A program made the translations under genes and the position numbers. Of a stretch of DNA of 59,818 bases, positions 1 through 59,818 are shown piece after piece. The stretch covers positions 1 through 59,818 of IMG/VR virus record IMGVR_UViG_3300020400_000007. One strand, 5' to 3'. The DNA comes from a virus (lineage: Duplodnaviria > Caudoviricetes). The notes beneath the pieces are model-generated. The model saw nothing but the letters and a program-made list of their open reading frames with translations, had not been told where the DNA came from and ran no database searches. Within the stretch, counting starts at the first letter, position 1; every line of letters starts with the position of its first letter.

Positions 1-102
1 CATTAGTGCTTCTCTTTTACGTGCGAACCACGGGTGTACATGACGCATTATTACAAAGCCTTCATTTAACACCATTACCATAAAACCTATCCAAAAAATC
101 AT
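1..102 (-). CDS. Small hydrophobic hypothetical protein, 5' part only (runs off window start)
   Basis: ATG at 102, directly after the stop of the radical SAM gene at 104. Reads MIFWIGFMVMVLNEGFVIMRHVHPWFARKREALM with no stop. Not in the ORF track. Confidence 0.6.
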   Translation of the reverse strand, partial: MIFWIGFMVMVLNEGFVIMRHVHPWFARKREALM

Positions 103-103
103 C

Positions 104-1096
104 TTAGGTCCTTTCTACAAATTGTTCGTTTAACTTATCAAAAGTGCCACATTGTCTGGAACATTCTCTTAGTCCTCCAGAATCCCAACAACCTGCTATG
201 CGATCAAAATAACCACTAGCAAAAATATCTTTTAAACCTGTATGGTTTAAGTTTGGCCATATTTTAATTTTTGTCAAATAGTCTATGCGACTTTCATGAC
301 TTGGTGGATAAAACTGTTGATCCAACCAACAACAAGGCGTAACTGTACCTAACGCACTTACATACATCATACTATCCTTAACTGCTTTGCAATTAATTTT
401 AGGAAGATGTTCTTCCTGCGATTGTTTTACTTTGCCCATCATTTCTCTGCTTTTGTCTGTGGGAAACAAAGTGTCTATTTGTTGTCCTTGTTCATTTAGA
501 ACTCTAAACTTACCATCTCTAAAACGTGTGGTATGTTTAACACTAAAATTTGTCATGCCTAAACGTTGGGACAATTCTCTGCAACTTTCTACTTGATGTT
601 CATTGTGTTCAAATACTAACATATCCCATCTAGCACTTCCGCCTGCGTCTACAAAAGTCATAACGTTGTGTATAATTTTGTTCCAATCAGTATTAATTCT
701 ATATCGTGAATGGGTATCTGCTAATCCGTCTATTGCAAATACAACATTTACATTTAATTTTGCAAGTTCCTTCCACCATTTATCTGTGCGTCCACTTCCG
801 TTTGTGTGCATTTGTAATCCCATGACAGGATTTGTTTCACGCAAGTATTGTAAAATTGGTACCGTATCTTTTGCTACAATAGGATCTCCTAAATTACCAC
901 ACATTCCTAAATGGTTAAGTTGTTTTATAAAATCTATATCAAACCATTCCATAAATTTGTCTACTGTAATCTCGTCCAAGCCCATGTAAGGATTTAATGG
1001 ACCTCCATTCTCTCTTCTAGCACACATAGGACATTTGGCCTGACATCTACTGGTCACTTCTAAATGTATTGCTCTTATGTCTGCTAACTTGTACAT
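104..1096 (-). CDS. Radical SAM protein with C-terminal SPASM/twitch-like Cys cluster
   Basis: CxxxCxxC motif CQAKCPMC, GNLGDP, HTNG, IDG; C-terminal C...PCC...CSRQC. Confidence 0.9.
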   Translation of the reverse strand: MYKLADIRAIHLEVTSRCQAKCPMCARRENGGPLNPYMGLDEITVDKFMEWFDIDFIKQLNHLGMCGNLGDPIVAKDTVPILQYLRETNPVMGLQMHTNGSGRTDKWWKELAKLNVNVVFAIDGLADTHSRYRINTDWNKIIHNVMTFVDAGGSARWDMLVFEHNEHQVESCRELSQRLGMTNFSVKHTTRFRDGKFRVLNEQGQQIDTLFPTDKSREMMGKVKQSQEEHLPKINCKAVKDSMMYVSALGTVTPCCWLDQQFYPPSHESRIDYLTKIKIWPNLNHTGLKDIFASGYFDRIAGCWDSGGLRECSRQCGTFDKLNEQFVERT

Positions 1097-1713
1097 TACT
1101 TTTGATTAAACTTTCTCATTGTTGCTTCTATTGTTTGACTATTGACTGCAACATTAACAACAAGCCAATAGCTTGGTGTAAAACTAGTGTTGAACAAATA
1201 GTGCATTTTTAAAGTATCTAAGAAATACATTCTACCTATGTCCCAATGTAATTGTTGTCCGTCAAGTATAAAATTAAACTGTGGAGGATTTACATTACGC
1301 AAAGGCATTATTAATCTAAAAGTATCTATAAGCTCTCCGCTATAATCCCAATCTCTGTGTGGTGGGAAAAATCCGCCAGGTCCAAATTTTAAAAAGTGTG
1401 TTCTATAATAATATCCTTCCCAAGGTTCTAAAATTTTGCTTATTTGATCATTGAACACTGGAGTAGGCACATTGAAATCTTTTTCACTCCATGTTGTACC
1501 ATGCTCCTTGTTGTATTCATACAAACTGTCTAAGTCAATGCCGTTAAATGTACCGTCTGAAGTTGTTACACTTAATCCATAACGATTTACATCTTTACGT
1601 GGATTATATTTTTGCCATTCAAAGGTATCGATCCAACTAATCAGCTTGTGAGCGTCTGTTGTAACTTCTAATTCTACTTGATTACCGTATTGGCTTAAAT
1701 CTCTATAGTCCAT
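1096..1713 (-). CDS. 2OG-Fe(II) oxygenase, Asp/Asn beta-hydroxylase-like cupin
   Basis: PGGFFPPHRD (HxD) plus distal H in DTLKMHYLFN; translationally coupled to neighbours. Confidence 0.7.
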   Translation of the reverse strand: MDYRDLSQYGNQVELEVTTDAHKLISWIDTFEWQKYNPRKDVNRYGLSVTTSDGTFNGIDLDSLYEYNKEHGTTWSEKDFNVPTPVFNDQISKILEPWEGYYYRTHFLKFGPGGFFPPHRDWDYSGELIDTFRLIMPLRNVNPPQFNFILDGQQLHWDIGRMYFLDTLKMHYLFNTSFTPSYWLVVNVAVNSQTIEATMRKFNQK

Positions 1714-1714
1714 G

Positions 1715-2680
1715 CTAATTACTTATCGTCCTTTCTTTTGGTATTTTGCTGTCTGCACTACTAACACAGGTTGGTGTAACGCACGGCATTGGTGCTTTAA
1801 ACAGCTCAAATCCGTCTTGTAACGTGCCTAACGGTTCGTCATGGCAACTATAACTGCGTTTTACTTCTCCACCTGGTTCTCGTATAATACAGCTCTGGTA
1901 TCCTGACCAACAATTCCAACCTTTGAACTTGTTGAATCCAAAAGCATTTAATCTTTCAGCTTGGTCCAACCAGTAAGTTACTCCATCATCATCTTGTAAT
2001 TGTATTTGCGGATCTGGTTGTTGGTTTTGTTGCTGTAACATTTCAACCTGCTTCTCCGTGTAACCATGTACAACAAAAGAGGCAGTAGGATCAGACTGAG
2101 GCTTAAGAGTAACATGAAGTCCCATGTCCATAAATCGTTTACTTCTATCATAATATTCATCCCAATGTTGCGGTACCATAACTTGATTAATAGTTATTAG
2201 TACTCCTTCTTCTTGTAAAAACAATAATTTTTTTGCAAAATCCTTTTCATTGGCAAATTCAGCATGATAACTTGCAGTGATGCTTCTTCTATCCATCACC
2301 AACGTTGCATTAAGCCAACGATGCCACCACTTCATGCCTGGACTGCAATTACTTGTCATATGTATGCTTAGATATTCGCTTTCATAATCTTCAACGTGTG
2401 CTACAAGATCTAAAAACTTTTTATAAGCTGTTGGTTCTCCTCCACTAAAACTAAAATGAAATTTGTCAAAGCCATTTTCTCGCGACTGACGTTTTATTTC
2501 ATCTACTGCTTTTGTATAAACTTCGAATGGTCTGTGATCTACTGTACTGCTTCTTGCATAAGGCCAACAGTAACTACAATTATAATTACAGAAACGCCCA
2601 AGGATCCAGGACACGGAAAACAATTTGTTATCCAACATATTTTTATGTCCAACCTTAGTTATTTTATCAAATGGTATCAT
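1715..2680 (-). CDS. Radical SAM protein (MoaA/twitch-like)
   Basis: CNYNCSYC, SFSGGEPT, C-terminal CWSG...SC...PC...C. Start moved to ATG 2680 (MIPFDK), which overlaps the upstream stop. Confidence 0.88.
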   Translation of the reverse strand: MIPFDKITKVGHKNMLDNKLFSVSWILGRFCNYNCSYCWPYARSSTVDHRPFEVYTKAVDEIKRQSRENGFDKFHFSFSGGEPTAYKKFLDLVAHVEDYESEYLSIHMTSNCSPGMKWWHRWLNATLVMDRRSITASYHAEFANEKDFAKKLLFLQEEGVLITINQVMVPQHWDEYYDRSKRFMDMGLHVTLKPQSDPTASFVVHGYTEKQVEMLQQQNQQPDPQIQLQDDDGVTYWLDQAERLNAFGFNKFKGWNCWSGYQSCIIREPGGEVKRSYSCHDEPLGTLQDGFELFKAPMPCVTPTCVSSADSKIPKERTISN

Positions 2681-3362
2681 ACATCTCATCCATATGGAAA
2701 CGTTCCTGTAACCAATCAAAGTCGTTTATTTTTGCTAGTAAGCTAGGCTCAGTCCTATTACTAGTACCGTAGTCACGCCCACTCCTAGCGCCAAGGATAC
2801 AAAATCTACCGAACTGTCTTTCAGCACCCTTTGTACACCATGTTTCAAGTCTGCTATTAGTTTCCTCATTGATTTGTCCTTTTATTAATTTACTTGATAG
2901 TTTTACACATTCTCTAAACGCACTTTTCCAAGTGCTAAACTCATCTGTGTTAAAGTTTGTTATGTTACTCACGTCTGGCATAGCCTTAAACCTATCGGAT
3001 ATAGATGTTGTCATATCACTGCTGGATACATTTACGTTCATGGTAAGTCTTCTTGGTAGGAGTTTCACACCACCATAACCGTATACTAGATCATTGATAG
3101 GATTTCGGCTACGCCAAACATGGACACAATCTAAATCGTAATCGCTTACTTTGTGATCTAGATTGAATTCTGGTAACAAGTCAGCATCACCATCTATGAC
3201 CCAAAACATTTTTGTTGAACATTTTTTGGCCGCAGTGATGTGAGCTTGATGAATGCCTTTGACACCGTGTACTCTTTTGGCACGTGGAAATCTTTCCACT
3301 AATTTGCTGTACCTTTGATCGGCGTCTGGCTCATTATAACTTATAAAACATATATCATACAT
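2667..3362 (-). CDS. Glycosyltransferase-like protein (GT-A fold), paralog of 8975..9868
   Basis: DICFISYNEP N-terminus, VIDGDAD (DxD), AFRECVKL; clear similarity to 8975..9868. Confidence 0.6.
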   Translation of the reverse strand: MYDICFISYNEPDADQRYSKLVERFPRAKRVHGVKGIHQAHITAAKKCSTKMFWVIDGDADLLPEFNLDHKVSDYDLDCVHVWRSRNPINDLVYGYGGVKLLPRRLTMNVNVSSSDMTTSISDRFKAMPDVSNITNFNTDEFSTWKSAFRECVKLSSKLIKGQINEETNSRLETWCTKGAERQFGRFCILGARSGRDYGTSNRTEPSLLAKINDFDWLQERFHMDEMYDTI

Positions 3363-4248
3363 AACGTTCTATTTCTTCTGCTAATAATTTGTGAATATGT
3401 CTATTAGGGTGACAGTTATCAGGAAAGTCCTTGTGTGCCTGCATAGTTTCTATTGTCTTTTCATATTCATCAACTATTTTTTTAAATTCTGTTTCTTTGA
3501 CATCAATTGGTAAATTCTTTTGTAAAAATTTTGTAGCACTTGAATCTGCAAGATCTGGTCTTGCTCTACGCAATAAATTAATAGTTGGCCAACTGCTCAT
3601 TAAAGGAATATCGTGACCTAACAATTTAGACATCCAATCCTTGTGTATGTGTTTGATAAATGTGTAGTTTGATACATCAGGACACTTGCCCCAACCCTCT
3701 ATAATTATCCATGGTATTTTAGTTTCATCGTAGATTTTTTGAGCACCGTCAAACACAATTTTAAGCAACCTGTCATTAAGATCTTTTATGCCTGTTGCTT
3801 GTTGTACTGCTTCATCTCTTTGTATATAATATTTTTCTAAATCCTTGAGTCCTGCTTCTGCTGGCCAACGTGGTGGACCTAAATCACGCACAGGTTCAGT
3901 GAGCATGAAAATTATTACGTCTGGATTATAAAATACAGGACTTGTAAAAGGAGGTGCAAGTCCAAGTGCTTCTTCAACTTTGAATATTGCTTCTGTGTTA
4001 GTGCCACCACCTATACTGTAATTAACAGTACAGTGACCTTTCAAATCTAAATAATATCCAAAGCCAGGCCATACAACATTAAAAGGTTTTGCATGAGGCT
4101 CATGTGTGTATTGTTCTTTGTTGTAAGGTCTAAATATTTCAGGATCGTCATTATTTGCACAGGCAGGTCCAGGTACCACAGTACCCCATTCTCCTAAACT
4201 GTTGCTGTCACCACAAATTAAAACTTTTTTCTTATCTTGTGTTTCCAT
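3355..4248 (-). CDS. SGNH/GDSL-family hydrolase or acyltransferase
   Basis: Block I ICGDSNS, block II SIGGGTN, block V DNCHPN (DxxH). Confidence 0.7.
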   Translation of the reverse strand: METQDKKKVLICGDSNSLGEWGTVVPGPACANNDDPEIFRPYNKEQYTHEPHAKPFNVVWPGFGYYLDLKGHCTVNYSIGGGTNTEAIFKVEEALGLAPPFTSPVFYNPDVIIFMLTEPVRDLGPPRWPAEAGLKDLEKYYIQRDEAVQQATGIKDLNDRLLKIVFDGAQKIYDETKIPWIIIEGWGKCPDVSNYTFIKHIHKDWMSKLLGHDIPLMSSWPTINLLRRARPDLADSSATKFLQKNLPIDVKETEFKKIVDEYEKTIETMQAHKDFPDNCHPNRHIHKLLAEEIERYV

Positions 4249-5404
4249 AATGTATAACTTTGTATTTGTCAGATTTAAATTTACGCCAAGGATCTACAAC
4301 AATACTTTCTTCATTCAAGTAGCAATAAAGTTCAGGGTGTGCTAATAAAACTACTGCACTAAAAGGACCACGTTGCGGACTTGCTAACGGGTCTACTTCA
4401 ATACAATGATAACCTAACTCTTTACAATAGTGTCCTACTAACAAACTGTAACTTCCGTCTTTGTATGGAACTTCTGGTTTGTATGCAATACCATTTAGCA
4501 AAATAGGTAAATTATTTTCTTCAGCTAATTTGACTAGATACTTTGCTAAATTTTTTGCCTGTACTTCACGTGCATTCATTATTGCATCAAATATATCATA
4601 TTGTAGATTCAGCTTTTGTGCCATCCAACGCAAAGCTATATTATCTCTTGGGTGACAGGCTCCGCCATCGCCCATTCCTGCTGTCATATATTTTTTACTG
4701 ATAATTCTTTGTTTGCTATCGGCTAATGCTTTTGTTACTACATCTACATTTATGTTGCCTTGTTTTTCTGCAACGTCTTGTATCATATTAACAAAACCTA
4801 TTTTCATACTAATGAACGTGTTGTAAAATATTTTAATACATTCACACTCGTCCCAAGTACCTACTTCATACCTTGGATTGTTTTCCATGACTGACTTGTA
4901 AAATTCAATCAATTGTTTTGCATCTCCGGTAGTAGAGCCGTCTTCAGTACCAACCATAATCATTTCAGGATTAACCATATCCCATGCTACTGTTCCCATT
5001 GCTATTAAGTATGGATTATAAACAAATCTACTGTTGTGTATTAAAGGAACAAATTCACGTCTTGTTGTTCCAGGCAATACAGTTGATATTAAAACCAACA
5101 ACTGGTCTTTGTTCATGTGTTTGTCTGCTTCACGCAAAACACTAATCACAGTATCATAAGAAAAATCTTTTGGTTCAAGATGAGCAGTAGGACTAGCACC
5201 GTCATAGTCAGGGTGATGTGGTGTTGGCACAGCAACAAAAACAATGTCTCTGTTTTCTACAGATTCTTTAATTGTTTGTTTAACTTGAATTAAATCGCTG
5301 TGAACATCCACAACATCATATCCAGTGACGTCGTGTCCTTTTTTCGCAACTGCTTCGGCACATGGCAAACCTAGTTTACCAAGGCCAATAAAACTTATCT
5401 TCAC
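4232..5404 (-). CDS. ugd: UDP-glucose/GDP-mannose 6-dehydrogenase
   Basis: Rossmann GLGKLGLP, VAVPTP, STVLPGTT, catalytic GGACHPRD, GIAYKP; GTG start with GGAG RBS. Confidence 0.93.
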   Translation of the reverse strand: MKISFIGLGKLGLPCAEAVAKKGHDVTGYDVVDVHSDLIQVKQTIKESVENRDIVFVAVPTPHHPDYDGASPTAHLEPKDFSYDTVISVLREADKHMNKDQLLVLISTVLPGTTRREFVPLIHNSRFVYNPYLIAMGTVAWDMVNPEMIMVGTEDGSTTGDAKQLIEFYKSVMENNPRYEVGTWDECECIKIFYNTFISMKIGFVNMIQDVAEKQGNINVDVVTKALADSKQRIISKKYMTAGMGDGGACHPRDNIALRWMAQKLNLQYDIFDAIMNAREVQAKNLAKYLVKLAEENNLPILLNGIAYKPEVPYKDGSYSLLVGHYCKELGYHCIEVDPLASPQRGPFSAVVLLAHPELYCYLNEESIVVDPWRKFKSDKYKVIHYGNTR

Positions 5405-5430
5405 ACTAATCTCCTACCATCAAATGCGTC

Positions 5431-5452
5431 TATAAATATAGTAGTATTTATT
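5431..5452. promoter_or_regulatory. Interdigitated divergent T4-type late promoters
   Basis: TATAAATA at 5431-5438 (+, toward 5465) and AATAAATA at 5452-5445 (-, toward ugd). Confidence 0.65.
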
Positions 5453-5464
5453 GGAAATAATCTT

Positions 5465-6760
5465 ATGAAACGTATTCGCGGCTTTTTGAAATTTAACCCC
5501 TATCTGCAGGACCCTACATATACGCAGACTACGGTGCAATTACAAGAGGCATTTCGCCAAAATAATATAAAAGAAGACGATATCACTATAATGAGTGGAT
5601 TGATAAAATATCCACGCAGTTGGAGTGGCTGTGATCTATGGGGTTATGTTGATGACCATTACCAAAAACAATTCATGGAAGACAAAAACATTTTCTTTTT
5701 GTTTGACGCAAGTACAGAAGGATTTAGCACAATATATGATCAACCTTGGTTTGAAGTGCTGTACAAAATGGCAGACAAGTACGACATAGATCCACAAAGG
5801 ATATTGTTTGTGTCTAGCAATATGAAAGATAATGAAAACATCATAAGATACAACATGAATCAAAAACGTGATAGATCAATAAATGTTTTTACATATCTAA
5901 ATTTTGAACAACAGATACTAGGAGTGTCTGGACAGAATGAAGTATTTTTACACGACAGTTTGCCATTGAAAAAGAAAATAAATCGCAGATTAAAAAATGC
6001 AAAAAGAAGCACGGCAGAAAAATACAAGGATAAACAGTACGGCAAGATAGGTTTAAGTTTAAGTAGGATCAATAGACCACACAGAACTTTCAGCACCATG
6101 GATATATTCAACAGCAAATATTTCAAGGACATGATGGTTAGTCATGCTAAACTAAAAGATGATGTCAATCTTAGTTTTTATATGTCACATCAACCTTTTG
6201 CAAATGCAGGCACAACAATAGAAGAACTTAAAATGTTTAAAAATCAATTGCCTTTAATTGTTGACACAGAAGATTTTAATACAAATCATGCACTTGCATT
6301 ACACAATGATCTAAATGATTCAACACTATTCCAAATAGTAAACGAAACACACGCCAATGATTGGCAAGGTACAAGTTTGTTTTACAGCGAAAAAACATTT
6401 AGAAGTGTTTACAATATGCAACCTTTTGTGATATGGGGACAGACAGGAGTAAACAAGAAACTTGCAGACTACGGATACAAAACATATGAAGATTGGTTTG
6501 ATCTAAGTTTTGACGAAATAAAAGATCCAGCCAAAAGATGGAGAGCTTTGTGGAGTGAATGTTGTAAACAAATAGATCACATTAGGAACATGGATACAGT
6601 TGAACAACAAATACAATGGAAATTTAAAAATGAAGCAGTTCTAAAACACAACTTTACAACACTATGTAATGGTAAGTATACTAAAGATACGTTCAAACAA
6701 ATGGCATTGACCATGAGAAATATAGCAGATGAAAAAACAATTAATACACCACACACCTAA
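5465..6760 (+). CDS. Hypothetical protein, possible GT10-like glycosyltransferase
   Basis: C-terminal IVNET...FYSEKTFR...QPFVIWG...GYKTY motif resembles the donor-binding (Y/F)xSEK motif of GT10-like enzymes; function inferred. Confidence 0.5.
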   Translation: MKRIRGFLKFNPYLQDPTYTQTTVQLQEAFRQNNIKEDDITIMSGLIKYPRSWSGCDLWGYVDDHYQKQFMEDKNIFFLFDASTEGFSTIYDQPWFEVLYKMADKYDIDPQRILFVSSNMKDNENIIRYNMNQKRDRSINVFTYLNFEQQILGVSGQNEVFLHDSLPLKKKINRRLKNAKRSTAEKYKDKQYGKIGLSLSRINRPHRTFSTMDIFNSKYFKDMMVSHAKLKDDVNLSFYMSHQPFANAGTTIEELKMFKNQLPLIVDTEDFNTNHALALHNDLNDSTLFQIVNETHANDWQGTSLFYSEKTFRSVYNMQPFVIWGQTGVNKKLADYGYKTYEDWFDLSFDEIKDPAKRWRALWSECCKQIDHIRNMDTVEQQIQWKFKNEAVLKHNFTTLCNGKYTKDTFKQMALTMRNIADEKTINTPHT

Positions 6761-7604
6761 AAGACTTTTTACGTTTGGTTGTAGTTTTACAGGATATAAC
6801 TGGGGTACATGGGCTAATGTACTTGCAAAAGAATTATCACCAATTGAATTTTATAACTGTGGTAGATCAGGTGCAGGTAATCATTATATTTTCAATACAC
6901 TGATGCAGGCAGACGAACTGTATGACTTTACTCATGAAGATTTAGTAATTGTACAATGGACCAATGTCAGCAGAGAAGATAGATACACTGATAGATGGGT
7001 AGTGCCTGGAAACATATATTCACAAAAAGAATATGATGTAGATTTTATACAAAAGTATTTTACAGAGTTTGGAGCATACTTACGTGATTATGCTTTTATA
7101 AAAGCGGCAAGACAAATGCTAAAACATAAAACACAATGGCATTTTATACAAATGCTAGATATAACTGCATACGCAGACCAATGGAGCATGGCTGACAAAA
7201 GAGGTGATGTTGAACTTGCTAAATTACATGGATTGTATGAAGAAACACTTGACACTTTATTGCCTAGTTTTTATGATGTGTTATACAGCAATAACTTAAA
7301 GAAAAAATTTAAACAAGACCAAAAAACTATTAATAGATATTTTAATGATGGACATCCTAATCCATTTGAACATTACGCATATTTAAAAGAAGTATTCAAG
7401 CACGATTGGAAAGATACAACTGATGCCGCAGTAAGTGATTGTTTTGCTAGTTGGAAAAAATTACTACAAGATGCATCAAGACCTTATCAAATTAGAAGAG
7501 AAAAATTTAATGTAAATTACATGAACGATCGTTGGATGAAAATGTTTTTCCACGAAACAATGATGTATCGTCCAATGCCTAAAGATCCAAGATTAATTTT
7601 GTAA
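6729..7604 (+). CDS. SGNH-like hydrolase or acyltransferase
   Basis: FGCSFT, NCGRSGAGN, IVQWT, DGHPN. Confidence 0.7.
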   Translation: MKKQLIHHTPKRLFTFGCSFTGYNWGTWANVLAKELSPIEFYNCGRSGAGNHYIFNTLMQADELYDFTHEDLVIVQWTNVSREDRYTDRWVVPGNIYSQKEYDVDFIQKYFTEFGAYLRDYAFIKAARQMLKHKTQWHFIQMLDITAYADQWSMADKRGDVELAKLHGLYEETLDTLLPSFYDVLYSNNLKKKFKQDQKTINRYFNDGHPNPFEHYAYLKEVFKHDWKDTTDAAVSDCFASWKKLLQDASRPYQIRREKFNVNYMNDRWMKMFFHETMMYRPMPKDPRLIL

Positions 7605-8975
7605 TACTGCACAATCGTTGTAAAATTTTTCCAGCTCAGGAAAAGTTTCAGGCAAACTACAATTTCTACGTTTATCAAATTCAGTAAACCAATTATAAAA
7701 ATCTTTATGGGCTTGTTTTAATTTAAATGGCTCATAGTGTGTTTTTGCCATATAGTCTACAACCCGTCTAAATTTTTCAACTTCTAAAGAACTAAACTTT
7801 GTTCTATCATTATTGTCCATGTTGCTTTCCATAAATTCTAAATGCTTATACATGAATGGCATAAACTTCTCTTTAGGCAATATGTTCATGTCGTATATAG
7901 TTGGTTCTTTAAGGTGTGGTGTATCAAATCGTATACGTTGCCATTGTGTAGCATTGGCATCGCTATTGTACTTCCTTCTCCATTCTAATATTTTCTCTAG
8001 CAATAAATGAAAACTAGTTACACTAAAAATATTAAATGTAATCATAAATGTTACAGGCCAGCCTGTGTTTGTTAGATAATAATCAAGATTCTTTTCCCAT
8101 AGATCTATATCTAATCCTGTCCTAGCATATTCGGCCTTTGGTCCCCAAGTGTCTATGCTTGTATACAATTTAAAACTACGAATCTTACCTTCAGACTTTA
8201 ATTTCTTAACAGTATCAGTTAATTTTTGTACCAACTTGGGCTTAACACCCATGTTGCTGTTAACTTCAATTTGTATTTGTGGTTTAGGATCCTTGTCTAA
8301 CTTTTCAAAAAGATCCCATAAACTTTTGTGCATTAGAGGTTCGCCTCCAGTGATACGCAATATGTTAAGTGTTTTGCTTACTTCTGGCCACCATTCCCAC
8401 CAAGCATCTATGTATGGATTGTCTTCTTCTCTTTTGTAAACCTTAAACCAATCAATGTCCTGTCTATGAACACTTGATTGTGCATATGGTCCATGTTGTT
8501 TTATTTCATTCCAAAATCTACTTGATGCTTTAGGGTGACAGTATCCGCACTTAAAATTACATTCATTACTAAAACTTATTTCTATGTATTCCGGATTGAC
8601 GTTAAAGTCTGCGGCCTTTGTTTTTATTTCTTCTAATCTTTCTTCTGTGTAAATGCTTGTAGTTTTAATATGTCTATCACTGACATAGTCTTTACCCATT
8701 GACTCAATGTTCCAACAGTAACTACAACCGTCTGGCTTATGACCGTCAAGCATCATTTTACGTTGTGCTTTCTTTTCTAATGTATTGTGCAAAGCACTTG
8801 GATTATTTTTTAATTCTTCTAACGGTATTTTATGTGGAGCAGGGTGATAACAACTATGTGTTTCACCTGTTGCTAGATAAATTGTTGTATGGTGCCATTT
8901 AGCCAAACAGAATGTTGGCGAGGTTTTATCCTCGATAAACGGCATCAACTGTTTTATTTTATCTAGTTCACTCAT
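7593..8975 (-). CDS. Radical SAM protein with N-terminal Cys/His cluster domain
   Basis: CNFKCGYC, ITGGEPL, TSID; N-terminal FCLAKWHH...HSCYHP...CSYCW. Confidence 0.9.
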   Translation of the reverse strand: MSELDKIKQLMPFIEDKTSPTFCLAKWHHTTIYLATGETHSCYHPAPHKIPLEELKNNPSALHNTLEKKAQRKMMLDGHKPDGCSYCWNIESMGKDYVSDRHIKTTSIYTEERLEEIKTKAADFNVNPEYIEISFSNECNFKCGYCHPKASSRFWNEIKQHGPYAQSSVHRQDIDWFKVYKREEDNPYIDAWWEWWPEVSKTLNILRITGGEPLMHKSLWDLFEKLDKDPKPQIQIEVNSNMGVKPKLVQKLTDTVKKLKSEGKIRSFKLYTSIDTWGPKAEYARTGLDIDLWEKNLDYYLTNTGWPVTFMITFNIFSVTSFHLLLEKILEWRRKYNSDANATQWQRIRFDTPHLKEPTIYDMNILPKEKFMPFMYKHLEFMESNMDNNDRTKFSSLEVEKFRRVVDYMAKTHYEPFKLKQAHKDFYNWFTEFDKRRNCSLPETFPELEKFYNDCAVLQN

Positions 8976-9868
8976 TAAACCTTTCTGCCAAGAACCCTTT
9001 CTGTGTTTATGTAAACTGTTTTGAAAAATTCACTTTGCTTTTCATCTAACGGTTCTTTACTTATAGGCAATTCAAGTTCTTGTAATTGTTGTCCAAGATG
9101 ACGTATGCGTTCAATAGCAGGTGACTCTTTAAAACATTTTTCTTCCCACAACTTGTTAAGTATTGTAAAATCTCTAGTTTGATTATGATCCCAATCTGTG
9201 CCTAAAACTTTATGACAACCTTCTCTTGCACCAAGAATAGCATATTCTCCATTCTTAACGTCCATTCCTACGTTCATCCATATCAATAATCTATGATAAT
9301 TTTGCCACCAAGTTTCGTTTGCAACGTCTTGTACTTTGGCTCCTCTGTTTAAGCTCATCTTTACGCCTTCTCTAAATCCAGCTCTCCAGGCTTGATGTGG
9401 TGTGCTATTGATGATGCTTTCACTAAAGTTTTCATTCATTTGGTAATAATTATCAAAATAACAAAATTCTATTTGTGTATCGTCATTGCCATCTGTGTTT
9501 TCATGTGTTTTCATATTTTTTACAAAGTCTTTAGTCCACATCTTTAAACTACCATTGCCATACTTTAATCCGTTGATGTTAATTTTGCCACACCAACTAA
9601 ACTGATAATCATCATCAACTCCTAGATCGTCCAAGTCTAAAACAACATTTAAGAATCTTGGATCAATAATAGTATCACCGTCAACTGTAACAAAGTGTTT
9701 TGTTTCTGATAAATCTGCACAGGCTTTGTGTGCCGCATCTGATCCTTCTACTCCATGTACACGTTTTGCCCATGGACATTTAGACACTAGATCTACATAG
9801 TTCTTTTCACAGTTAGGTTCATCATAACTTAAAAATATTATATCTTGTTCTGCAATATTAATCTTCAT
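8975..9868 (-). CDS. Glycosyltransferase-like protein (GT-A fold), paralog of 2667..3362
   Basis: DIIFLSYDEP, AKRVHGVEG, VTVDGDT, AGFREGVKM. Confidence 0.6.
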   Translation of the reverse strand: MKINIAEQDIIFLSYDEPNCEKNYVDLVSKCPWAKRVHGVEGSDAAHKACADLSETKHFVTVDGDTIIDPRFLNVVLDLDDLGVDDDYQFSWCGKININGLKYGNGSLKMWTKDFVKNMKTHENTDGNDDTQIEFCYFDNYYQMNENFSESIINSTPHQAWRAGFREGVKMSLNRGAKVQDVANETWWQNYHRLLIWMNVGMDVKNGEYAILGAREGCHKVLGTDWDHNQTRDFTILNKLWEEKCFKESPAIERIRHLGQQLQELELPISKEPLDEKQSEFFKTVYINTERVLGRKV

Positions 9869-10500
9869 ATTTCTATCCTTAATTTTACTCTACGTAAATC
9901 GCTTTCCGGATTACATACTGGAATACGTCCATAGTGTCTATAATAATTAATTAGCATCTGCATCTCTGCATTCTTTACTAAACTATTATGCATAGGCAAA
10001 TATGCTTGATATACGTAATCTATGTATTCCTTGCCTATCTTTTCTTTAAATGCAGTACCACAACCGTATGGTGATAAACGATCATTACGCACAGTTCCCT
10101 TGAAATCTGTACGTCTACCTAACATACAGTTTCTAGTGGTAGCTCTGCTTTCGCCTATGTAGATAACACCACTATGAACAATGTCTACTTCTTGCGGTGG
10201 TCCGTCTTTGAACATACCATACAAATAACAACCTGCATCTTTTTTATCAAAGCCCCAACTTGGATCATATTTTTCATCTATGTGATGCCATTTTGTAAAT
10301 TTATCAAAAGCAGGAGCGGCCAACATATATTTTTGCGTTGTAAGATAATTCTTACCACCATGCTCATATACTTTTTTAAGTGTGTATGCAAAGTCTTCTA
10401 GATTAGGAATATTATCAAAGATCTTTACAAGTTGATCTTCTTTAAGCCCGTGTCCTCCAGAACCTTTAACAATATTTTCTGCTAACACTTTTGATTTCAT
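9865..10500 (-). CDS. GIY-YIG superfamily nuclease-like protein
   Basis: GCYLYG...VIYIGES...R, then AEMQMLINY...GRIPVCN (conserved E and N). Confidence 0.6.
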   Translation of the reverse strand: MKSKVLAENIVKGSGGHGLKEDQLVKIFDNIPNLEDFAYTLKKVYEHGGKNYLTTQKYMLAAPAFDKFTKWHHIDEKYDPSWGFDKKDAGCYLYGMFKDGPPQEVDIVHSGVIYIGESRATTRNCMLGRRTDFKGTVRNDRLSPYGCGTAFKEKIGKEYIDYVYQAYLPMHNSLVKNAEMQMLINYYRHYGRIPVCNPESDLRRVKLRIEI

Positions 10501-11087
10501 TTTATAACCTCATACATATATTTTTCAAATCGTTTGATAGTATACACTCCAATTGGTTCATTGTCAAACTCAAATTTATCACTAAACGGCACAACAATAT
10601 ACTTGCCATCTACCAATTTGTCAAATGTAAATTTAATTGTTTTGTACAAAATGTTTGGATCGTCTTTCTTTGTACAACTAAAACTAAACCTGCTATTGCC
10701 CAAACTTATTTTTTGTGCTAGTATGTTTTCATACAATTCACCGCCAATGGTAACTTTCCAACAAGTATCTTTTACATTTTTTGTAATTGTTATATCTGCA
10801 TTTTTAATCTGTTTGTTTGGCACTTCATATATCAAGTCATCTACATAATAACTATCAATATCATGGTTAGCTCTTTGTCTAAGTTCATATGTTTTTGATC
10901 TTTTTAAATAATGCACATAATAAAATTGCATACTGTCTCTGCCCTCTAAAATAGGTTTTACATCTTCTTCAGCAACTGGTATGTAAGAACCTTGGGTTGG
11001 TTTTTCATTGGGCAGAGACAATAGCTCCCCTGTGTCTGGATTGAACACAGCGAATCTCTCATGTTTTACTGTTATTGACAGTTTCAT
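10497..11087 (-). CDS. Hypothetical protein
   Basis: 196-aa ORF with 4-nt (ATGA) overlaps to both neighbours. Confidence 0.7.
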   Translation of the reverse strand: MKLSITVKHERFAVFNPDTGELLSLPNEKPTQGSYIPVAEEDVKPILEGRDSMQFYYVHYLKRSKTYELRQRANHDIDSYYVDDLIYEVPNKQIKNADITITKNVKDTCWKVTIGGELYENILAQKISLGNSRFSFSCTKKDDPNILYKTIKFTFDKLVDGKYIVVPFSDKFEFDNEPIGVYTIKRFEKYMYEVIK

Positions 11088-11917
11088 ATTTTTAAATATC
11101 TTTCGTATTTTTTAATTTTATTTTCGTCAAGGAATTCTTTTTCTGTGTAATGAAATATTCCCGACTGCAAATGATTGCCTATTTTTAATTGCAAATCATC
11201 TGTAAGATAAGAACCTATTCTGCTACGCCATGTAGCACTAGGATTCTTCCAACCTTGGATATGTGTTTTCATATGTGTGAATGTTGGAAACATTACACGT
11301 TTGTTTGTAATCTTGTCTTCACAATCTAATATCTTTGTCACAATGGCTGTGCTTGTATCAACACTTAAAAACTTTTGATACTGTTCTTTGGCATACTTGC
11401 CATAAAATAGTTCCCAGTTATTCATTACAAGTTCAAGCATTGTGTAAAAGTCTTTGGCAAAGTCACATTTTTTAAAATAATGAAAGCCGGCATATATGTT
11501 GGGCAGATCGTTTGCTTGGTATGTTTTGCGATAATAGTTGTCTACAACTGTATCTCCACGATAAGTTTGTACGTTGCTTACATAAAACACTTCGTAATTT
11601 TCTAAAAACTTCCACCAGCTGTCTAAATTTTGCAACACCAACATATCAGTATCCAACACAATGGTTTGATCATAAGGACTTGCATGATACAATTTCCATC
11701 TGTTGTCTACTTTCCAATCTTTGCTCTCTGCATCATCAGACCATGGTATAGGTTTGATAACATCAAACAATTCTGTGTACCTAGATGGCACTTTATCGTT
11801 GGTTATCAAACAAATGTTTGCTTCATTAGTAGCTTTAATACTCATAGCTAACGCACACGCCTGTTGTACGTAATCGTATTCGCTGTTTTGTGCTATTAAT
11901 ACAAATCCTTTAGTCAT
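11084..11917 (-). CDS. GT8-like glycosyltransferase
   Basis: ALAMSIK, SPYDQTIVLDTDML (DxD), late FTHMK. Confidence 0.7.
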   Translation of the reverse strand: MTKGFVLIAQNSEYDYVQQACALAMSIKATNEANICLITNDKVPSRYTELFDVIKPIPWSDDAESKDWKVDNRWKLYHASPYDQTIVLDTDMLVLQNLDSWWKFLENYEVFYVSNVQTYRGDTVVDNYYRKTYQANDLPNIYAGFHYFKKCDFAKDFYTMLELVMNNWELFYGKYAKEQYQKFLSVDTSTAIVTKILDCEDKITNKRVMFPTFTHMKTHIQGWKNPSATWRSRIGSYLTDDLQLKIGNHLQSGIFHYTEKEFLDENKIKKYERYLKI

Positions 11918-12077
11918 CTTTTTTCAAAATATATTTAATATTGCAATATCCACATATTGCTTCACCGTTCTTGAGTGTGTAATACACTTTAGGATGATCT
12001 CCATCTTCACCCATACAAGATATTTGTTCTTCTGTTACGTAAACAATTTTAAAACCGTTGTTATCTTGCTCAGACAC
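11910..12077 (-). CDS. zf-CHCC zinc-finger protein (NDUFS6-like domain)
   Basis: CMGEDGDHPKVYYTL...CGYC matches C-x-G...HPxVY...CxYC. Likely GTG start at 12077 overlapping the upstream stop. Confidence 0.75.
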   Translation of the reverse strand: MSEQDNNGFKIVYVTEEQISCMGEDGDHPKVYYTLKNGEAICGYCNIKYILKKDD

Positions 12078-12258
12078 TTTTGCTCCCAACTGGTTTACAT
12101 ACATATTCTATTGTGTCCCACTTACCGTCTGGTGGTATTTCCTTGTAGTATGTAAGCATGATGTTACATTCACGTTCGTTCTTGAACCATTGTACATCTT
12201 GCGTAAGACAATTACTACCTAAACATACAGTAAGTAATATATGCCACAAAAATTCCAT
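12070..12258 (-). CDS. Small Cys-containing hypothetical protein with hydrophobic N-terminus
   Basis: 62-aa ORF coupled to both neighbours; 4 Cys. Confidence 0.6.
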   Translation of the reverse strand: MEFLWHILLTVCLGSNCLTQDVQWFKNERECNIMLTYYKEIPPDGKWDTIEYVCKPVGSKSV

Positions 12259-13118
12259 TATAATTCTCCTCTATCAATAATCCTATTAAGACTAAACTTG
12301 TTCATTACGTGTACACTACTGCCTTTTATACGTAATGGTGTGTATTCCCCCAAATGATTTTGCTTTTCTAATAAAAAGAAAAAATTATCATCTTTCAAAT
12401 CCCATAATATATCTCTGTCTGCTGTATAATATTTTTTGCCAGGCAGTTTGTTGGCAAAGTTTCCTTTTTGATATCCATTCATTATGTGTATGGCAATACT
12501 AAACACATGGTCGTTTCTAAATATGCCTTTGTTTACTTGAAATATGCTGTTGTAGTGATCCCAGTTTTCCTGTATGTGTTGTGTAAGGTCAAAGTATATT
12601 TTGTTTTGTTCACATTTTGTAAAATATATAACAGTGGCCCAATAAAAATCTACACTTGTATCACTTATTTTTTGAAACTCATCTGTTTCCCTGTAATTTG
12701 TTAAATCCTTTGCGTCTTTGTAAATTAAAAAGTCATGGTCTGATGTAAAACAATGCTTAAACAGATCATTTGCAATGATATAATCACTGTCAAGCAAAAT
12801 TGTTTCGTCATATGGGCTTAGATCATATGCTTTTGTGCGTAGATCATTTTTAAATTGCAAGTGTTTGAATACTCCACTACCGTCAAAATACTTTTTAGTT
12901 GTAAATTGTGTCTGGTATGGTACTTCTATTACTTGGTCAAAAACTTCCTTGTAGTCTGTGTAAGTTTCTTCCAAATACTTTACACTATCAGTGACTATGC
13001 TTGTAGGTATATCTAAATAACGTCTAATTCTTTTTGCTGAAAAGTGTGCTTGTTTTATATAATCAATCTGAGCATTGTTTCTTGCAAAGATTAAAGCACC
13101 TTTATTTGTCTTCTTCAT
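12258..13118 (-). CDS. GT8-like glycosyltransferase, paralog of 11084..11917
   Basis: SPYDETILLDSDY (DxD), FRNDHVFSIA, VHVMNK. Confidence 0.7.
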   Translation of the reverse strand: MKKTNKGALIFARNNAQIDYIKQAHFSAKRIRRYLDIPTSIVTDSVKYLEETYTDYKEVFDQVIEVPYQTQFTTKKYFDGSGVFKHLQFKNDLRTKAYDLSPYDETILLDSDYIIANDLFKHCFTSDHDFLIYKDAKDLTNYRETDEFQKISDTSVDFYWATVIYFTKCEQNKIYFDLTQHIQENWDHYNSIFQVNKGIFRNDHVFSIAIHIMNGYQKGNFANKLPGKKYYTADRDILWDLKDDNFFFLLEKQNHLGEYTPLRIKGSSVHVMNKFSLNRIIDRGEL

Positions 13119-13464
13119 AATCTACCAACCCAGGAACTTTTCTCTTAGTCCTAATTTTTTCAAATTCGGCATGATATTCATTTGAAGATTGAAAGTAGAC
13201 ATCCATAATGTCATCAAAGAACTCATTTAGATCAGGTATTTTAACAGGTATATCATTATCATCAATGATAGGGATATTTGTTGTGTCACCTTTTTCACAT
13301 AGCATACCTACAAAAGACAACAATTCACTTGTTACGGAAAATTGTCCACCATTGTAGTAGTGTATCCTGTTTTCAAAATACTGTTCTTTGAGTACTCTTT
13401 TTTGGTTATTAAGAGTAACCATGTAATTTGAAAATTCTAATGCTTTTTGTAATCTTTCATCCAT
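13102..13464 (-). CDS. Hypothetical protein (possibly fibre assembly chaperone)
   Basis: 120-aa ORF directly after the fibre genes, with its own CTAAATA upstream (13487-13493); function inferred from position. Confidence 0.6.
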   Translation of the reverse strand: MDERLQKALEFSNYMVTLNNQKRVLKEQYFENRIHYYNGGQFSVTSELLSFVGMLCEKGDTTNIPIIDDNDIPVKIPDLNEFFDDIMDVYFQSSNEYHAEFEKIRTKRKVPGLVDYEEDK

Positions 13465-13509
13465 AGTAATATCCAGTTGCTACTACTATTTAGATAAAAA
13501 AGGTAGGTG

Positions 13510-14400
13510 TTAGGTTAAGTTTGAACCTGCGTTTGTTTGGTAAGTTGGTGTTGGAACAGCAACATATGAACCTGTTGCTCTAAATTGAGTAACTGTACTT
13601 GTCAATACACCTTCAACGTCCTCATCGTAGTTAGGATTTCCTGTGTTTGCATCGTTGAATTCTGCTCTCATTTGTATTTGATTGTTGCCAACAAGTCTTG
13701 CTTGTAACGTATAGTTGTTGGCCGCATACAAACCAGTACCATTTTTAGTAAACACGTCTTGGAAAGATGTTGTTAGATCATGAAATCCAACAGTTGTACC
13801 TGATCCAGAACCAGTAGCACTTGTTGAAGTGTAACCCATTTTAACTGTACCCATGTTTGACAACATGGTCATCCAGTCTAATGTTTTTGCTGGTGGACTA
13901 TTTTTAGCAATATTTGCCGCTGTACGTATTTCTCCACCTGCATTGAAAAAATGTCTTCTGTGATTTGCGTCAACGAATGTAACATCAAACAAGTGTACCA
14001 ATGTACCGTTCCAGTTAATTGAATATGTTGCTGAAATGGCCGCTTCTGCTGTACCTTGTGATGAGTGTATTTGAAACTTTTCGTTCTCTAATGTAGTTGT
14101 AAGATTTTCAAATTGTGCAACACCCTTTTTATTAATTGTGTCGCTGTCTAAAATGATGTCTGTGTTTCCGATGATTGCTATCTCTGTTGGTGTTGTACCT
14201 GTTTGGTGTACTCTACCATTTGCAATATCATCATACAAGGTAGACATATCAGTTGCGTTTACTGTTGCACTTGCGGCAACCTGAGCGGAATTTAATGTTT
14301 GACCATAACCGTCATCACCTGAACCGACTCCCATTACCGTAGCTACTCTTGATTGCAAGTTGTTGTACCTTGCCGCTGTAATAATATCACCAATTGCCAT
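13510..14400 (-). CDS. Virion structural, fibre-associated protein
   Basis: Thr/Gly/Ser/Asn-rich; RHFFNAGGEIR; lies in the tail operon. Confidence 0.65.
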   Translation of the reverse strand: MAIGDIITAARYNNLQSRVATVMGVGSGDDGYGQTLNSAQVAASATVNATDMSTLYDDIANGRVHQTGTTPTEIAIIGNTDIILDSDTINKKGVAQFENLTTTLENEKFQIHSSQGTAEAAISATYSINWNGTLVHLFDVTFVDANHRRHFFNAGGEIRTAANIAKNSPPAKTLDWMTMLSNMGTVKMGYTSTSATGSGSGTTVGFHDLTTSFQDVFTKNGTGLYAANNYTLQARLVGNNQIQMRAEFNDANTGNPNYDEDVEGVLTSTVTQFRATGSYVAVPTPTYQTNAGSNLT

Positions 14401-14403
14401 TGA

Positions 14404-15894
14404 TTAAACCTTTAATAATACTTCAACTAATTTTTCTTCTTCGTCTTCTTTAGTTTCTAATGCAATACCAATCACTTGTCCGTCATCATGTATCTGTGTT
14501 CCTATACCATCAACGTTTGCATAGATTGGCTTACCTTTAAAAATTGGTCCTGTTGTTCTTACAGGCACTCTTCCTTTAAGTGCAACTGCTTGTCCTTCTG
14601 CTTCAGCGTTCATTAAGAAAGCTGGTTTCTCAGAAATAACACCTACTGGAACATCGTCCATCTCACATGGTTTTAATTCTGCATCTATTTCAGCATCTTC
14701 TAATCCATCTGCAACTGCAACAATAGTTCCTATTGCTAGATCACCTGTTGAAGTTGTGTATTTCTCTGCCAAGTCAGCGTATTGTGCCTGAGTCGCTGTA
14801 CCTGTAAACAAGTTTGCTACCAAGTTTCCTGATCCATCTCTTACTGCAACTGTGTTGTTTGTTGCCGCAGTTGATCCTGAACGGAAGTTTGCACCTACTT
14901 GTAGTGTTGCCGCCTGTGTTGCAGTTCCACTAAATGAAGTTGCGTGTACTGTACTAAATGGTGCAGTATTTTTTCCTAAATTAAAAGTGTTTCCTAATGA
15001 AGGATGTAAACCTGTTGATTCTAATCTTACAGGCTCATGTACTGCGCCTTGTGAATCGTCTACCTTAAATTTAATCATTGTACCAACTTGGTTTTGTATT
15101 ACACCTTCGTTGTCATTTTCAATGAAAATCTTAAGATCGTTTGAGTCACCTATTGAAACACCTGCGTCTGCAAAGTTAACAAGTGAAGTAAATGAACCAG
15201 AACCTGCTAAAGCAAAATCTGATGCACTAAATCCGCCAAGTTTTAATGAGTTACTTGCTGTTCCCCAGTAGTAATCAGTAGTGCTTGTCACACCACCTGT
15301 TGCATTCATTGTGTTTCTTAATGTAATTCCTTTTTTAACAACGTCAAATCCTGTTACTGCGTTGCTTGGGTCTGTGCTATCAATAGTAAATGATACAGCA
15401 CTAATCATGAATATTACTTCGTCATTAACAATGGCTTGAATGACTAATCTGTTTGTGTTTGTAACATCTCTGATTGTAACTGATTTCATCTGTGTTACAG
15501 TTGTACCAGAACCTTGTGGGCCAATTAAAACAAATCCTGATCCGCTGTAAGCATATAATTGTTGGTTAGTTGAATCCCACCATAAATCACCTGAGGCTAA
15601 TCCAGCTGGTTGTGTAGCACTTACTTCAGCACCACCTGTTGTTCTAAATCTAGAACCGTCATAAAACTTTAATTTACTTGCAGTTGCATCAAACCAAATT
15701 TGCCCTGAAATTGCTTTTGGTGGTTGACTTGTTCCGCTAAAATTCTCTAATAAATGTAAAAAATTCTCATTTTGTATTTCACCATATCCAGCATAATTCT
15801 TACCAACAAGTTTGATATCAGTAGTTTGATCTACTGTACCATCTTCAACTGTTGTTAAAGTTACTCCGCTGTATCTGTCTATAGTATATGCCAT
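14404..15894 (-). CDS. Tail fibre-like protein with C-terminal intramolecular-chaperone-like domain
   Basis: Shared N-module GKNYAGYGE..NENFLHLLENF...GQIWFD; C-terminal YADLAEKY...GVISEKPAFLMN...VALKGRVPV. Confidence 0.75.
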   Translation of the reverse strand: MAYTIDRYSGVTLTTVEDGTVDQTTDIKLVGKNYAGYGEIQNENFLHLLENFSGTSQPPKAISGQIWFDATASKLKFYDGSRFRTTGGAEVSATQPAGLASGDLWWDSTNQQLYAYSGSGFVLIGPQGSGTTVTQMKSVTIRDVTNTNRLVIQAIVNDEVIFMISAVSFTIDSTDPSNAVTGFDVVKKGITLRNTMNATGGVTSTTDYYWGTASNSLKLGGFSASDFALAGSGSFTSLVNFADAGVSIGDSNDLKIFIENDNEGVIQNQVGTMIKFKVDDSQGAVHEPVRLESTGLHPSLGNTFNLGKNTAPFSTVHATSFSGTATQAATLQVGANFRSGSTAATNNTVAVRDGSGNLVANLFTGTATQAQYADLAEKYTTSTGDLAIGTIVAVADGLEDAEIDAELKPCEMDDVPVGVISEKPAFLMNAEAEGQAVALKGRVPVRTTGPIFKGKPIYANVDGIGTQIHDDGQVIGIALETKEDEEEKLVEVLLKV

Positions 15895-15923
15895 TGTTTA
15901 ACCCCTATGTAACTATTTATCTT

Positions 15924-17735
15924 TTACCACAGTCCGCCGCTACTACCCAGATCCGTGTCAAATACCCATGTTCCTGCTTGTACTTTATACCTTTTTAGCC
16001 CTCTTGCAACTGAGGAACTTACAGTACCAGAGGCATTATTGAACGCAATATCCTGCAATACACTCTCATTTTGCACACCATTGGCATCAACAGCAATAAA
16101 AGATTTGTTTGCAACGGAGTTAATGTTAATACCACTTACTGTTGCACCAGTTAATGTTGATGTTGGCACATAAGCATACGATCCTGTTTTCTTATTTGCC
16201 GCTGGATAAATGTCTTCAATAATTGTAGCAATATTGGCATTTGTTAATCCTGTAATATCTAATGGCACAATTACTGGTTCGTCATCAAGACTGTCATCTA
16301 CATAAAATTTAGTTGCCGCATCTTGATTGCTTGTAGGATTTGCCATTCCTGATATTTTTTGATTATTGGTAATTGTGATTGCACCATCACTTGTAATTTG
16401 CAATCCACCACCTGATGTTGAAATAGCATAATCATTTAACGTAATATTGTCTACACTCAAAGTTGTGAGTGTACCTATTTGTGTTAAACCTAATGCACTT
16501 GAAACCTGTGAACCTAAAGCAGTTTCATTTAAAACTTCATTGCCATTAACCTTGTAACCTTTTGTTGGTGCCAAGTCAATGTTTTCACTTGATGTCCAAG
16601 ATGCTGTGTTATTTCTCCAAAGAAATTCTTTGTCTAAATCTGAAGATTTTAATATAATACCACCGCCATCTACTGCGGCATTATTACCTGTTGTACTATC
16701 TGATTGAATTGCAAGTTCAATATTTTTATCTTCAATTCTTAAATTTTGTGTATCAATGCTTGTGGTTGTACCTTGTACAATTAATTGTCCGTCAATTTTT
16801 GCATCACCGCCTACGTGTAAAGTATACAATGGTTGTGATTTAAATATACCAACGTGACTTACATCTGTGTCAACAACTACTGCATCAACGTAACCTGTTG
16901 TTTTTCTAACTCTTACTTTCCAATCATGATTTGATAACTGATTTTCTGTTACGTATGAAGTACCAACAATTTTTTGTATGTTGTTTTGTGCTGTACCAAT
17001 TGTTAATCCGCCGGAGTTACTTACTGTTAATGTACCTATTGTAGTTCCATTTGAATCTGCTGGTAAAAGCTGTGCAGGTGTTCTTCTATTTCCTTGGCTG
17101 TCTGTTAGTGATAATGCAGAGTCTGACGTGCCTCTGTATTGAAAATTAGCACCGTCAATTAAATTAAAACCTTTTTTGATGTTACCAGTGATACCTGGAA
17201 CTGTGTAGCCAACTGCTGGAGTAAATTCTTCATTTGCAAATACTCCAATTAGATTGCCACCTATAAAAAATCTTATTGTTGTTTTACTGTTGTTTTGTGT
17301 ATCTAATGCTGTTACTGTTTCAAATCCTGACTTACCTTGTTGTGCAGTATAAACTGGACCTGCAAGTGTTAAGTCTGTACCATCATAAAAGTAAAGTTGA
17401 TTTGTTAAACTGTTAAGCCATAAATCTCCTGATACCATGTTAGCTGGTTCTGATTGTGATACAATAGGTCCACCACTTTCTTTAAATGATGTTCCGTCAT
17501 AAACTTTGATTCTAGCTGATGCTGTGTCATACCATAATTGTCCTTTAAGTGGTACTGACGGTGCAGAAGTGTTGGCAAAGTTTTCCAACATCTTAATTAA
17601 GTTTTCGTTTAAGGTTTCACCAAAGCCTGTATAATTTTTTCCAATCAGACCGATGGAAGTAGTTGTAGTATCTAATTGTCCGTCAACTAAATCTACTAAT
17701 AATGTTCCGTCTGTTTTGTTTAATTTATATCCCAT
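15924..17735 (-). CDS. Tail fibre/baseplate-associated protein (paralog family)
   Basis: Same N-module (GKNYTGFGETLNENLIKMLENF...GQLWYD); PTSNQDAATKFYVD fibre repeat. Confidence 0.75.
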   Translation of the reverse strand: MGYKLNKTDGTLLVDLVDGQLDTTTTSIGLIGKNYTGFGETLNENLIKMLENFANTSAPSVPLKGQLWYDTASARIKVYDGTSFKESGGPIVSQSEPANMVSGDLWLNSLTNQLYFYDGTDLTLAGPVYTAQQGKSGFETVTALDTQNNSKTTIRFFIGGNLIGVFANEEFTPAVGYTVPGITGNIKKGFNLIDGANFQYRGTSDSALSLTDSQGNRRTPAQLLPADSNGTTIGTLTVSNSGGLTIGTAQNNIQKIVGTSYVTENQLSNHDWKVRVRKTTGYVDAVVVDTDVSHVGIFKSQPLYTLHVGGDAKIDGQLIVQGTTTSIDTQNLRIEDKNIELAIQSDSTTGNNAAVDGGGIILKSSDLDKEFLWRNNTASWTSSENIDLAPTKGYKVNGNEVLNETALGSQVSSALGLTQIGTLTTLSVDNITLNDYAISTSGGGLQITSDGAITITNNQKISGMANPTSNQDAATKFYVDDSLDDEPVIVPLDITGLTNANIATIIEDIYPAANKKTGSYAYVPTSTLTGATVSGININSVANKSFIAVDANGVQNESVLQDIAFNNASGTVSSSVARGLKRYKVQAGTWVFDTDLGSSGGLW

Positions 17736-17744
17736 AGTCTATCC

Positions 17745-19778
17745 TTAACTTGCTAGAAATGTGTTTTCTCCTGCGTATATAATATAGTTTACAGTCATGT
17801 AAGGATTCATTATATTAAATGAATTACCTAAACTACTGTTTGTCAACACACCACCTGAAGTAGGATATGCCTGGCCTGCACCTGTGCCTGTTGGAGCATC
17901 ATAAGTTATACCCTGTGGATCGTTTGGAGTACCTGTTACATCTCTAATTGTGTAATATTGATCTCCACTTGGTCCTCTTAAATCGTGTTCGTGTTCTGGT
18001 AGATTGCCTGTTGATAAAGTTTGTGTTTGCTGTCCTGATACACTACCTAGTGTGTCTGCCGCTGAATCTGTAACAACATTTGCACTTCCACCGCCCATGT
18101 TATCTTTACCTAATGCAACTCTACCTCTTAAATCAGGTAAAGCAAATTTTCCTGCACTAACCAAAGATTGATCTTTAAATCCGTATTCTATTACATTAAA
18201 CAAATTTTGATAGTCTGCAATAAACACTTCTTGTCCATAACACAATAACCAATTAGCCGGAGCAACTGTGCCTCCATATGGAGTAATCATTCCTACTGGT
18301 AAAGTTGGTATTGCTTTGAACAGGTTTGTTCTTGATATTTTATAAACGCCTGTATCACCAGCTGTTCTGTTTATTAATAGTTCATCTGTTGATACTGAAT
18401 CTGAAACTTCTGTTTTATTACTAATGAAAGCATTTGAAATACTTGTTGTAAATGTTTTTGTTGAGGCATCCTGTCCATCAAAAGTAAATGAATTAGCAGT
18501 AACATCTCCTGTCATTTGGAATGTTGTAGAACTTGCTAATTTATCTGTTGAACCTGATCTACCTGATACTGTACCTGTTACGTTTCCTGTTAGGTTTCCT
18601 ACAAAATTTTGTGCATAAACATTTAACCATTGTTCGTTTGTTGTACCAAGATTTCTTGTTGTTGAAGCATTAGGTACAATGTTACCTGTTGTAAGTAAAC
18701 CAGCAACATTTGTGTCACTGCCTACAAAAAGTTTTTTAGCAATCCCAACACCACCTTTTGTAATAATACTTCCTGTGTTGATTGTTGTTGCGTCTGTTGT
18801 ACCGTCTACTAATAATGAATTAGAAACTTGTATGTTTCCTGTTACATCTAATGCTTGGTCTGGTGATAAATTATTAATTCCAACTTTTGCAGTTGAATCA
18901 ATTCTCATCACTGTTTCTGTTGTTCCGTTGTTGTTAACTCTTATGTCAATATTTGATCCTGAAGTTTGGTGACTAATTACACCAGCTTGTCCTTCAACAC
19001 CTACTGTCATAAAACTTGAAGCACCTACTGTGATACCACCGTTGTTTTTTACAGTGATAGGAAATAAACTTTGTGATAAAGCATCGTTACGTATAAAGTT
19101 ACTTGCAGGAATAGTTTCATTTCCAATTACAAGTGCTTCTGCTTTTTCCGCCACACCATAATATTTTCCTGCACCTGCTCCAGTAATATCTGCTGTGCTT
19201 AAATTAAATCCTGGCTTGATGGTTGTAAATCCTTGAATAGTTGTCTTTGGTGTAAATGCCGCTGTGGCATATATAGCCAATGTCTTTGCACTTACTTCTA
19301 CAATCAAACAAGTGTATGAAACATTGTTAGTTCCAACAATAGCTGTTGCTCTAACACCTGTTGAAAGTCCATCACTAAACGTTGGACCTACTAACACCCA
19401 ACCTGATCCTGTGTACAAGTAAAGTTGTTGATTGTCTGTGTCTACCCAAAGGTCACCTGTCACTGATTGTGCGGCACCTGGGGCATTGGTTGCTTTCTTT
19501 AATCCTGATGCACTTATCCAAGTTGTACCATCATAAAGTTTTAATTGATCAACACCTGGTGTATTATCATACCAAAGTTGTCCTTCAACTGGATTGCCTG
19601 GTGCTGAACTATTTGTAAAATTCTCTAATAGATGTAAAAAGTTTTCAGCAATGGCTGTACCATATGCCGTTGTATTTCTACCTGGTATTGACAAAGACGT
19701 TTGTTGGTTGATAGTATTGTCTTCAACACTAATACTACCTTTATTAGCAACGTCTGTGTAATTTACAGTATAAGCCAT
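17745..19778 (-). CDS. Short tail fibre-like protein with phage tail collar domain
   Basis: Shared N-module; collar motif PVGMITPYGG..WLLCYGQ..FALPDLRGR; tip LPEHEH..NPYMTVNYIIY. Confidence 0.82.
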   Translation of the reverse strand: MAYTVNYTDVANKGSISVEDNTINQQTSLSIPGRNTTAYGTAIAENFLHLLENFTNSSAPGNPVEGQLWYDNTPGVDQLKLYDGTTWISASGLKKATNAPGAAQSVTGDLWVDTDNQQLYLYTGSGWVLVGPTFSDGLSTGVRATAIVGTNNVSYTCLIVEVSAKTLAIYATAAFTPKTTIQGFTTIKPGFNLSTADITGAGAGKYYGVAEKAEALVIGNETIPASNFIRNDALSQSLFPITVKNNGGITVGASSFMTVGVEGQAGVISHQTSGSNIDIRVNNNGTTETVMRIDSTAKVGINNLSPDQALDVTGNIQVSNSLLVDGTTDATTINTGSIITKGGVGIAKKLFVGSDTNVAGLLTTGNIVPNASTTRNLGTTNEQWLNVYAQNFVGNLTGNVTGTVSGRSGSTDKLASSTTFQMTGDVTANSFTFDGQDASTKTFTTSISNAFISNKTEVSDSVSTDELLINRTAGDTGVYKISRTNLFKAIPTLPVGMITPYGGTVAPANWLLCYGQEVFIADYQNLFNVIEYGFKDQSLVSAGKFALPDLRGRVALGKDNMGGGSANVVTDSAADTLGSVSGQQTQTLSTGNLPEHEHDLRGPSGDQYYTIRDVTGTPNDPQGITYDAPTGTGAGQAYPTSGGVLTNSSLGNSFNIMNPYMTVNYIIYAGENTFLAS

Positions 19779-19781
19779 TTA

Positions 19782-20396
19782 TTACGCCTCGTTAAAACCA
19801 GTTAAACTTTGTACTCTAACTGTGTAGTCTATCTGTATTAATCTGTTTAAACTTTTTTGCACAGGATGGAATATTACGTGTGTTAGTAATCTACCTGTTC
19901 CTGATGTTGCAAAACTTACTAATCCTAATTCATCAAACACATACAAGCTGTCTGAACCAGTTGCGTTATCTAATGCATCTTGTCCTGACGGTTCTCCATA
20001 ATCTAACAAACAAGTTGCAATTATGTCTGTGTAGTTTGTACCGCTTACGTGACGTGTTTCTATCTTGTTTCTTGTAGGATCTGTGTTGTTGATAGAATTA
20101 TCGTCAATTACTTTGCTGTATGTTTGGTTGTACAAACTTGCATTTGTTCCTGTTGAATTTGGTGAAAGGTATGTAATTATACCCGTTGGATCGACGGATG
20201 TTCCACCATTACCAAAAGCCATTGAATATACCATTCCTTGCCCTTGGTTTGCTAATGATTCAGCTAATGAAATACTCATGTTTTCATAGTGAATAGCATT
20301 ACGTTTATCAACCAGAACTTCTCCAGATTCTGGATTGTGTATCTTTATGTGTCCTTGCAAAAGAACTCCTGATTTGTCTTTAAAATTGTCTATCAT
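19782..20396 (-). CDS. Virion structural protein (baseplate region)
   Basis: NAIHYENMS...FDELGL...LLTHVIFHPVQKSLNRLIQIDYTVR; AATAAATA late promoter at 20415-20422. Confidence 0.65.
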   Translation of the reverse strand: MIDNFKDKSGVLLQGHIKIHNPESGEVLVDKRNAIHYENMSISLAESLANQGQGMVYSMAFGNGGTSVDPTGIITYLSPNSTGTNASLYNQTYSKVIDDNSINNTDPTRNKIETRHVSGTNYTDIIATCLLDYGEPSGQDALDNATGSDSLYVFDELGLVSFATSGTGRLLTHVIFHPVQKSLNRLIQIDYTVRVQSLTGFNEA

Positions 20397-20417
20397 GTTA
20401 ATATCCTACAAGTGTAT

Positions 20418-23400
20418 TTATTTAGGTAACGCCACCTCTTTGTTTCTTAAGAACCTGCCAATGTTATTTTCCGCTAATCTTAGTGGAGTTCCTGGATCAG
20501 TCCATCTTTTTCCTATACGTCTAACCACCATTATCTTGGTGTTAATAGGAGGTTGTTCAGTCAATGTTAAGGTAGTACTGCCTGCTGTCATACTAAATTC
20601 TGCTGGTAAAGTAGTATCTGCTTCAGGACTATCCAAATTAGTTGTTGGATCAAAGGAACTTATTGCATTTTTACGCAATCTTCTTCCGCCAACAAACACT
20701 TCAACTAAATCCATTACTGTACCAGATCCTGTTGGATCTTGTGGTACAAAGTCAAGTGTGTATGCTTTTGTTGAGCCATCTGACACAAAATTCAATGTCA
20801 TTGTTTCGTCTTTGTAAGGTACAGTTTGGTCTCTGCTTTGATCTAACACTACACTACCCTGAGAGTGTTTTGTTTTGACTCCTGTTCCTAATGTACCTCT
20901 TCTCAACTGTCTTAAAGCACCATCTTCTTTCAAATAATATTCTATTCGCTCACCACCTATGAACAATACACCTGGCATTTGTTTTGCTTTGTTTGGTATA
21001 GGTAAGCTGTCTACATTGGTTACAAATATCTTAGTATCGTACCAATTTAAATCTTCTGCTAGTGTGTATTCTACATCATCACCCAAACGTTTGAAGTGTG
21101 TTCTGTTCAACATATCTTTGAACTGTCTGTAACCAAATTTTGGAACAATAGTGTTGTTTGAGAAGTGTATCAACTCAACTACATCATTTGCATTGATGTC
21201 TGTAACAACTCTTACAGTTTGTCTATCTTCTTCTAAGTAATAATCAACACTTGGTGTTAATAATGTTCCGTTGACAACAATCCAAACATATTCAGCGTCA
21301 ATGGCAAGTGTGCGTAATTTTATTATTCCATTTGTAAGCTGATGATATTCTGTGTAGTTGCTTGTACCTACTGTTATAGGATTTCTTGTTACAACATCTA
21401 AATTAATTCTTTCTATTTTTCTAACATCATGTTTGCTAAACTGATAAACTGTAACTGCTGAACCGTTAGCAGGAGCATTATCAAAATAAATTTTGTTTGG
21501 TGTTGCGTTCCATAAACCGTTACCATCAAAGAAGCCAAATGAATAATCTCCATCGTTCCTGATGTACACGTTTAGAATATCACCTGCAACTCCTACGTCA
21601 CTGAACAAGTTTACAGTTGCGTTGAAAGTATTCCAGCTCCAACTTTGCGTTATAGTAATTTCTTCTCCATTCAAGAATACTCTTACCTTGTTTGCATCAA
21701 TACCAGCTTTTGGTATTTGATAATCTTTTAATGTATATTCTCTAGTTGCACTTACAACAAATCTTTGATTGTATCCTGCATTTAGAATATTGTTGTCTAC
21801 TTTTACAATTACATTTTGCTCTAATGGCTCTTGCGTAAACGGAGCCTGTGCAAGTGTAAATGAAGTTGTGTTTCCGTCACCTGTAAATGTGTCTGTTGTA
21901 ATTTGTGAGAAACTTGTACTTGCACTATCAAATATTGCATATTGTATTACAGCTCCATTCAAAGGTGCAGTTCCTAGTTTAAACACACTCATTCCTTTTT
22001 GTCCTGAGTAAGTATTGTCTGTTTCTGCAAGTGTTACATTTACAGTTTTACCATCAACAGTTAAGAAGTGACTTAATGTATTTTTGTATTTTACAGGGAC
22101 AACAAATTGTGCTGTTGAACCATCTCCAATGAAAGTATCTATATCAAGTATTTTTTCACCATTGTTACTCATTGTAATAATATGTACTTGTTCATTTAGT
22201 CCTGGTGCATTTGTAAGTTTAATTTTTTTGTTTTGATAATCAACTTCAAACAATGTATCTGCTAAAATATTTCCATTAACTTTTATCCAAACATCACTTT
22301 GGCTCATTGGTACAAAGTTAATGTCAAAGTCTTTGTTGTTTCCGTCGCCCAAGTAATTGTAGCTGTGTAATATACTTGAACCGTCACCTGTTCTGTCATA
22401 AACTTTAATATCTAGTGTGTCAAGCACTTGTCCTGGTACAAGTTCTTCTGGACCTTTTGATGTTAAAGGTGTTACAAAACTGTCACCATCAACAACAATT
22501 TCTTCTGCTGATAATCCACGTGCAGTTTGATATACAAGATCTCCACCTTGTAGTAAAGTATCATATCCATCTGGATCTGGAATAAATGATCCGTCGCTTG
22601 TTGATTTTCTAATTACAATAACATCATTTGCTACTGTTGGAACTTTTGTTTCGTCAAGCTGTATAAATGTTTGACCTGCACCTGTAATACTTTCCATTAC
22701 TGCATTTGGATTATTAGAAACAGTTGATCCGTCATATTGTGGATCATCTATTCTAACACCATTTTTATATACGTTATACACAACACCTGACTCTAAAGGT
22801 TTAGCAAGTGTAAACACATTTGTACTTCCGTCTAGTGTAAACACCTCATCTTCATATGTGTTATCGTAAGTGTCATATGTTGTTGTGTAGTAAGGCTCAC
22901 TTGACCAACCTGTACCTGCACCAAATGTAAAGCTCTTGACTTGAACTCCTCCATAATCAATTCCGTCCATAAGCTGAGATACATCTTTGCCTAACATACC
23001 TGTTGTTGGATCATAGAACATATTAATTCTATCTTGTGCTTGTAACATATCGATAGCTTTGCTGTAATTTACAACTATTGCAGAATTATTTGCAGGTGGT
23101 TCAGTAAATGTTACTCTACCTTTGCTTCTTGCATATGACTTTGTGTTGTCTGCAAGATTAGAAATTGTATATTCACTTTGTAGTGCTTCGATACCTGCCA
23201 CAGTTACAGTGATTGTAGTTGTTCTCAAATCCATTGGAAACTTAAGATCATATTGTGTTTTACTACCTGTGCCTGTGAAGTTTTCTACTTCTGTAAGTGT
23301 TGTGATTAAGAAGTTACCAGTTGTTCTATCAAACTTACTTACTATATGATTTGATCTTACTTTGCTGTTTCCTAGTTGTGCTGATACTACTGCTTTGACT

Positions 23401-26400
23401 CCTGCTGGATCCTGTGTTCCTTCTACAGTTACAGTTGGAGCAGACAAGTATCCTTTACCTGGATTAGTTACTGTGATATATTTAATTGTACCGCCAGCAC
23501 CTAATGTTGCTTTTGCAACTGCACCTGTACCACCGCCACCAACAAATTTGATTAATGGAGTTTCTAAATAAAGTGTACCGCCTGTTTTAATATTAATTTG
23601 TTTTACTTCAAAGCCAACACAGTCAGCCCAATACTTGTTAGGATATGTTGTTATTGAAGCATCTTGTCCTACTATTAAATCGTTTTGTACTTTTAAACTT
23701 GCAGGAACAATTTTACCATCATCTGAACTGTAAGCAGGTGGAATATCAAAGTCTGTGATACCACTTGCAGTTTCATCTGTGTTTGTATAGTTACTGATGT
23801 ACTCTCTAATTTTTGTTTTGTATGGTTTTGTTTCCTTAACAAAATCCTCATAACTTGGTAAACTATCATTTTGGAAAGTAATTTTTTGTTGTAAATCACC
23901 AGCATTGTGTTTTGCTTTTATAAAGCTAGTCTTAAATGCCCAGTCAACATTTGCTTGTTCAGAAAATACATATCTTAAACTTGCAAAGAATAATTTATTG
24001 TATTCAACTGCAAGATCGTTAATAAAAATATCATCTCTTAATGACTGTAATATAATTCTTAATTCTCTTGTAGGTTGATTATCATAGAATGATGTATCAT
24101 AACTTAATCCATCATATCCTATATTGCTGTTTGCACTATCAAACAAGCTGTTAGATAATTGTATGGTTCCATTTTCTCTACCAATAGTTTTGTATTTTGT
24201 TGTGTAATCACTGCCGTCATTACTAATTTTTTCAAGTAACAACCAACCGCCTGATCCTATTGTAGATATTTTTACTATATCTCCTACTGCATCGTCTAAT
24301 GAATCTAATTCATATGAGAAATCAATCAAGAAATCTGTTTCAGTAAATTCACTGTAACCCACATCATACCAATCTTCATACGTCCACCATTGTGTAACAT
24401 CATAAGATGAACTTGTAGTTCTTGCCCAAGTTTTAGAATTTTCTTGGTAAGCATATATAGACCATCTGCTGTTGACACTTTCGTCTACTGTTACCAACAC
24501 ACTATATTTTCTTACTTCAAGTGTTGTTTTTGGTCCATAATCATTACCTGTATTTTTGACCACAGCACTTGTAATTGTACCATGTGCGTCCATTGTAAGT
24601 GTAATCTCAGCACCAGATCCATTTCCTGTATTTCCAAATTCAACAGTTGGTATAGTTTTGTAACCTTTACCACCATTTGTAATATCAACTCTTGCAAGTC
24701 TGCCATTTTCAAACACAGGTGTTAATACTGCTGGAGAAATGTTTGACACTCCTACTGTAGATAATTCTGCATAAGTGTCTATTGCTTTATCAAACTTTCT
24801 ACTTAATAAAGTAGGAGTAGGATCTTTGCTTAAGAACTTGCTTAGATCAAATTCATCTACAATTAAATTTTGTTTTAATGTTCTATTAGCTCTTTCAACA
24901 GTTTGCTTTAATGCTTCAGTTTTGTTTTTAAACATTCCTTGTCTTGGTCTGTCTAAAATACCATATGCTTGTTTAGGACTTAAAATTGTATCTGGAACTG
25001 CTCTTTCATTTACATCAACTCCAATTAAACTGTCATACCATTTGCGTTCTAAGTCTTTGTTTGGTCTGCTAGTATCAAGCCCTTCTGTAAGCAATTGGTA
25101 CTGATTGTGTGCATTTATTTCTTTGTTCTCTATTGTCCAGTATCTAAAGTTAATTGCATTTTCTGGTCCACTTACAAGTGATTCACAGTTGTACAAACCA
25201 AATCTTGAATTGCTGTACATGGCAATAAATCTTTGTCCTTGTCCTGCAGGATCTTGTATCAATTGAGCAACGTCATACGCACTAGTTTTTCTAAACTCAA
25301 AGTGTGGTATAATTTTTTTATTTTTTACCCAGTAGTAATATTTGTTAAAGAAACTTTTTGCAACGTTATCAAATTTTTGTACCTGAACAAAAGTATTAAG
25401 ATCCTTAGGCGTACCACTAATACCTTTTGTTAATCCTTCTTCAGTGTCAGCTTGTTGAGACCATTGTGTTGGAGTAAGTGTTGATTCTACCCACTCATAA
25501 ACATCAATAGATGCACCTGTAAACAATTTGTTCCAATTAGCTGTATTGTAAATTATGTTGCCTTGGTATGGGTTTACAAATTTTGCTGTGCTTAGATCCC
25601 ACCATAGTCTACCTACCCATTTGGTATCCCAATAATTATCTGCGTCAATTACAGTATTTTGTGAAGGAGTTCCATTTGTGTAAACTGCTGGATCATAATG
25701 TGTTTTGAATGTTAATTCTTCTTCCGCCGCACCTGCAATTTTTCCTTGTATTGGATCTATATAATCCACTGCCTGAGCAACAGGATTTTCATTAATTTCA
25801 TAAATGAATATACCTTTGAATTTAGACAAGTCTACTTGATCCATTGGACTATGTAAAGTTGCCCACGGCATAACATCTCTTGTTCTCTTGAAATCTATAA
25901 GTGTTCCAATAAAATTATTATCAGTGATGGACAATTCTGGCATTGGCACATACACATGGTTTTCATTAAACAATAAGAACTCGCCAAATCTTTCTGTTGC
26001 AGGATTTTTGTAATTAAATTTCTCTGCATACAATAATTTGTTTCTTACCTTTTGATACATAAACACTTGTCCACTGTCAGCATTTACTTTTTCAAACTGC
26101 GTTAAGTTGTTGTCAAATGTTGTTGTAATGTTATCAAATGTTGTGCTTGTTACAAGGTCACCACCTTTAGAACTAATAACTAAATCATTGCCATTGAAAT
26201 CTATTGCCGCTCCGAATCTTTCTGCAACATCTTTTTCAGGACTGTATAGTGTTTGCGTTAATTCAAATGTTCCTAAATTGTTTGTGTATACAAAAACCTT
26301 ACCATTGTCATTAGATCTATCATCTGCCAAAGGAGCACCTACAGCCACCATTGATCCATCATCACTTACTGCAACACTTGATCCGAAACCTATTCCGGCA

Positions 26401-29400
26401 ACTGGTGCTGGAATCATTTGTGAAAATCCATAATGTCCTTTGATAAATCTATAAATTATAACCTTAGGATCACTGTTGTTAAAGTCTGCCACTGTTGCAA
26501 TCACTTCACCAAGTTTTGCTACTGCAAAAGGATGTGCGTAATTTGTAAGATTGGCTTTATCAAATGTGCTGTCATCACTTACAACAAGATTTGTATCATT
26601 TGGTAGGTATCCAATGTAATCTATAAATGCATCTATTACTGTCCAGAACGTTGGGTTCCATGCACCTGCTACAAGATTTGTGTTTGCTTGATAAAACTGT
26701 CCATTGTACAACACAATATCATTTGTGTAATAATCTTGTGAGTCACTAAATTCGCCTTTGAAGAAATAGTTTTTACTTCTTGCCCACTCATACGTTGTGC
26801 CATCAGTATCAGTACCATGCGTGACTAAATGTATTCTACCACTGTTGCTTGTTGTATTGTTGCCAGGAGCAGATACAAACAATCTGTACAATTCGCTTTG
26901 AGTTGATTTTGTTAATTTGATTATTGTACCTAAGAATCTATTTGATTCTCTTTGTGGATTTGTGTAACCATGTTGATATGAATACAATCCTGTACCCATT
27001 CTTTCATAAACAAAATATGCACCTTCATTTGTAAATGCACTTGGTGTACCTGTTGTATCTAATTTTAATGCACTAACTTGTTTCCAATCCTTGTTTAAAG
27101 GATTTGGAGTATTAGGCGTTCTTGCAACACCATTGACTGTTCTATTGTTGAACACATAAATTTCTAATTCATCTCTAAATGTTGGAGCAGTTACAGGCAA
27201 CATTGTGCTATCTGTGTTTCTTACCACAACAAGTTTTCCTGCTATACTACCAGACATATTTGCGTTGTCTAATCTACCGGATAATCTATCAACACCTGCA
27301 CTTACACCATCTTTGATTGCAATGGTACTTGTATCACTATGTTGATTACCAAACTTAAATGATCCATTTCTAGCTTTGACATACAATCTACAATCAAGTA
27401 ACTGTTCTTGCAAATACACAACTTCTGCTGTTGCATTTGTAGACTGGTCGATAATTATATCACCTATTTGCGGAATAAAAGGATTACCATTGTTATCAAA
27501 GTTTGTAAATGTTACATCTACAAATCCGTCCCAAATATCATATACACTATGTAAAGTGTCATTCAGATAATCAAATCCTATTCCTAGTGTTGCAGGATCA
27601 AATACTGTTAAAGTGTTACCACCACGTATTTCATTTACACGCATGGTAAATGGAGTACCAGATACCAATGTGTCTGTCCAAGCCTTAGGTGCCCTGAAGA
27701 ACCATAAAGGACTCAAGTCAGGCATACCTTGTTTGTTATAGAAACTTAAATGACCAAGTCTTCCTCCTTTGGTTGGATCTGACACTTGATTCAATGCATA
27801 CACATCGTCCATTGTGTTGTAATAAATTTCTGGACTTTTGCTTTCTGCCTGTGTAATAATATCTTGTATTACAAACTGTGGTTCTGTAATTTCTTTGACT
27901 GTGGTATCAAATGCTGTTGTAACATTTATTCTCCACCAACCCCCGAAAGATGCTTGTGAGTTTGTTGGTTCTACTAATGCATATGAACCCATCGTCACTC
28001 CGCCTAATGTTGCGTTGTCATTAGCAAGGAATTGACCATTCATACCACTGATGTAAATCATTGCTTGGTTTACGTTCTGAACACTTATATGATTTACTGT
28101 TCCTATTGCAGTACTTGTACTAATTAAATCACCTACCTGTGGTGTTCTTAATAAATTATCAAAATATAATACAGCATCTACTTTTGCAACAATAGATTTG
28201 TTGCCTTCAAGTTCACTTAATACAGGCCCTTGTACTCCAAATGGAACAACACCGTTTGGATAGTTTTGTGAATACTGTTTCCAGTTAAATGCTAAAGTGT
28301 CGCCAACTGCTGAACCTTCGTACTGTGCCGTTGGTGCTCTTACAAGTATATGATCTGTAGGAACATTAAATCTGTAATTTCCTCTTATTGCATATACTAT
28401 TTGTGGGTAAGCGGTTCCAGTCCATGATGCTTTTGCAATTTGTGTTGGGTCATAAAAACTATTGAAAGTTAAAGTGCCTTGTGCCGCTGAAATAGGAAAC
28501 TGTGCCTCCCAGAAGTTTTCTTGATATTGAATAATATCTTTTTCTGCGTAACTTACATTACTTGCAAATGCACCTTTGAATTTTGTTTTTGCGTTGCTGG
28601 CATTTGGTGCACCTATTACTAACCACTTGGCATCTGAACTTAAATCTAATCCAGTTCCAAACTTACCATCGCCTGTGTATAAATTTGCAGGAGCATCTAT
28701 TGTTTGTGCATGATTGTATGTGGTGTTGTCATTTGTTCTTTGGAAAATATAAACTTTGTTAGATTCATTTGCACCAACAACCAATGTTGTGTTTCTTTCG
28801 TCTGCTCCTATTACTTTACCAAAGTTTGTGCTACTATCACCAGTTTCAACATTACTGATAACTTGTAATTCACTATGTTGTGGAGTATTTTTAAGAACAA
28901 TCCAACGATTAGCACTATCGTCATCTACCCAAAGCAATTCACCAACTTGGAATTCACCAGCAAACAATCTTGTGTTTGCTTCTTCAAGGTTGGCAACTCT
29001 TGCAGACGTAAATGTTGTAAGAAAGCCATTTGCAGTTTCTACATCTGACGTTTCACCATTGTCTGTACAAAATACAGTATCTAATTCTGATCTAATAACT
29101 TTGAATAACTTTTCAGTGTCTGCAACATCAACAACACCTATGATATCATCTTTGACATAGTTTGCTTGATTGTTAAGTTTTATTTCAACTTCATTTGTTG
29201 TAGTGTTTTTTACGACTGATAAAATTTTATCATTTGTACGTGTATATTTTAAAACGTCCCAATCATCTATTTTGCTTGTACCTGTCCAAATATAATCACC
29301 TACATTTAAAGTTGTTAAAGTTAATCCTAATATGTCATCATATTTTGCAACTGTTTGTTTAACATCTGCACTATTAACATATCCAGCAGTTTGTATATAA

Positions 29401-32400
29401 TCTTTGTCCTTGTATTTTGTAGGGAACGGTGCGTGATTATATCCATCTGGTTTTAAATATGTTTCAAAAGGTCTTTGTCTGTAAATTAAATCAGTTTCGT
29501 TTCCAGTTACAGTTTGTACTAATTCAACTGGTTGTGGACTTAATCTAAACTTTGCCTCATCTAATTTGTATTCTACTTCCTCAAAGGATTGCGATGATCC
29601 TAGTTGTCCTAGTCTTACTGCCCATTCTTCATAAAAGTTTACACTATCAGCATCTGTGTTTGATAACGCATCAAACAATTTAGTCAAACTGTTTTGTGTT
29701 CCTTTGTCTTGAATAAATCCTTGATAAAACTTATACTGACTTACATCATCATTGATAATGTTTTCTAAATATTTTCTTTTTTGATAACCAATTAAGTGTT
29801 GTGCAACTCTTTGTTGATCAATATCAAAATTGTCTGTGTCAAGATCGTAAAAGTCTGCAAATTGTTTTGCTTTGTAGTCTAAGTTTGCTTGTAAGCCCGA
29901 CTTAGGTGCTTCTGATAATCTTTGCCAATCTACATCAACAAATACTTCTTTGCCAGGTAATTTACGTTTTGCAACATAAAAGAACTCTTTGTACTTGACG
30001 GTGTCTCCGATAGCATAATCTTTCCATGCTTCCCACTCTGTGATGTTTACTTCATCATATACAAATCCAGGTATGTTTAATCCGCCAGTCCAATCATCTG
30101 TTCTGTATCCAAGTACTTTAATTCTTTCTTGTCTGTAACCAGGCTCAAGATCATAAATGAAATCACTGAACACAGTTTTGTTATCTAAAAGACAAACGTG
30201 TTCAACTTGTATTAAAGGTATCTTAACAGCATATATTCCATCAGTTGTATTCTTAGTTGTTATACCTAAATTGTTATCATTGTCTCTGAAAACATTTAAA
30301 TTAGCTTGTAATAATTTTTTACCATCTGCTTTGAATAGATTGTAACCATAGAAGCTATCAAACAAGTTGTCAGCTACATGATGTTTTTTATAAAACTGTA
30401 AATTAATTGCACCCGGACTTAAAGTTATAACACTATTGGCTTGCCAATTTTGTGTTGTCCAGAACATAAATTCTTTTGCACTCAAAGACCAATCTTCAAC
30501 TTCATTTATTTCTTTGTTGTAATTTTGAAACACAAAACCTTGTGCTTTTAAATATCTTTCATAGCCAAGTAAAAAGTCAACCACACCTTGTATTGTTTTT
30601 ATTTGTGTACCATATGCAAGTTCTACAGGCTCTTGATTTATTCCTTCATTCCATTCACGTCTAAAGAAAGCAGATCTGCCTCCTTCAACTGGTAGTTCAG
30701 CAAGTCTTACAAATTTTTCTTGTTCAAATTCAGATCCTGCAACGTGCAAGGTTTCTGTCATGTAAAAATCGTTACCAAACTTAACTACAAATCCAGGACT
30801 GTAAGTTTGTCCTTCATTCCATTGTACAAAGTCTGCACTTACGCCACCAACTCTTACTAATGGATCATCTGCAAGTGCAACTGGTGTGTAATATTTAAAA
30901 TATGGATTATCATAATTGTAACCTTTTATAATAAAGCCACTTGCTACTTTTTCTATAATTACACCACTGTATGGTACCAAGTCTACAACACTTGATTTGT
31001 TTAAAAATATTTGATAGTTTTCTTCTGGAACAAAAACATTACCTTCGTTATAAGGAGTTCTACTGTCTAAAATTAATTTAAATTTAGCTTTCTCAGTAAA
31101 TCCACCAATCTTTAATCCTAGTTGGTTAGTGATGTTTGCTATATCATCTTTGTACTGTGAATAAAATTTAACAGTTTTGCTGTTCATGTAGTCTGCTATG
31201 TAGTTTACAAGTCCAGCAGTTTGCACACGAGTTTCATCTTCTATTGTGTTTGGAAACACAATGTCTGCTAATCTTAAACGTTTATTTGTTTCAGTGTAAA
31301 TTAATTCTTTAGCAAGATTTCTTTTTATTCTTGCTCTGTCAAATCCTGCACCTATAATTTTTGTTGGTTGGTTAAGCATCCAAGCAGTTATCAATGAGAA
31401 CGGATATTCAGAACTTCTGCGCCATGCAGTTTCAGTTGGTGCTTGATCGCCAAACACAAATGGTTCTTGTGTTCTGTTGCTTATATAATTTTTAGCATAG
31501 TTACTGTCCAATGGACTTAATAAATTACCGCCATCATCAACTGGAATGTGTTTTGTAATATTTGTTCTTGCATATTTTTCATTATACACCATAGGCACAT
31601 CAGGTATTCTGTAAGCACCCTTTTCAATGTCTTGCCACAATATTTTATTTTCACTTGTATAAGGAGCAGAACCGTACACTGATTGCCACCAAGTTGGTTC
31701 TTCTGAGTATCCTAGCATTTCCCAAGGGTGAGTGTGAGGACGATCAGTATCATATGCTTCTTTGTATACAGCTCTCCAATATCCTGGATTCTGTTTGCCT
31801 GAAGGAGAACTAGTGTTGCTGTAATTGTATGTAAAGCTGTTTGCTCTTGACCAAAAAGTAAAATCAGTATAATCTGGATCGCCTACTGCTCTGTTCCATT
31901 CTACAAAATCAGCCAACATGGCTTTGTCACGTGCATTTCTAGTATAACCTGTGTATCTAGATTCACCACCTATAAAGTCATGTATGTTTAAAATATCAAC
32001 ATCATAATTAATTTTTATATTGTTGTAAATTCTTTTTTCTAATTCAATTAAAAGGTCATCTCTGAAATCATTGTAAGCAACAAATATACTTCCATCATGT
32101 CCTTGTATAACTTTTGTAGGAGTTTGATAAGTGTTGTCTACAAATATTTCTGGTTTAAATTTAGGATACAAACCAAGTTTAGTTGGTGTTGGTGGAATAT
32201 AACTTCCGTCTGTATTGTCGTATTCATATATTTCAATCAAGTCGTTAATGTTTTTAGTTTTTGTTATTGTAACAAATCCTGCAAACTCTGATTCAAATTT
32301 GTAATCAGTGCCATGTATTAACTGTACCCCATTGATATAAACGTTTACTGCCTTGTTAGTTAATTTTGTAAGATCAAAACTTGTAGCAAGTGGAAAATAT

Positions 32401-35138
32401 TGTGTTGATGTGTTTTCAACTAAATGTTCTGACTTTTTAAAAGTTCCCACTCCAAGCATATCACTGAAGTAAAAAGGCATATCATTAGTCTTGTTTTCAT
32501 TTAATTTTTGCATCACCTTGTCAAAATGAATTTTAGTTGCACCATCAAATCCTAAAGTAGTTGCTGTTTGTAAAAACATTTTTCTAAATTTACCATATTG
32601 TGATCTAGCATATCTCATTGCCAATATGATATTTGCTTGTTTGTTTGTGATGTGATAGTTTGCTAAATTAAAAGGTCCACTTGATTGTATAAACTTTGTT
32701 CCATAAGCAGACAAGTTTCCTAAATCACGTAAATTTCCTGTGCCTGGAAAAGTACCCGTAAAGTCTTCACGCATTTCAACAATGCTTGATACATGATCAT
32801 TTACTTCACCAAGTGTAAACGATCCTATATTATTGTTAAGTGGATTTCTTTCTAAGTTACTTGCAATTTCATACACACCGTTTGCATTTTTCTGTGCATC
32901 ACTTTTTGTTTTAATTACAAGTATGTCATCTTTTTTGAGATCTTTTACAAATCTTACAAATGCTGTTCCATTTAATCTATTGATTGTAAAGTCAGTGCCA
33001 CTTTTCTTTGCTTTATTGTTTACATATATTCTAGTAAACAAATCATTTAAGTCACCGCTTCTATTATAAACATCTATGGCAAAATCATTTAGCTGTGTAT
33101 CTACAACATAAATTCTTCGTACCAATTGTTTGCTGTCCTCATAACCTTTGATCCAACCAGATGCGTATGTGAATGTAGTTCTGTCTGTGTATCTTTTTAA
33201 AAGACCTACGTCTGTTTTTCCTGTAAGTGTAGCATTTAAATTTTGATATGTAAATGTGTCGTTGAGCAAATTAAAATCAAACACAATATCACCTGTGTTT
33301 ACAAGAGCTCTGTATGTTAAAGGAAATCCTAATACAGCATCATTTGTGCCTGTGCCTTTCTTGTAACTGAATAATTTTGTCCCTGTAAAAGTTGAACTTG
33401 GATAAGTTGTTTTATCAGTAAAAGCATTTCCATTGACATCAAACAAATCAAAGGTTGGGCTTTGGTTTACAGAAGTCTTGTCTTGCCCTGCCAACCACTT
33501 GGTACCGTTGTAGTACCACATTTTTCCTTTGTATTCGTCACCTTGTTTAATTAACACACATTCATTTTCTAAAGGATTTGTGTCTGTTTCTTCAACTAAA
33601 CTAATTTGTCTTACGTTGTTATGCGTAATAAATTTTACTTTAAAAATTTTACCTGCTACTCTAGTGTCTGGGTCTGCTGTAAACAAGATACGCATATTGT
33701 CGCCAACATCAACTCCATCAATGTTGTAACCTATGGAACCTTCTACTATACTAAACACATCATCTGTGAATGTGTCTAAAAGATCAACGTCTTTTTTTGC
33801 TTCGGTTCCAAAGTTAAAAAGTTTAATCTGTGATTCAAATTCTATAATTGGTCTTGCCGCTCTACCTGTTTGATTTATATCTGCAGGTTCGTCAAGTACT
33901 AATGCAACTGTTTCTAAAACAGATTTATGAAACCACTTGTTATATCTTGACCAAGGACTTCTGCTTGTTGCAGATCTGTTCTGTACAATATAATCATGTG
34001 TGTTTGCGTATGCACTTGCAGTACTAAATGGACTTCTATCAAAACCTTCTGAATCAAATGGATTAGCTCTGCTTGTTGAATAGGTTCCAGGGATCATTAC
34101 TTCCTGTTCTGATATTAATTTAATTGCATCTCCTACACCTTCTACATACCAATTGCCTTCTGCATACTTGGCTGGTGTAACTGTGCCTTGGAAATCTACT
34201 TTCATACCATTTGACATTTCATAACCATTTGTCATCTTGTATGTTTTCTTGCCAACAATTTCTGCTTCTACATCTATTTCTGTATTTTCTTGCACATCAT
34301 ATACTTGTATCAATCCACTTGCATTAATGTCATTTCCGTTTACATAATATAATGTGTCTGGGGCAAGTAAATCAACTGTGAATTCAATTACGCCTACATC
34401 TGTTGTATGTGAACTATCACTTAATCCTTCGCTGTACAAATAATCATTGTCAAGTGTACGAGCAGTTCTAATTGACAAAGGCATACCCGGAGTGTTTACT
34501 TCAAACTTGTATGTCTGTCCTCTATATAATTTTAATGTTGGATTGTTTGTTTTTCCATCAGGTGTAAACACGTATGCTTTGTTATCCAAGTTGTCTATGC
34601 TTGTAACTTTGTATGTGCTTGTAATTCCTTTTGCTTGTCCTACCACAGGAATTGCTAATGGACCATTTGGTAACCAATAGTAATCTCTAAAATTGGTAAA
34701 CTTATCCCAGTCTATATGAGGATTCCAAGAATAGTATTCTTGTTTAAAAGTTTTGCTGTCATCATCAACAGTACCATTGAATGCTTTTATTTGATTTTTT
34801 AAATCGTTGTAATCTTTATAAAAAGTTACATTGTTTAAATTATCTTTGATAACTGTTGCTGGTTCAAATTGATATTCTTCTCTTTCTGGACTTACATCAG
34901 GTACATAATTATCAGACGCCTTTCTTGCTGTTGCAATTCTTCTACCGTAGTAGGAACTGATTTTTTCAGCTACGCCTGGATTTAGTAATTGATCAAGTGT
35001 TGCACTTAAAAACTTTTTATTGTGTGCTGTGCGAAAATATTTAGGCAGATGTTCTGCACTAGTTCTTCTGTGCTGATCACTATTGCTTTGATCTCCTGCC
35101 GGTAATGGATATTCTTCTTGGTTAGCATTATAGGCCAT
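20418..35138 (-). CDS. Giant 4906-aa baseplate wedge/fibre scaffold protein (gp7-like position)
   Basis: Uninterrupted 14.7-kb ORF immediately downstream of gp6. Contains FG-GAP-like propeller repeats (FGSSVAVSDDGSMVAVGAP), ITNGGKGY..P repeats and C-terminal F.GDG...F.L beta repeats. Confidence 0.8.
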   Translation of the reverse strand: MAYNANQEEYPLPAGDQSNSDQHRRTSAEHLPKYFRTAHNKKFLSATLDQLLNPGVAEKISSYYGRRIATARKASDNYVPDVSPEREEYQFEPATVIKDNLNNVTFYKDYNDLKNQIKAFNGTVDDDSKTFKQEYYSWNPHIDWDKFTNFRDYYWLPNGPLAIPVVGQAKGITSTYKVTSIDNLDNKAYVFTPDGKTNNPTLKLYRGQTYKFEVNTPGMPLSIRTARTLDNDYLYSEGLSDSSHTTDVGVIEFTVDLLAPDTLYYVNGNDINASGLIQVYDVQENTEIDVEAEIVGKKTYKMTNGYEMSNGMKVDFQGTVTPAKYAEGNWYVEGVGDAIKLISEQEVMIPGTYSTSRANPFDSEGFDRSPFSTASAYANTHDYIVQNRSATSRSPWSRYNKWFHKSVLETVALVLDEPADINQTGRAARPIIEFESQIKLFNFGTEAKKDVDLLDTFTDDVFSIVEGSIGYNIDGVDVGDNMRILFTADPDTRVAGKIFKVKFITHNNVRQISLVEETDTNPLENECVLIKQGDEYKGKMWYYNGTKWLAGQDKTSVNQSPTFDLFDVNGNAFTDKTTYPSSTFTGTKLFSYKKGTGTNDAVLGFPLTYRALVNTGDIVFDFNLLNDTFTYQNLNATLTGKTDVGLLKRYTDRTTFTYASGWIKGYEDSKQLVRRIYVVDTQLNDFAIDVYNRSGDLNDLFTRIYVNNKAKKSGTDFTINRLNGTAFVRFVKDLKKDDILVIKTKSDAQKNANGVYEIASNLERNPLNNNIGSFTLGEVNDHVSSIVEMREDFTGTFPGTGNLRDLGNLSAYGTKFIQSSGPFNLANYHITNKQANIILAMRYARSQYGKFRKMFLQTATTLGFDGATKIHFDKVMQKLNENKTNDMPFYFSDMLGVGTFKKSEHLVENTSTQYFPLATSFDLTKLTNKAVNVYINGVQLIHGTDYKFESEFAGFVTITKTKNINDLIEIYEYDNTDGSYIPPTPTKLGLYPKFKPEIFVDNTYQTPTKVIQGHDGSIFVAYNDFRDDLLIELEKRIYNNIKINYDVDILNIHDFIGGESRYTGYTRNARDKAMLADFVEWNRAVGDPDYTDFTFWSRANSFTYNYSNTSSPSGKQNPGYWRAVYKEAYDTDRPHTHPWEMLGYSEEPTWWQSVYGSAPYTSENKILWQDIEKGAYRIPDVPMVYNEKYARTNITKHIPVDDGGNLLSPLDSNYAKNYISNRTQEPFVFGDQAPTETAWRRSSEYPFSLITAWMLNQPTKIIGAGFDRARIKRNLAKELIYTETNKRLRLADIVFPNTIEDETRVQTAGLVNYIADYMNSKTVKFYSQYKDDIANITNQLGLKIGGFTEKAKFKLILDSRTPYNEGNVFVPEENYQIFLNKSSVVDLVPYSGVIIEKVASGFIIKGYNYDNPYFKYYTPVALADDPLVRVGGVSADFVQWNEGQTYSPGFVVKFGNDFYMTETLHVAGSEFEQEKFVRLAELPVEGGRSAFFRREWNEGINQEPVELAYGTQIKTIQGVVDFLLGYERYLKAQGFVFQNYNKEINEVEDWSLSAKEFMFWTTQNWQANSVITLSPGAINLQFYKKHHVADNLFDSFYGYNLFKADGKKLLQANLNVFRDNDNNLGITTKNTTDGIYAVKIPLIQVEHVCLLDNKTVFSDFIYDLEPGYRQERIKVLGYRTDDWTGGLNIPGFVYDEVNITEWEAWKDYAIGDTVKYKEFFYVAKRKLPGKEVFVDVDWQRLSEAPKSGLQANLDYKAKQFADFYDLDTDNFDIDQQRVAQHLIGYQKRKYLENIINDDVSQYKFYQGFIQDKGTQNSLTKLFDALSNTDADSVNFYEEWAVRLGQLGSSQSFEEVEYKLDEAKFRLSPQPVELVQTVTGNETDLIYRQRPFETYLKPDGYNHAPFPTKYKDKDYIQTAGYVNSADVKQTVAKYDDILGLTLTTLNVGDYIWTGTSKIDDWDVLKYTRTNDKILSVVKNTTTNEVEIKLNNQANYVKDDIIGVVDVADTEKLFKVIRSELDTVFCTDNGETSDVETANGFLTTFTSARVANLEEANTRLFAGEFQVGELLWVDDDSANRWIVLKNTPQHSELQVISNVETGDSSTNFGKVIGADERNTTLVVGANESNKVYIFQRTNDNTTYNHAQTIDAPANLYTGDGKFGTGLDLSSDAKWLVIGAPNASNAKTKFKGAFASNVSYAEKDIIQYQENFWEAQFPISAAQGTLTFNSFYDPTQIAKASWTGTAYPQIVYAIRGNYRFNVPTDHILVRAPTAQYEGSAVGDTLAFNWKQYSQNYPNGVVPFGVQGPVLSELEGNKSIVAKVDAVLYFDNLLRTPQVGDLISTSTAIGTVNHISVQNVNQAMIYISGMNGQFLANDNATLGGVTMGSYALVEPTNSQASFGGWWRINVTTAFDTTVKEITEPQFVIQDIITQAESKSPEIYYNTMDDVYALNQVSDPTKGGRLGHLSFYNKQGMPDLSPLWFFRAPKAWTDTLVSGTPFTMRVNEIRGGNTLTVFDPATLGIGFDYLNDTLHSVYDIWDGFVDVTFTNFDNNGNPFIPQIGDIIIDQSTNATAEVVYLQEQLLDCRLYVKARNGSFKFGNQHSDTSTIAIKDGVSAGVDRLSGRLDNANMSGSIAGKLVVVRNTDSTMLPVTAPTFRDELEIYVFNNRTVNGVARTPNTPNPLNKDWKQVSALKLDTTGTPSAFTNEGAYFVYERMGTGLYSYQHGYTNPQRESNRFLGTIIKLTKSTQSELYRLFVSAPGNNTTSNSGRIHLVTHGTDTDGTTYEWARSKNYFFKGEFSDSQDYYTNDIVLYNGQFYQANTNLVAGAWNPTFWTVIDAFIDYIGYLPNDTNLVVSDDSTFDKANLTNYAHPFAVAKLGEVIATVADFNNSDPKVIIYRFIKGHYGFSQMIPAPVAGIGFGSSVAVSDDGSMVAVGAPLADDRSNDNGKVFVYTNNLGTFELTQTLYSPEKDVAERFGAAIDFNGNDLVISSKGGDLVTSTTFDNITTTFDNNLTQFEKVNADSGQVFMYQKVRNKLLYAEKFNYKNPATERFGEFLLFNENHVYVPMPELSITDNNFIGTLIDFKRTRDVMPWATLHSPMDQVDLSKFKGIFIYEINENPVAQAVDYIDPIQGKIAGAAEEELTFKTHYDPAVYTNGTPSQNTVIDADNYWDTKWVGRLWWDLSTAKFVNPYQGNIIYNTANWNKLFTGASIDVYEWVESTLTPTQWSQQADTEEGLTKGISGTPKDLNTFVQVQKFDNVAKSFFNKYYYWVKNKKIIPHFEFRKTSAYDVAQLIQDPAGQGQRFIAMYSNSRFGLYNCESLVSGPENAINFRYWTIENKEINAHNQYQLLTEGLDTSRPNKDLERKWYDSLIGVDVNERAVPDTILSPKQAYGILDRPRQGMFKNKTEALKQTVERANRTLKQNLIVDEFDLSKFLSKDPTPTLLSRKFDKAIDTYAELSTVGVSNISPAVLTPVFENGRLARVDITNGGKGYKTIPTVEFGNTGNGSGAEITLTMDAHGTITSAVVKNTGNDYGPKTTLEVRKYSVLVTVDESVNSRWSIYAYQENSKTWARTTSSSYDVTQWWTYEDWYDVGYSEFTETDFLIDFSYELDSLDDAVGDIVKISTIGSGGWLLLEKISNDGSDYTTKYKTIGRENGTIQLSNSLFDSANSNIGYDGLSYDTSFYDNQPTRELRIILQSLRDDIFINDLAVEYNKLFFASLRYVFSEQANVDWAFKTSFIKAKHNAGDLQQKITFQNDSLPSYEDFVKETKPYKTKIREYISNYTNTDETASGITDFDIPPAYSSDDGKIVPASLKVQNDLIVGQDASITTYPNKYWADCVGFEVKQINIKTGGTLYLETPLIKFVGGGGTGAVAKATLGAGGTIKYITVTNPGKGYLSAPTVTVEGTQDPAGVKAVVSAQLGNSKVRSNHIVSKFDRTTGNFLITTLTEVENFTGTGSKTQYDLKFPMDLRTTTITVTVAGIEALQSEYTISNLADNTKSYARSKGRVTFTEPPANNSAIVVNYSKAIDMLQAQDRINMFYDPTTGMLGKDVSQLMDGIDYGGVQVKSFTFGAGTGWSSEPYYTTTYDTYDNTYEDEVFTLDGSTNVFTLAKPLESGVVYNVYKNGVRIDDPQYDGSTVSNNPNAVMESITGAGQTFIQLDETKVPTVANDVIVIRKSTSDGSFIPDPDGYDTLLQGGDLVYQTARGLSAEEIVVDGDSFVTPLTSKGPEELVPGQVLDTLDIKVYDRTGDGSSILHSYNYLGDGNNKDFDINFVPMSQSDVWIKVNGNILADTLFEVDYQNKKIKLTNAPGLNEQVHIITMSNNGEKILDIDTFIGDGSTAQFVVPVKYKNTLSHFLTVDGKTVNVTLAETDNTYSGQKGMSVFKLGTAPLNGAVIQYAIFDSASTSFSQITTDTFTGDGNTTSFTLAQAPFTQEPLEQNVIVKVDNNILNAGYNQRFVVSATREYTLKDYQIPKAGIDANKVRVFLNGEEITITQSWSWNTFNATVNLFSDVGVAGDILNVYIRNDGDYSFGFFDGNGLWNATPNKIYFDNAPANGSAVTVYQFSKHDVRKIERINLDVVTRNPITVGTSNYTEYHQLTNGIIKLRTLAIDAEYVWIVVNGTLLTPSVDYYLEEDRQTVRVVTDINANDVVELIHFSNNTIVPKFGYRQFKDMLNRTHFKRLGDDVEYTLAEDLNWYDTKIFVTNVDSLPIPNKAKQMPGVLFIGGERIEYYLKEDGALRQLRRGTLGTGVKTKHSQGSVVLDQSRDQTVPYKDETMTLNFVSDGSTKAYTLDFVPQDPTGSGTVMDLVEVFVGGRRLRKNAISSFDPTTNLDSPEADTTLPAEFSMTAGSTTLTLTEQPPINTKIMVVRRIGKRWTDPGTPLRLAENNIGRFLRNKEVALPK

Positions 35139-38100
35139 TAGTATCCACTCCCAGAGCCGCCGCTATATCCACCACCTGAACCTGAACCACCTGATCCTCC
35201 AGAACCGCCAGAGCCACCTGAACCGCTTGATCCGGAGCCTGAACTAGAACTGCTAGAACTTGAAGTTGTTGTTCCTGATGAACCTGAACTATATGAACTT
35301 GCAACTGAACCTGATGAATAAGTTGTACCGCTTGTTACACCGGTTGTTCCACTTGCTGATGTAGTAACAACGTTGCCTGATGCTTTTAATTTACTTGCTG
35401 TAATGGCATCAATAATAGCAACATCATCTACAGTAGCACCACTTATAAAAATTTCATCTGCTTCTGATTTGATCTCATATAAACTTCCAAATGCTTGACT
35501 TTCTTGCTTTGGAACAATTACTAGATTTACAAGATCAGGCGCTGTTTTGTTCATAACGTAAGTAGCCATCTCTGAGAAATGAAAAGTATCACCAAAATCC
35601 CAATTTTCTAAAGCAAAATATTCATTCATTGCAGATACAACTCTTGCTTTTATGTCGTTGTCATTTACAACTTGATCTGGATTTTTAACAATCTTAATAC
35701 TTGCCTGTAATCGAGCATCTGCTTTTGCTCCAAATAATACTTTGTACTTGACTGGATGATATATTACATCATCACTAATAGATTTAATTTTGCTTATTGC
35801 TGATCCATAGTTGTTAAACAAATTATCACTGCTAGGTGGTAAAGGCAAACTATCCAATGTACCGTCAAGGTATTTTCTAAAGTTTGTGTCATAAGTTCTT
35901 GTTAACAAGTACGTGTCAACAATGTTACTTGAACTTGGATCTATTCTGCTGTCATCGTCTGCAGAATGTATGTAATGAAATTTAAGTCCTGCTCTACCTA
36001 CGTATGCTTTGTAGTCAGTTGTTAAAGCCAATGATGCACTAGTTTTACTGTAGATTTTAAATACTGCTTCTGTTACAAGATAAAACACTTGTCCGTCATC
36101 GTATTGACTTAACGCACCAACAAAACTTTCATTTTGTTTTACAAGAACTGTGCTTGTGGCGTTGTCCATGTATTTGTAATCTTCAATACCATCACTTGTT
36201 GTGTATTTTTTAAGAAATACATATTTTGTTAATGGATTAGTTGTTTCATCAACTAGTGTTACAAAAGTTTCTGGATCATCAACTACACCATCATCATCTG
36301 AATCAAAAAATGTTATTTCAACTTTTTTACTGTCTATGTATCCGTCACCGTCTCTATATTCTGCAGAAACTTCCCAAGGATAATCTACATTGAAAGGTGA
36401 TGTTGAATCTGGTTGCGTGTTTATGTTTAACACTTTAATTTTATCTTTTATAATTTGTCCTGTTCTATTATCATAAATTTTTTGTGTGCTATCATAATAG
36501 AATCTTATTTCTTCATTACTTTCAAAAATATATCTTTGTCCTCTGGTTGTGATAGTATATTTTTCTCCGTCTGTTTCAAATAATAGTAACCAACTTGCAT
36601 CTAATTGCTGATCTGTAACATCACCTGTTTTACCTGTGCTAAATGCACTTGATATATCTAGGTTGTTTTCAGTAATCATTCTCCACTGTCTTAAGTTACT
36701 GTCATATCTTAATCCAAAAGTTTTGTAAGCAAATATTTGATCCGTCATTTGTGATTGTACATCTGCTAATAAATTTTTACTGAATTTTGGTTTAAGTTCT
36801 GACAAAATAGCATTAGAATCTACTAGATCATTTAACACAATAGGTCCTGATCCATCTGCATTGTCAGTTCTGCCGTCACCAGTGACACTTACAACTTTTA
36901 CCCATTTATAAGTAATTGCATTTTTATGGTTAGGCAATCCTTGCATTAGTTTGTGTGAATTATCTGCCATAAAGTGAAAACCTGTTGGAGCAGTAAATTT
37001 TAACAATGTTCCTGCTTCAATAAATTTTAATGCACTTGCAGTAAAACTTCCTACTTGTAAAGCTGTGCTGTTAGAGTCAACAAATTTACCTGTTGACATA
37101 TTTGTTTTAGTTGTTGATCCTGACCATTTAGCACCCAAGTCTGCAACAAGTGTTTTTGCAAAATTTGTAAGATAATAATTTACCATTGACTTTTTACTCA
37201 ACAATGGTGTTACAGTATTTGCAATAGTGCCTTGGATATCTGTTTTAGTTACAAAAGTAAAACTAGTTTTTTCTGTGAAACTGTCTTTGTACAATACACC
37301 GTCATCACCATACAAGTTTGTGCTTGAATATTTTCCTGTTGCATCTAATAAATCATAATATCTTGATATACCAGAACTTGTTCTGTTTACACTTTTTACT
37401 TTAATAATTTCTTGACTTATGCTTAATGGACTTACTTGATAATCCTCACCAGTAACCATTCTGTTTTGTGTGTAATAAGTTGCAGGTGCATTTTCTCTAA
37501 TACTTGCATTACTTTCAGATATTGTTGCGTTGTCTACTGTGTATTTTAATTCTAGTGATAAACTTAATGACTCACTGTTTCCTGCTTTAGATGTGTAAGG
37601 AATGTTAATACTAATTGCAACTAGATCTGATGGATTAATATTGTATTGATCATTTAGTGATGTTCTGTAATAAGTTCTAAAAGATCCTTGTGGTAAGTTA
37701 CCAAATGTTCCGTCACTAAAAATTAAATCAACTGCATCTTGTGTTTTACTTAATACGCCATAAATGTTTCTAACACTTTTACGCAAACTATTGTAAACAA
37801 TATTGTTACCTTCAATAGCATCAACCTTTGTCCACAGTTGATCCTCAGCACCAATTGAATTTAATTTGTAAAGCCAAATGTCTGTGTTATTAATATTTGT
37901 TGCTTCTAAACCTACAGTTTGATTTGTGCTTGGATTATCAATAGTAAATGTTCCTGTGTCAAGTACACCTTGTCTGAAATGTGCAAAATATCCTGAGTTA
38001 GAACTGCCAGGTCCTCTGCCGTCATCTCTGTACAAGAATCCTAAACTGTTTCCTGGCAATGGTGCTTCTTCAGAAATAACACCATCGTTAACATCTGTTG

Positions 38101-38746
38101 ACACAACTTGAAACTGCATATTCTTTCCATCAACATTTTTACTAAATGTGTAAACTGGCACATCTGAATTACTTGCATCAAATCTATATTGGAATGTGGG
38201 TACACCTTCAACATTGTCTTTCTTGATAGGTTTACCTACTATACTGTTTGTTGGTAAAGCCGCATTCAGTACTTTTTCAAATTGTTCACGCCAGTTTGTG
38301 TTTGCAGGATCGTTCCATAAAACTGTTTGGTTTGCTAGATTAGTTCCATTGCTGTCAACAATATCTTCTGTTGTTGCAATAGATTCAAACTTTAGCAATC
38401 CGTTTGCTGTTTGATTTCTCTTTGGATTGTAAGAAAGAAGTCTAGCTAAACGCAGTATTGATTCTCTACGTTCAGCTAACTCTAAAAAGTTTTCTCTTGC
38501 ATTTAAGTCAATTCTAAATGAAATGTTTTGACCGAGGAAAGCAATAAGATCAATTAATGCTAGATACTCACTTGATTCGATGTAATCGTTAAAATCTTCT
38601 GGATAATTTTGTCGCAAATAGTTGATCATTGTTCTACGCAGATTGTCAAAATCATATGACTTGAAGTCTGCGTTTCTAAATGACTGATAGACCTTTTTCC
38701 AGTCTTCAGCTAACAATAATCTGTTTTGTCTATTTGTCGATGACAT
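35138..38746 (-). CDS. gp6: Baseplate wedge subunit, T4 gp6-like
   Basis: YDFDNLRRTMINYLRQNYPEDFNDY..S..ALIDLIAF..ENFLELAERRESILRLARLLSYNPKR; TQNRMVTGEDY. Confidence 0.88.
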   Translation of the reverse strand: MSSTNRQNRLLLAEDWKKVYQSFRNADFKSYDFDNLRRTMINYLRQNYPEDFNDYIESSEYLALIDLIAFLGQNISFRIDLNARENFLELAERRESILRLARLLSYNPKRNQTANGLLKFESIATTEDIVDSNGTNLANQTVLWNDPANTNWREQFEKVLNAALPTNSIVGKPIKKDNVEGVPTFQYRFDASNSDVPVYTFSKNVDGKNMQFQVVSTDVNDGVISEEAPLPGNSLGFLYRDDGRGPGSSNSGYFAHFRQGVLDTGTFTIDNPSTNQTVGLEATNINNTDIWLYKLNSIGAEDQLWTKVDAIEGNNIVYNSLRKSVRNIYGVLSKTQDAVDLIFSDGTFGNLPQGSFRTYYRTSLNDQYNINPSDLVAISINIPYTSKAGNSESLSLSLELKYTVDNATISESNASIRENAPATYYTQNRMVTGEDYQVSPLSISQEIIKVKSVNRTSSGISRYYDLLDATGKYSSTNLYGDDGVLYKDSFTEKTSFTFVTKTDIQGTIANTVTPLLSKKSMVNYYLTNFAKTLVADLGAKWSGSTTKTNMSTGKFVDSNSTALQVGSFTASALKFIEAGTLLKFTAPTGFHFMADNSHKLMQGLPNHKNAITYKWVKVVSVTGDGRTDNADGSGPIVLNDLVDSNAILSELKPKFSKNLLADVQSQMTDQIFAYKTFGLRYDSNLRQWRMITENNLDISSAFSTGKTGDVTDQQLDASWLLLFETDGEKYTITTRGQRYIFESNEEIRFYYDSTQKIYDNRTGQIIKDKIKVLNINTQPDSTSPFNVDYPWEVSAEYRDGDGYIDSKKVEITFFDSDDDGVVDDPETFVTLVDETTNPLTKYVFLKKYTTSDGIEDYKYMDNATSTVLVKQNESFVGALSQYDDGQVFYLVTEAVFKIYSKTSASLALTTDYKAYVGRAGLKFHYIHSADDDSRIDPSSSNIVDTYLLTRTYDTNFRKYLDGTLDSLPLPPSSDNLFNNYGSAISKIKSISDDVIYHPVKYKVLFGAKADARLQASIKIVKNPDQVVNDNDIKARVVSAMNEYFALENWDFGDTFHFSEMATYVMNKTAPDLVNLVIVPKQESQAFGSLYEIKSEADEIFISGATVDDVAIIDAITASKLKASGNVVTTSASGTTGVTSGTTYSSGSVASSYSSGSSGTTTSSSSSSSSGSGSSGSGGSGGSGGSGGSGSGGGYSGGSGSGY
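35141..35350 (-). repeat. Gly/Ser low-complexity repeat at the gp6 C-terminus
   Basis: Encodes ...SSSSSSSSGSGSSGSGGSGGSGGSGGSGSGGGYSGGSGSGY. Confidence 0.85.
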
Positions 38747-38765
38747 TTGCTTTCCTTATTATAAC

Positions 38766-38792
38766 TATTTATTTTAATCCATTAAGTGTGTA
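38766..38792 (-). promoter_or_regulatory. Bipartite late promoter upstream of gp6
   Basis: Minus strand TACACACTTAA-N10-TAAATA. Confidence 0.65.
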
Positions 38793-38793
38793 C

Positions 38794-39225
38794 TTAATAC
38801 TGTCCCGACTCTTCATCGAATTTAAGCCTCAAACGTTCGGAAATATTGTATGGTAGATATGTCAAATCCACGTCTACTAATATTCCACTTTCGTAACTAT
38901 CACACTCTATGGAGTTTACAACAACACGTGGGTCGCTGTTTACTATATCACTTACATTTTTGGCTATTGCTTCTTTCATATCTTCTGTAAGTGGCTCATA
39001 TATGGCGTCCCAAATAATTGTTCCAAATTCTGGATTCATCAGCTTTTCACCTTGTTTTATGTGAAAACTGTTGATAATATCTTGTTTGATCAACGAAATA
39101 TCAAATAATGACTTGCTGTTGTTATCAGGGTTGACTGTGCTTATACCTTTGTATGCACGATTGGTTGTGCTAGGTTGCTTGTTCTTACCTGATGGAACTG
39201 TAATTTTTTTGTATAACTCTGCCAT
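38794..39225 (-). CDS. gp25: Baseplate wedge subunit gp25-like (sheath initiator)
   Basis: IKQDIINSFHIKQGEKLMNPEFGTIIWDAIYEP...DPRV. Confidence 0.9.
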   Translation of the reverse strand: MAELYKKITVPSGKNKQPSTTNRAYKGISTVNPDNNSKSLFDISLIKQDIINSFHIKQGEKLMNPEFGTIIWDAIYEPLTEDMKEAIAKNVSDIVNSDPRVVVNSIECDSYESGILVDVDLTYLPYNISERLRLKFDEESGQY

Positions 39226-39237
39226 ATCAATATTTAC

Positions 39238-40803
39238 CTATGCGGAAAACTCCTTTTTAAACACATCTGGAGTCGTTGGTGTTGGCAACGGATTTGTTAC
39301 AGTTGTTACTAAATCTCTATCAGTAACAGCAATCTTAAATGCCAACGGATTTAAATTTTCATGATGGTTCCAAGGTTCAGCTTGTGGCGACCTTTGTGAA
39401 AGAATACCAAGGGTCGTATGACCCGGTACGCGGTGCGTAGACAGAGCGGACGCGACAGCGGCCGTAGCCGCCTGCGGTCCATTCATATGGATTTCGGAAG
39501 CGGTTTCTGTATGGTTGCCTCCGCTGAGTATATCAGTTGTGGATCCAGCAGTGAGTTTGTTTGCTCCGCCTGTGTTAACATCAAAGTCTGAGGTTGTTGT
39601 GATCTTTGTGCTACCGCCTACCAATATGTTCGTGTTCTTGCTTGATTCTATCTGCACCCTGCCCTTGTTGATCTTGTCGCCAACATAATTGCCTGATGCT
39701 TTGATGCTGAGATTGGCACCTGCTTCTATTGTGATGTTTCTGTCTGCGGTAAAATTAAAATCATTTTTTGTGTGCATACTGATTGAATCTTCTGCAAATA
39801 TATCAATCTTGCCATCTGAAGTTAATTCTATCCAAGCAGTTCCTCTGCTGTTGCCAATGTATATTAGGTCTTCTGTGTTGTGCAACAGTATTTGGTGTCC
39901 TGTACGTGTACGCAAACGCACCAACTCGTTGTGTGGTCTTGTGACATCACCATCTGTTTCTCCCAGGTTAACATTTGCATAATCTGGTGATTCTTCACTT
40001 GGAGATTTTTTTCTTAAAAATTTATCGTTACCATCATCAAAGACCAAACTGGTTCCGCCCAATCTTGCTTTGAATATGTTGTTGAAGTTTTCATTTGTTC
40101 CTACTCTGACCTTGGGTGATCCTGATGTTTTGTCAATAGGTCCTGGAGTTGATAATCCAAACACAGCACTAGGAACTTCACGCCTTGCACTTGAACTGGT
40201 AATACCACGTGTTTCATCTTCCAACAATCCTTGTGATTGCAACATTTCTGTGATTAATTTTTGATAAGGCTTTTTAAATTTTGTTGGATCAATGCCAGTG
40301 CCTGTTTCAATTTGTTTGTTGTATTCAGTGACTGGTAGCTTTTTGCCCTTGAGATCGTCTGGTGTGCCGTCAGTGGTAAACGTTGATGCCGCATGATCCG
40401 GAACTGAATGGTTCATGAACTTGTCGTTCACACAACCTAACCAGTAACACAGATTAGGATTTCCTTCTGCAAAAATTACCAACACCTTGGTGCCCACATC
40501 AGGTGGCACAAACCACATACCATAACTTTGTTGACCGTCCTTGTATGTGTCATTCTTGGTGCTACCAAATGATGGAGTCTGTCCAGCAAAAGGTGATAGG
40601 TATCTTGCGATGTAAACCTGTCCTTCAGCAAACGCAACGTTACCGCTGGTATTTGTTTTAAGCAGTTGTACTGTCAATGCACCTTGATACTCTGGATCAA
40701 GATTGTTTATTACCCTTGCTTCATACGGTCCAGGTTTTGCAACAGGATTGGTAAACTTGGAATTCCTATCTATGTTGGTATTCTTTTGTGGTAAATCAGA
40801 CAT
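39238..40803 (-). CDS. gp5: Baseplate central spike, gp5/VgrG-like
   Basis: OB-fold GMWFVPPDVGTKVLVIF, RTRTGHQILLH, beta-helix repeats, IHMNGP; no lysozyme domain apparent. Confidence 0.85.
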   Translation of the reverse strand: MSDLPQKNTNIDRNSKFTNPVAKPGPYEARVINNLDPEYQGALTVQLLKTNTSGNVAFAEGQVYIARYLSPFAGQTPSFGSTKNDTYKDGQQSYGMWFVPPDVGTKVLVIFAEGNPNLCYWLGCVNDKFMNHSVPDHAASTFTTDGTPDDLKGKKLPVTEYNKQIETGTGIDPTKFKKPYQKLITEMLQSQGLLEDETRGITSSSARREVPSAVFGLSTPGPIDKTSGSPKVRVGTNENFNNIFKARLGGTSLVFDDGNDKFLRKKSPSEESPDYANVNLGETDGDVTRPHNELVRLRTRTGHQILLHNTEDLIYIGNSRGTAWIELTSDGKIDIFAEDSISMHTKNDFNFTADRNITIEAGANLSIKASGNYVGDKINKGRVQIESSKNTNILVGGSTKITTTSDFDVNTGGANKLTAGSTTDILSGGNHTETASEIHMNGPQAATAAVASALSTHRVPGHTTLGILSQRSPQAEPWNHHENLNPLAFKIAVTDRDLVTTVTNPLPTPTTPDVFKKEFSA

Positions 40804-43358
40804 TACGTTATAGTTCCCCCTGATAGAAATACAGGTTTGGTGCTGGAACCACCTTCGTTGACGTCACCTGGTTTGTTGTTTTCCTTTGTAGAATCCTTTT
40901 GCTCCAAGCCACCTTGGTTGTCTGCTGAGTCAGGTTGATCATTGCGGTCTTCACCTGTTTGATTGATCTGTCTAAGTATCTCAAGTGTCTGCGTAAACTG
41001 TCCTTCACTAAAATCATGTTCTACTTTAGTTACCCTATACAAGCCACTGAATTGGGGAACTTTGGCTGATGCTTCTCCTACCATACCACCCTCCAACAAT
41101 CCTCTGTTGCTGTAATCATAAGGTGTTCTAAAGTTCAACTGTATGTAAACAAAACTTCGCACGTAATCCATTGTGCCGTCCTTGTCATTGAACATTATTG
41201 CACTGGCTTCTGATTGGTAGTTGCCCATGCCACTGTCAGAAAGGAACCAAGGATCTCCCATTATCTTAAGTCTACATCTAACCAAATCTACATTTGAATT
41301 GATCAATGCTTGATGAAATTCCCTAGCAATGATGTCCTTGGTTGATGCATCAGTGCCACGCATACCAGTTGTGATCATAGGTATGTCACTGTCCTGTACA
41401 CTCTTGATAGGAAATACTCTTTCTTCTGCTGTTTCTTCCTTACCGTCTTTTTGTGCCAACGTGGTTGACTCTGCATTTTGATTGTTGGTTGCACTATTAC
41501 CATCACCTTCCTGTTGGTCTGGAGTATCCTTACCTTTGGTTAATGGCACGTTTGTTAAAAATCTTGTGTTGTATCTTATATCAAATTCTAAAACGTCTTT
41601 GTTTCTTCCTGTGTACAAATAATTGTAAACCTTGGACAGCTCTCTGCGTATTTTTGTTGTTCCTTTTGATGTTGTTGTCGGTGATTGCCAAATACTGCTA
41701 TGCACCTTGAAAGGTATTACTTGGAACACATATATTCTAGGCTGTCTACCTTTTTTATTTGCAGTTGATTCAATTGGCACCATGTACATCTTTGTTTGTA
41801 TGGTAAACCAATCTCTAAATCCTGCATCATCGGTTGGTCTATTTGTTACACCTTTGCCCCATTCACTGGACACAACCATTTCTTCAATGATTTGATTTAC
41901 CTTTGTACCTTTTTCAAACTTGAATGCTCTCTTATCTTGTGGTATTGTAATTGCACCTTGTTCAAATACATTTTTTTCAGCATCGTAACTTGCAAAGTAG
42001 TTGCCTGGACGCACTCCGCCTTTGCCTAATTTGTCTGAAAGCAATAATCCTTTGCCTATTTCATTTATGTTTTCTTGTTTAAGTGTGTTTGCCTTTAGGG
42101 CATCTGATGTTTTAGATCTTTTAACAGCAAAACCTGTTACGTTTTTGACCCATGTTTCATAGTCTACTTCTCTGACACTTGTTGTTTCGCCATATCGTGA
42201 TGCATATTCTTTTTCAGGATCATAAGTTGCTTGTCCTTCTGCTTCTCCTGAAATGTCACCCCTAAATTTTTTACTTGCAAGATCTTTTGCTTTAGGAAAT
42301 AATATAATGTATTCGTCTGAAAATGTTCCTTCTTCTTTTGATTCTCTTGCCAACAATGCACTATTAATAACTCTTGTCAAACTTTGTGATCCACTTTGTA
42401 ACGCTTCTTCAACAGTACCGCCAATAATCGTAATATCTTGTTTGATAGTTTGTACTGAGTCAGCATTGGTTCCCATTGATGTTGATATTGCAGGACATTC
42501 GTAAACTGTACCACCTTGGTCAACTGTCATGTTTGATTGACTCAACAATATAGGAAAGAATCTTTTGCCAGCTCTTTCAATTCTGTCATCATCTGTGTGT
42601 CCTATAAATTCACACATCAAACAGAAAGGTGCTCCAATGTAACTTGGATATCCTGCCTGCATGGCCGCTATTTGGATCAGTTCTAAAAACTGCCCCATAC
42701 TGTAAGGCTCTTTGACTGTAAAATTAAAATTATGTACAGGTGGCATTCTAGTAGGTCCACTTGATCCTATAACGGATTTAATGTTTACATCTTCAATATA
42801 ATATTCTACTTTTCCGCCTTGCCTTTCTAATCTTGTTTTAGGACGTCTTTCACTTTGATAATTTTGTATTCCACCAGCACCTCTGATAACAACTGTTTGT
42901 GGTTCACTTGTCATGTAGGTGTTGTCTGGATCTTCCATTTCTTTGTGATTCAATACAAACATTGACCATACCGTGTTGAAAGATCTGTATTTGTGCAACA
43001 CGTTTGGTTGCAAATTAACATTGTCAGGTTTGTAATCTCTGTTTTTAAAATAACTGTTTTCGTAGTCTATAGGATCTAGTTCTATGTCTTGATCGGCTCC
43101 AGTCTTGACAGTTTTCTTTTGTATGAAATCAGAATTGGGTTTTGACTCTCCTGCAAAATTTGTAGCACTATTGTTAATGACATCAACATTAACAGTTGCT
43201 GATCCGCCTAATTCTTCTGTTTGAAATATTTCGTTTTTGGTTACGTCTAGTGCCTCGTTCATGACACTACCAATTGACTGTCCAGAATTTAGTTTACGTT
43301 CTATTTCGCTTTCTAACTTACCGGCTCTATCTAGGTCAACTATAATTCTAGTACTCAT
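40803..43358 (-). CDS. Baseplate hub protein (gp27/gpD-like)
   Basis: LKIMGDPW and FSGLYRVTKVEHDFSEGQFTQTLEILR C-terminal motifs; sits between gp53 and gp5. Confidence 0.7.
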   Translation of the reverse strand: MSTRIIVDLDRAGKLESEIERKLNSGQSIGSVMNEALDVTKNEIFQTEELGGSATVNVDVINNSATNFAGESKPNSDFIQKKTVKTGADQDIELDPIDYENSYFKNRDYKPDNVNLQPNVLHKYRSFNTVWSMFVLNHKEMEDPDNTYMTSEPQTVVIRGAGGIQNYQSERRPKTRLERQGGKVEYYIEDVNIKSVIGSSGPTRMPPVHNFNFTVKEPYSMGQFLELIQIAAMQAGYPSYIGAPFCLMCEFIGHTDDDRIERAGKRFFPILLSQSNMTVDQGGTVYECPAISTSMGTNADSVQTIKQDITIIGGTVEEALQSGSQSLTRVINSALLARESKEEGTFSDEYIILFPKAKDLASKKFRGDISGEAEGQATYDPEKEYASRYGETTSVREVDYETWVKNVTGFAVKRSKTSDALKANTLKQENINEIGKGLLLSDKLGKGGVRPGNYFASYDAEKNVFEQGAITIPQDKRAFKFEKGTKVNQIIEEMVVSSEWGKGVTNRPTDDAGFRDWFTIQTKMYMVPIESTANKKGRQPRIYVFQVIPFKVHSSIWQSPTTTSKGTTKIRRELSKVYNYLYTGRNKDVLEFDIRYNTRFLTNVPLTKGKDTPDQQEGDGNSATNNQNAESTTLAQKDGKEETAEERVFPIKSVQDSDIPMITTGMRGTDASTKDIIAREFHQALINSNVDLVRCRLKIMGDPWFLSDSGMGNYQSEASAIMFNDKDGTMDYVRSFVYIQLNFRTPYDYSNRGLLEGGMVGEASAKVPQFSGLYRVTKVEHDFSEGQFTQTLEILRQINQTGEDRNDQPDSADNQGGLEQKDSTKENNKPGDVNEGGSSTKPVFLSGGTIT

Positions 43359-43361
43359 AGT

Positions 43362-43667
43362 CTATACTCCTAGTATATCTTTTAATGTAGCCCCTTTTGG
43401 AACATAAATTTTAGATCCTGATTTAAAATCATATATTGGATCTTCCATTGTGTCCATGTTACGTTGACAGAAAACCCACCATAGGTTTGGATTGCCATAG
43501 ATGTCATAAGCAAACAAGTCTGGACGTTGATGATACTGAGGTTCTATTTGATACACCACATCATCACTTCCGGCAGGTACCGGTCTAATTCTAAAATTGC
43601 TTAGATATTCCTTTGTATCGTTGTAGGGTGTTCTGAAGTAAGGACTTGATTGACTGTAAGTAGGCAT
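43362..43667 (-). CDS. gp53: Baseplate wedge gp53-like LysM protein
   Basis: RPDLFAYDIYGNPNLWWVF..RN..DPIYDF..G.KIYVP. Confidence 0.85.
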   Translation of the reverse strand: MPTYSQSSPYFRTPYNDTKEYLSNFRIRPVPAGSDDVVYQIEPQYHQRPDLFAYDIYGNPNLWWVFCQRNMDTMEDPIYDFKSGSKIYVPKGATLKDILGV

Positions 43668-44632
43668 TAAATAAATCCTCCACCTTCAGATATGTATCCA
43701 CCGTTCACATATTTGTTTAAGCTGAACTGTGCAATTTCGTTTCTTGAGTAAACTGGTTGTACAGTTACAGTAATCAAAGATTGTGTAGGTGCCCAACCTG
43801 TCATTAGTTTTCCACCTGTTGCATAAGTTTCTGTGTATCTTCCTTGTGGCCCAACTGGTCTTGTTTGATTCTGTCCTGTTTGAAATCCTGTTGCTATGTA
43901 ATCAACATCTTGTGGTAAGTCTGTTGTAAACTGTGTTACTATTACAGGCACATTGTTGAATATGTGATCACCATATCCATTTAGTTTTGCCACAGGCGGT
44001 GGAGCACCAATTGTAGTTGCTTCGCCACCAAAGTACATTTTTGACATACTTCTTAAGTAATGAAGTGCCGCCACCCAATATTGTGCTTCTAATCCATTCT
44101 GTACAAAAAAGTCACCTGTTATAACCAACTGATCCACTTGTGAGTTTTGATAAGCATAATAAGGATAATTAGTATGTGTAGGTGCAATAGCATTGTAGTT
44201 CGCACTATGCGACACAATTATTGAAGGTGTATATGGAAAACACAAACCGCCAGTCTGTCTTAAAGGTTGTAACAAGGCAGATGACTTAAATGGCTCAACA
44301 TCAGGAATACTTAATTTGACTCTCCAATCTTGTTCAGTTGATTTTTTGAAACCTGCTGGTGCGGATTCTTTAACACGTTTAACACCGCTTATTCCATCTA
44401 CAGGAGCATTTTTACTTCGTATGCTTTTTGCTAAATTTTTAGGATCCATAAAGTCCCTAACACCTTGTGGGACTTTAAACTTACTGCCAAAAAAACTACT
44501 GCCTGTAGGATCAGAACCGTCAACTGGATTTGACTTTGATATATCAAATTCATTGGCACGTTCCGCATCTGTGAAACCATCAGCTCGAACAATATTTCTG
44601 TTTGATATGATTCCGTTTCTAAATGTAGTCAT
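43667..44632 (-). CDS. Baseplate tail-tube cap/initiator (gp48/gp54-like)
   Basis: FPYTPSI, GAPPPVAKLNGYG, NVPVIVTQF; first gene of the baseplate operon. Confidence 0.7.
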   Translation of the reverse strand: MTTFRNGIISNRNIVRADGFTDAERANEFDISKSNPVDGSDPTGSSFFGSKFKVPQGVRDFMDPKNLAKSIRSKNAPVDGISGVKRVKESAPAGFKKSTEQDWRVKLSIPDVEPFKSSALLQPLRQTGGLCFPYTPSIIVSHSANYNAIAPTHTNYPYYAYQNSQVDQLVITGDFFVQNGLEAQYWVAALHYLRSMSKMYFGGEATTIGAPPPVAKLNGYGDHIFNNVPVIVTQFTTDLPQDVDYIATGFQTGQNQTRPVGPQGRYTETYATGGKLMTGWAPTQSLITVTVQPVYSRNEIAQFSLNKYVNGGYISEGGGFI

Positions 44633-44652
44633 TTTGGCTAACTCCTTACATA

Positions 44653-44679
44653 TATTTAGTTGACAAAGTTAAGTACGTA
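44653..44679 (-). promoter_or_regulatory. Bipartite late promoter for the baseplate operon
   Basis: Minus strand TACGTACTTAA-N10-TAAATA. Confidence 0.65.
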
Positions 44680-44688
44680 GTTTATAAT
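44660..44688 (+). promoter_or_regulatory. Consensus sigma70 promoter driving gp55-gp47-gp46
   Basis: TTGACA (44660-44665), 17 nt, TATAAT (44683-44688); perfect consensus. Confidence 0.85.
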
Positions 44689-44744
44689 AATATTTATTTG
44701 CTTAAGACATCCCCGTCTATAACTCGGAAAGTTTGGAGAATAAC

Positions 44745-45575
44745 ATGAAGAGAATTAATTATCTCAATAATAGAGATATACTGGCGGAGATACATAAGTC
44801 AAAAAACACGTTTTGTAGTTATACAGACGATGATTTCGCCCAATATGATATAATTTTACCTAGTATTGAAAAGGTTAACATAAGAACCATAGCAGATGCC
44901 AAAAGAAGCCGTGCAAAACGCATGAGTTTGGCGGATTATGAGAAAAGAAAAGCAGATGGTGAACGTGTCAAGCAGGCAGATTGCGCCGTAGACTACAGAA
45001 AAATAGCAAAAACTGACGTTGTTTTCCGAATTATGACCTATGATCATATTCCAGAAGAAAAAGGTAGAAAGAAAAATCCTAAAAACGTAGCAGACACAAA
45101 GACAAAATTAAACTTTCCCCCATTCCAACATTACAAGTTTGATGACAACGACAAGTTGGTGTGTGTAGGCAAAAGCCATTGGGAAGGCGGAATGGAGAAC
45201 GGCAGTTTCAACAAGGCTCACGGCATGGCAACCAACAAACTTGCTATGATGTGGATGAAACTATGTGAACGATATGCAACAAGAGGTAATGTAAGAGGTT
45301 ATACTTACAACGATGAAATGAAAGGACAAGCTATTCTACAACTTACACAGATTGGTTTGCAATTTGATGAATCAAAGTCAAACAATCCTTTTGCATATTA
45401 CACAGCCGCAGTGACTAATTCGTTTGTAAGAATTATTAATATTGAAAAACGTAACCAGAACATACGTGATGACATATTAGAAATGAATCACATGAATCCA
45501 TCTTTTACAAGACAGAACCAAGGTGTTTGGGAACGTCAAGCAAAAGAGGCATACAACGAGGACAAAAAAGATTAA
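44745..45575 (+). CDS. gp55: Late-transcription sigma factor, T4 gp55-like
   Basis: NYLNNRDIL, GYTYNDEM, FDESKSNNPFAYYT..SFVRIINIEK; ATG 44745 with GGAG RBS; synteny with gp47/gp46. Confidence 0.88.
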   Translation: MKRINYLNNRDILAEIHKSKNTFCSYTDDDFAQYDIILPSIEKVNIRTIADAKRSRAKRMSLADYEKRKADGERVKQADCAVDYRKIAKTDVVFRIMTYDHIPEEKGRKKNPKNVADTKTKLNFPPFQHYKFDDNDKLVCVGKSHWEGGMENGSFNKAHGMATNKLAMMWMKLCERYATRGNVRGYTYNDEMKGQAILQLTQIGLQFDESKSNNPFAYYTAAVTNSFVRIINIEKRNQNIRDDILEMNHMNPSFTRQNQGVWERQAKEAYNEDKKD

Positions 45576-46591
45576 TGTTTAAGAAAGCGGCAGTATTTAC
45601 AGACATTCACTTTGGACTGAAGTCTAATTCTAAGGTCCATAATGATGACTGTGAAGAATTTGTTGATTGGTATATAGAACAAGCAAAAGAAAACGGTTGC
45701 GAAACTGGTATCTTCTGTGGTGACTGGCATCACAATAGAAACAGTTTAAATATGCTCACCATGGACGCAACCATAAGAAGTCTTGAAAAACTTGGAAAAG
45801 CATTTGAAAAGTTTTACTTCTTTCCTGGCAACCACGACTTGTATTACAAAGACAAGAGAGATATCAACTCAATTGACTTTGCAAGGCATATCCCAGGCAT
45901 CACTATGGTCAATGAGATGATGACCGAAGGCGATGTTACTTTAATCCCATGGCTAGTTGGCGATGAATGGAAGAAAATTCCTAAAATAAAAAGCAAATAC
46001 ATATTTGGACACTTCGAACTTCCAAACTTTTATATGAATGCTATGGTTCAGATGCCTGACACAGGCGAACTACAAGCTGATCATTTTAAAAATCAAGAAT
46101 ACGTGTTCAGTGGACACTTCCATAAACGCCAAGTCAAGGGACCTATTCATTACATTGGTAACGCATTGCCACACAATTACGCTGATGCCTGGGATGATGA
46201 ACGTGGTATGATGGTGTTGGAACATGGTGGAGAACCACAATACATCAACTGGTGGAACTGTCCTAAGTATAGAACTGTGAAACTATCAAGACTGCTTGAT
46301 GAAAAAGAAACATTGTTAAAAAGCAAGATGTATTTGAGAGTAACACTTGACTTGCCTATTAGTTATGAAGAAGCAAACTTTATAAAAGAAACATTTATCA
46401 ATCAATACAAGTGTAGAGAGATATCACTAATACCAAATACACAGGAAGAAGAAATTAATTCAGACATAGACATTACAAAATTTGAAAGTGTTGATGAAAT
46501 AGTGGCAAAAGAAATAGAAGCAATAGAGTCAGAACAGTTTAACAAAAGCAAACTGCTACAGATATACAGAGATTTGAACAAAGATGATTAG
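45575..46591 (+). CDS. gp47: Recombination endonuclease subunit, Mre11/SbcD-like
   Basis: DIHFG, GDWHH, GNHD, GHFE, SGHFH phosphoesterase motifs; ATG 45575 overlaps the gp55 stop. Confidence 0.93.
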   Translation: MFKKAAVFTDIHFGLKSNSKVHNDDCEEFVDWYIEQAKENGCETGIFCGDWHHNRNSLNMLTMDATIRSLEKLGKAFEKFYFFPGNHDLYYKDKRDINSIDFARHIPGITMVNEMMTEGDVTLIPWLVGDEWKKIPKIKSKYIFGHFELPNFYMNAMVQMPDTGELQADHFKNQEYVFSGHFHKRQVKGPIHYIGNALPHNYADAWDDERGMMVLEHGGEPQYINWWNCPKYRTVKLSRLLDEKETLLKSKMYLRVTLDLPISYEEANFIKETFINQYKCREISLIPNTQEEEINSDIDITKFESVDEIVAKEIEAIESEQFNKSKLLQIYRDLNKDD

Positions 46592-48356
46592 AATACAGGA
46601 CTTAACAGTTAAGAATTTTATGAGTGTAGGTAACACTACACAGGCAGTCGACTTCAACAAGCAACAACTTACATTGGTGTTAGGTGAGAACTTGGACCAA
46701 GGTGGTGATGACAGTGGGTCAAGAAACGGTACAGGTAAGACCACAATCATCAATGCACTGAGTTATGCGTTATATGGACAGGCACTAACCAACATAAGAC
46801 GTGATAACTTGGTCAATAAAACAAACAACAAAGGTATGTTGGTGACACTTGCCTTTCAAAAAGGTGGTAAAGAATACAGAATAGAAAGAGGACGTAAACC
46901 TAACACACTTAAATTTTACATAGATCAGAAAGAACAAGAACTTACAGATGAAAGTCAAGGTGATTCACGTAAAACGCAAGAGGATATTAATGACTTGTTA
47001 GGTATGAGTCATGATATGTTCAAGCATATTGTGGCACTTAACACTTACACAGAGCCTTTCTTAGCACTAAAGCCCAATGATCAACGTGCTATAATAGAAC
47101 AACTACTTGGTATTACAATACTTTCTGAAAAAGCTGACTTGTTAAGAGAAGCAACAAAGATTACCAGAGATAGACTCACTGAAGAAAACGCAAAAATACA
47201 AGCAATCACAAACAGCAACGATAAGATCAAAGAAAACATTGACAGATTGCACAGCAGGAAGAAGGCTTGGATTGCACAAAACAAACAAGACAGAGATAAA
47301 CTAGACAAAGCCATACGTGAACTTGAACAACTTGACATTGACAGTGAACTTGAAGATCATGAAAAACTAAAAACATGGACTGAAGATAGCAAACATCTTG
47401 CAAACTTAACAAAAGAACGTGCTACTGTTGAACGTGCATTAGAACAAGCAGATAATAACGTAAACAAACTAGGTAAAGAGCTTGATGAACTTGAAACTGC
47501 CAAGTGTTATGCTTGTGGACAAGAACTGCACGATGACAAACTTGAAGAAATGAAGGACAAGTTACAAAAGGATTATGGTGATGCAACTGTCTATCAATTA
47601 AGCATGGCAGAAAAAATGCAAAAAGTTGAAAAACTAATTGAGGAAATTGGCACATTAGATTCTAAGCCAAACACATTTTATGAAACTGCCAAAGAAGCAT
47701 ATCAACACAGAAGTAATGTTGACAGTTTGAAACAAAGTCTCAAAGATAAAACAGATGAACTGGATCCATACTCCGAACAAATTGATGATTTAGAAAAAAC
47801 TGCAATACAAGAAATCAATTGGGACACAGTTAACGAACTTACTGATACAAAAGAACATCAAGACTTCTTGTATAAACTATTAACCAACAAAGATTCGTTT
47901 ATTAGAAAGAAAATTATTGATCAAAATCTTGCATACTTGAATAATAGACTTACACATTATTTGGATAGGCTACAACTGCCACACTCTGTTGTGTTTAAAA
48001 ATGACTTATCTGTAGAAATTACACAGCTAGGACAGGATTTAGACTTTGACAACTTATCAAGAGGTGAAAGAAACAGACTTATACTAGGATTAAGTTGGGC
48101 ATTTAGAGATGTATGGGAAAGTTTATATCAAAACATCAATTTACTGTTTATTGATGAGCTTGTTGATAGTGGTATGGATGCAAATGGTGTAGAAAATGCC
48201 ATTGGTGTATTGAAGAAAATGGGTAGAGAACGACAGAAGAACATTTATCTGATATCGCACAAAGAAGAATTAGCAAGTCGTGTTACAAACGTGTTGAAAG
48301 TAATCAAAGAAAATGGATTTACTTCATATGATAATGATGTAGAGGTAATGACATAA
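46584..48356 (+). CDS. gp46: Recombination ATPase, Rad50/SbcC-like
   Basis: Walker A NGTGKT, coiled coil with zinc hook CYAC, signature LSRGE, Walker B LFIDE, ISH. Confidence 0.95.
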   Translation: MIRIQDLTVKNFMSVGNTTQAVDFNKQQLTLVLGENLDQGGDDSGSRNGTGKTTIINALSYALYGQALTNIRRDNLVNKTNNKGMLVTLAFQKGGKEYRIERGRKPNTLKFYIDQKEQELTDESQGDSRKTQEDINDLLGMSHDMFKHIVALNTYTEPFLALKPNDQRAIIEQLLGITILSEKADLLREATKITRDRLTEENAKIQAITNSNDKIKENIDRLHSRKKAWIAQNKQDRDKLDKAIRELEQLDIDSELEDHEKLKTWTEDSKHLANLTKERATVERALEQADNNVNKLGKELDELETAKCYACGQELHDDKLEEMKDKLQKDYGDATVYQLSMAEKMQKVEKLIEEIGTLDSKPNTFYETAKEAYQHRSNVDSLKQSLKDKTDELDPYSEQIDDLEKTAIQEINWDTVNELTDTKEHQDFLYKLLTNKDSFIRKKIIDQNLAYLNNRLTHYLDRLQLPHSVVFKNDLSVEITQLGQDLDFDNLSRGERNRLILGLSWAFRDVWESLYQNINLLFIDELVDSGMDANGVENAIGVLKKMGRERQKNIYLISHKEELASRVTNVLKVIKENGFTSYDNDVEVMT

Positions 48357-48556
48357 TGGATGATACACACGACAAACTAACAAAAGCATATCTTGAGTAT
48401 TACAAAGCCAACGAAGCATGGGAAATACGCAAGAGTGAACGCACAAAACGTTCAGCAAGAAAATGGTTGAGTGAAATACGTAGCTTGGCCACAAACCGCA
48501 GAAAAGAAATAATAGAAGAATACAAAGCCAAAAAAGACGATCCAGAAAAAGATTAA
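48356..48556 (+). CDS. Small basic helical protein (Hc1/histone-H1-like N-domain resemblance)
   Basis: SARKWLSEIRSLATNRRKEI motif; coupled to gp46 (TAATG). Confidence 0.55.
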   Translation: MDDTHDKLTKAYLEYYKANEAWEIRKSERTKRSARKWLSEIRSLATNRRKEIIEEYKAKKDDPEKD

Positions 48557-48573
48557 GAGTAAGTATCTTAATA

Positions 48574-48996
48574 ATGCACTGGACATATCAAGACAAAATC
48601 GTAGAATCATTACCTGAAGACTGTGAAGCATTTGTGTATCTTATCACAAATACAACCAATGGTATGAAATATGTCGGTAAAAAACTAGCAAAATTCAGAA
48701 AGACAAGGCCACCTCTTAAAGGCAAGATAAACAAACGTAGAAGCAAAGTTGAAAGTGACTGGAGAGACTACTGGGGATCATCAGATCACTTGCAATCAGA
48801 CGTAGAAAAATTAGGCACAGATAAATTTACCAGAGAAATATTACATTATTGTCCAAGCAGAGGCGTAGCAAGTTATCTAGAGGCTAGGGAACAGTTTGAA
48901 CGCAGAGTGTTAGAAACAGATGAATACTACAATGGCATTATAAACGTGAGAGTAGGCGGATCTAAATTACTTAAAGAAGCACTCAAAGGCAAATAA
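48574..48996 (+). CDS. Minimal GIY-YIG-family nuclease (catalytic domain only)
   Basis: FVYLITN..GMKYVGKK, YWGSS, FTREIL, YLEAREQ, YYN; only 140 aa. Confidence 0.75.
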   Translation: MHWTYQDKIVESLPEDCEAFVYLITNTTNGMKYVGKKLAKFRKTRPPLKGKINKRRSKVESDWRDYWGSSDHLQSDVEKLGTDKFTREILHYCPSRGVASYLEAREQFERRVLETDEYYNGIINVRVGGSKLLKEALKGK

Positions 48997-48999
48997 CAA

Positions 49000-49360
49000 A
49001 TTCTATATAGCAACATTGTTTGGTCGGGATAGCTCGACTCACCTTGAGGTCATACGGATCTTATGACTAGAACTGGTGCGTTGCAAGGTTAATACTAACT
49101 TAGGTATTAAAAGATCGTGGCTCTGAGAAAAAGCAACCACAACGTTAACACATTTTGCTTAACTAGGGTGTGTTAGTGTTCCGTAACTTATGCGAAGGCT
49201 GAAGTAGGGGGTTGACGGGTTACCGCCTCCACGCAGAAATGCAATCTTCTTAGTTAAGATGGTAAGCTCATCTTACATGATGGCAACATATCTTTGCCCG
49301 GAGACGGGCGAAGTATGGCTCAACTATCTACATGATAGCAGTTGCTTCGCAACTTATCAT
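49000..49360 (+). ncRNA. Putative large structured non-coding RNA of unknown family
   Basis: No credible ORF, raised GC and >=10 consecutive helices. G-U wobble pairs work only on the + strand. GNRA tetraloops (GAAA, GAGA) and a potential pseudoknot are present. Ends are approximate. Confidence 0.7.
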
Positions 49361-49371
49361 ATACAATATAA

Positions 49372-49415
49372 TGTGTTGAGCGACAGCGATAACACAGATG
49401 AGCTTTAGCTCATCT
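49372..49415. terminator. Hairpins between convergent transcripts (possible terminator or 3' processing stems)
   Basis: TGTGTT..AACACA (49372-49396) and perfect AGATGAGCT-TT-AGCTCATCT (49396-49415) next to the stop of the minus-strand gene; no clear U-tract. Confidence 0.45.
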
Positions 49416-49416
49416 A

Positions 49417-49611
49417 CTAATGCAATTCGGGATTACGTCCAAGTCGAAATGCATCTTTATCATAAACAACAATCTCCTTGACTTCGTAACTTTTGCCAGG
49501 ATTACAATCGATCAGTGTTTGTATGACGGAAAACGCTTCTCCATCAGAATCACACTGAATAACGATCTTGTCGTCGCCGCACTCTACGATATTATATTTC
49601 GTCGATGGCAT
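49417..49611 (-). CDS. Small hypothetical protein (64 aa)
   Basis: MPSTKYNIVEC...LGRNPELH; ATG at 49611 lies just downstream of CTAAATA (49617-49623). The longer track ORF extends antisense into 49676..50257. Confidence 0.6.
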   Translation of the reverse strand: MPSTKYNIVECGDDKIVIQCDSDGEAFSVIQTLIDCNPGKSYEVKEIVVYDKDAFRLGRNPELH

Positions 49612-49645
49612 AAGAGTATTTAGAGTATATAGATGATCAATTATG

Positions 49646-49653
49646 TATAAATA
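49646..49653 (+). promoter_or_regulatory. T4-type late promoter
   Basis: TATAAATA, then AGGAG RBS and ATG 49676. Confidence 0.75.
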
Positions 49654-49675
49654 TAAAGTAACAGGAGAGTAAACC

Positions 49676-50257
49676 ATGAAAATAACGCAAATAACAAGCA
49701 CAGATGCAGTTAACGAAGCTCCTGGTGGTAGTGCATTAGGTAACATAGCACGTAAAGTAGGCGCAAAAGTGGCTGGCGCCGTTGGTGCCAAAGGCACCGC
49801 CGCTGGAATGACTGGAAAAGTTGACGCAAACAAACGTGCCAAAGAAATATTCACACAATATCGTCAGTATATGGGACAAACGGGTGGCAATCCTAAAGCA
49901 CCATCTGTAAACGCCTTACAGGACTTTATGCAAAAGCAAGGTCTTTCTACCACAAGACTTAAAGGAATGCAAGGACAAATAACTCCAAAACAGGTCGATG
50001 ATATTTTACAAAAAACTGCACAGGATACATTCAAAGGTGATCTTGGCAAAGCACAGGCAGGAACTGATGATGAAGCACCGCAAACACTAGGACAAAAATT
50101 TGGTGGTGGCGATAAGCCAGCAGGCGGTACAGCTCAAGCAGATGCTCCAGCAAGTGGCGGAGCTCAAGGTGGTGCAGGAGGGATTCCGGCAAACATACAA
50201 AAGGCAATCGACAGCTTGAATCCAAAACAAAAGCAAGAACTTGTAAAATTATTGTAA
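49676..50257 (+). CDS. Ala/Gly-rich putative internal virion protein
   Basis: Late promoter; N-terminal MKITQI...VNE^APG resembles a prohead-protease cleavage site. Confidence 0.6.
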   Translation: MKITQITSTDAVNEAPGGSALGNIARKVGAKVAGAVGAKGTAAGMTGKVDANKRAKEIFTQYRQYMGQTGGNPKAPSVNALQDFMQKQGLSTTRLKGMQGQITPKQVDDILQKTAQDTFKGDLGKAQAGTDDEAPQTLGQKFGGGDKPAGGTAQADAPASGGAQGGAGGIPANIQKAIDSLNPKQKQELVKLL

Positions 50258-50266
50258 GGAAGTGAA

Positions 50267-52864
50267 ATGCAACTAGGCGAAGTTACATCATATAATTTAA
50301 AATCACAAACAATACTTGCAGAAGGTTGGCAAGAGCTTACTGAAGCACAACGCATTTACATTGGTAAATGGGAAAGAGATGTTTGGCCATTAGTTGAAAA
50401 CATTAACACATTATTTGAAGCAGAACTTACTGACAAACAGATTGACGGTATCTTTACCAATGCAGAACAAGTTGCTGTACAAAGCGGTGACAACAAAACT
50501 GCACTAGGTAAAGCCGGAAAAGTTGTTGGCGACCAAGCAAAGAAATTACAAGCACAGATTGATCAATTATTAAAGGCGGCACAGAACAGTGGTCCTGTCA
50601 AAAACTTTGACGCACAGTTTGAAAAACTTAAAGCAGAATTAAAAAATAAACTCCAAGGCAATCCAATGGGTCAAAAGATCCTCAAGGTTGTTGACGGTTA
50701 TGGTGGCTTTGCAAAAGAAAATCCTGCCAAGGCGGCATTCGTAATTGGTGCAATGACTTCAGTACTTGCTTTTGCAAGTGGAGGTATTGTTTCAGGTGCG
50801 GCAATTGGTTTCTTTTTAAAACTTGCAAGTAACACATTGAAAGGTGATCAACTTTCAACAGCAGTTGCTAAATCCGTAAAAGGCGCGGCAATTGGTGCGG
50901 CGGCAGGTGCATTAGGAGATGCTTTAGACAAGTTGTTACCAGCAGAAGTGACAAACACATTTATTAATGACGCATCAGGTGAAATTGATATTTCACAACT
51001 AGACGGTATGGATGCAACAAGCATGGCTGACCTAGATGCTGAATCGGCCAAAGAACTTATACAAACAAGAAGTGCAATGGAAGAATTGGTTGCACGAGGT
51101 AACCTTGATGCTGATGCAGAAGAAATTTTACAAAAACAACTTGATCAGGTAAATGATAAGATACGTGAAATAGGTGACGGTGCATCAATAAATGATACTG
51201 TTGATGCTATGCAAGATGAATTTGGTATCAAAGGTACAGATGTTGACCTACAAAAAACAACCACAACATCAGATCAAGACACCGACGGAGTAACAACCAC
51301 AGAAGTTGTTGCTGAGCTTGATGCAGAACAATTAAATGACGCAGGAATAAATTCAGCAGACTATCCAGACAATCAATGGATTACTGACAACACACAAAAG
51401 TTGTTGGATGCTGGTTTAACGGAAGAACAAGTTGAAGCATTACAAAATGCACAAGGATTTAACAGAGCATTAGACCAAAGAGAATTCTTAGGCTTGAAAA
51501 TATCTGCTTCAGATTCAATTATCACTGGAGACAGCATAGACGTTGAAGGTGTGCCAGATGATATCAGCGTTGGACAAGTATTCAAATCAACAGTCAGTAA
51601 AACATTACCAGACGGAACTGAATACACTGGATTAGTTGACACAATGATTGAAGGTGTTGATGCAGACGGAAATCCTGTGTATCAAATCAAAAGTGTTTTT
51701 GTAAATCCAAGCCCATTCACAGAAGAACTAGATGCGGCTTTAGAAAATTTACCTGAGGATTTAAGAAAAGATTTATACGATCAAGTATTCAAAAGAACAG
51801 TTTCAGGTTCAATGGAAGAAATTGTTGACAACTCAGCGGCCAACATTGTAAAAGCCGCGGCGGCAGTTGCACTAGGTGGTGCATTGGCAGGCATGGAAGT
51901 TAAAAAAGACGATGACAAAAAAGCTGATGCAAAAGAAGAATCCATAGACATAGAAAAATACAACAGCCTAGTTGAAGACTATAATGAATTTTTAGAAGAC
52001 AATCTTGAAGAAGGTCCAGTACTAGACAAAATGAAAGCACTTGCAAAAGCAGGAGCCAACAAGGTCGGTGATGCTATGGACAAAGCAGGAGAAAAAGTTT
52101 CAGGTGCTGTAGGTAAAGCCGCAGGTGCAGTAAAAAGCGGAGCAAAACAATTAGCCAACAAAGTTACAAAAGAAAAATTAATGAAGATGTGGACCAAGAT
52201 GGGCAAACCAACAGACATGGGATCCATTGTAAACATTTTATCAGACGCAGGATTATCAGATGAATCTATTGGCACAGTAGCAACAAACACAAAAATACCT
52301 TTGAAACCACAAGCAAAACCAGACGCAGGTGAAGATGATCCTGAAGCACCAACACCAGGTGGAGCAACAGCTAAACCAGGTGAAGAACCTAAGGCAACTG
52401 ATGCAACTGCCAAACCCGTTGATGCAAACAAGGACGGCAAAGACGACAAGACAGGCAAAGTTATACAAATGCCTGGAACTAAACCAGCAGACGGTGTTGA
52501 CGCTCCTAAGAGTGGCATAGGTAAAGCAATTGGTGATAAACAACCTAAGGTACCAGGCACAGCAGGTAAAACAGCAATAGGTGACAAACAACCTAAAGCA
52601 CCTGGCACAGCTGGACAAAAAGGTTCAGCACCAGCAGTTGATGTTGACATACCAGGACTAGCTGATCAAATCAAGAAAGCCGGCATAGAGGATCAAGTCA
52701 AAAAACAAATTAATCAACCTCCTAAAGCAGGAGCAAGTGCAGGCAGTGGAAAAGATCTGGGAGCTGGAATGCAGGTTGATATTCCTACATTAGCAAGTCA
52801 AATTAGCGATGCTGGATTACAAAAAGCCGTTAAGGCACAACTCACACAAAAACAAGTAGCTTAA
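50267..52864 (+). CDS. Large putative internal head/ejection protein
   Basis: 865 aa; ILAE, LFE and LEE motifs; Gly/Ala hydrophobic segments; acidic core; Pro/Ala/Lys-rich repeat tail. Confidence 0.6.
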   Translation: MQLGEVTSYNLKSQTILAEGWQELTEAQRIYIGKWERDVWPLVENINTLFEAELTDKQIDGIFTNAEQVAVQSGDNKTALGKAGKVVGDQAKKLQAQIDQLLKAAQNSGPVKNFDAQFEKLKAELKNKLQGNPMGQKILKVVDGYGGFAKENPAKAAFVIGAMTSVLAFASGGIVSGAAIGFFLKLASNTLKGDQLSTAVAKSVKGAAIGAAAGALGDALDKLLPAEVTNTFINDASGEIDISQLDGMDATSMADLDAESAKELIQTRSAMEELVARGNLDADAEEILQKQLDQVNDKIREIGDGASINDTVDAMQDEFGIKGTDVDLQKTTTTSDQDTDGVTTTEVVAELDAEQLNDAGINSADYPDNQWITDNTQKLLDAGLTEEQVEALQNAQGFNRALDQREFLGLKISASDSIITGDSIDVEGVPDDISVGQVFKSTVSKTLPDGTEYTGLVDTMIEGVDADGNPVYQIKSVFVNPSPFTEELDAALENLPEDLRKDLYDQVFKRTVSGSMEEIVDNSAANIVKAAAAVALGGALAGMEVKKDDDKKADAKEESIDIEKYNSLVEDYNEFLEDNLEEGPVLDKMKALAKAGANKVGDAMDKAGEKVSGAVGKAAGAVKSGAKQLANKVTKEKLMKMWTKMGKPTDMGSIVNILSDAGLSDESIGTVATNTKIPLKPQAKPDAGEDDPEAPTPGGATAKPGEEPKATDATAKPVDANKDGKDDKTGKVIQMPGTKPADGVDAPKSGIGKAIGDKQPKVPGTAGKTAIGDKQPKAPGTAGQKGSAPAVDVDIPGLADQIKKAGIEDQVKKQINQPPKAGASAGSGKDLGAGMQVDIPTLASQISDAGLQKAVKAQLTQKQVA
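52526..52615 (+). repeat. Imperfect 48-bp tandem duplication inside CDS
   Basis: Encodes AIGDKQPK(V/A)PGTAG twice; units start at 52526 and 52574. Confidence 0.85.
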
Positions 52865-53091
52865 AAGAAAGGCATACTTGTCTTTTTAGCAACCTCAAGG
52901 TTTGCTTTGACAAGTTTTGCAAATATTTCTCTATCTTCAGGACCACACGCATACATTTCGTCAAGAGTCACTCCACCCCTCATATACCATACTAATTGTG
53001 CAAGGTCATACTTGAAGTTTTTTGTCTCTTTATCTAGTGCGTCAACTTCTTTTAGGATCTCTTCGAGAGACTTACTTAAGATCCTTATGCG
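52861..53091 (-). CDS. -1 frame extension of the gp26-like protein (gp51-like/GT-type chaperone segment)
   Basis: Open 76 codons RIRILSKSLEEILKEVDALDKETKNFKYDLAQLVWYMRGG...KTSMPFF* starting at the slippery site; first in-frame ATG only at 52983. Confidence 0.7.
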   Translation of the reverse strand, partial: RIRILSKSLEEILKEVDALDKETKNFKYDLAQLVWYMRGGVTLDEMYACGPEDREIFAKLVKANLEVAKKTSMPFF

Positions 53092-53948
53092 AAAAAATTT
53101 GACTGATCAAAAGTAATTGGAACTTCGAACGTTTCAGGAGCACCTGCTTCACGTTCTTCTTCAGTTGTTTCTATCTTGAAAGGTTTAGTATCAAACTTTT
53201 GTTTCTGTGCTGACAAATGATCAACAACAGAAGTAAAGAAAGTTTTATCACCTTTGGCAATAAATTCAGCAATATGATCTTTATCCGCAACCACTGTATC
53301 ACCAACTTGTATTTGTGTGATAGAATTAGTTACCATATCAATAGTAATGTTTGTAAGTTTATTAAACGACTGTGCAAACATTTCAAGTTTTTCTGTATCT
53401 GATATTGTTTGATCATTTACAACTGTATTGATTCTTTGTTCTTCAAAAGTCTTGATAGCTGTTCTTGTAAACTCTCTGTATGTTTGAGGTCTTACTGTGA
53501 TAGACATCTCGTCAACTTTTAACAATGAGTCATAAGTTACATTTTGATATTTGTCTAACAGCATTCTTAAATCAAGATCAAATGCTCTATCTGTACCAGC
53601 ACCTGGTACCTTAGTTTTGATTTCTAGTTTTTCACCATATGTTGCTATTCTGATTGCGATTAACAAAGCATCTACATCAATCGTTGGCATATTCCAAGCA
53701 TCTTTGATATTTGGAAAACAGCTCTGTACAACTGTCACAACAGATTGTCCGTTTAACAAAGCATCTGGTGTTTTAAATGCAAGTTCATCTTTGGCCGTCA
53801 TAGCAAACACTGGATACTCACCGTTCTCAGTTTTCTCAATAGCGCCTTCAGGATACCAGTTACCATTGCTTGGTAAATTGATATAAATTTTAGGCTGTCT
53901 AAAATATTTCTGTAACGGGTTTGGTCCTGTCTGTTTTATATTAGGCAT
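53085..53948 (-). CDS. gp26: Baseplate hub assembly/tail chaperone, T4 gp26-like
   Basis: NPLQKYFRQPKIYINLPS, MTAKDEL, DVDALLIAIRIATYGE, ends FDQSNFFA. Confidence 0.78.
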   Translation of the reverse strand: MPNIKQTGPNPLQKYFRQPKIYINLPSNGNWYPEGAIEKTENGEYPVFAMTAKDELAFKTPDALLNGQSVVTVVQSCFPNIKDAWNMPTIDVDALLIAIRIATYGEKLEIKTKVPGAGTDRAFDLDLRMLLDKYQNVTYDSLLKVDEMSITVRPQTYREFTRTAIKTFEEQRINTVVNDQTISDTEKLEMFAQSFNKLTNITIDMVTNSITQIQVGDTVVADKDHIAEFIAKGDKTFFTSVVDHLSAQKQKFDTKPFKIETTEEEREAGAPETFEVPITFDQSNFFA

Positions 53949-53985
53949 GATTTTCTCCGCATAAGTATTTTGTGTTCATATTACA

Positions 53986-54012
53986 TATTTATGGTATGAA
54001 GTTAAGTGCGTA
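53986..54012 (-). promoter_or_regulatory. Bipartite late promoter upstream of the gp26-like gene
   Basis: Minus strand TACGCACTTAA-N10-TAAATA. Confidence 0.65.
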
Positions 54013-54020
54013 CATAATTA

Positions 54021-54584
54021 ATGGCTGATTTATTTTACGATATAAAGAATTACACAGATTTTGAAAAATTGGACAAGGCAAGAGTCATGATCAAGCAAGA
54101 ACTTGACGCTTTTATCAAAGATTATGCAGTTGTCCAAGAAATTGGAATGGATTTTGACAGCTATTATAACACGGGTATCAAGGATAATTGGCGTACTATT
54201 GCTGTAAAATTAGGAGATAATCAAGATCCTGTTGAACACGCAGATAAGTTTCCTAACACATTAGAAATATTAAGTGAATGCAAAGGAGTTGAAAACTTCG
54301 GCATGAACTTTGTAAAGCCCTATGGCCGTATAATGCCACACACTGATCCCGAAGTAATAGTTGATGGCAAAGAAGTGCCATTCATAAATTGTTTGGCTGG
54401 AGTTGTGATTCCTTCACCTAATGTACATAAATGTGGTATGATGTTTGACAACAAAGAAGTATATGTAGCAGAGGGAGAATGGGTTACGTTTTTGCCTAGC
54501 ACAAAACATTCTGCCTGGAACTATACTGATCATTATAGATTAACTTGTATGTCAACTATTAATTTAGAATATTTCTCTTCTTAA
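54021..54584 (+). CDS. Asp/Asn beta-hydroxylase-family 2OG-Fe(II) oxygenase
   Basis: FPNTLEIL, PYGRIMPHTD (HxD), EGEWVTF...KHSAWNYTDHYR. Confidence 0.8.
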   Translation: MADLFYDIKNYTDFEKLDKARVMIKQELDAFIKDYAVVQEIGMDFDSYYNTGIKDNWRTIAVKLGDNQDPVEHADKFPNTLEILSECKGVENFGMNFVKPYGRIMPHTDPEVIVDGKEVPFINCLAGVVIPSPNVHKCGMMFDNKEVYVAEGEWVTFLPSTKHSAWNYTDHYRLTCMSTINLEYFSS

Positions 54585-55634
54585 TCCTGCTCTACCTACA
54601 TCAAGTGTTAAACAATGTATGCCGGCTTCCCAATATGTGCCGTGCCTGATAGGAACATAATCACAATCAATGTTGTGTTGTTTTAAGTATTGAAACAGTT
54701 CTGGAATATCTCTGCTAAACAAAATACAATCGTGATCTAAAACTAAAACATTTGTGTCAAAGGATATTTCTTGGTCGTATCCTCTCCACTTATCTAAGTA
54801 TGTGTCCAACCATTGTTCGCTGTGCATTCCGCCTGTTGCGTTTAGATCTTTTTTGTAATCTTCCAACATGGTCATATGATCTTTGAGATATTGACCTATC
54901 TCAATTATTTTTTTATCTTGTAGATAGCTTGGTATCCATGCCTTGTGATCACAGATAATAGTTTCATCGTTAACAAAAAAGAATCCATGATCTATGTGTC
55001 CCCAACCGTTCATTACGGTGCTATCATTTGCAACTATTTCAACTTCTGTAATATTTTTTTTGCACCACTCTAATCCTTTTTGTGTGCCTGGACCTTGTGT
55101 GTTTGTAATTAGCTTGTCGCCTGTTTTATACATTGTAGCAGTATGCCATAACACTTTGTCTTTTAACTTGTTGTGATAAATGTCCTTGCCACCGTTCCAC
55201 CATTTGGTTGTTGGATCTAAACTTATAAGTTGAGGACTTGGTTGTGCTATCCAGTTGTAACCTAAGTCGTTAAAACATTTATAAAAACTATGTCCATCAA
55301 AGTATCTGTCTGTCAAACTTGTATACGTTTGATATATTGTTTCGTTTATTACAATATATTGATCTCTTGGCACCATAGGACTGTTAGGAAACCTGATATC
55401 AAAACTTGGTAATGTTGTGCGTACTGGATCGATAGTCTCAGGACGTCTAATATGACAACCATAATCTTTGAGTTTGTTTGTAAGTGCTAGTAAGTCTTCT
55501 TTTGTTTCTTCTAGAATTAAGTTAAAATTATCTGTTGTTTTTCCAGGAGGTAATAAATGATCAAAACTGCCAGGACTATGACAGTCACCAACAATAACAT
55601 CTGTAAGTTTATCCCACTCTGTCCAAATCGCCAT
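54564..55634 (-). CDS. Amidinotransferase family protein (glycine/inosamine-phosphate amidinotransferase-like)
   Basis: WTEWDKLTDVIVG, PRD, GHIDH, catalytic GIHCLTLDV.R. Confidence 0.85.
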   Translation of the reverse strand: MAIWTEWDKLTDVIVGDCHSPGSFDHLLPPGKTTDNFNLILEETKEDLLALTNKLKDYGCHIRRPETIDPVRTTLPSFDIRFPNSPMVPRDQYIVINETIYQTYTSLTDRYFDGHSFYKCFNDLGYNWIAQPSPQLISLDPTTKWWNGGKDIYHNKLKDKVLWHTATMYKTGDKLITNTQGPGTQKGLEWCKKNITEVEIVANDSTVMNGWGHIDHGFFFVNDETIICDHKAWIPSYLQDKKIIEIGQYLKDHMTMLEDYKKDLNATGGMHSEQWLDTYLDKWRGYDQEISFDTNVLVLDHDCILFSRDIPELFQYLKQHNIDCDYVPIRHGTYWEAGIHCLTLDVGRAGLRREIF

Positions 55635-56070
55635 AATTAAATATTTCTTGTAAGTATTCTTTGTCCCAATAAGAATAGTATTCAGTCTTACTTAACCGTT
55701 CTCTAGCTGACAAAAGTTCTGTCTTGGTTTGTGCTATAATCAAAGGTACGTGTCCGTTGCCAGTTTTTACTCCTTTGATGTATGTGGGCCTATCTGGATG
55801 ATCAGGCAAGAATATGTGTGTGCTGTGTTTTTGTTGTAACGCATGGCACAGTTCATTTATTTGATCAAATGTTGAATTTACACTTGCTTCACAGTATATT
55901 GTGATTTCATCTGACAGATTATCAAACAATTTTTCAGTTAATTTTTCTGCTATTTTCACCTTGGGCAGTTCTTTAGCAAAAGGACAAATGCTGTAATTTC
56001 CTATTTCAGAACGTGGTTTCGTGATTCGTTCAAGCCAGAGTCCTAGATGTTTTTCAATATTTTCTGGCAT
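55609..56070 (-). CDS. Hypothetical protein, DUF1415-like
   Basis: WLERIT...ICPFAK...PDHP motif; overlaps the amidinotransferase start. Confidence 0.55.
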   Translation of the reverse strand: MPENIEKHLGLWLERITKPRSEIGNYSICPFAKELPKVKIAEKLTEKLFDNLSDEITIYCEASVNSTFDQINELCHALQQKHSTHIFLPDHPDRPTYIKGVKTGNGHVPLIIAQTKTELLSARERLSKTEYYSYWDKEYLQEIFNYGDLDRVG

Positions 56071-56142
56071 GATTTTCCTTGGCTAAATAATAAAGTATTC
56101 ACATATAATATTTATGGGTGCAGTATATAGGTTATAATACAT

Positions 56143-58749
56143 ATGGTTCAAGTTACATATCAAGGCGGAGGAATGGATGGAGTTACATCTAATGCCGCTT
56201 CGGAAGCCACATTACAGCTACTTTTAAAGGCCATTAGTGGTCAGGGTGGCAATACGGGTGGGGCTCAAGGAGCTTTTGATGGAGCTAATGCCAAGGGCTT
56301 GATAGGTGCTCAGAAACAACAAACTAAGGCAACAAAAGGGGCAACATCTGCCACACAAGATTATACTAAAAGCACAAACTTTGCCAAAGACGCAGTCAAA
56401 AAAATGGGTCAAATGGCATCACGTGTTGGGGGTATGCTTGTTGGTGGACTTACAAACGTAGGAGCAACAGTAGGCAGTTTAGGTAAAGAACTGTTGATGG
56501 GCGGTAATAGGCTCAGCGATTTTTCACAACACGTCACAGGACTTATAAGCACAGTTCCGTTGTTAGGACCAGTGCTTGGAGGTGCAATTCAATCATTAGT
56601 AAACTTTATTGATATGAGCATTGACTCGTTTAGACAAGTTAGTGATGCTGGTATTGACTTTGGCGGAGGATTGTTTGAAATACAGAAACAAGCGACACAA
56701 ACTTCTTTTAACTTAGAAACATTCGCAGGTGCATTGGCAGATGGATCAAACAACCTTGCGGCTTTGTTTGGAGGAGCAAGTGCTGGTGCTAGAGCATTTA
56801 CAGATTTACAAAAAGAACTTAAACCAAGTATTAAAAATTTAAATGCACTTGGTGTAAGTAATGAACAGGTTGCAGAATTTACCAACGATTATTTAGAACT
56901 ACAAAAGATGAGAGGTGGTGTTGAAGGAAGAACTTCAAGACAACTTGCTCAAGGAACCACCGATTACATTCAACAACTTGATAGACTTTCTAAAATAACT
57001 GGTATGACAAGAAAGCAGGCGGCTGAAGCATTACGTGAACAAATGGCTGATAAAAGAATACAGGCTTTGATGGCGGCAGTTGATCCAAAGGTGCGTGAAA
57101 ACATGGAAGGAACTTTTGTTGCATTAGGTAACGTAGGACCTGCGTTCAAAGATGGTATCATGGAGTTGGTTGCAACAGGTGGTGTACCTATGAGTGAGAT
57201 GGGTGAAAGTATTGCGGCAATGATGCCGGAAGTTGTACAAGCAACAAAAGATTTAAAATCAGGTGCAATTGATCAAGATGAATTTACAAGAATTTTACAG
57301 GCTAGTCAGAAAAAAGCACAAGAAAGATTAAAAGAAGAAGGTGTAAACATAGCGACACAAAAACAAATGGGTGTTACACTTTTTGATTCAGTTTTAGATT
57401 TAGCAAAAGCTGGTAAGATAGCAGGACAAGACTCTGAGGCAAGACAACAACAACTTGAAGCACAACAAAATATACAAAGAGCTTTGCTAAACTTTGAACA
57501 AGTAATACAAGATATAAGAAATAAAATTTACAATAGATTAATTGAAAGCGGATTGTTTGATAAGTTCTCAGAACTTATGGGTAAGTTACAAACCAAGTTT
57601 ACACAATTCATGGATAGCAAAGGACTTGACTTAATTGAAACGTATGTTGATAAACTTGTAGATTATATAGGTAGGTTTATAGATGATCTCGGCAAACTTA
57701 ACTTCAATGAAATGCTTACAAAATATTTAATAGATCCTATCAAAGGATTATTTGGCTTTAAGAAAAGTGGAGGAGATTCAAGTGCAGGAATAGACGGCCC
57801 AGGTGGCGAAGCACAAGGCGATGTCAAAGCTGGATTCTTACAACCAATAGTAGATGCGTTCAAAGATTTTGCAAAATATCTTGTAATAGGTGGAGTTGGC
57901 CTTGCAGTTATACTTGGCGGAATAGGTGTAGCTTTAGGATTATTGGCGGCACCGGCCGCGGCGGCATCACCTGGATTATTAGCAATAGGAGCCGCGTTTG
58001 CAGGAATAGGTGTAGCGGCAGGTGGTATTGCTATGCTTATAGAAGCTATCACAAGTTCAGTAGGAAACTTGGCCGATGGTGCTAAAAAGTTTGAAGAACT
58101 TGATGCTGATCAATTAAAATTAGTAGGTGGCGGACTTAAAGAACTTACAGGTCCAATCATGGATCTTGCCAAAGGTGGTATTGTTGCAAACTTTGTTGGT
58201 TCAGGTGCGTTTGAAAATCTTGCAAATGGTATTAGAGAATTTGAAAATGTGGATCCAACCAAACTACACGCAGTTGGACCTGCATTAGTAAGTTTACACA
58301 AAGGAATGAGTGCGTTCACAGGCGACGGTGTGCTTGACAGTATTGGTAAAGCATTAGGAAGTTTATTTGGAGGCAGTTCGGGTAGCATATCAGATCTTGC
58401 AGACGATGTAAAAGAATTTGCTGACGTTGATGCACAAGGTTTGAAAGCAATTGGAGAAGGTTTACAAGGTATTGCAAACTTTATTGAGTCGATGGACGGA
58501 GCCAATTTAAGAAACGTTTCTAAATCACTCACAGAACTTACAAAACAACTAGGTGACTATCAAGCTCAGTACAGTAAATTGGATTCTGAAGCAAAAGCAA
58601 ATCTCGTTAGCAACTTTTCTTCTTTTGGTGAAGGCCAGAAGGGTGCCGCAGATAAGTTAGATCAGTTAAATACTAGTGTTAACCAAATGTTAGCAGAATT
58701 AAGAAAAATAGCAAGTACGTCAAGAGATACTGCTGACAATTTGGTATAG
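56143..58749 (+). CDS. Tail tape measure protein
   Basis: 868 aa, helical and Ala/Gly-rich; NAASEATL, LDRLSKITGMTRKQ; hydrophobic Gly/Ala segment; sits between the chaperone and the portal. Confidence 0.75.
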   Translation: MVQVTYQGGGMDGVTSNAASEATLQLLLKAISGQGGNTGGAQGAFDGANAKGLIGAQKQQTKATKGATSATQDYTKSTNFAKDAVKKMGQMASRVGGMLVGGLTNVGATVGSLGKELLMGGNRLSDFSQHVTGLISTVPLLGPVLGGAIQSLVNFIDMSIDSFRQVSDAGIDFGGGLFEIQKQATQTSFNLETFAGALADGSNNLAALFGGASAGARAFTDLQKELKPSIKNLNALGVSNEQVAEFTNDYLELQKMRGGVEGRTSRQLAQGTTDYIQQLDRLSKITGMTRKQAAEALREQMADKRIQALMAAVDPKVRENMEGTFVALGNVGPAFKDGIMELVATGGVPMSEMGESIAAMMPEVVQATKDLKSGAIDQDEFTRILQASQKKAQERLKEEGVNIATQKQMGVTLFDSVLDLAKAGKIAGQDSEARQQQLEAQQNIQRALLNFEQVIQDIRNKIYNRLIESGLFDKFSELMGKLQTKFTQFMDSKGLDLIETYVDKLVDYIGRFIDDLGKLNFNEMLTKYLIDPIKGLFGFKKSGGDSSAGIDGPGGEAQGDVKAGFLQPIVDAFKDFAKYLVIGGVGLAVILGGIGVALGLLAAPAAAASPGLLAIGAAFAGIGVAAGGIAMLIEAITSSVGNLADGAKKFEELDADQLKLVGGGLKELTGPIMDLAKGGIVANFVGSGAFENLANGIREFENVDPTKLHAVGPALVSLHKGMSAFTGDGVLDSIGKALGSLFGGSSGSISDLADDVKEFADVDAQGLKAIGEGLQGIANFIESMDGANLRNVSKSLTELTKQLGDYQAQYSKLDSEAKANLVSNFSSFGEGQKGAADKLDQLNTSVNQMLAELRKIASTSRDTADNLV

Positions 58750-58757
58750 GAAAATAA

Positions 58758-59818
58758 ATGAGTTGGAAAAGATATTTCAATCCGGTTAAAGCAGAACAAG
58801 GTGGTTCCGGAAATTATAGTCCGTTGGGTGGTACTGGTAATTCCGGTATGGGTCCGGCTCAAGCAAATTATTCTTCATATCTTCCAGATGTATATGTAGG
58901 TTCACCTAATCGTGTTGAACGTTATGGACAATACAACACAATGGATTTGGATTCAGAAGTAAATGCCGCTCTTGACATATTAGCAGAATTTTGTACACAA
59001 AAAAACAAAGCAAACAACTCACCTTTTATAATTGACTTCAAACAAAAAGCAACAAATTCAGAAGTACAAACACTTAAATTGTATATGCAACAATGGTGCA
59101 AGATACAAAACTTTGAAACAAAAATGTTTCGTGTTATGCGTAACGTATTCAAATATGGTGATGCATTTTTTATTAGAGATCCTGAAACTAAAAAATGGTT
59201 TTATTGTGATCCAGCAAACGTTTCACGTATAATTGTAAACGAATCACGCGGTAAAGAACCAGAACAATACATCATAAGAAATGTAAATTTAAATTTTAAA
59301 GATGCAGTAGCAACAACGCCACATCAAACATCAGGTAACGTTACAGGTGGTGGCAGTGGTTATCAGCAAGGCGGTGTGCGTGGTTATGTTGGTGCACCTA
59401 ATCAAGGTTTATCAGGAGGTAGATTCCAAAAAGACGTACAAGAAATTGCTATCGCGGCAGAGAACGTTGTACACTTGAGTTTATCAGAAGGGCTTGATAA
59501 CAACTTTCCATTTGGTAACAGTTTATTAGAAGGTATATTTAAAGTATACAAACAAAAAGAATTACTTGAAGATGCAATTATAATTTATAGGGTACAAAGA
59601 GCACCAGAACGTAGAGTTTTTTACGTTGACGTGGGTAATATGCCATCACACTTGGCAATGCAATTTGTAGAACGTGTAAAAACAGACATACACCAAAGAA
59701 GAATACCAAGTTCAACAGGAGGTGGTAACAATGTTATTGATAGTGCATACAATCCATTGTCAATCAATGAAGATTACTTCTTCCCACAAACAGCAGAAGG
59801 TAGAGGATCTAAAGTAGA
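58758..59818 (+). CDS. gp20: Portal protein, T4 gp20-like (3' end outside window)
   Basis: ATG 58758 MSWKRYF; MDLDSEVNAALDILAEFC; LLEDAIIIYRVQRAPERRVFYVDVGNMP; EDYFFP. Absent from the ORF track because it is truncated. Confidence 0.93.
   Translation, partial: MSWKRYFNPVKAEQGGSGNYSPLGGTGNSGMGPAQANYSSYLPDVYVGSPNRVERYGQYNTMDLDSEVNAALDILAEFCTQKNKANNSPFIIDFKQKATNSEVQTLKLYMQQWCKIQNFETKMFRVMRNVFKYGDAFFIRDPETKKWFYCDPANVSRIIVNESRGKEPEQYIIRNVNLNFKDAVATTPHQTSGNVTGGGSGYQQGGVRGYVGAPNQGLSGGRFQKDVQEIAIAAENVVHLSLSEGLDNNFPFGNSLLEGIFKVYKQKELLEDAIIIYRVQRAPERRVFYVDVGNMPSHLAMQFVERVKTDIHQRRIPSSTGGGNNVIDSAYNPLSINEDYFFPQTAEGRGSKV

What the first reader, a model, noticed from the sequence alone, without database searches (positions are those of the whole stretch)
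48574..49415. Minimal GIY-YIG nuclease followed by a ~400-nt highly structured, unassigned RNA: candidate RNA-associated nuclease system
Seen: the only long intergenic gap in this densely packed window folds into consecutive helices. These are GTCGGG/CTCGAC (49023-38); ACCTTG/CAAGGT (49041-89) enclosing GTCATA/TATGAC; TTAATAC/GTATTAA (49089-110); GTGG/CCAC (49117-40); a 16-bp stem at 49141-56/49165-80 with 5 G-U pairs, which points to an RNA on the + strand; GGGGGT/GCCTCC (49207-30); GCA-GAAA-TGC (49233-42); CTTTGCCCG-GAGA-CGGGCGAAG (49292-313); and GTTGC/GCAAC (49341-53). The loop sequence CTTAACT (49158-64) is complementary to AGTTAAG (49252-58), a possible pseudoknot or kissing contact. The RNA starts right after the stop of a co-oriented 140-aa GIY-YIG protein. 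Known: GIY-YIG homing enzymes such as I-TevI get specificity from extra C-terminal DNA-binding domains, which this protein lacks. Inference: the RNA may be a scaffold or guide for the nuclease, a ribozyme, or a replication/packaging RNA. I could not match it to tRNA, tmRNA, RNase P or group I/II introns.
Basis: partly seen in the sequence, partly recalled or inferred. Interest (0 to 1): 0.87.

Follow-up and report, generated by a model that had tools for sequence, protein, structure and literature searches.

The report
Knotted phage RNA after nuclease gene
The gene-free stretch behind a small DNA-cutting enzyme gene of this uncultured marine T4-like phage encodes a real, intricately folded RNA of about 400 bases whose job is unknown, and nothing found here shows that it guides the enzyme.

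Summary
Window 49005-49416 (+) is a non-coding, strongly structured RNA. Covariation supports it on 31 relatives: 63 of 115 pairs change on both sides, against 42.9 in shuffles, with 0 of 500 shuffles as high.

There is no Rfam, tRNA or tmRNA match. In two sister loci the 5' domain is Rfam's Polynucleobacter-1 (RF01718), so that entry is one piece of a longer RNA.

The RNA follows a SegE-type, catalytic-domain-only GIY-YIG gene in 71 of 73 related viral contigs, inside a gp47-gp46-GIY block.

The coupling looks like synteny, not a proven machine:
- Six cultured phages have the nuclease but no 400-nt gap behind it.
- Phage Moby has a core-like RNA 51 kb from its nuclease gene.
- One lineage has two genes inserted between nuclease and RNA.
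- No guide-like segment exists.

Two short boxes flanking a GNRA hairpin are identical at their variable positions in 84 of 84 distinct RNAs.

Best reading (inferred): a stable scaffold or decoy RNA that offers two equal sites to one co-evolving partner.

This scan has reported the same family on other genomes.

The parts
48356..48556 (+). orf66: small Arg/Lys-rich ORF between gp46 and the nuclease gene (context; possible RNA binder, untested)
   Evidence: ORF list. No Pfam or PHROG family. Syntenic in most near relatives at 41-91% identity, but absent where gp46 abuts the GIY gene, e.g. L047 and L081.
48574..48996 (+). GIY-YIG nuclease gene, SegE-type catalytic domain only (140 aa)
   Evidence: PF19835 E 8.7e-34, 116.8 bits, residues 3-123. 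phrog_447 E 4e-37. Invariant F20 V21 Y22, Y33, G35, E103, N120 in 9 family members. 77-96% identical in 80 loci where gp46 is 52-95%.
49010..49084 (+). 5' three-way domain: P1 49010-14/49080-84, P2 49022-28/49033-39, P3 49040-43/49075-78, P4 49048-54/49062-68
   Evidence: P1 and P2 are 100% paired. P3 has 4 of 4 and P4 has 7 of 7 pairs with changes on both sides. In other lineages this domain is replaced by other 5' domains, including RF01718 in L058 and L048.
49089..49110 (+). P5 hairpin TTAATAC/GTATTAA with conserved CTAAC loop
   Evidence: 84% paired and 2 of 6 pairs compensatory on A1. The alignment is shifted in clade B of A2.
49111..49140 (+). AAGAT junction and P6 hairpin (GTGG/CCAC) with a near-invariant 16-nt loop CTCTGAGAAAAAGCAA
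   Evidence: P6 has 3 of 4 pairs compensatory. Loop letters are invariant in 26 diverse sequences and partly kept in phage Moby.
49141..49180 (+). P7: 16-bp stem with 5 G-U pairs. Its loop 49158-64 forms pseudoknot PK1 with 49252-58.
   Evidence: P7 has 11 of 16 pairs compensatory. PK1 has 6 of 7 compensatory and 94.5% paired.
49183..49258 (+). Knotted core: PK2 49183-88/49218-23, P8 49201-04/49246-49, P9 49207-11/49226-30, P10 49232-35/49240-43, and the 3' strand of PK1 at 49252-58
   Evidence: PK2 4 of 6, P8 4 of 4, P9 2 of 5, P10 3 of 4 pairs compensatory. PK2, P8 and P9 are 100% paired. PK2 and P8 were first seen in my column-pair scan.
49266..49284 (+). Box 1 (GCTCATCTTACATGATGGC)
   Evidence: Its variable positions are always the same as in box 2: 84 of 84 distinct RNAs, 10 box types. 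The hairpin CATC/GATG is 88.7% paired but has no compensatory change.
49292..49313 (+). P12: 9-bp hairpin with GNRA loop (GAGA), followed by conserved GTATGGCTCAAC
   Evidence: 96% paired. The loop varies GAGA/GCAA/GGTA. The hairpin plus AAGTATG recurs in L208 and, by eye, in Moby.
49324..49338 (+). Box 2 (CTATCTACATGATAG)
   Evidence: See box 1. 86.4% paired as a hairpin, 1 of 5 pairs compensatory.
49341..49395 (+). P14 variable hairpin (49341-53), AT-rich variable linker, and P15 (49373-77/49391-95) with conserved loop GAGCGACAGCGAT
   Evidence: Hairpins are kept with different sequences in relatives (alignments). Counts are low because of alignment shifts. The loop motif TTGAGCG.. is shared across subtypes.
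49396..49415 (+). Terminal 8-bp hairpin AGATGAGC/GCTCATCT at the convergent junction with the minus-strand ORF
   Evidence: 4 of 8 pairs compensatory. No T-run, and not called by the terminator scan.
49417..49611 (-). Convergent 64-aa ORF of no known family (context; marks the 3' limit of the RNA)
   Evidence: Present in near relatives only.

Best explanation
Window 49005-49416 (+) is a gene for a stable, non-coding, doubly pseudoknotted RNA of about 400 nt. It is a member of a large, mostly uncatalogued family carried by uncultured marine T4-like phages.

The RNA is modular:
- a swappable 5' domain;
- a knotted core with an invariant hairpin loop;
- a GNRA hairpin flanked by two short boxes;
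- a conserved 3' tail hairpin.

It lies at the end of the gp47-gp46-orf66-GIY transcription unit and is probably made as the 3' part of that transcript or just behind it.

The GIY-YIG protein is a conserved core nuclease of T4-like phages. In this lineage it happens to be the RNA's fixed neighbour.

Mechanism (inferred, not shown): the RNA acts in trans as a scaffold or decoy. It offers two equivalent sites, the twin boxes, to two copies of one partner. That partner could be a dimeric protein or a repeated nucleic-acid sequence, and its specificity co-evolves with the boxes.

Shown: RNA-level structure, strand, family, linkage statistics, and concerted box variation.
Inferred: transcription limits, trans action, and the nature of the partner.
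For: Structure. 81.4% of 3357 cells are paired against 72.6% in shuffles. 63 of 115 pairs change on both sides against 42.9. The covariation score is 0.287 against 0.149, with 0 of 500 shuffles as high, and slid controls reach at most 0.109.

Strand and coding. 372 G-U cells against 122 A-C cells. There is no conserved ORF: the window's 49-aa ORF shrinks to 19 and 35 aa in 94%-identical relatives.

Family.
- 71 of 73 loci carry the RNA.
- The core model R1 hits 46 of 80 loci, while the 5' domain and tail are found in more, which shows modularity.
- RF01718 forms the 5' domain in 2 of 20 diverse loci tested.

Independence from the nuclease.
- Six cultured phages have the GIY gene and only a 0-206 nt gap behind it.
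- Five of the six give no significant R1 or R2 hit genome-wide.
- Moby has an R1 hit (20.5 bits, E 2e-4) in a 530-nt gene-poor gap, 51 kb from its GIY gene.
- L104/L198 carry two inserted ORFs between GIY and RNA.

Twin boxes. 84 of 84 distinct RNAs have matched variable positions across 10 box types. No co-varying complement was found inside the RNA.

Expression hint. In 4 metatranscriptome runs of one study, contigs 90-95% alike run from the GIY coding sequence into the RNA, for example 48219-49321 and 48285-49472.
Against: - No direct evidence of a discrete stable RNA. The runs are contigs, so they give no ends, strand or level, and DNA carry-over cannot be excluded.
- No promoter or canonical terminator was found by the simple scans.
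- The partner is unknown.
- The box hairpins themselves lack compensatory support.
- GIY-RNA adjacency is near-universal in this lineage: 72 of 72 assessable true motif hits have the gene within 2 kb upstream. GIY is also more conserved than its neighbours. Both fit a functional tie as well as they fit synteny.
- R1 and R2 see only the subtypes they were built from, so 'no RNA' in the cultured phages is not proven.
- The Moby match rests on one model plus features seen by eye. R2 does not hit it.
Confidence: 0.5

Rival explanations
1. The RNA and the GIY-YIG protein form a ribonucleoprotein. The twin boxes would each recruit one catalytic-domain-only nuclease monomer, making a two-site cutter. 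The RNA would supply the targeting or scaffolding that the missing DNA-binding domain cannot.
For: - Direct adjacency in 71 of 73 and 71 of 80 loci.
- The protein ends 17 residues after the catalytic domain.
- It is 77-96% identical where gp46 is 52-95%.
- Two equal boxes suit two copies of one protein.
- Moby holds both a GIY gene and a core-like RNA, though they lie apart.
Against: - Family members in Melnitz, S-ShM2, B3, ACP17 and phi17:2 have no detectable RNA, and show the same basic insert and the same invariant residues.
- Two genes are inserted between the partners in L104/L198.
- There is no unpaired hypervariable (guide-like) segment.
- A test for identical proteins paired with different boxes was uninformative: the highest identity between box types is 85%.
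Confidence: 0.12
2. A cis-acting 3' untranslated element of the gp47-gp46-GIY message. It would protect the transcript from 3' exonucleases, or bind a regulator that sets the level of a potentially toxic nuclease.
For: - Pairing starts at or within 13 nt of the stop codon.
- RNA-library contigs bridge the coding sequence and the RNA.
- The RNA ends in a hairpin at a convergent gene junction.
Against: - About 400 nt with two pseudoknots and invariant loops is far more than stabilisers need.
- The RNA stays intact when moved behind other genes (L104/L198) or when placed elsewhere (Moby).
- The nuclease family is expressed without it in other phages.
Confidence: 0.12
3. A self-acting RNA: either a ribozyme, or a homo-oligomeric 'ornate' RNA assembly of the GOLLD/ROOL kind. 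In this reading the GNRA loop, the invariant loop and the boxes make RNA-RNA contacts.
For: - Size, pseudoknots, a GNRA tetraloop and strictly conserved unpaired stretches.
- Carried by phages, as GOLLD and ROOL often are. I saw only the abstract of PMC12286853 in the search listing.
Against: - No homology to any Rfam ribozyme or ornate RNA.
- Identical, mostly non-palindromic boxes cannot pair with each other (reasoning).
- No cleavage or assembly data exist.
Confidence: 0.1
4. An origin-of-replication transcript. The structured RNA would form or prime an R-loop at its own gene, next to the recombination genes gp46/gp47.
For: - Position beside the recombination nuclease genes.
- An AT-rich variable linker at 49354-72.
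- An earlier scan note proposes this for a sister locus; I did not test it.
Against: - T4 origins, as I recall them, need a promoter and an unwinding element, not a conserved folded RNA.
- Selection acts on RNA pairing with G-U pairs throughout.
- No data on replication were available.
Confidence: 0.06
5. Not an RNA at all: a DNA-level element (protein-binding repeats, cruciforms) or a decayed coding region.
For: Both strands fold better than shuffles.
Against: - Compensatory changes in 63 of 115 pairs.
- A 3:1 excess of G-U over A-C cells on the + strand.
- Pseudoknot covariation.
- No conserved reading frame.
Confidence: 0.02

Closest known systems
Polynucleobacter-1 RNA motif (Rfam RF01718; listed in a table of Weinberg et al. 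2010, PMC2864571, passage seen)
   Same: In sister loci L058 (87.1 bits) and L048 (59.4 bits), RF01718 occupies the first ~140 nt after the GIY stop codon. It is followed by a twin-box and tail region homologous to the window's RNA. RF01718 is therefore one 5' domain variant of the same RNA family. Its function is also unknown.
   Different: The window's own RNA has a different 5' domain and gives no RF01718 hit even at E up to 10. RF01718 models 141 nt, not the roughly 400-nt RNA.
GOLLD (RF01998), ROOL (RF03087) and OLE: large ornate bacterial and phage RNAs (Kretsch et al. 2025, PMC12286853; abstract seen)
   Same: Several hundred nucleotides, many helices and pseudoknots, phage-borne, no known function. 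Alike in kind only.
   Different: No sequence or structure-model match. It is smaller, and oligomerisation has not been tested.
Two-piece tmRNA (ssrA) of the related phage Melnitz (Buchholz et al. 2022, PMC9004378; passages read)
   Same: A 453-nt structured RNA gene in a related marine T4-like phage. Similar size, with pseudoknots.
   Different: ARAGORN and Rfam find no tmRNA here. It sits in a different genomic place. I saw no tRNA-like end or tag frame.
Lambdoid phage nut boxB hairpins bound by the N protein's arginine-rich motif (recalled, not tested)
   Same: Two RNA hairpins per phage whose loops match each other and differ between phages in step with a phage protein. This is the closest known logic for the twin boxes.
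   Different: No antitermination context, no N-like protein identified, and the boxes lie 55 nt apart inside one large RNA.
OMEGA and CRISPR RNA-guided nucleases (IscB, TnpB, Cas9/12)
   Same: A nuclease gene next to a long structured RNA on the same strand.
   Different: GIY-YIG fold, no guide segment, and no transposon ends seen. The nuclease family also exists widely without the RNA.

Membership tests
GIY-YIG nuclease superfamily, SegE-type domain (Pfam PF19835) | Profile match above the curated cut-off | tested here: met
   116.8 bits against a cut-off of 25, residues 3-123. The general PF01541 model is below its cut-off (18.7 against 22.6).
GIY-YIG nuclease superfamily, SegE-type domain (Pfam PF19835) | GIY and YIG motifs and the conserved Glu and Asn (their roles are recalled from I-TevI work) | tested here: met
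   F20-V21-Y22, Y33-x-G35, E103 and N120 are invariant in 9 family members. Catalysis itself is not testable here.
GIY-YIG homing endonucleases (I-TevI, SegA-E) | C-terminal DNA-binding domain joined to the catalytic domain | tested here: not met
   The protein is 140 aa and ends 17 residues after the domain. phrog_447 members are about 148 aa.
GIY-YIG homing endonucleases (I-TevI, SegA-E) | Sporadic, mobile distribution among close relatives | tested here: not met
   Present at the same syntenic place in all 80 loci, and more conserved than gp46. Found in 498 cultured phage records.
Rfam RF01718 Polynucleobacter-1 | Covariance-model match at the gathering score | tested here: not met
   No hit in the window at gathering score or at E up to 10. 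Met only by sister loci L058 and L048.
tmRNA (one- or two-piece) | tRNA-like domain, tag reading frame, ARAGORN or Rfam detection | tested here: not met
   ARAGORN found 0 genes and there is no Rfam tmRNA hit.
Group I/II introns, RNase P RNA, known ribozymes, GOLLD/ROOL/OLE | Rfam covariance-model match | tested here: not met
   0 matches among 4227 families at E up to 10 on 48900-49500.
RNA-guided nuclease systems (OMEGA/CRISPR-like) | Nuclease family obligately accompanied by its RNA | tested here: not met
   Six cultured phages carry the nuclease with a 0-206 nt gap behind it. Five of the six have no significant R1 or R2 hit.
RNA-guided nuclease systems (OMEGA/CRISPR-like) | Unpaired hypervariable guide segment | tested here: not met
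   The variable stretches are compensated stems (P4, P7, P14) or an AT-rich linker of varying length.
Twin-box phage RNA family (uncatalogued; this scan's working name) | GNRA hairpin flanked by two boxes that are identical at their variable positions | tested here: met
   Window boxes at 49266-84 and 49324-38. 84 of 84 distinct RNAs are matched.
Twin-box phage RNA family (uncatalogued; this scan's working name) | Doubly pseudoknotted core upstream of the boxes | tested here: met
   PK1 has 6 of 7 and PK2 4 of 6 compensatory pairs. R1 scores the window at 135.9 bits.

The most novel reading that the evidence does not exclude
The twin boxes are docking sites for two monomers of the neighbouring catalytic-domain-only GIY-YIG nuclease. 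The RNA would then assemble, and perhaps aim, a two-headed cutter. That would be an RNA-scaffolded GIY-YIG nuclease, a kind of ribonucleoprotein not described so far. The near-universal adjacency and the unusual conservation of the protein allow this reading. The RNA-free family members and the lack of a guide segment argue against it.
Probability: 0.1. Interest if true: 0.92.

Novelty: new variant of a known kind. Interest (0 to 1): 0.62.

Why it matters
- A large, intricately folded RNA is fixed in a big group of uncultured marine T4-like phages.
- My paper searches found no description beyond a table line for Polynucleobacter-1. That Rfam entry turns out to be only one 5' domain of a roughly 400-nt RNA.
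- Two boxes that may change but must stay alike are a clear, testable signature of a co-evolving partner. Finding that partner would define a new phage RNA function.
- It also corrects a tempting over-reading. A nuclease gene beside a structured RNA is not by itself an RNA-guided nuclease.

Tried and rejected
Searches that found nothing or only chance hits:
- blastn of the RNA and of two sister RNAs against cultured phages gave no match, or only chance fragments.
- A pattern drawn from RF01718 found 2 stretches. One is L058's own contig; the other (L088) lies inside a capsid/portal-like ORF and is a chance hit.
- The invariant-loop pattern in 185,579 prokaryote genomes gave 5 stretches. Only L208, a MAG contig with a 60%-identical GIY gene plus the RNA, is real.
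- L105 and L194 from the box-motif scan are GC-rich chance matches. I dropped them before the counts.

tmRNA reading: rejected.

Earlier scan notes say the family occurs in E. coli giant phages and that other nucleases replace GIY.
- With models R1 and R2, phage 121Q gave only E 0.07-0.6 hits inside coding genes, so I could not reproduce the first claim on that one phage.
- I did not test the second claim.

Search for a sequence that co-varies with the boxes: mutual information over 24 clade-C RNAs found only box-to-box signal and lineage markers. The box and its complement are not enriched in the window.

Test of GIY as box partner: no pair of loci with different boxes shares more than 85% GIY identity, so the test says nothing.

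Other attempts:
- A single-sequence AlphaFold model of the nuclease was too poor to use (mean pLDDT 42.4). No fold search was made.
- R2 does not hit the Moby locus.
- The promoter and terminator scans gave nothing usable.
- Metatranscriptome contigs cover little of 49480-49647, but a part without cover proves nothing.

Supplements of the Melnitz and Weinberg papers were not seen. They may list tmRNA-negative contigs or Polynucleobacter-1 contexts that bear on these claims.
Full report
WHAT IS THERE

The window is a 59.8-kb fragment of an IMG/VR virus record, with estimated completeness 16%. It carries T4-like genes. On the + strand lie:
- a gp47-like Mre11 nuclease (45527-46591);
- a gp46-like Rad50 ATPase (46584-48356; AAA_23, SMC_N and zinc-hook hits);
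- a 66-aa Arg/Lys-rich ORF (48356-48556);
- a 140-aa ORF (48574-48996).

They are followed by 420 nt without a conserved ORF, then a convergent 64-aa ORF at 49417-49611.

The 140-aa protein is a SegE-type GIY-YIG catalytic domain and little else: PF19835, E 8.7e-34, residues 3-123, and phrog_447.

IS IT AN RNA?

The + strand folds to -132.4 kcal/mol (z -4.59) and the - strand to -113.4 (z -4.31). Rfam gives nothing at gathering scores for the whole window, nor at E up to 10 for 48900-49500. ARAGORN finds no tRNA or tmRNA.

The best 80 were kept. A profile of the RNA hits directly behind the nuclease stop codon in 71 of the 73 loci that hold at least 300 nt downstream. Seven loci were too short and were left out. 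L052 and L064 gave no hit.

On a 31-sequence alignment (A2) I counted a structure of 19 helices and 115 pairs:

| Measure | Observed | Shuffled | Shuffles as high |
|---|---|---|---|
| Cells paired | 81.4% | 72.6% | 0 of 500 |
| Pairs changed on both sides | 63 | 42.9 | 0 of 500 |
| Covariation score | 0.287 | 0.149 | 0 of 500 |

Slid controls reach at most 0.109.

- A second pseudoknot (49183-88 with 49218-23; 4 of 6) and a closing helix (49201-04 with 49246-49; 4 of 4) emerged from a column-pair scan.
P1 (GCAAC/GTTGC) plus P3 (CACC/GGTG, 4 of 4) replace it.
- G-U cells outnumber A-C cells 372 to 122, so the + strand is the RNA strand.
- The window's 49-aa ORF inside the region is cut to 19 and 35 aa in 94%-identical relatives.

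So it is a non-coding RNA.

FAMILY AND KNOWN RELATIVES

The family is modular. The core model R1, built from 26 diverse sequences, scores the window at 135.9 bits. It hits 46 of the 80 loci, while the 5' domain and the box and tail regions are found in more.

In 2 of 20 diverse loci tested (L058, L048), the first ~140 nt after the stop codon match Rfam's Polynucleobacter-1, at 87.1 and 59.4 bits. Twin-box and tail sequence homologous to the window follows. That Rfam entry is therefore a fragment of a longer RNA. The paper that lists it gives only a table line, and no other paper in the library names it.

The related cultured phage Melnitz carries a two-piece tmRNA (passages of PMC9004378), but at another place. 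Nothing here resembles it.

TWIN BOXES

A 9-bp GNRA hairpin (49292-313) is flanked by two similar modules that contain short boxes: 49266-84 and 49324-38. Across 84 distinct RNAs the variable box positions fall into 10 types:
- ACATGA, GCATGA, AGATAA, GCATAA and ACATAA in the near clades;
- AT-C, GT-C, GT-G, GA-G and TT-C in a remote clade.

In 84 of 84 RNAs both boxes carry the same type. The boxes cannot pair with each other, because they are identical and mostly not palindromic. I found no co-varying complement within 570 nt, and no enrichment of the box or its complement in the window. Earlier notes of this scan had seen the same identity rule. I re-derived it here.

IS THE NUCLEASE THE RNA'S PARTNER?

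For a partnership:
- Adjacency is near-universal in this lineage.
- Of 80 loci retrieved through an RNA motif alone, 71 have the nuclease gene directly upstream. 7 lack enough upstream DNA, 1 is a chance hit (L105), and 1 (L104, also seen as L198) has the gene 1.5 kb upstream with two ORFs (343 and 142 aa) inserted.
- The protein is 77-96% identical where gp46 is 52-95%.

Against a partnership:
- The family is in 498 cultured phage records, mostly T4-like cyanophages.
- In Melnitz, S-ShM2, Moby, B3, ACP17 and phi17:2, the gene is followed by 148, 52, 206, 111, 0 and 0 nt.
- Their proteins share the Lys/Arg-rich insert and all invariant residues with the window's protein.
- R1 and R2 find nothing significant in five of these genomes.
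- In Moby, R1 hits 60215-60350 (20.5 bits, E 2e-4; 6.6e-6 within the locus). The hit lies in a 530-nt gap that holds only a 44-aa predicted ORF, 51 kb from the GIY gene.
- By eye, that Moby region also has a loop ACGATCT matched by AGATCGT downstream, and a P12-like hairpin followed by AAGTATG. R2 does not hit it, so I call it a probable distant homologue of the core only.
- That region is 98.9-100% conserved in 16 Menderavirus records.
- No guide-like segment exists.

The check for identical nucleases paired with different boxes was uninformative, since the highest identity between box types is 85%.

EXPRESSION

Twenty runs hold part of the stretch, 19 of them on record as RNA. I laid four, all from one study. 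Their contigs, 90-95% alike, run from gp46/orf66 through the GIY gene into the RNA:
- 48219-49321;
- 48285-49472;
- 48878-49347, seen twice.

These are contigs from RNA libraries. They show presence and continuity, not ends, strand or level, and DNA carry-over is possible.

READING

Shown:
- a real, + strand, doubly knotted, modular non-coding RNA;
- membership of a large uncatalogued family;
- a fixed place behind a core GIY-YIG nuclease gene in this lineage;
- two boxes under an identity constraint.

Inferred: it acts in trans as a scaffold or decoy that binds two copies of one co-evolving partner. I recall the lambdoid N-boxB case as the nearest known logic. This is a resemblance, not a test.

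Rivals, in order of my odds:
- an RNP with the GIY protein (0.12);
- a cis-acting 3' UTR element (0.12);
- a self-acting ribozyme or oligomeric ornate RNA (0.10);
- an origin transcript (0.06);
- a DNA element (0.02).

NOVELTY AND SCORE

My searches found no paper that describes this RNA. Rfam holds only a sister 5' domain. It is a new variant within the known kind 'large structured phage RNAs of unknown function'.

This scan has reported the same family on other genomes. I could not reproduce one of those notes' claims, presence in E. coli giant phages, on phage 121Q.

Noticed in passing
L058:3426-3564 and L048:3492-3636: Rfam's Polynucleobacter-1 (RF01718) is here the 5' domain of a longer RNA that continues into twin boxes and a conserved tail. 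The Rfam family seems to describe a fragment.
   Followed up: partly
L104 (oriented) about 4297-5756; also L198: Two ORFs are inserted between the GIY gene and the RNA. One is 343 aa and looks like an IMP dehydrogenase/GMP reductase-type barrel by eye. The other is 142 aa. This is the only lineage seen where nuclease and RNA are not adjacent.
   Followed up: partly
L216:2531-3065 (Stenotrophomonas phage Moby 60031-60564): A 530-nt gene-poor gap holds a probable distant homologue of the RNA core. The annotated 44-aa gp078 inside it is probably not a gene. The stretch is 98.9-100% conserved in 16 Menderavirus records and mostly unannotated.
   Followed up: partly
L208 (contig of a MAG labelled Legionellales bacterium): A 23-kb contig in a bacterial MAG carries a 60%-identical GIY gene plus the RNA. 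It is probably a phage contig binned with the MAG.
   Followed up: no
window 48356-48556: orf66 is a small, fast-evolving (41-91% identity), Arg/Lys-rich helical-looking protein of no family, wedged between gp46 and the nuclease gene. It is a candidate RNA binder, but it is absent in lineages where gp46 abuts the GIY gene.
   Followed up: partly
L095:217-330 and L104 upstream of the RNA: In the remote clade, the RNA is preceded by repeated CATGGC / CTGGCA motifs in an extra 5' stretch of 60-150 nt. Their meaning is unknown.
   Followed up: no
window 20418-35138 (-): A single 4906-aa ORF. Together with the 16% completeness estimate, it suggests a very large (jumbo-size) phage genome.
   Followed up: no
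L001 (Melnitz) 4959-5399 and L084 (S-ShM2) 3471-3920: In Melnitz and in cyanophage S-ShM2 the GIY gene lies downstream of nrdA/nrdB, not behind gp46. The gene has moved between core neighbourhoods during T4-like phage evolution. Many records annotate it as 'NAD synthetase', which the Pfam match contradicts.
   Followed up: partly
window 49130-49134 and 49010-49014: GCAAC occurs both as the 5' strand of P1 and in the invariant P6 loop. Both copies could pair with GTTGC at 49080-84. Likewise, GCGAAG occurs at 49192-97 and 49308-13, both complementary to CTTTGC at 49292-97. These may be alternative pairings and are unresolved.
   Followed up: no
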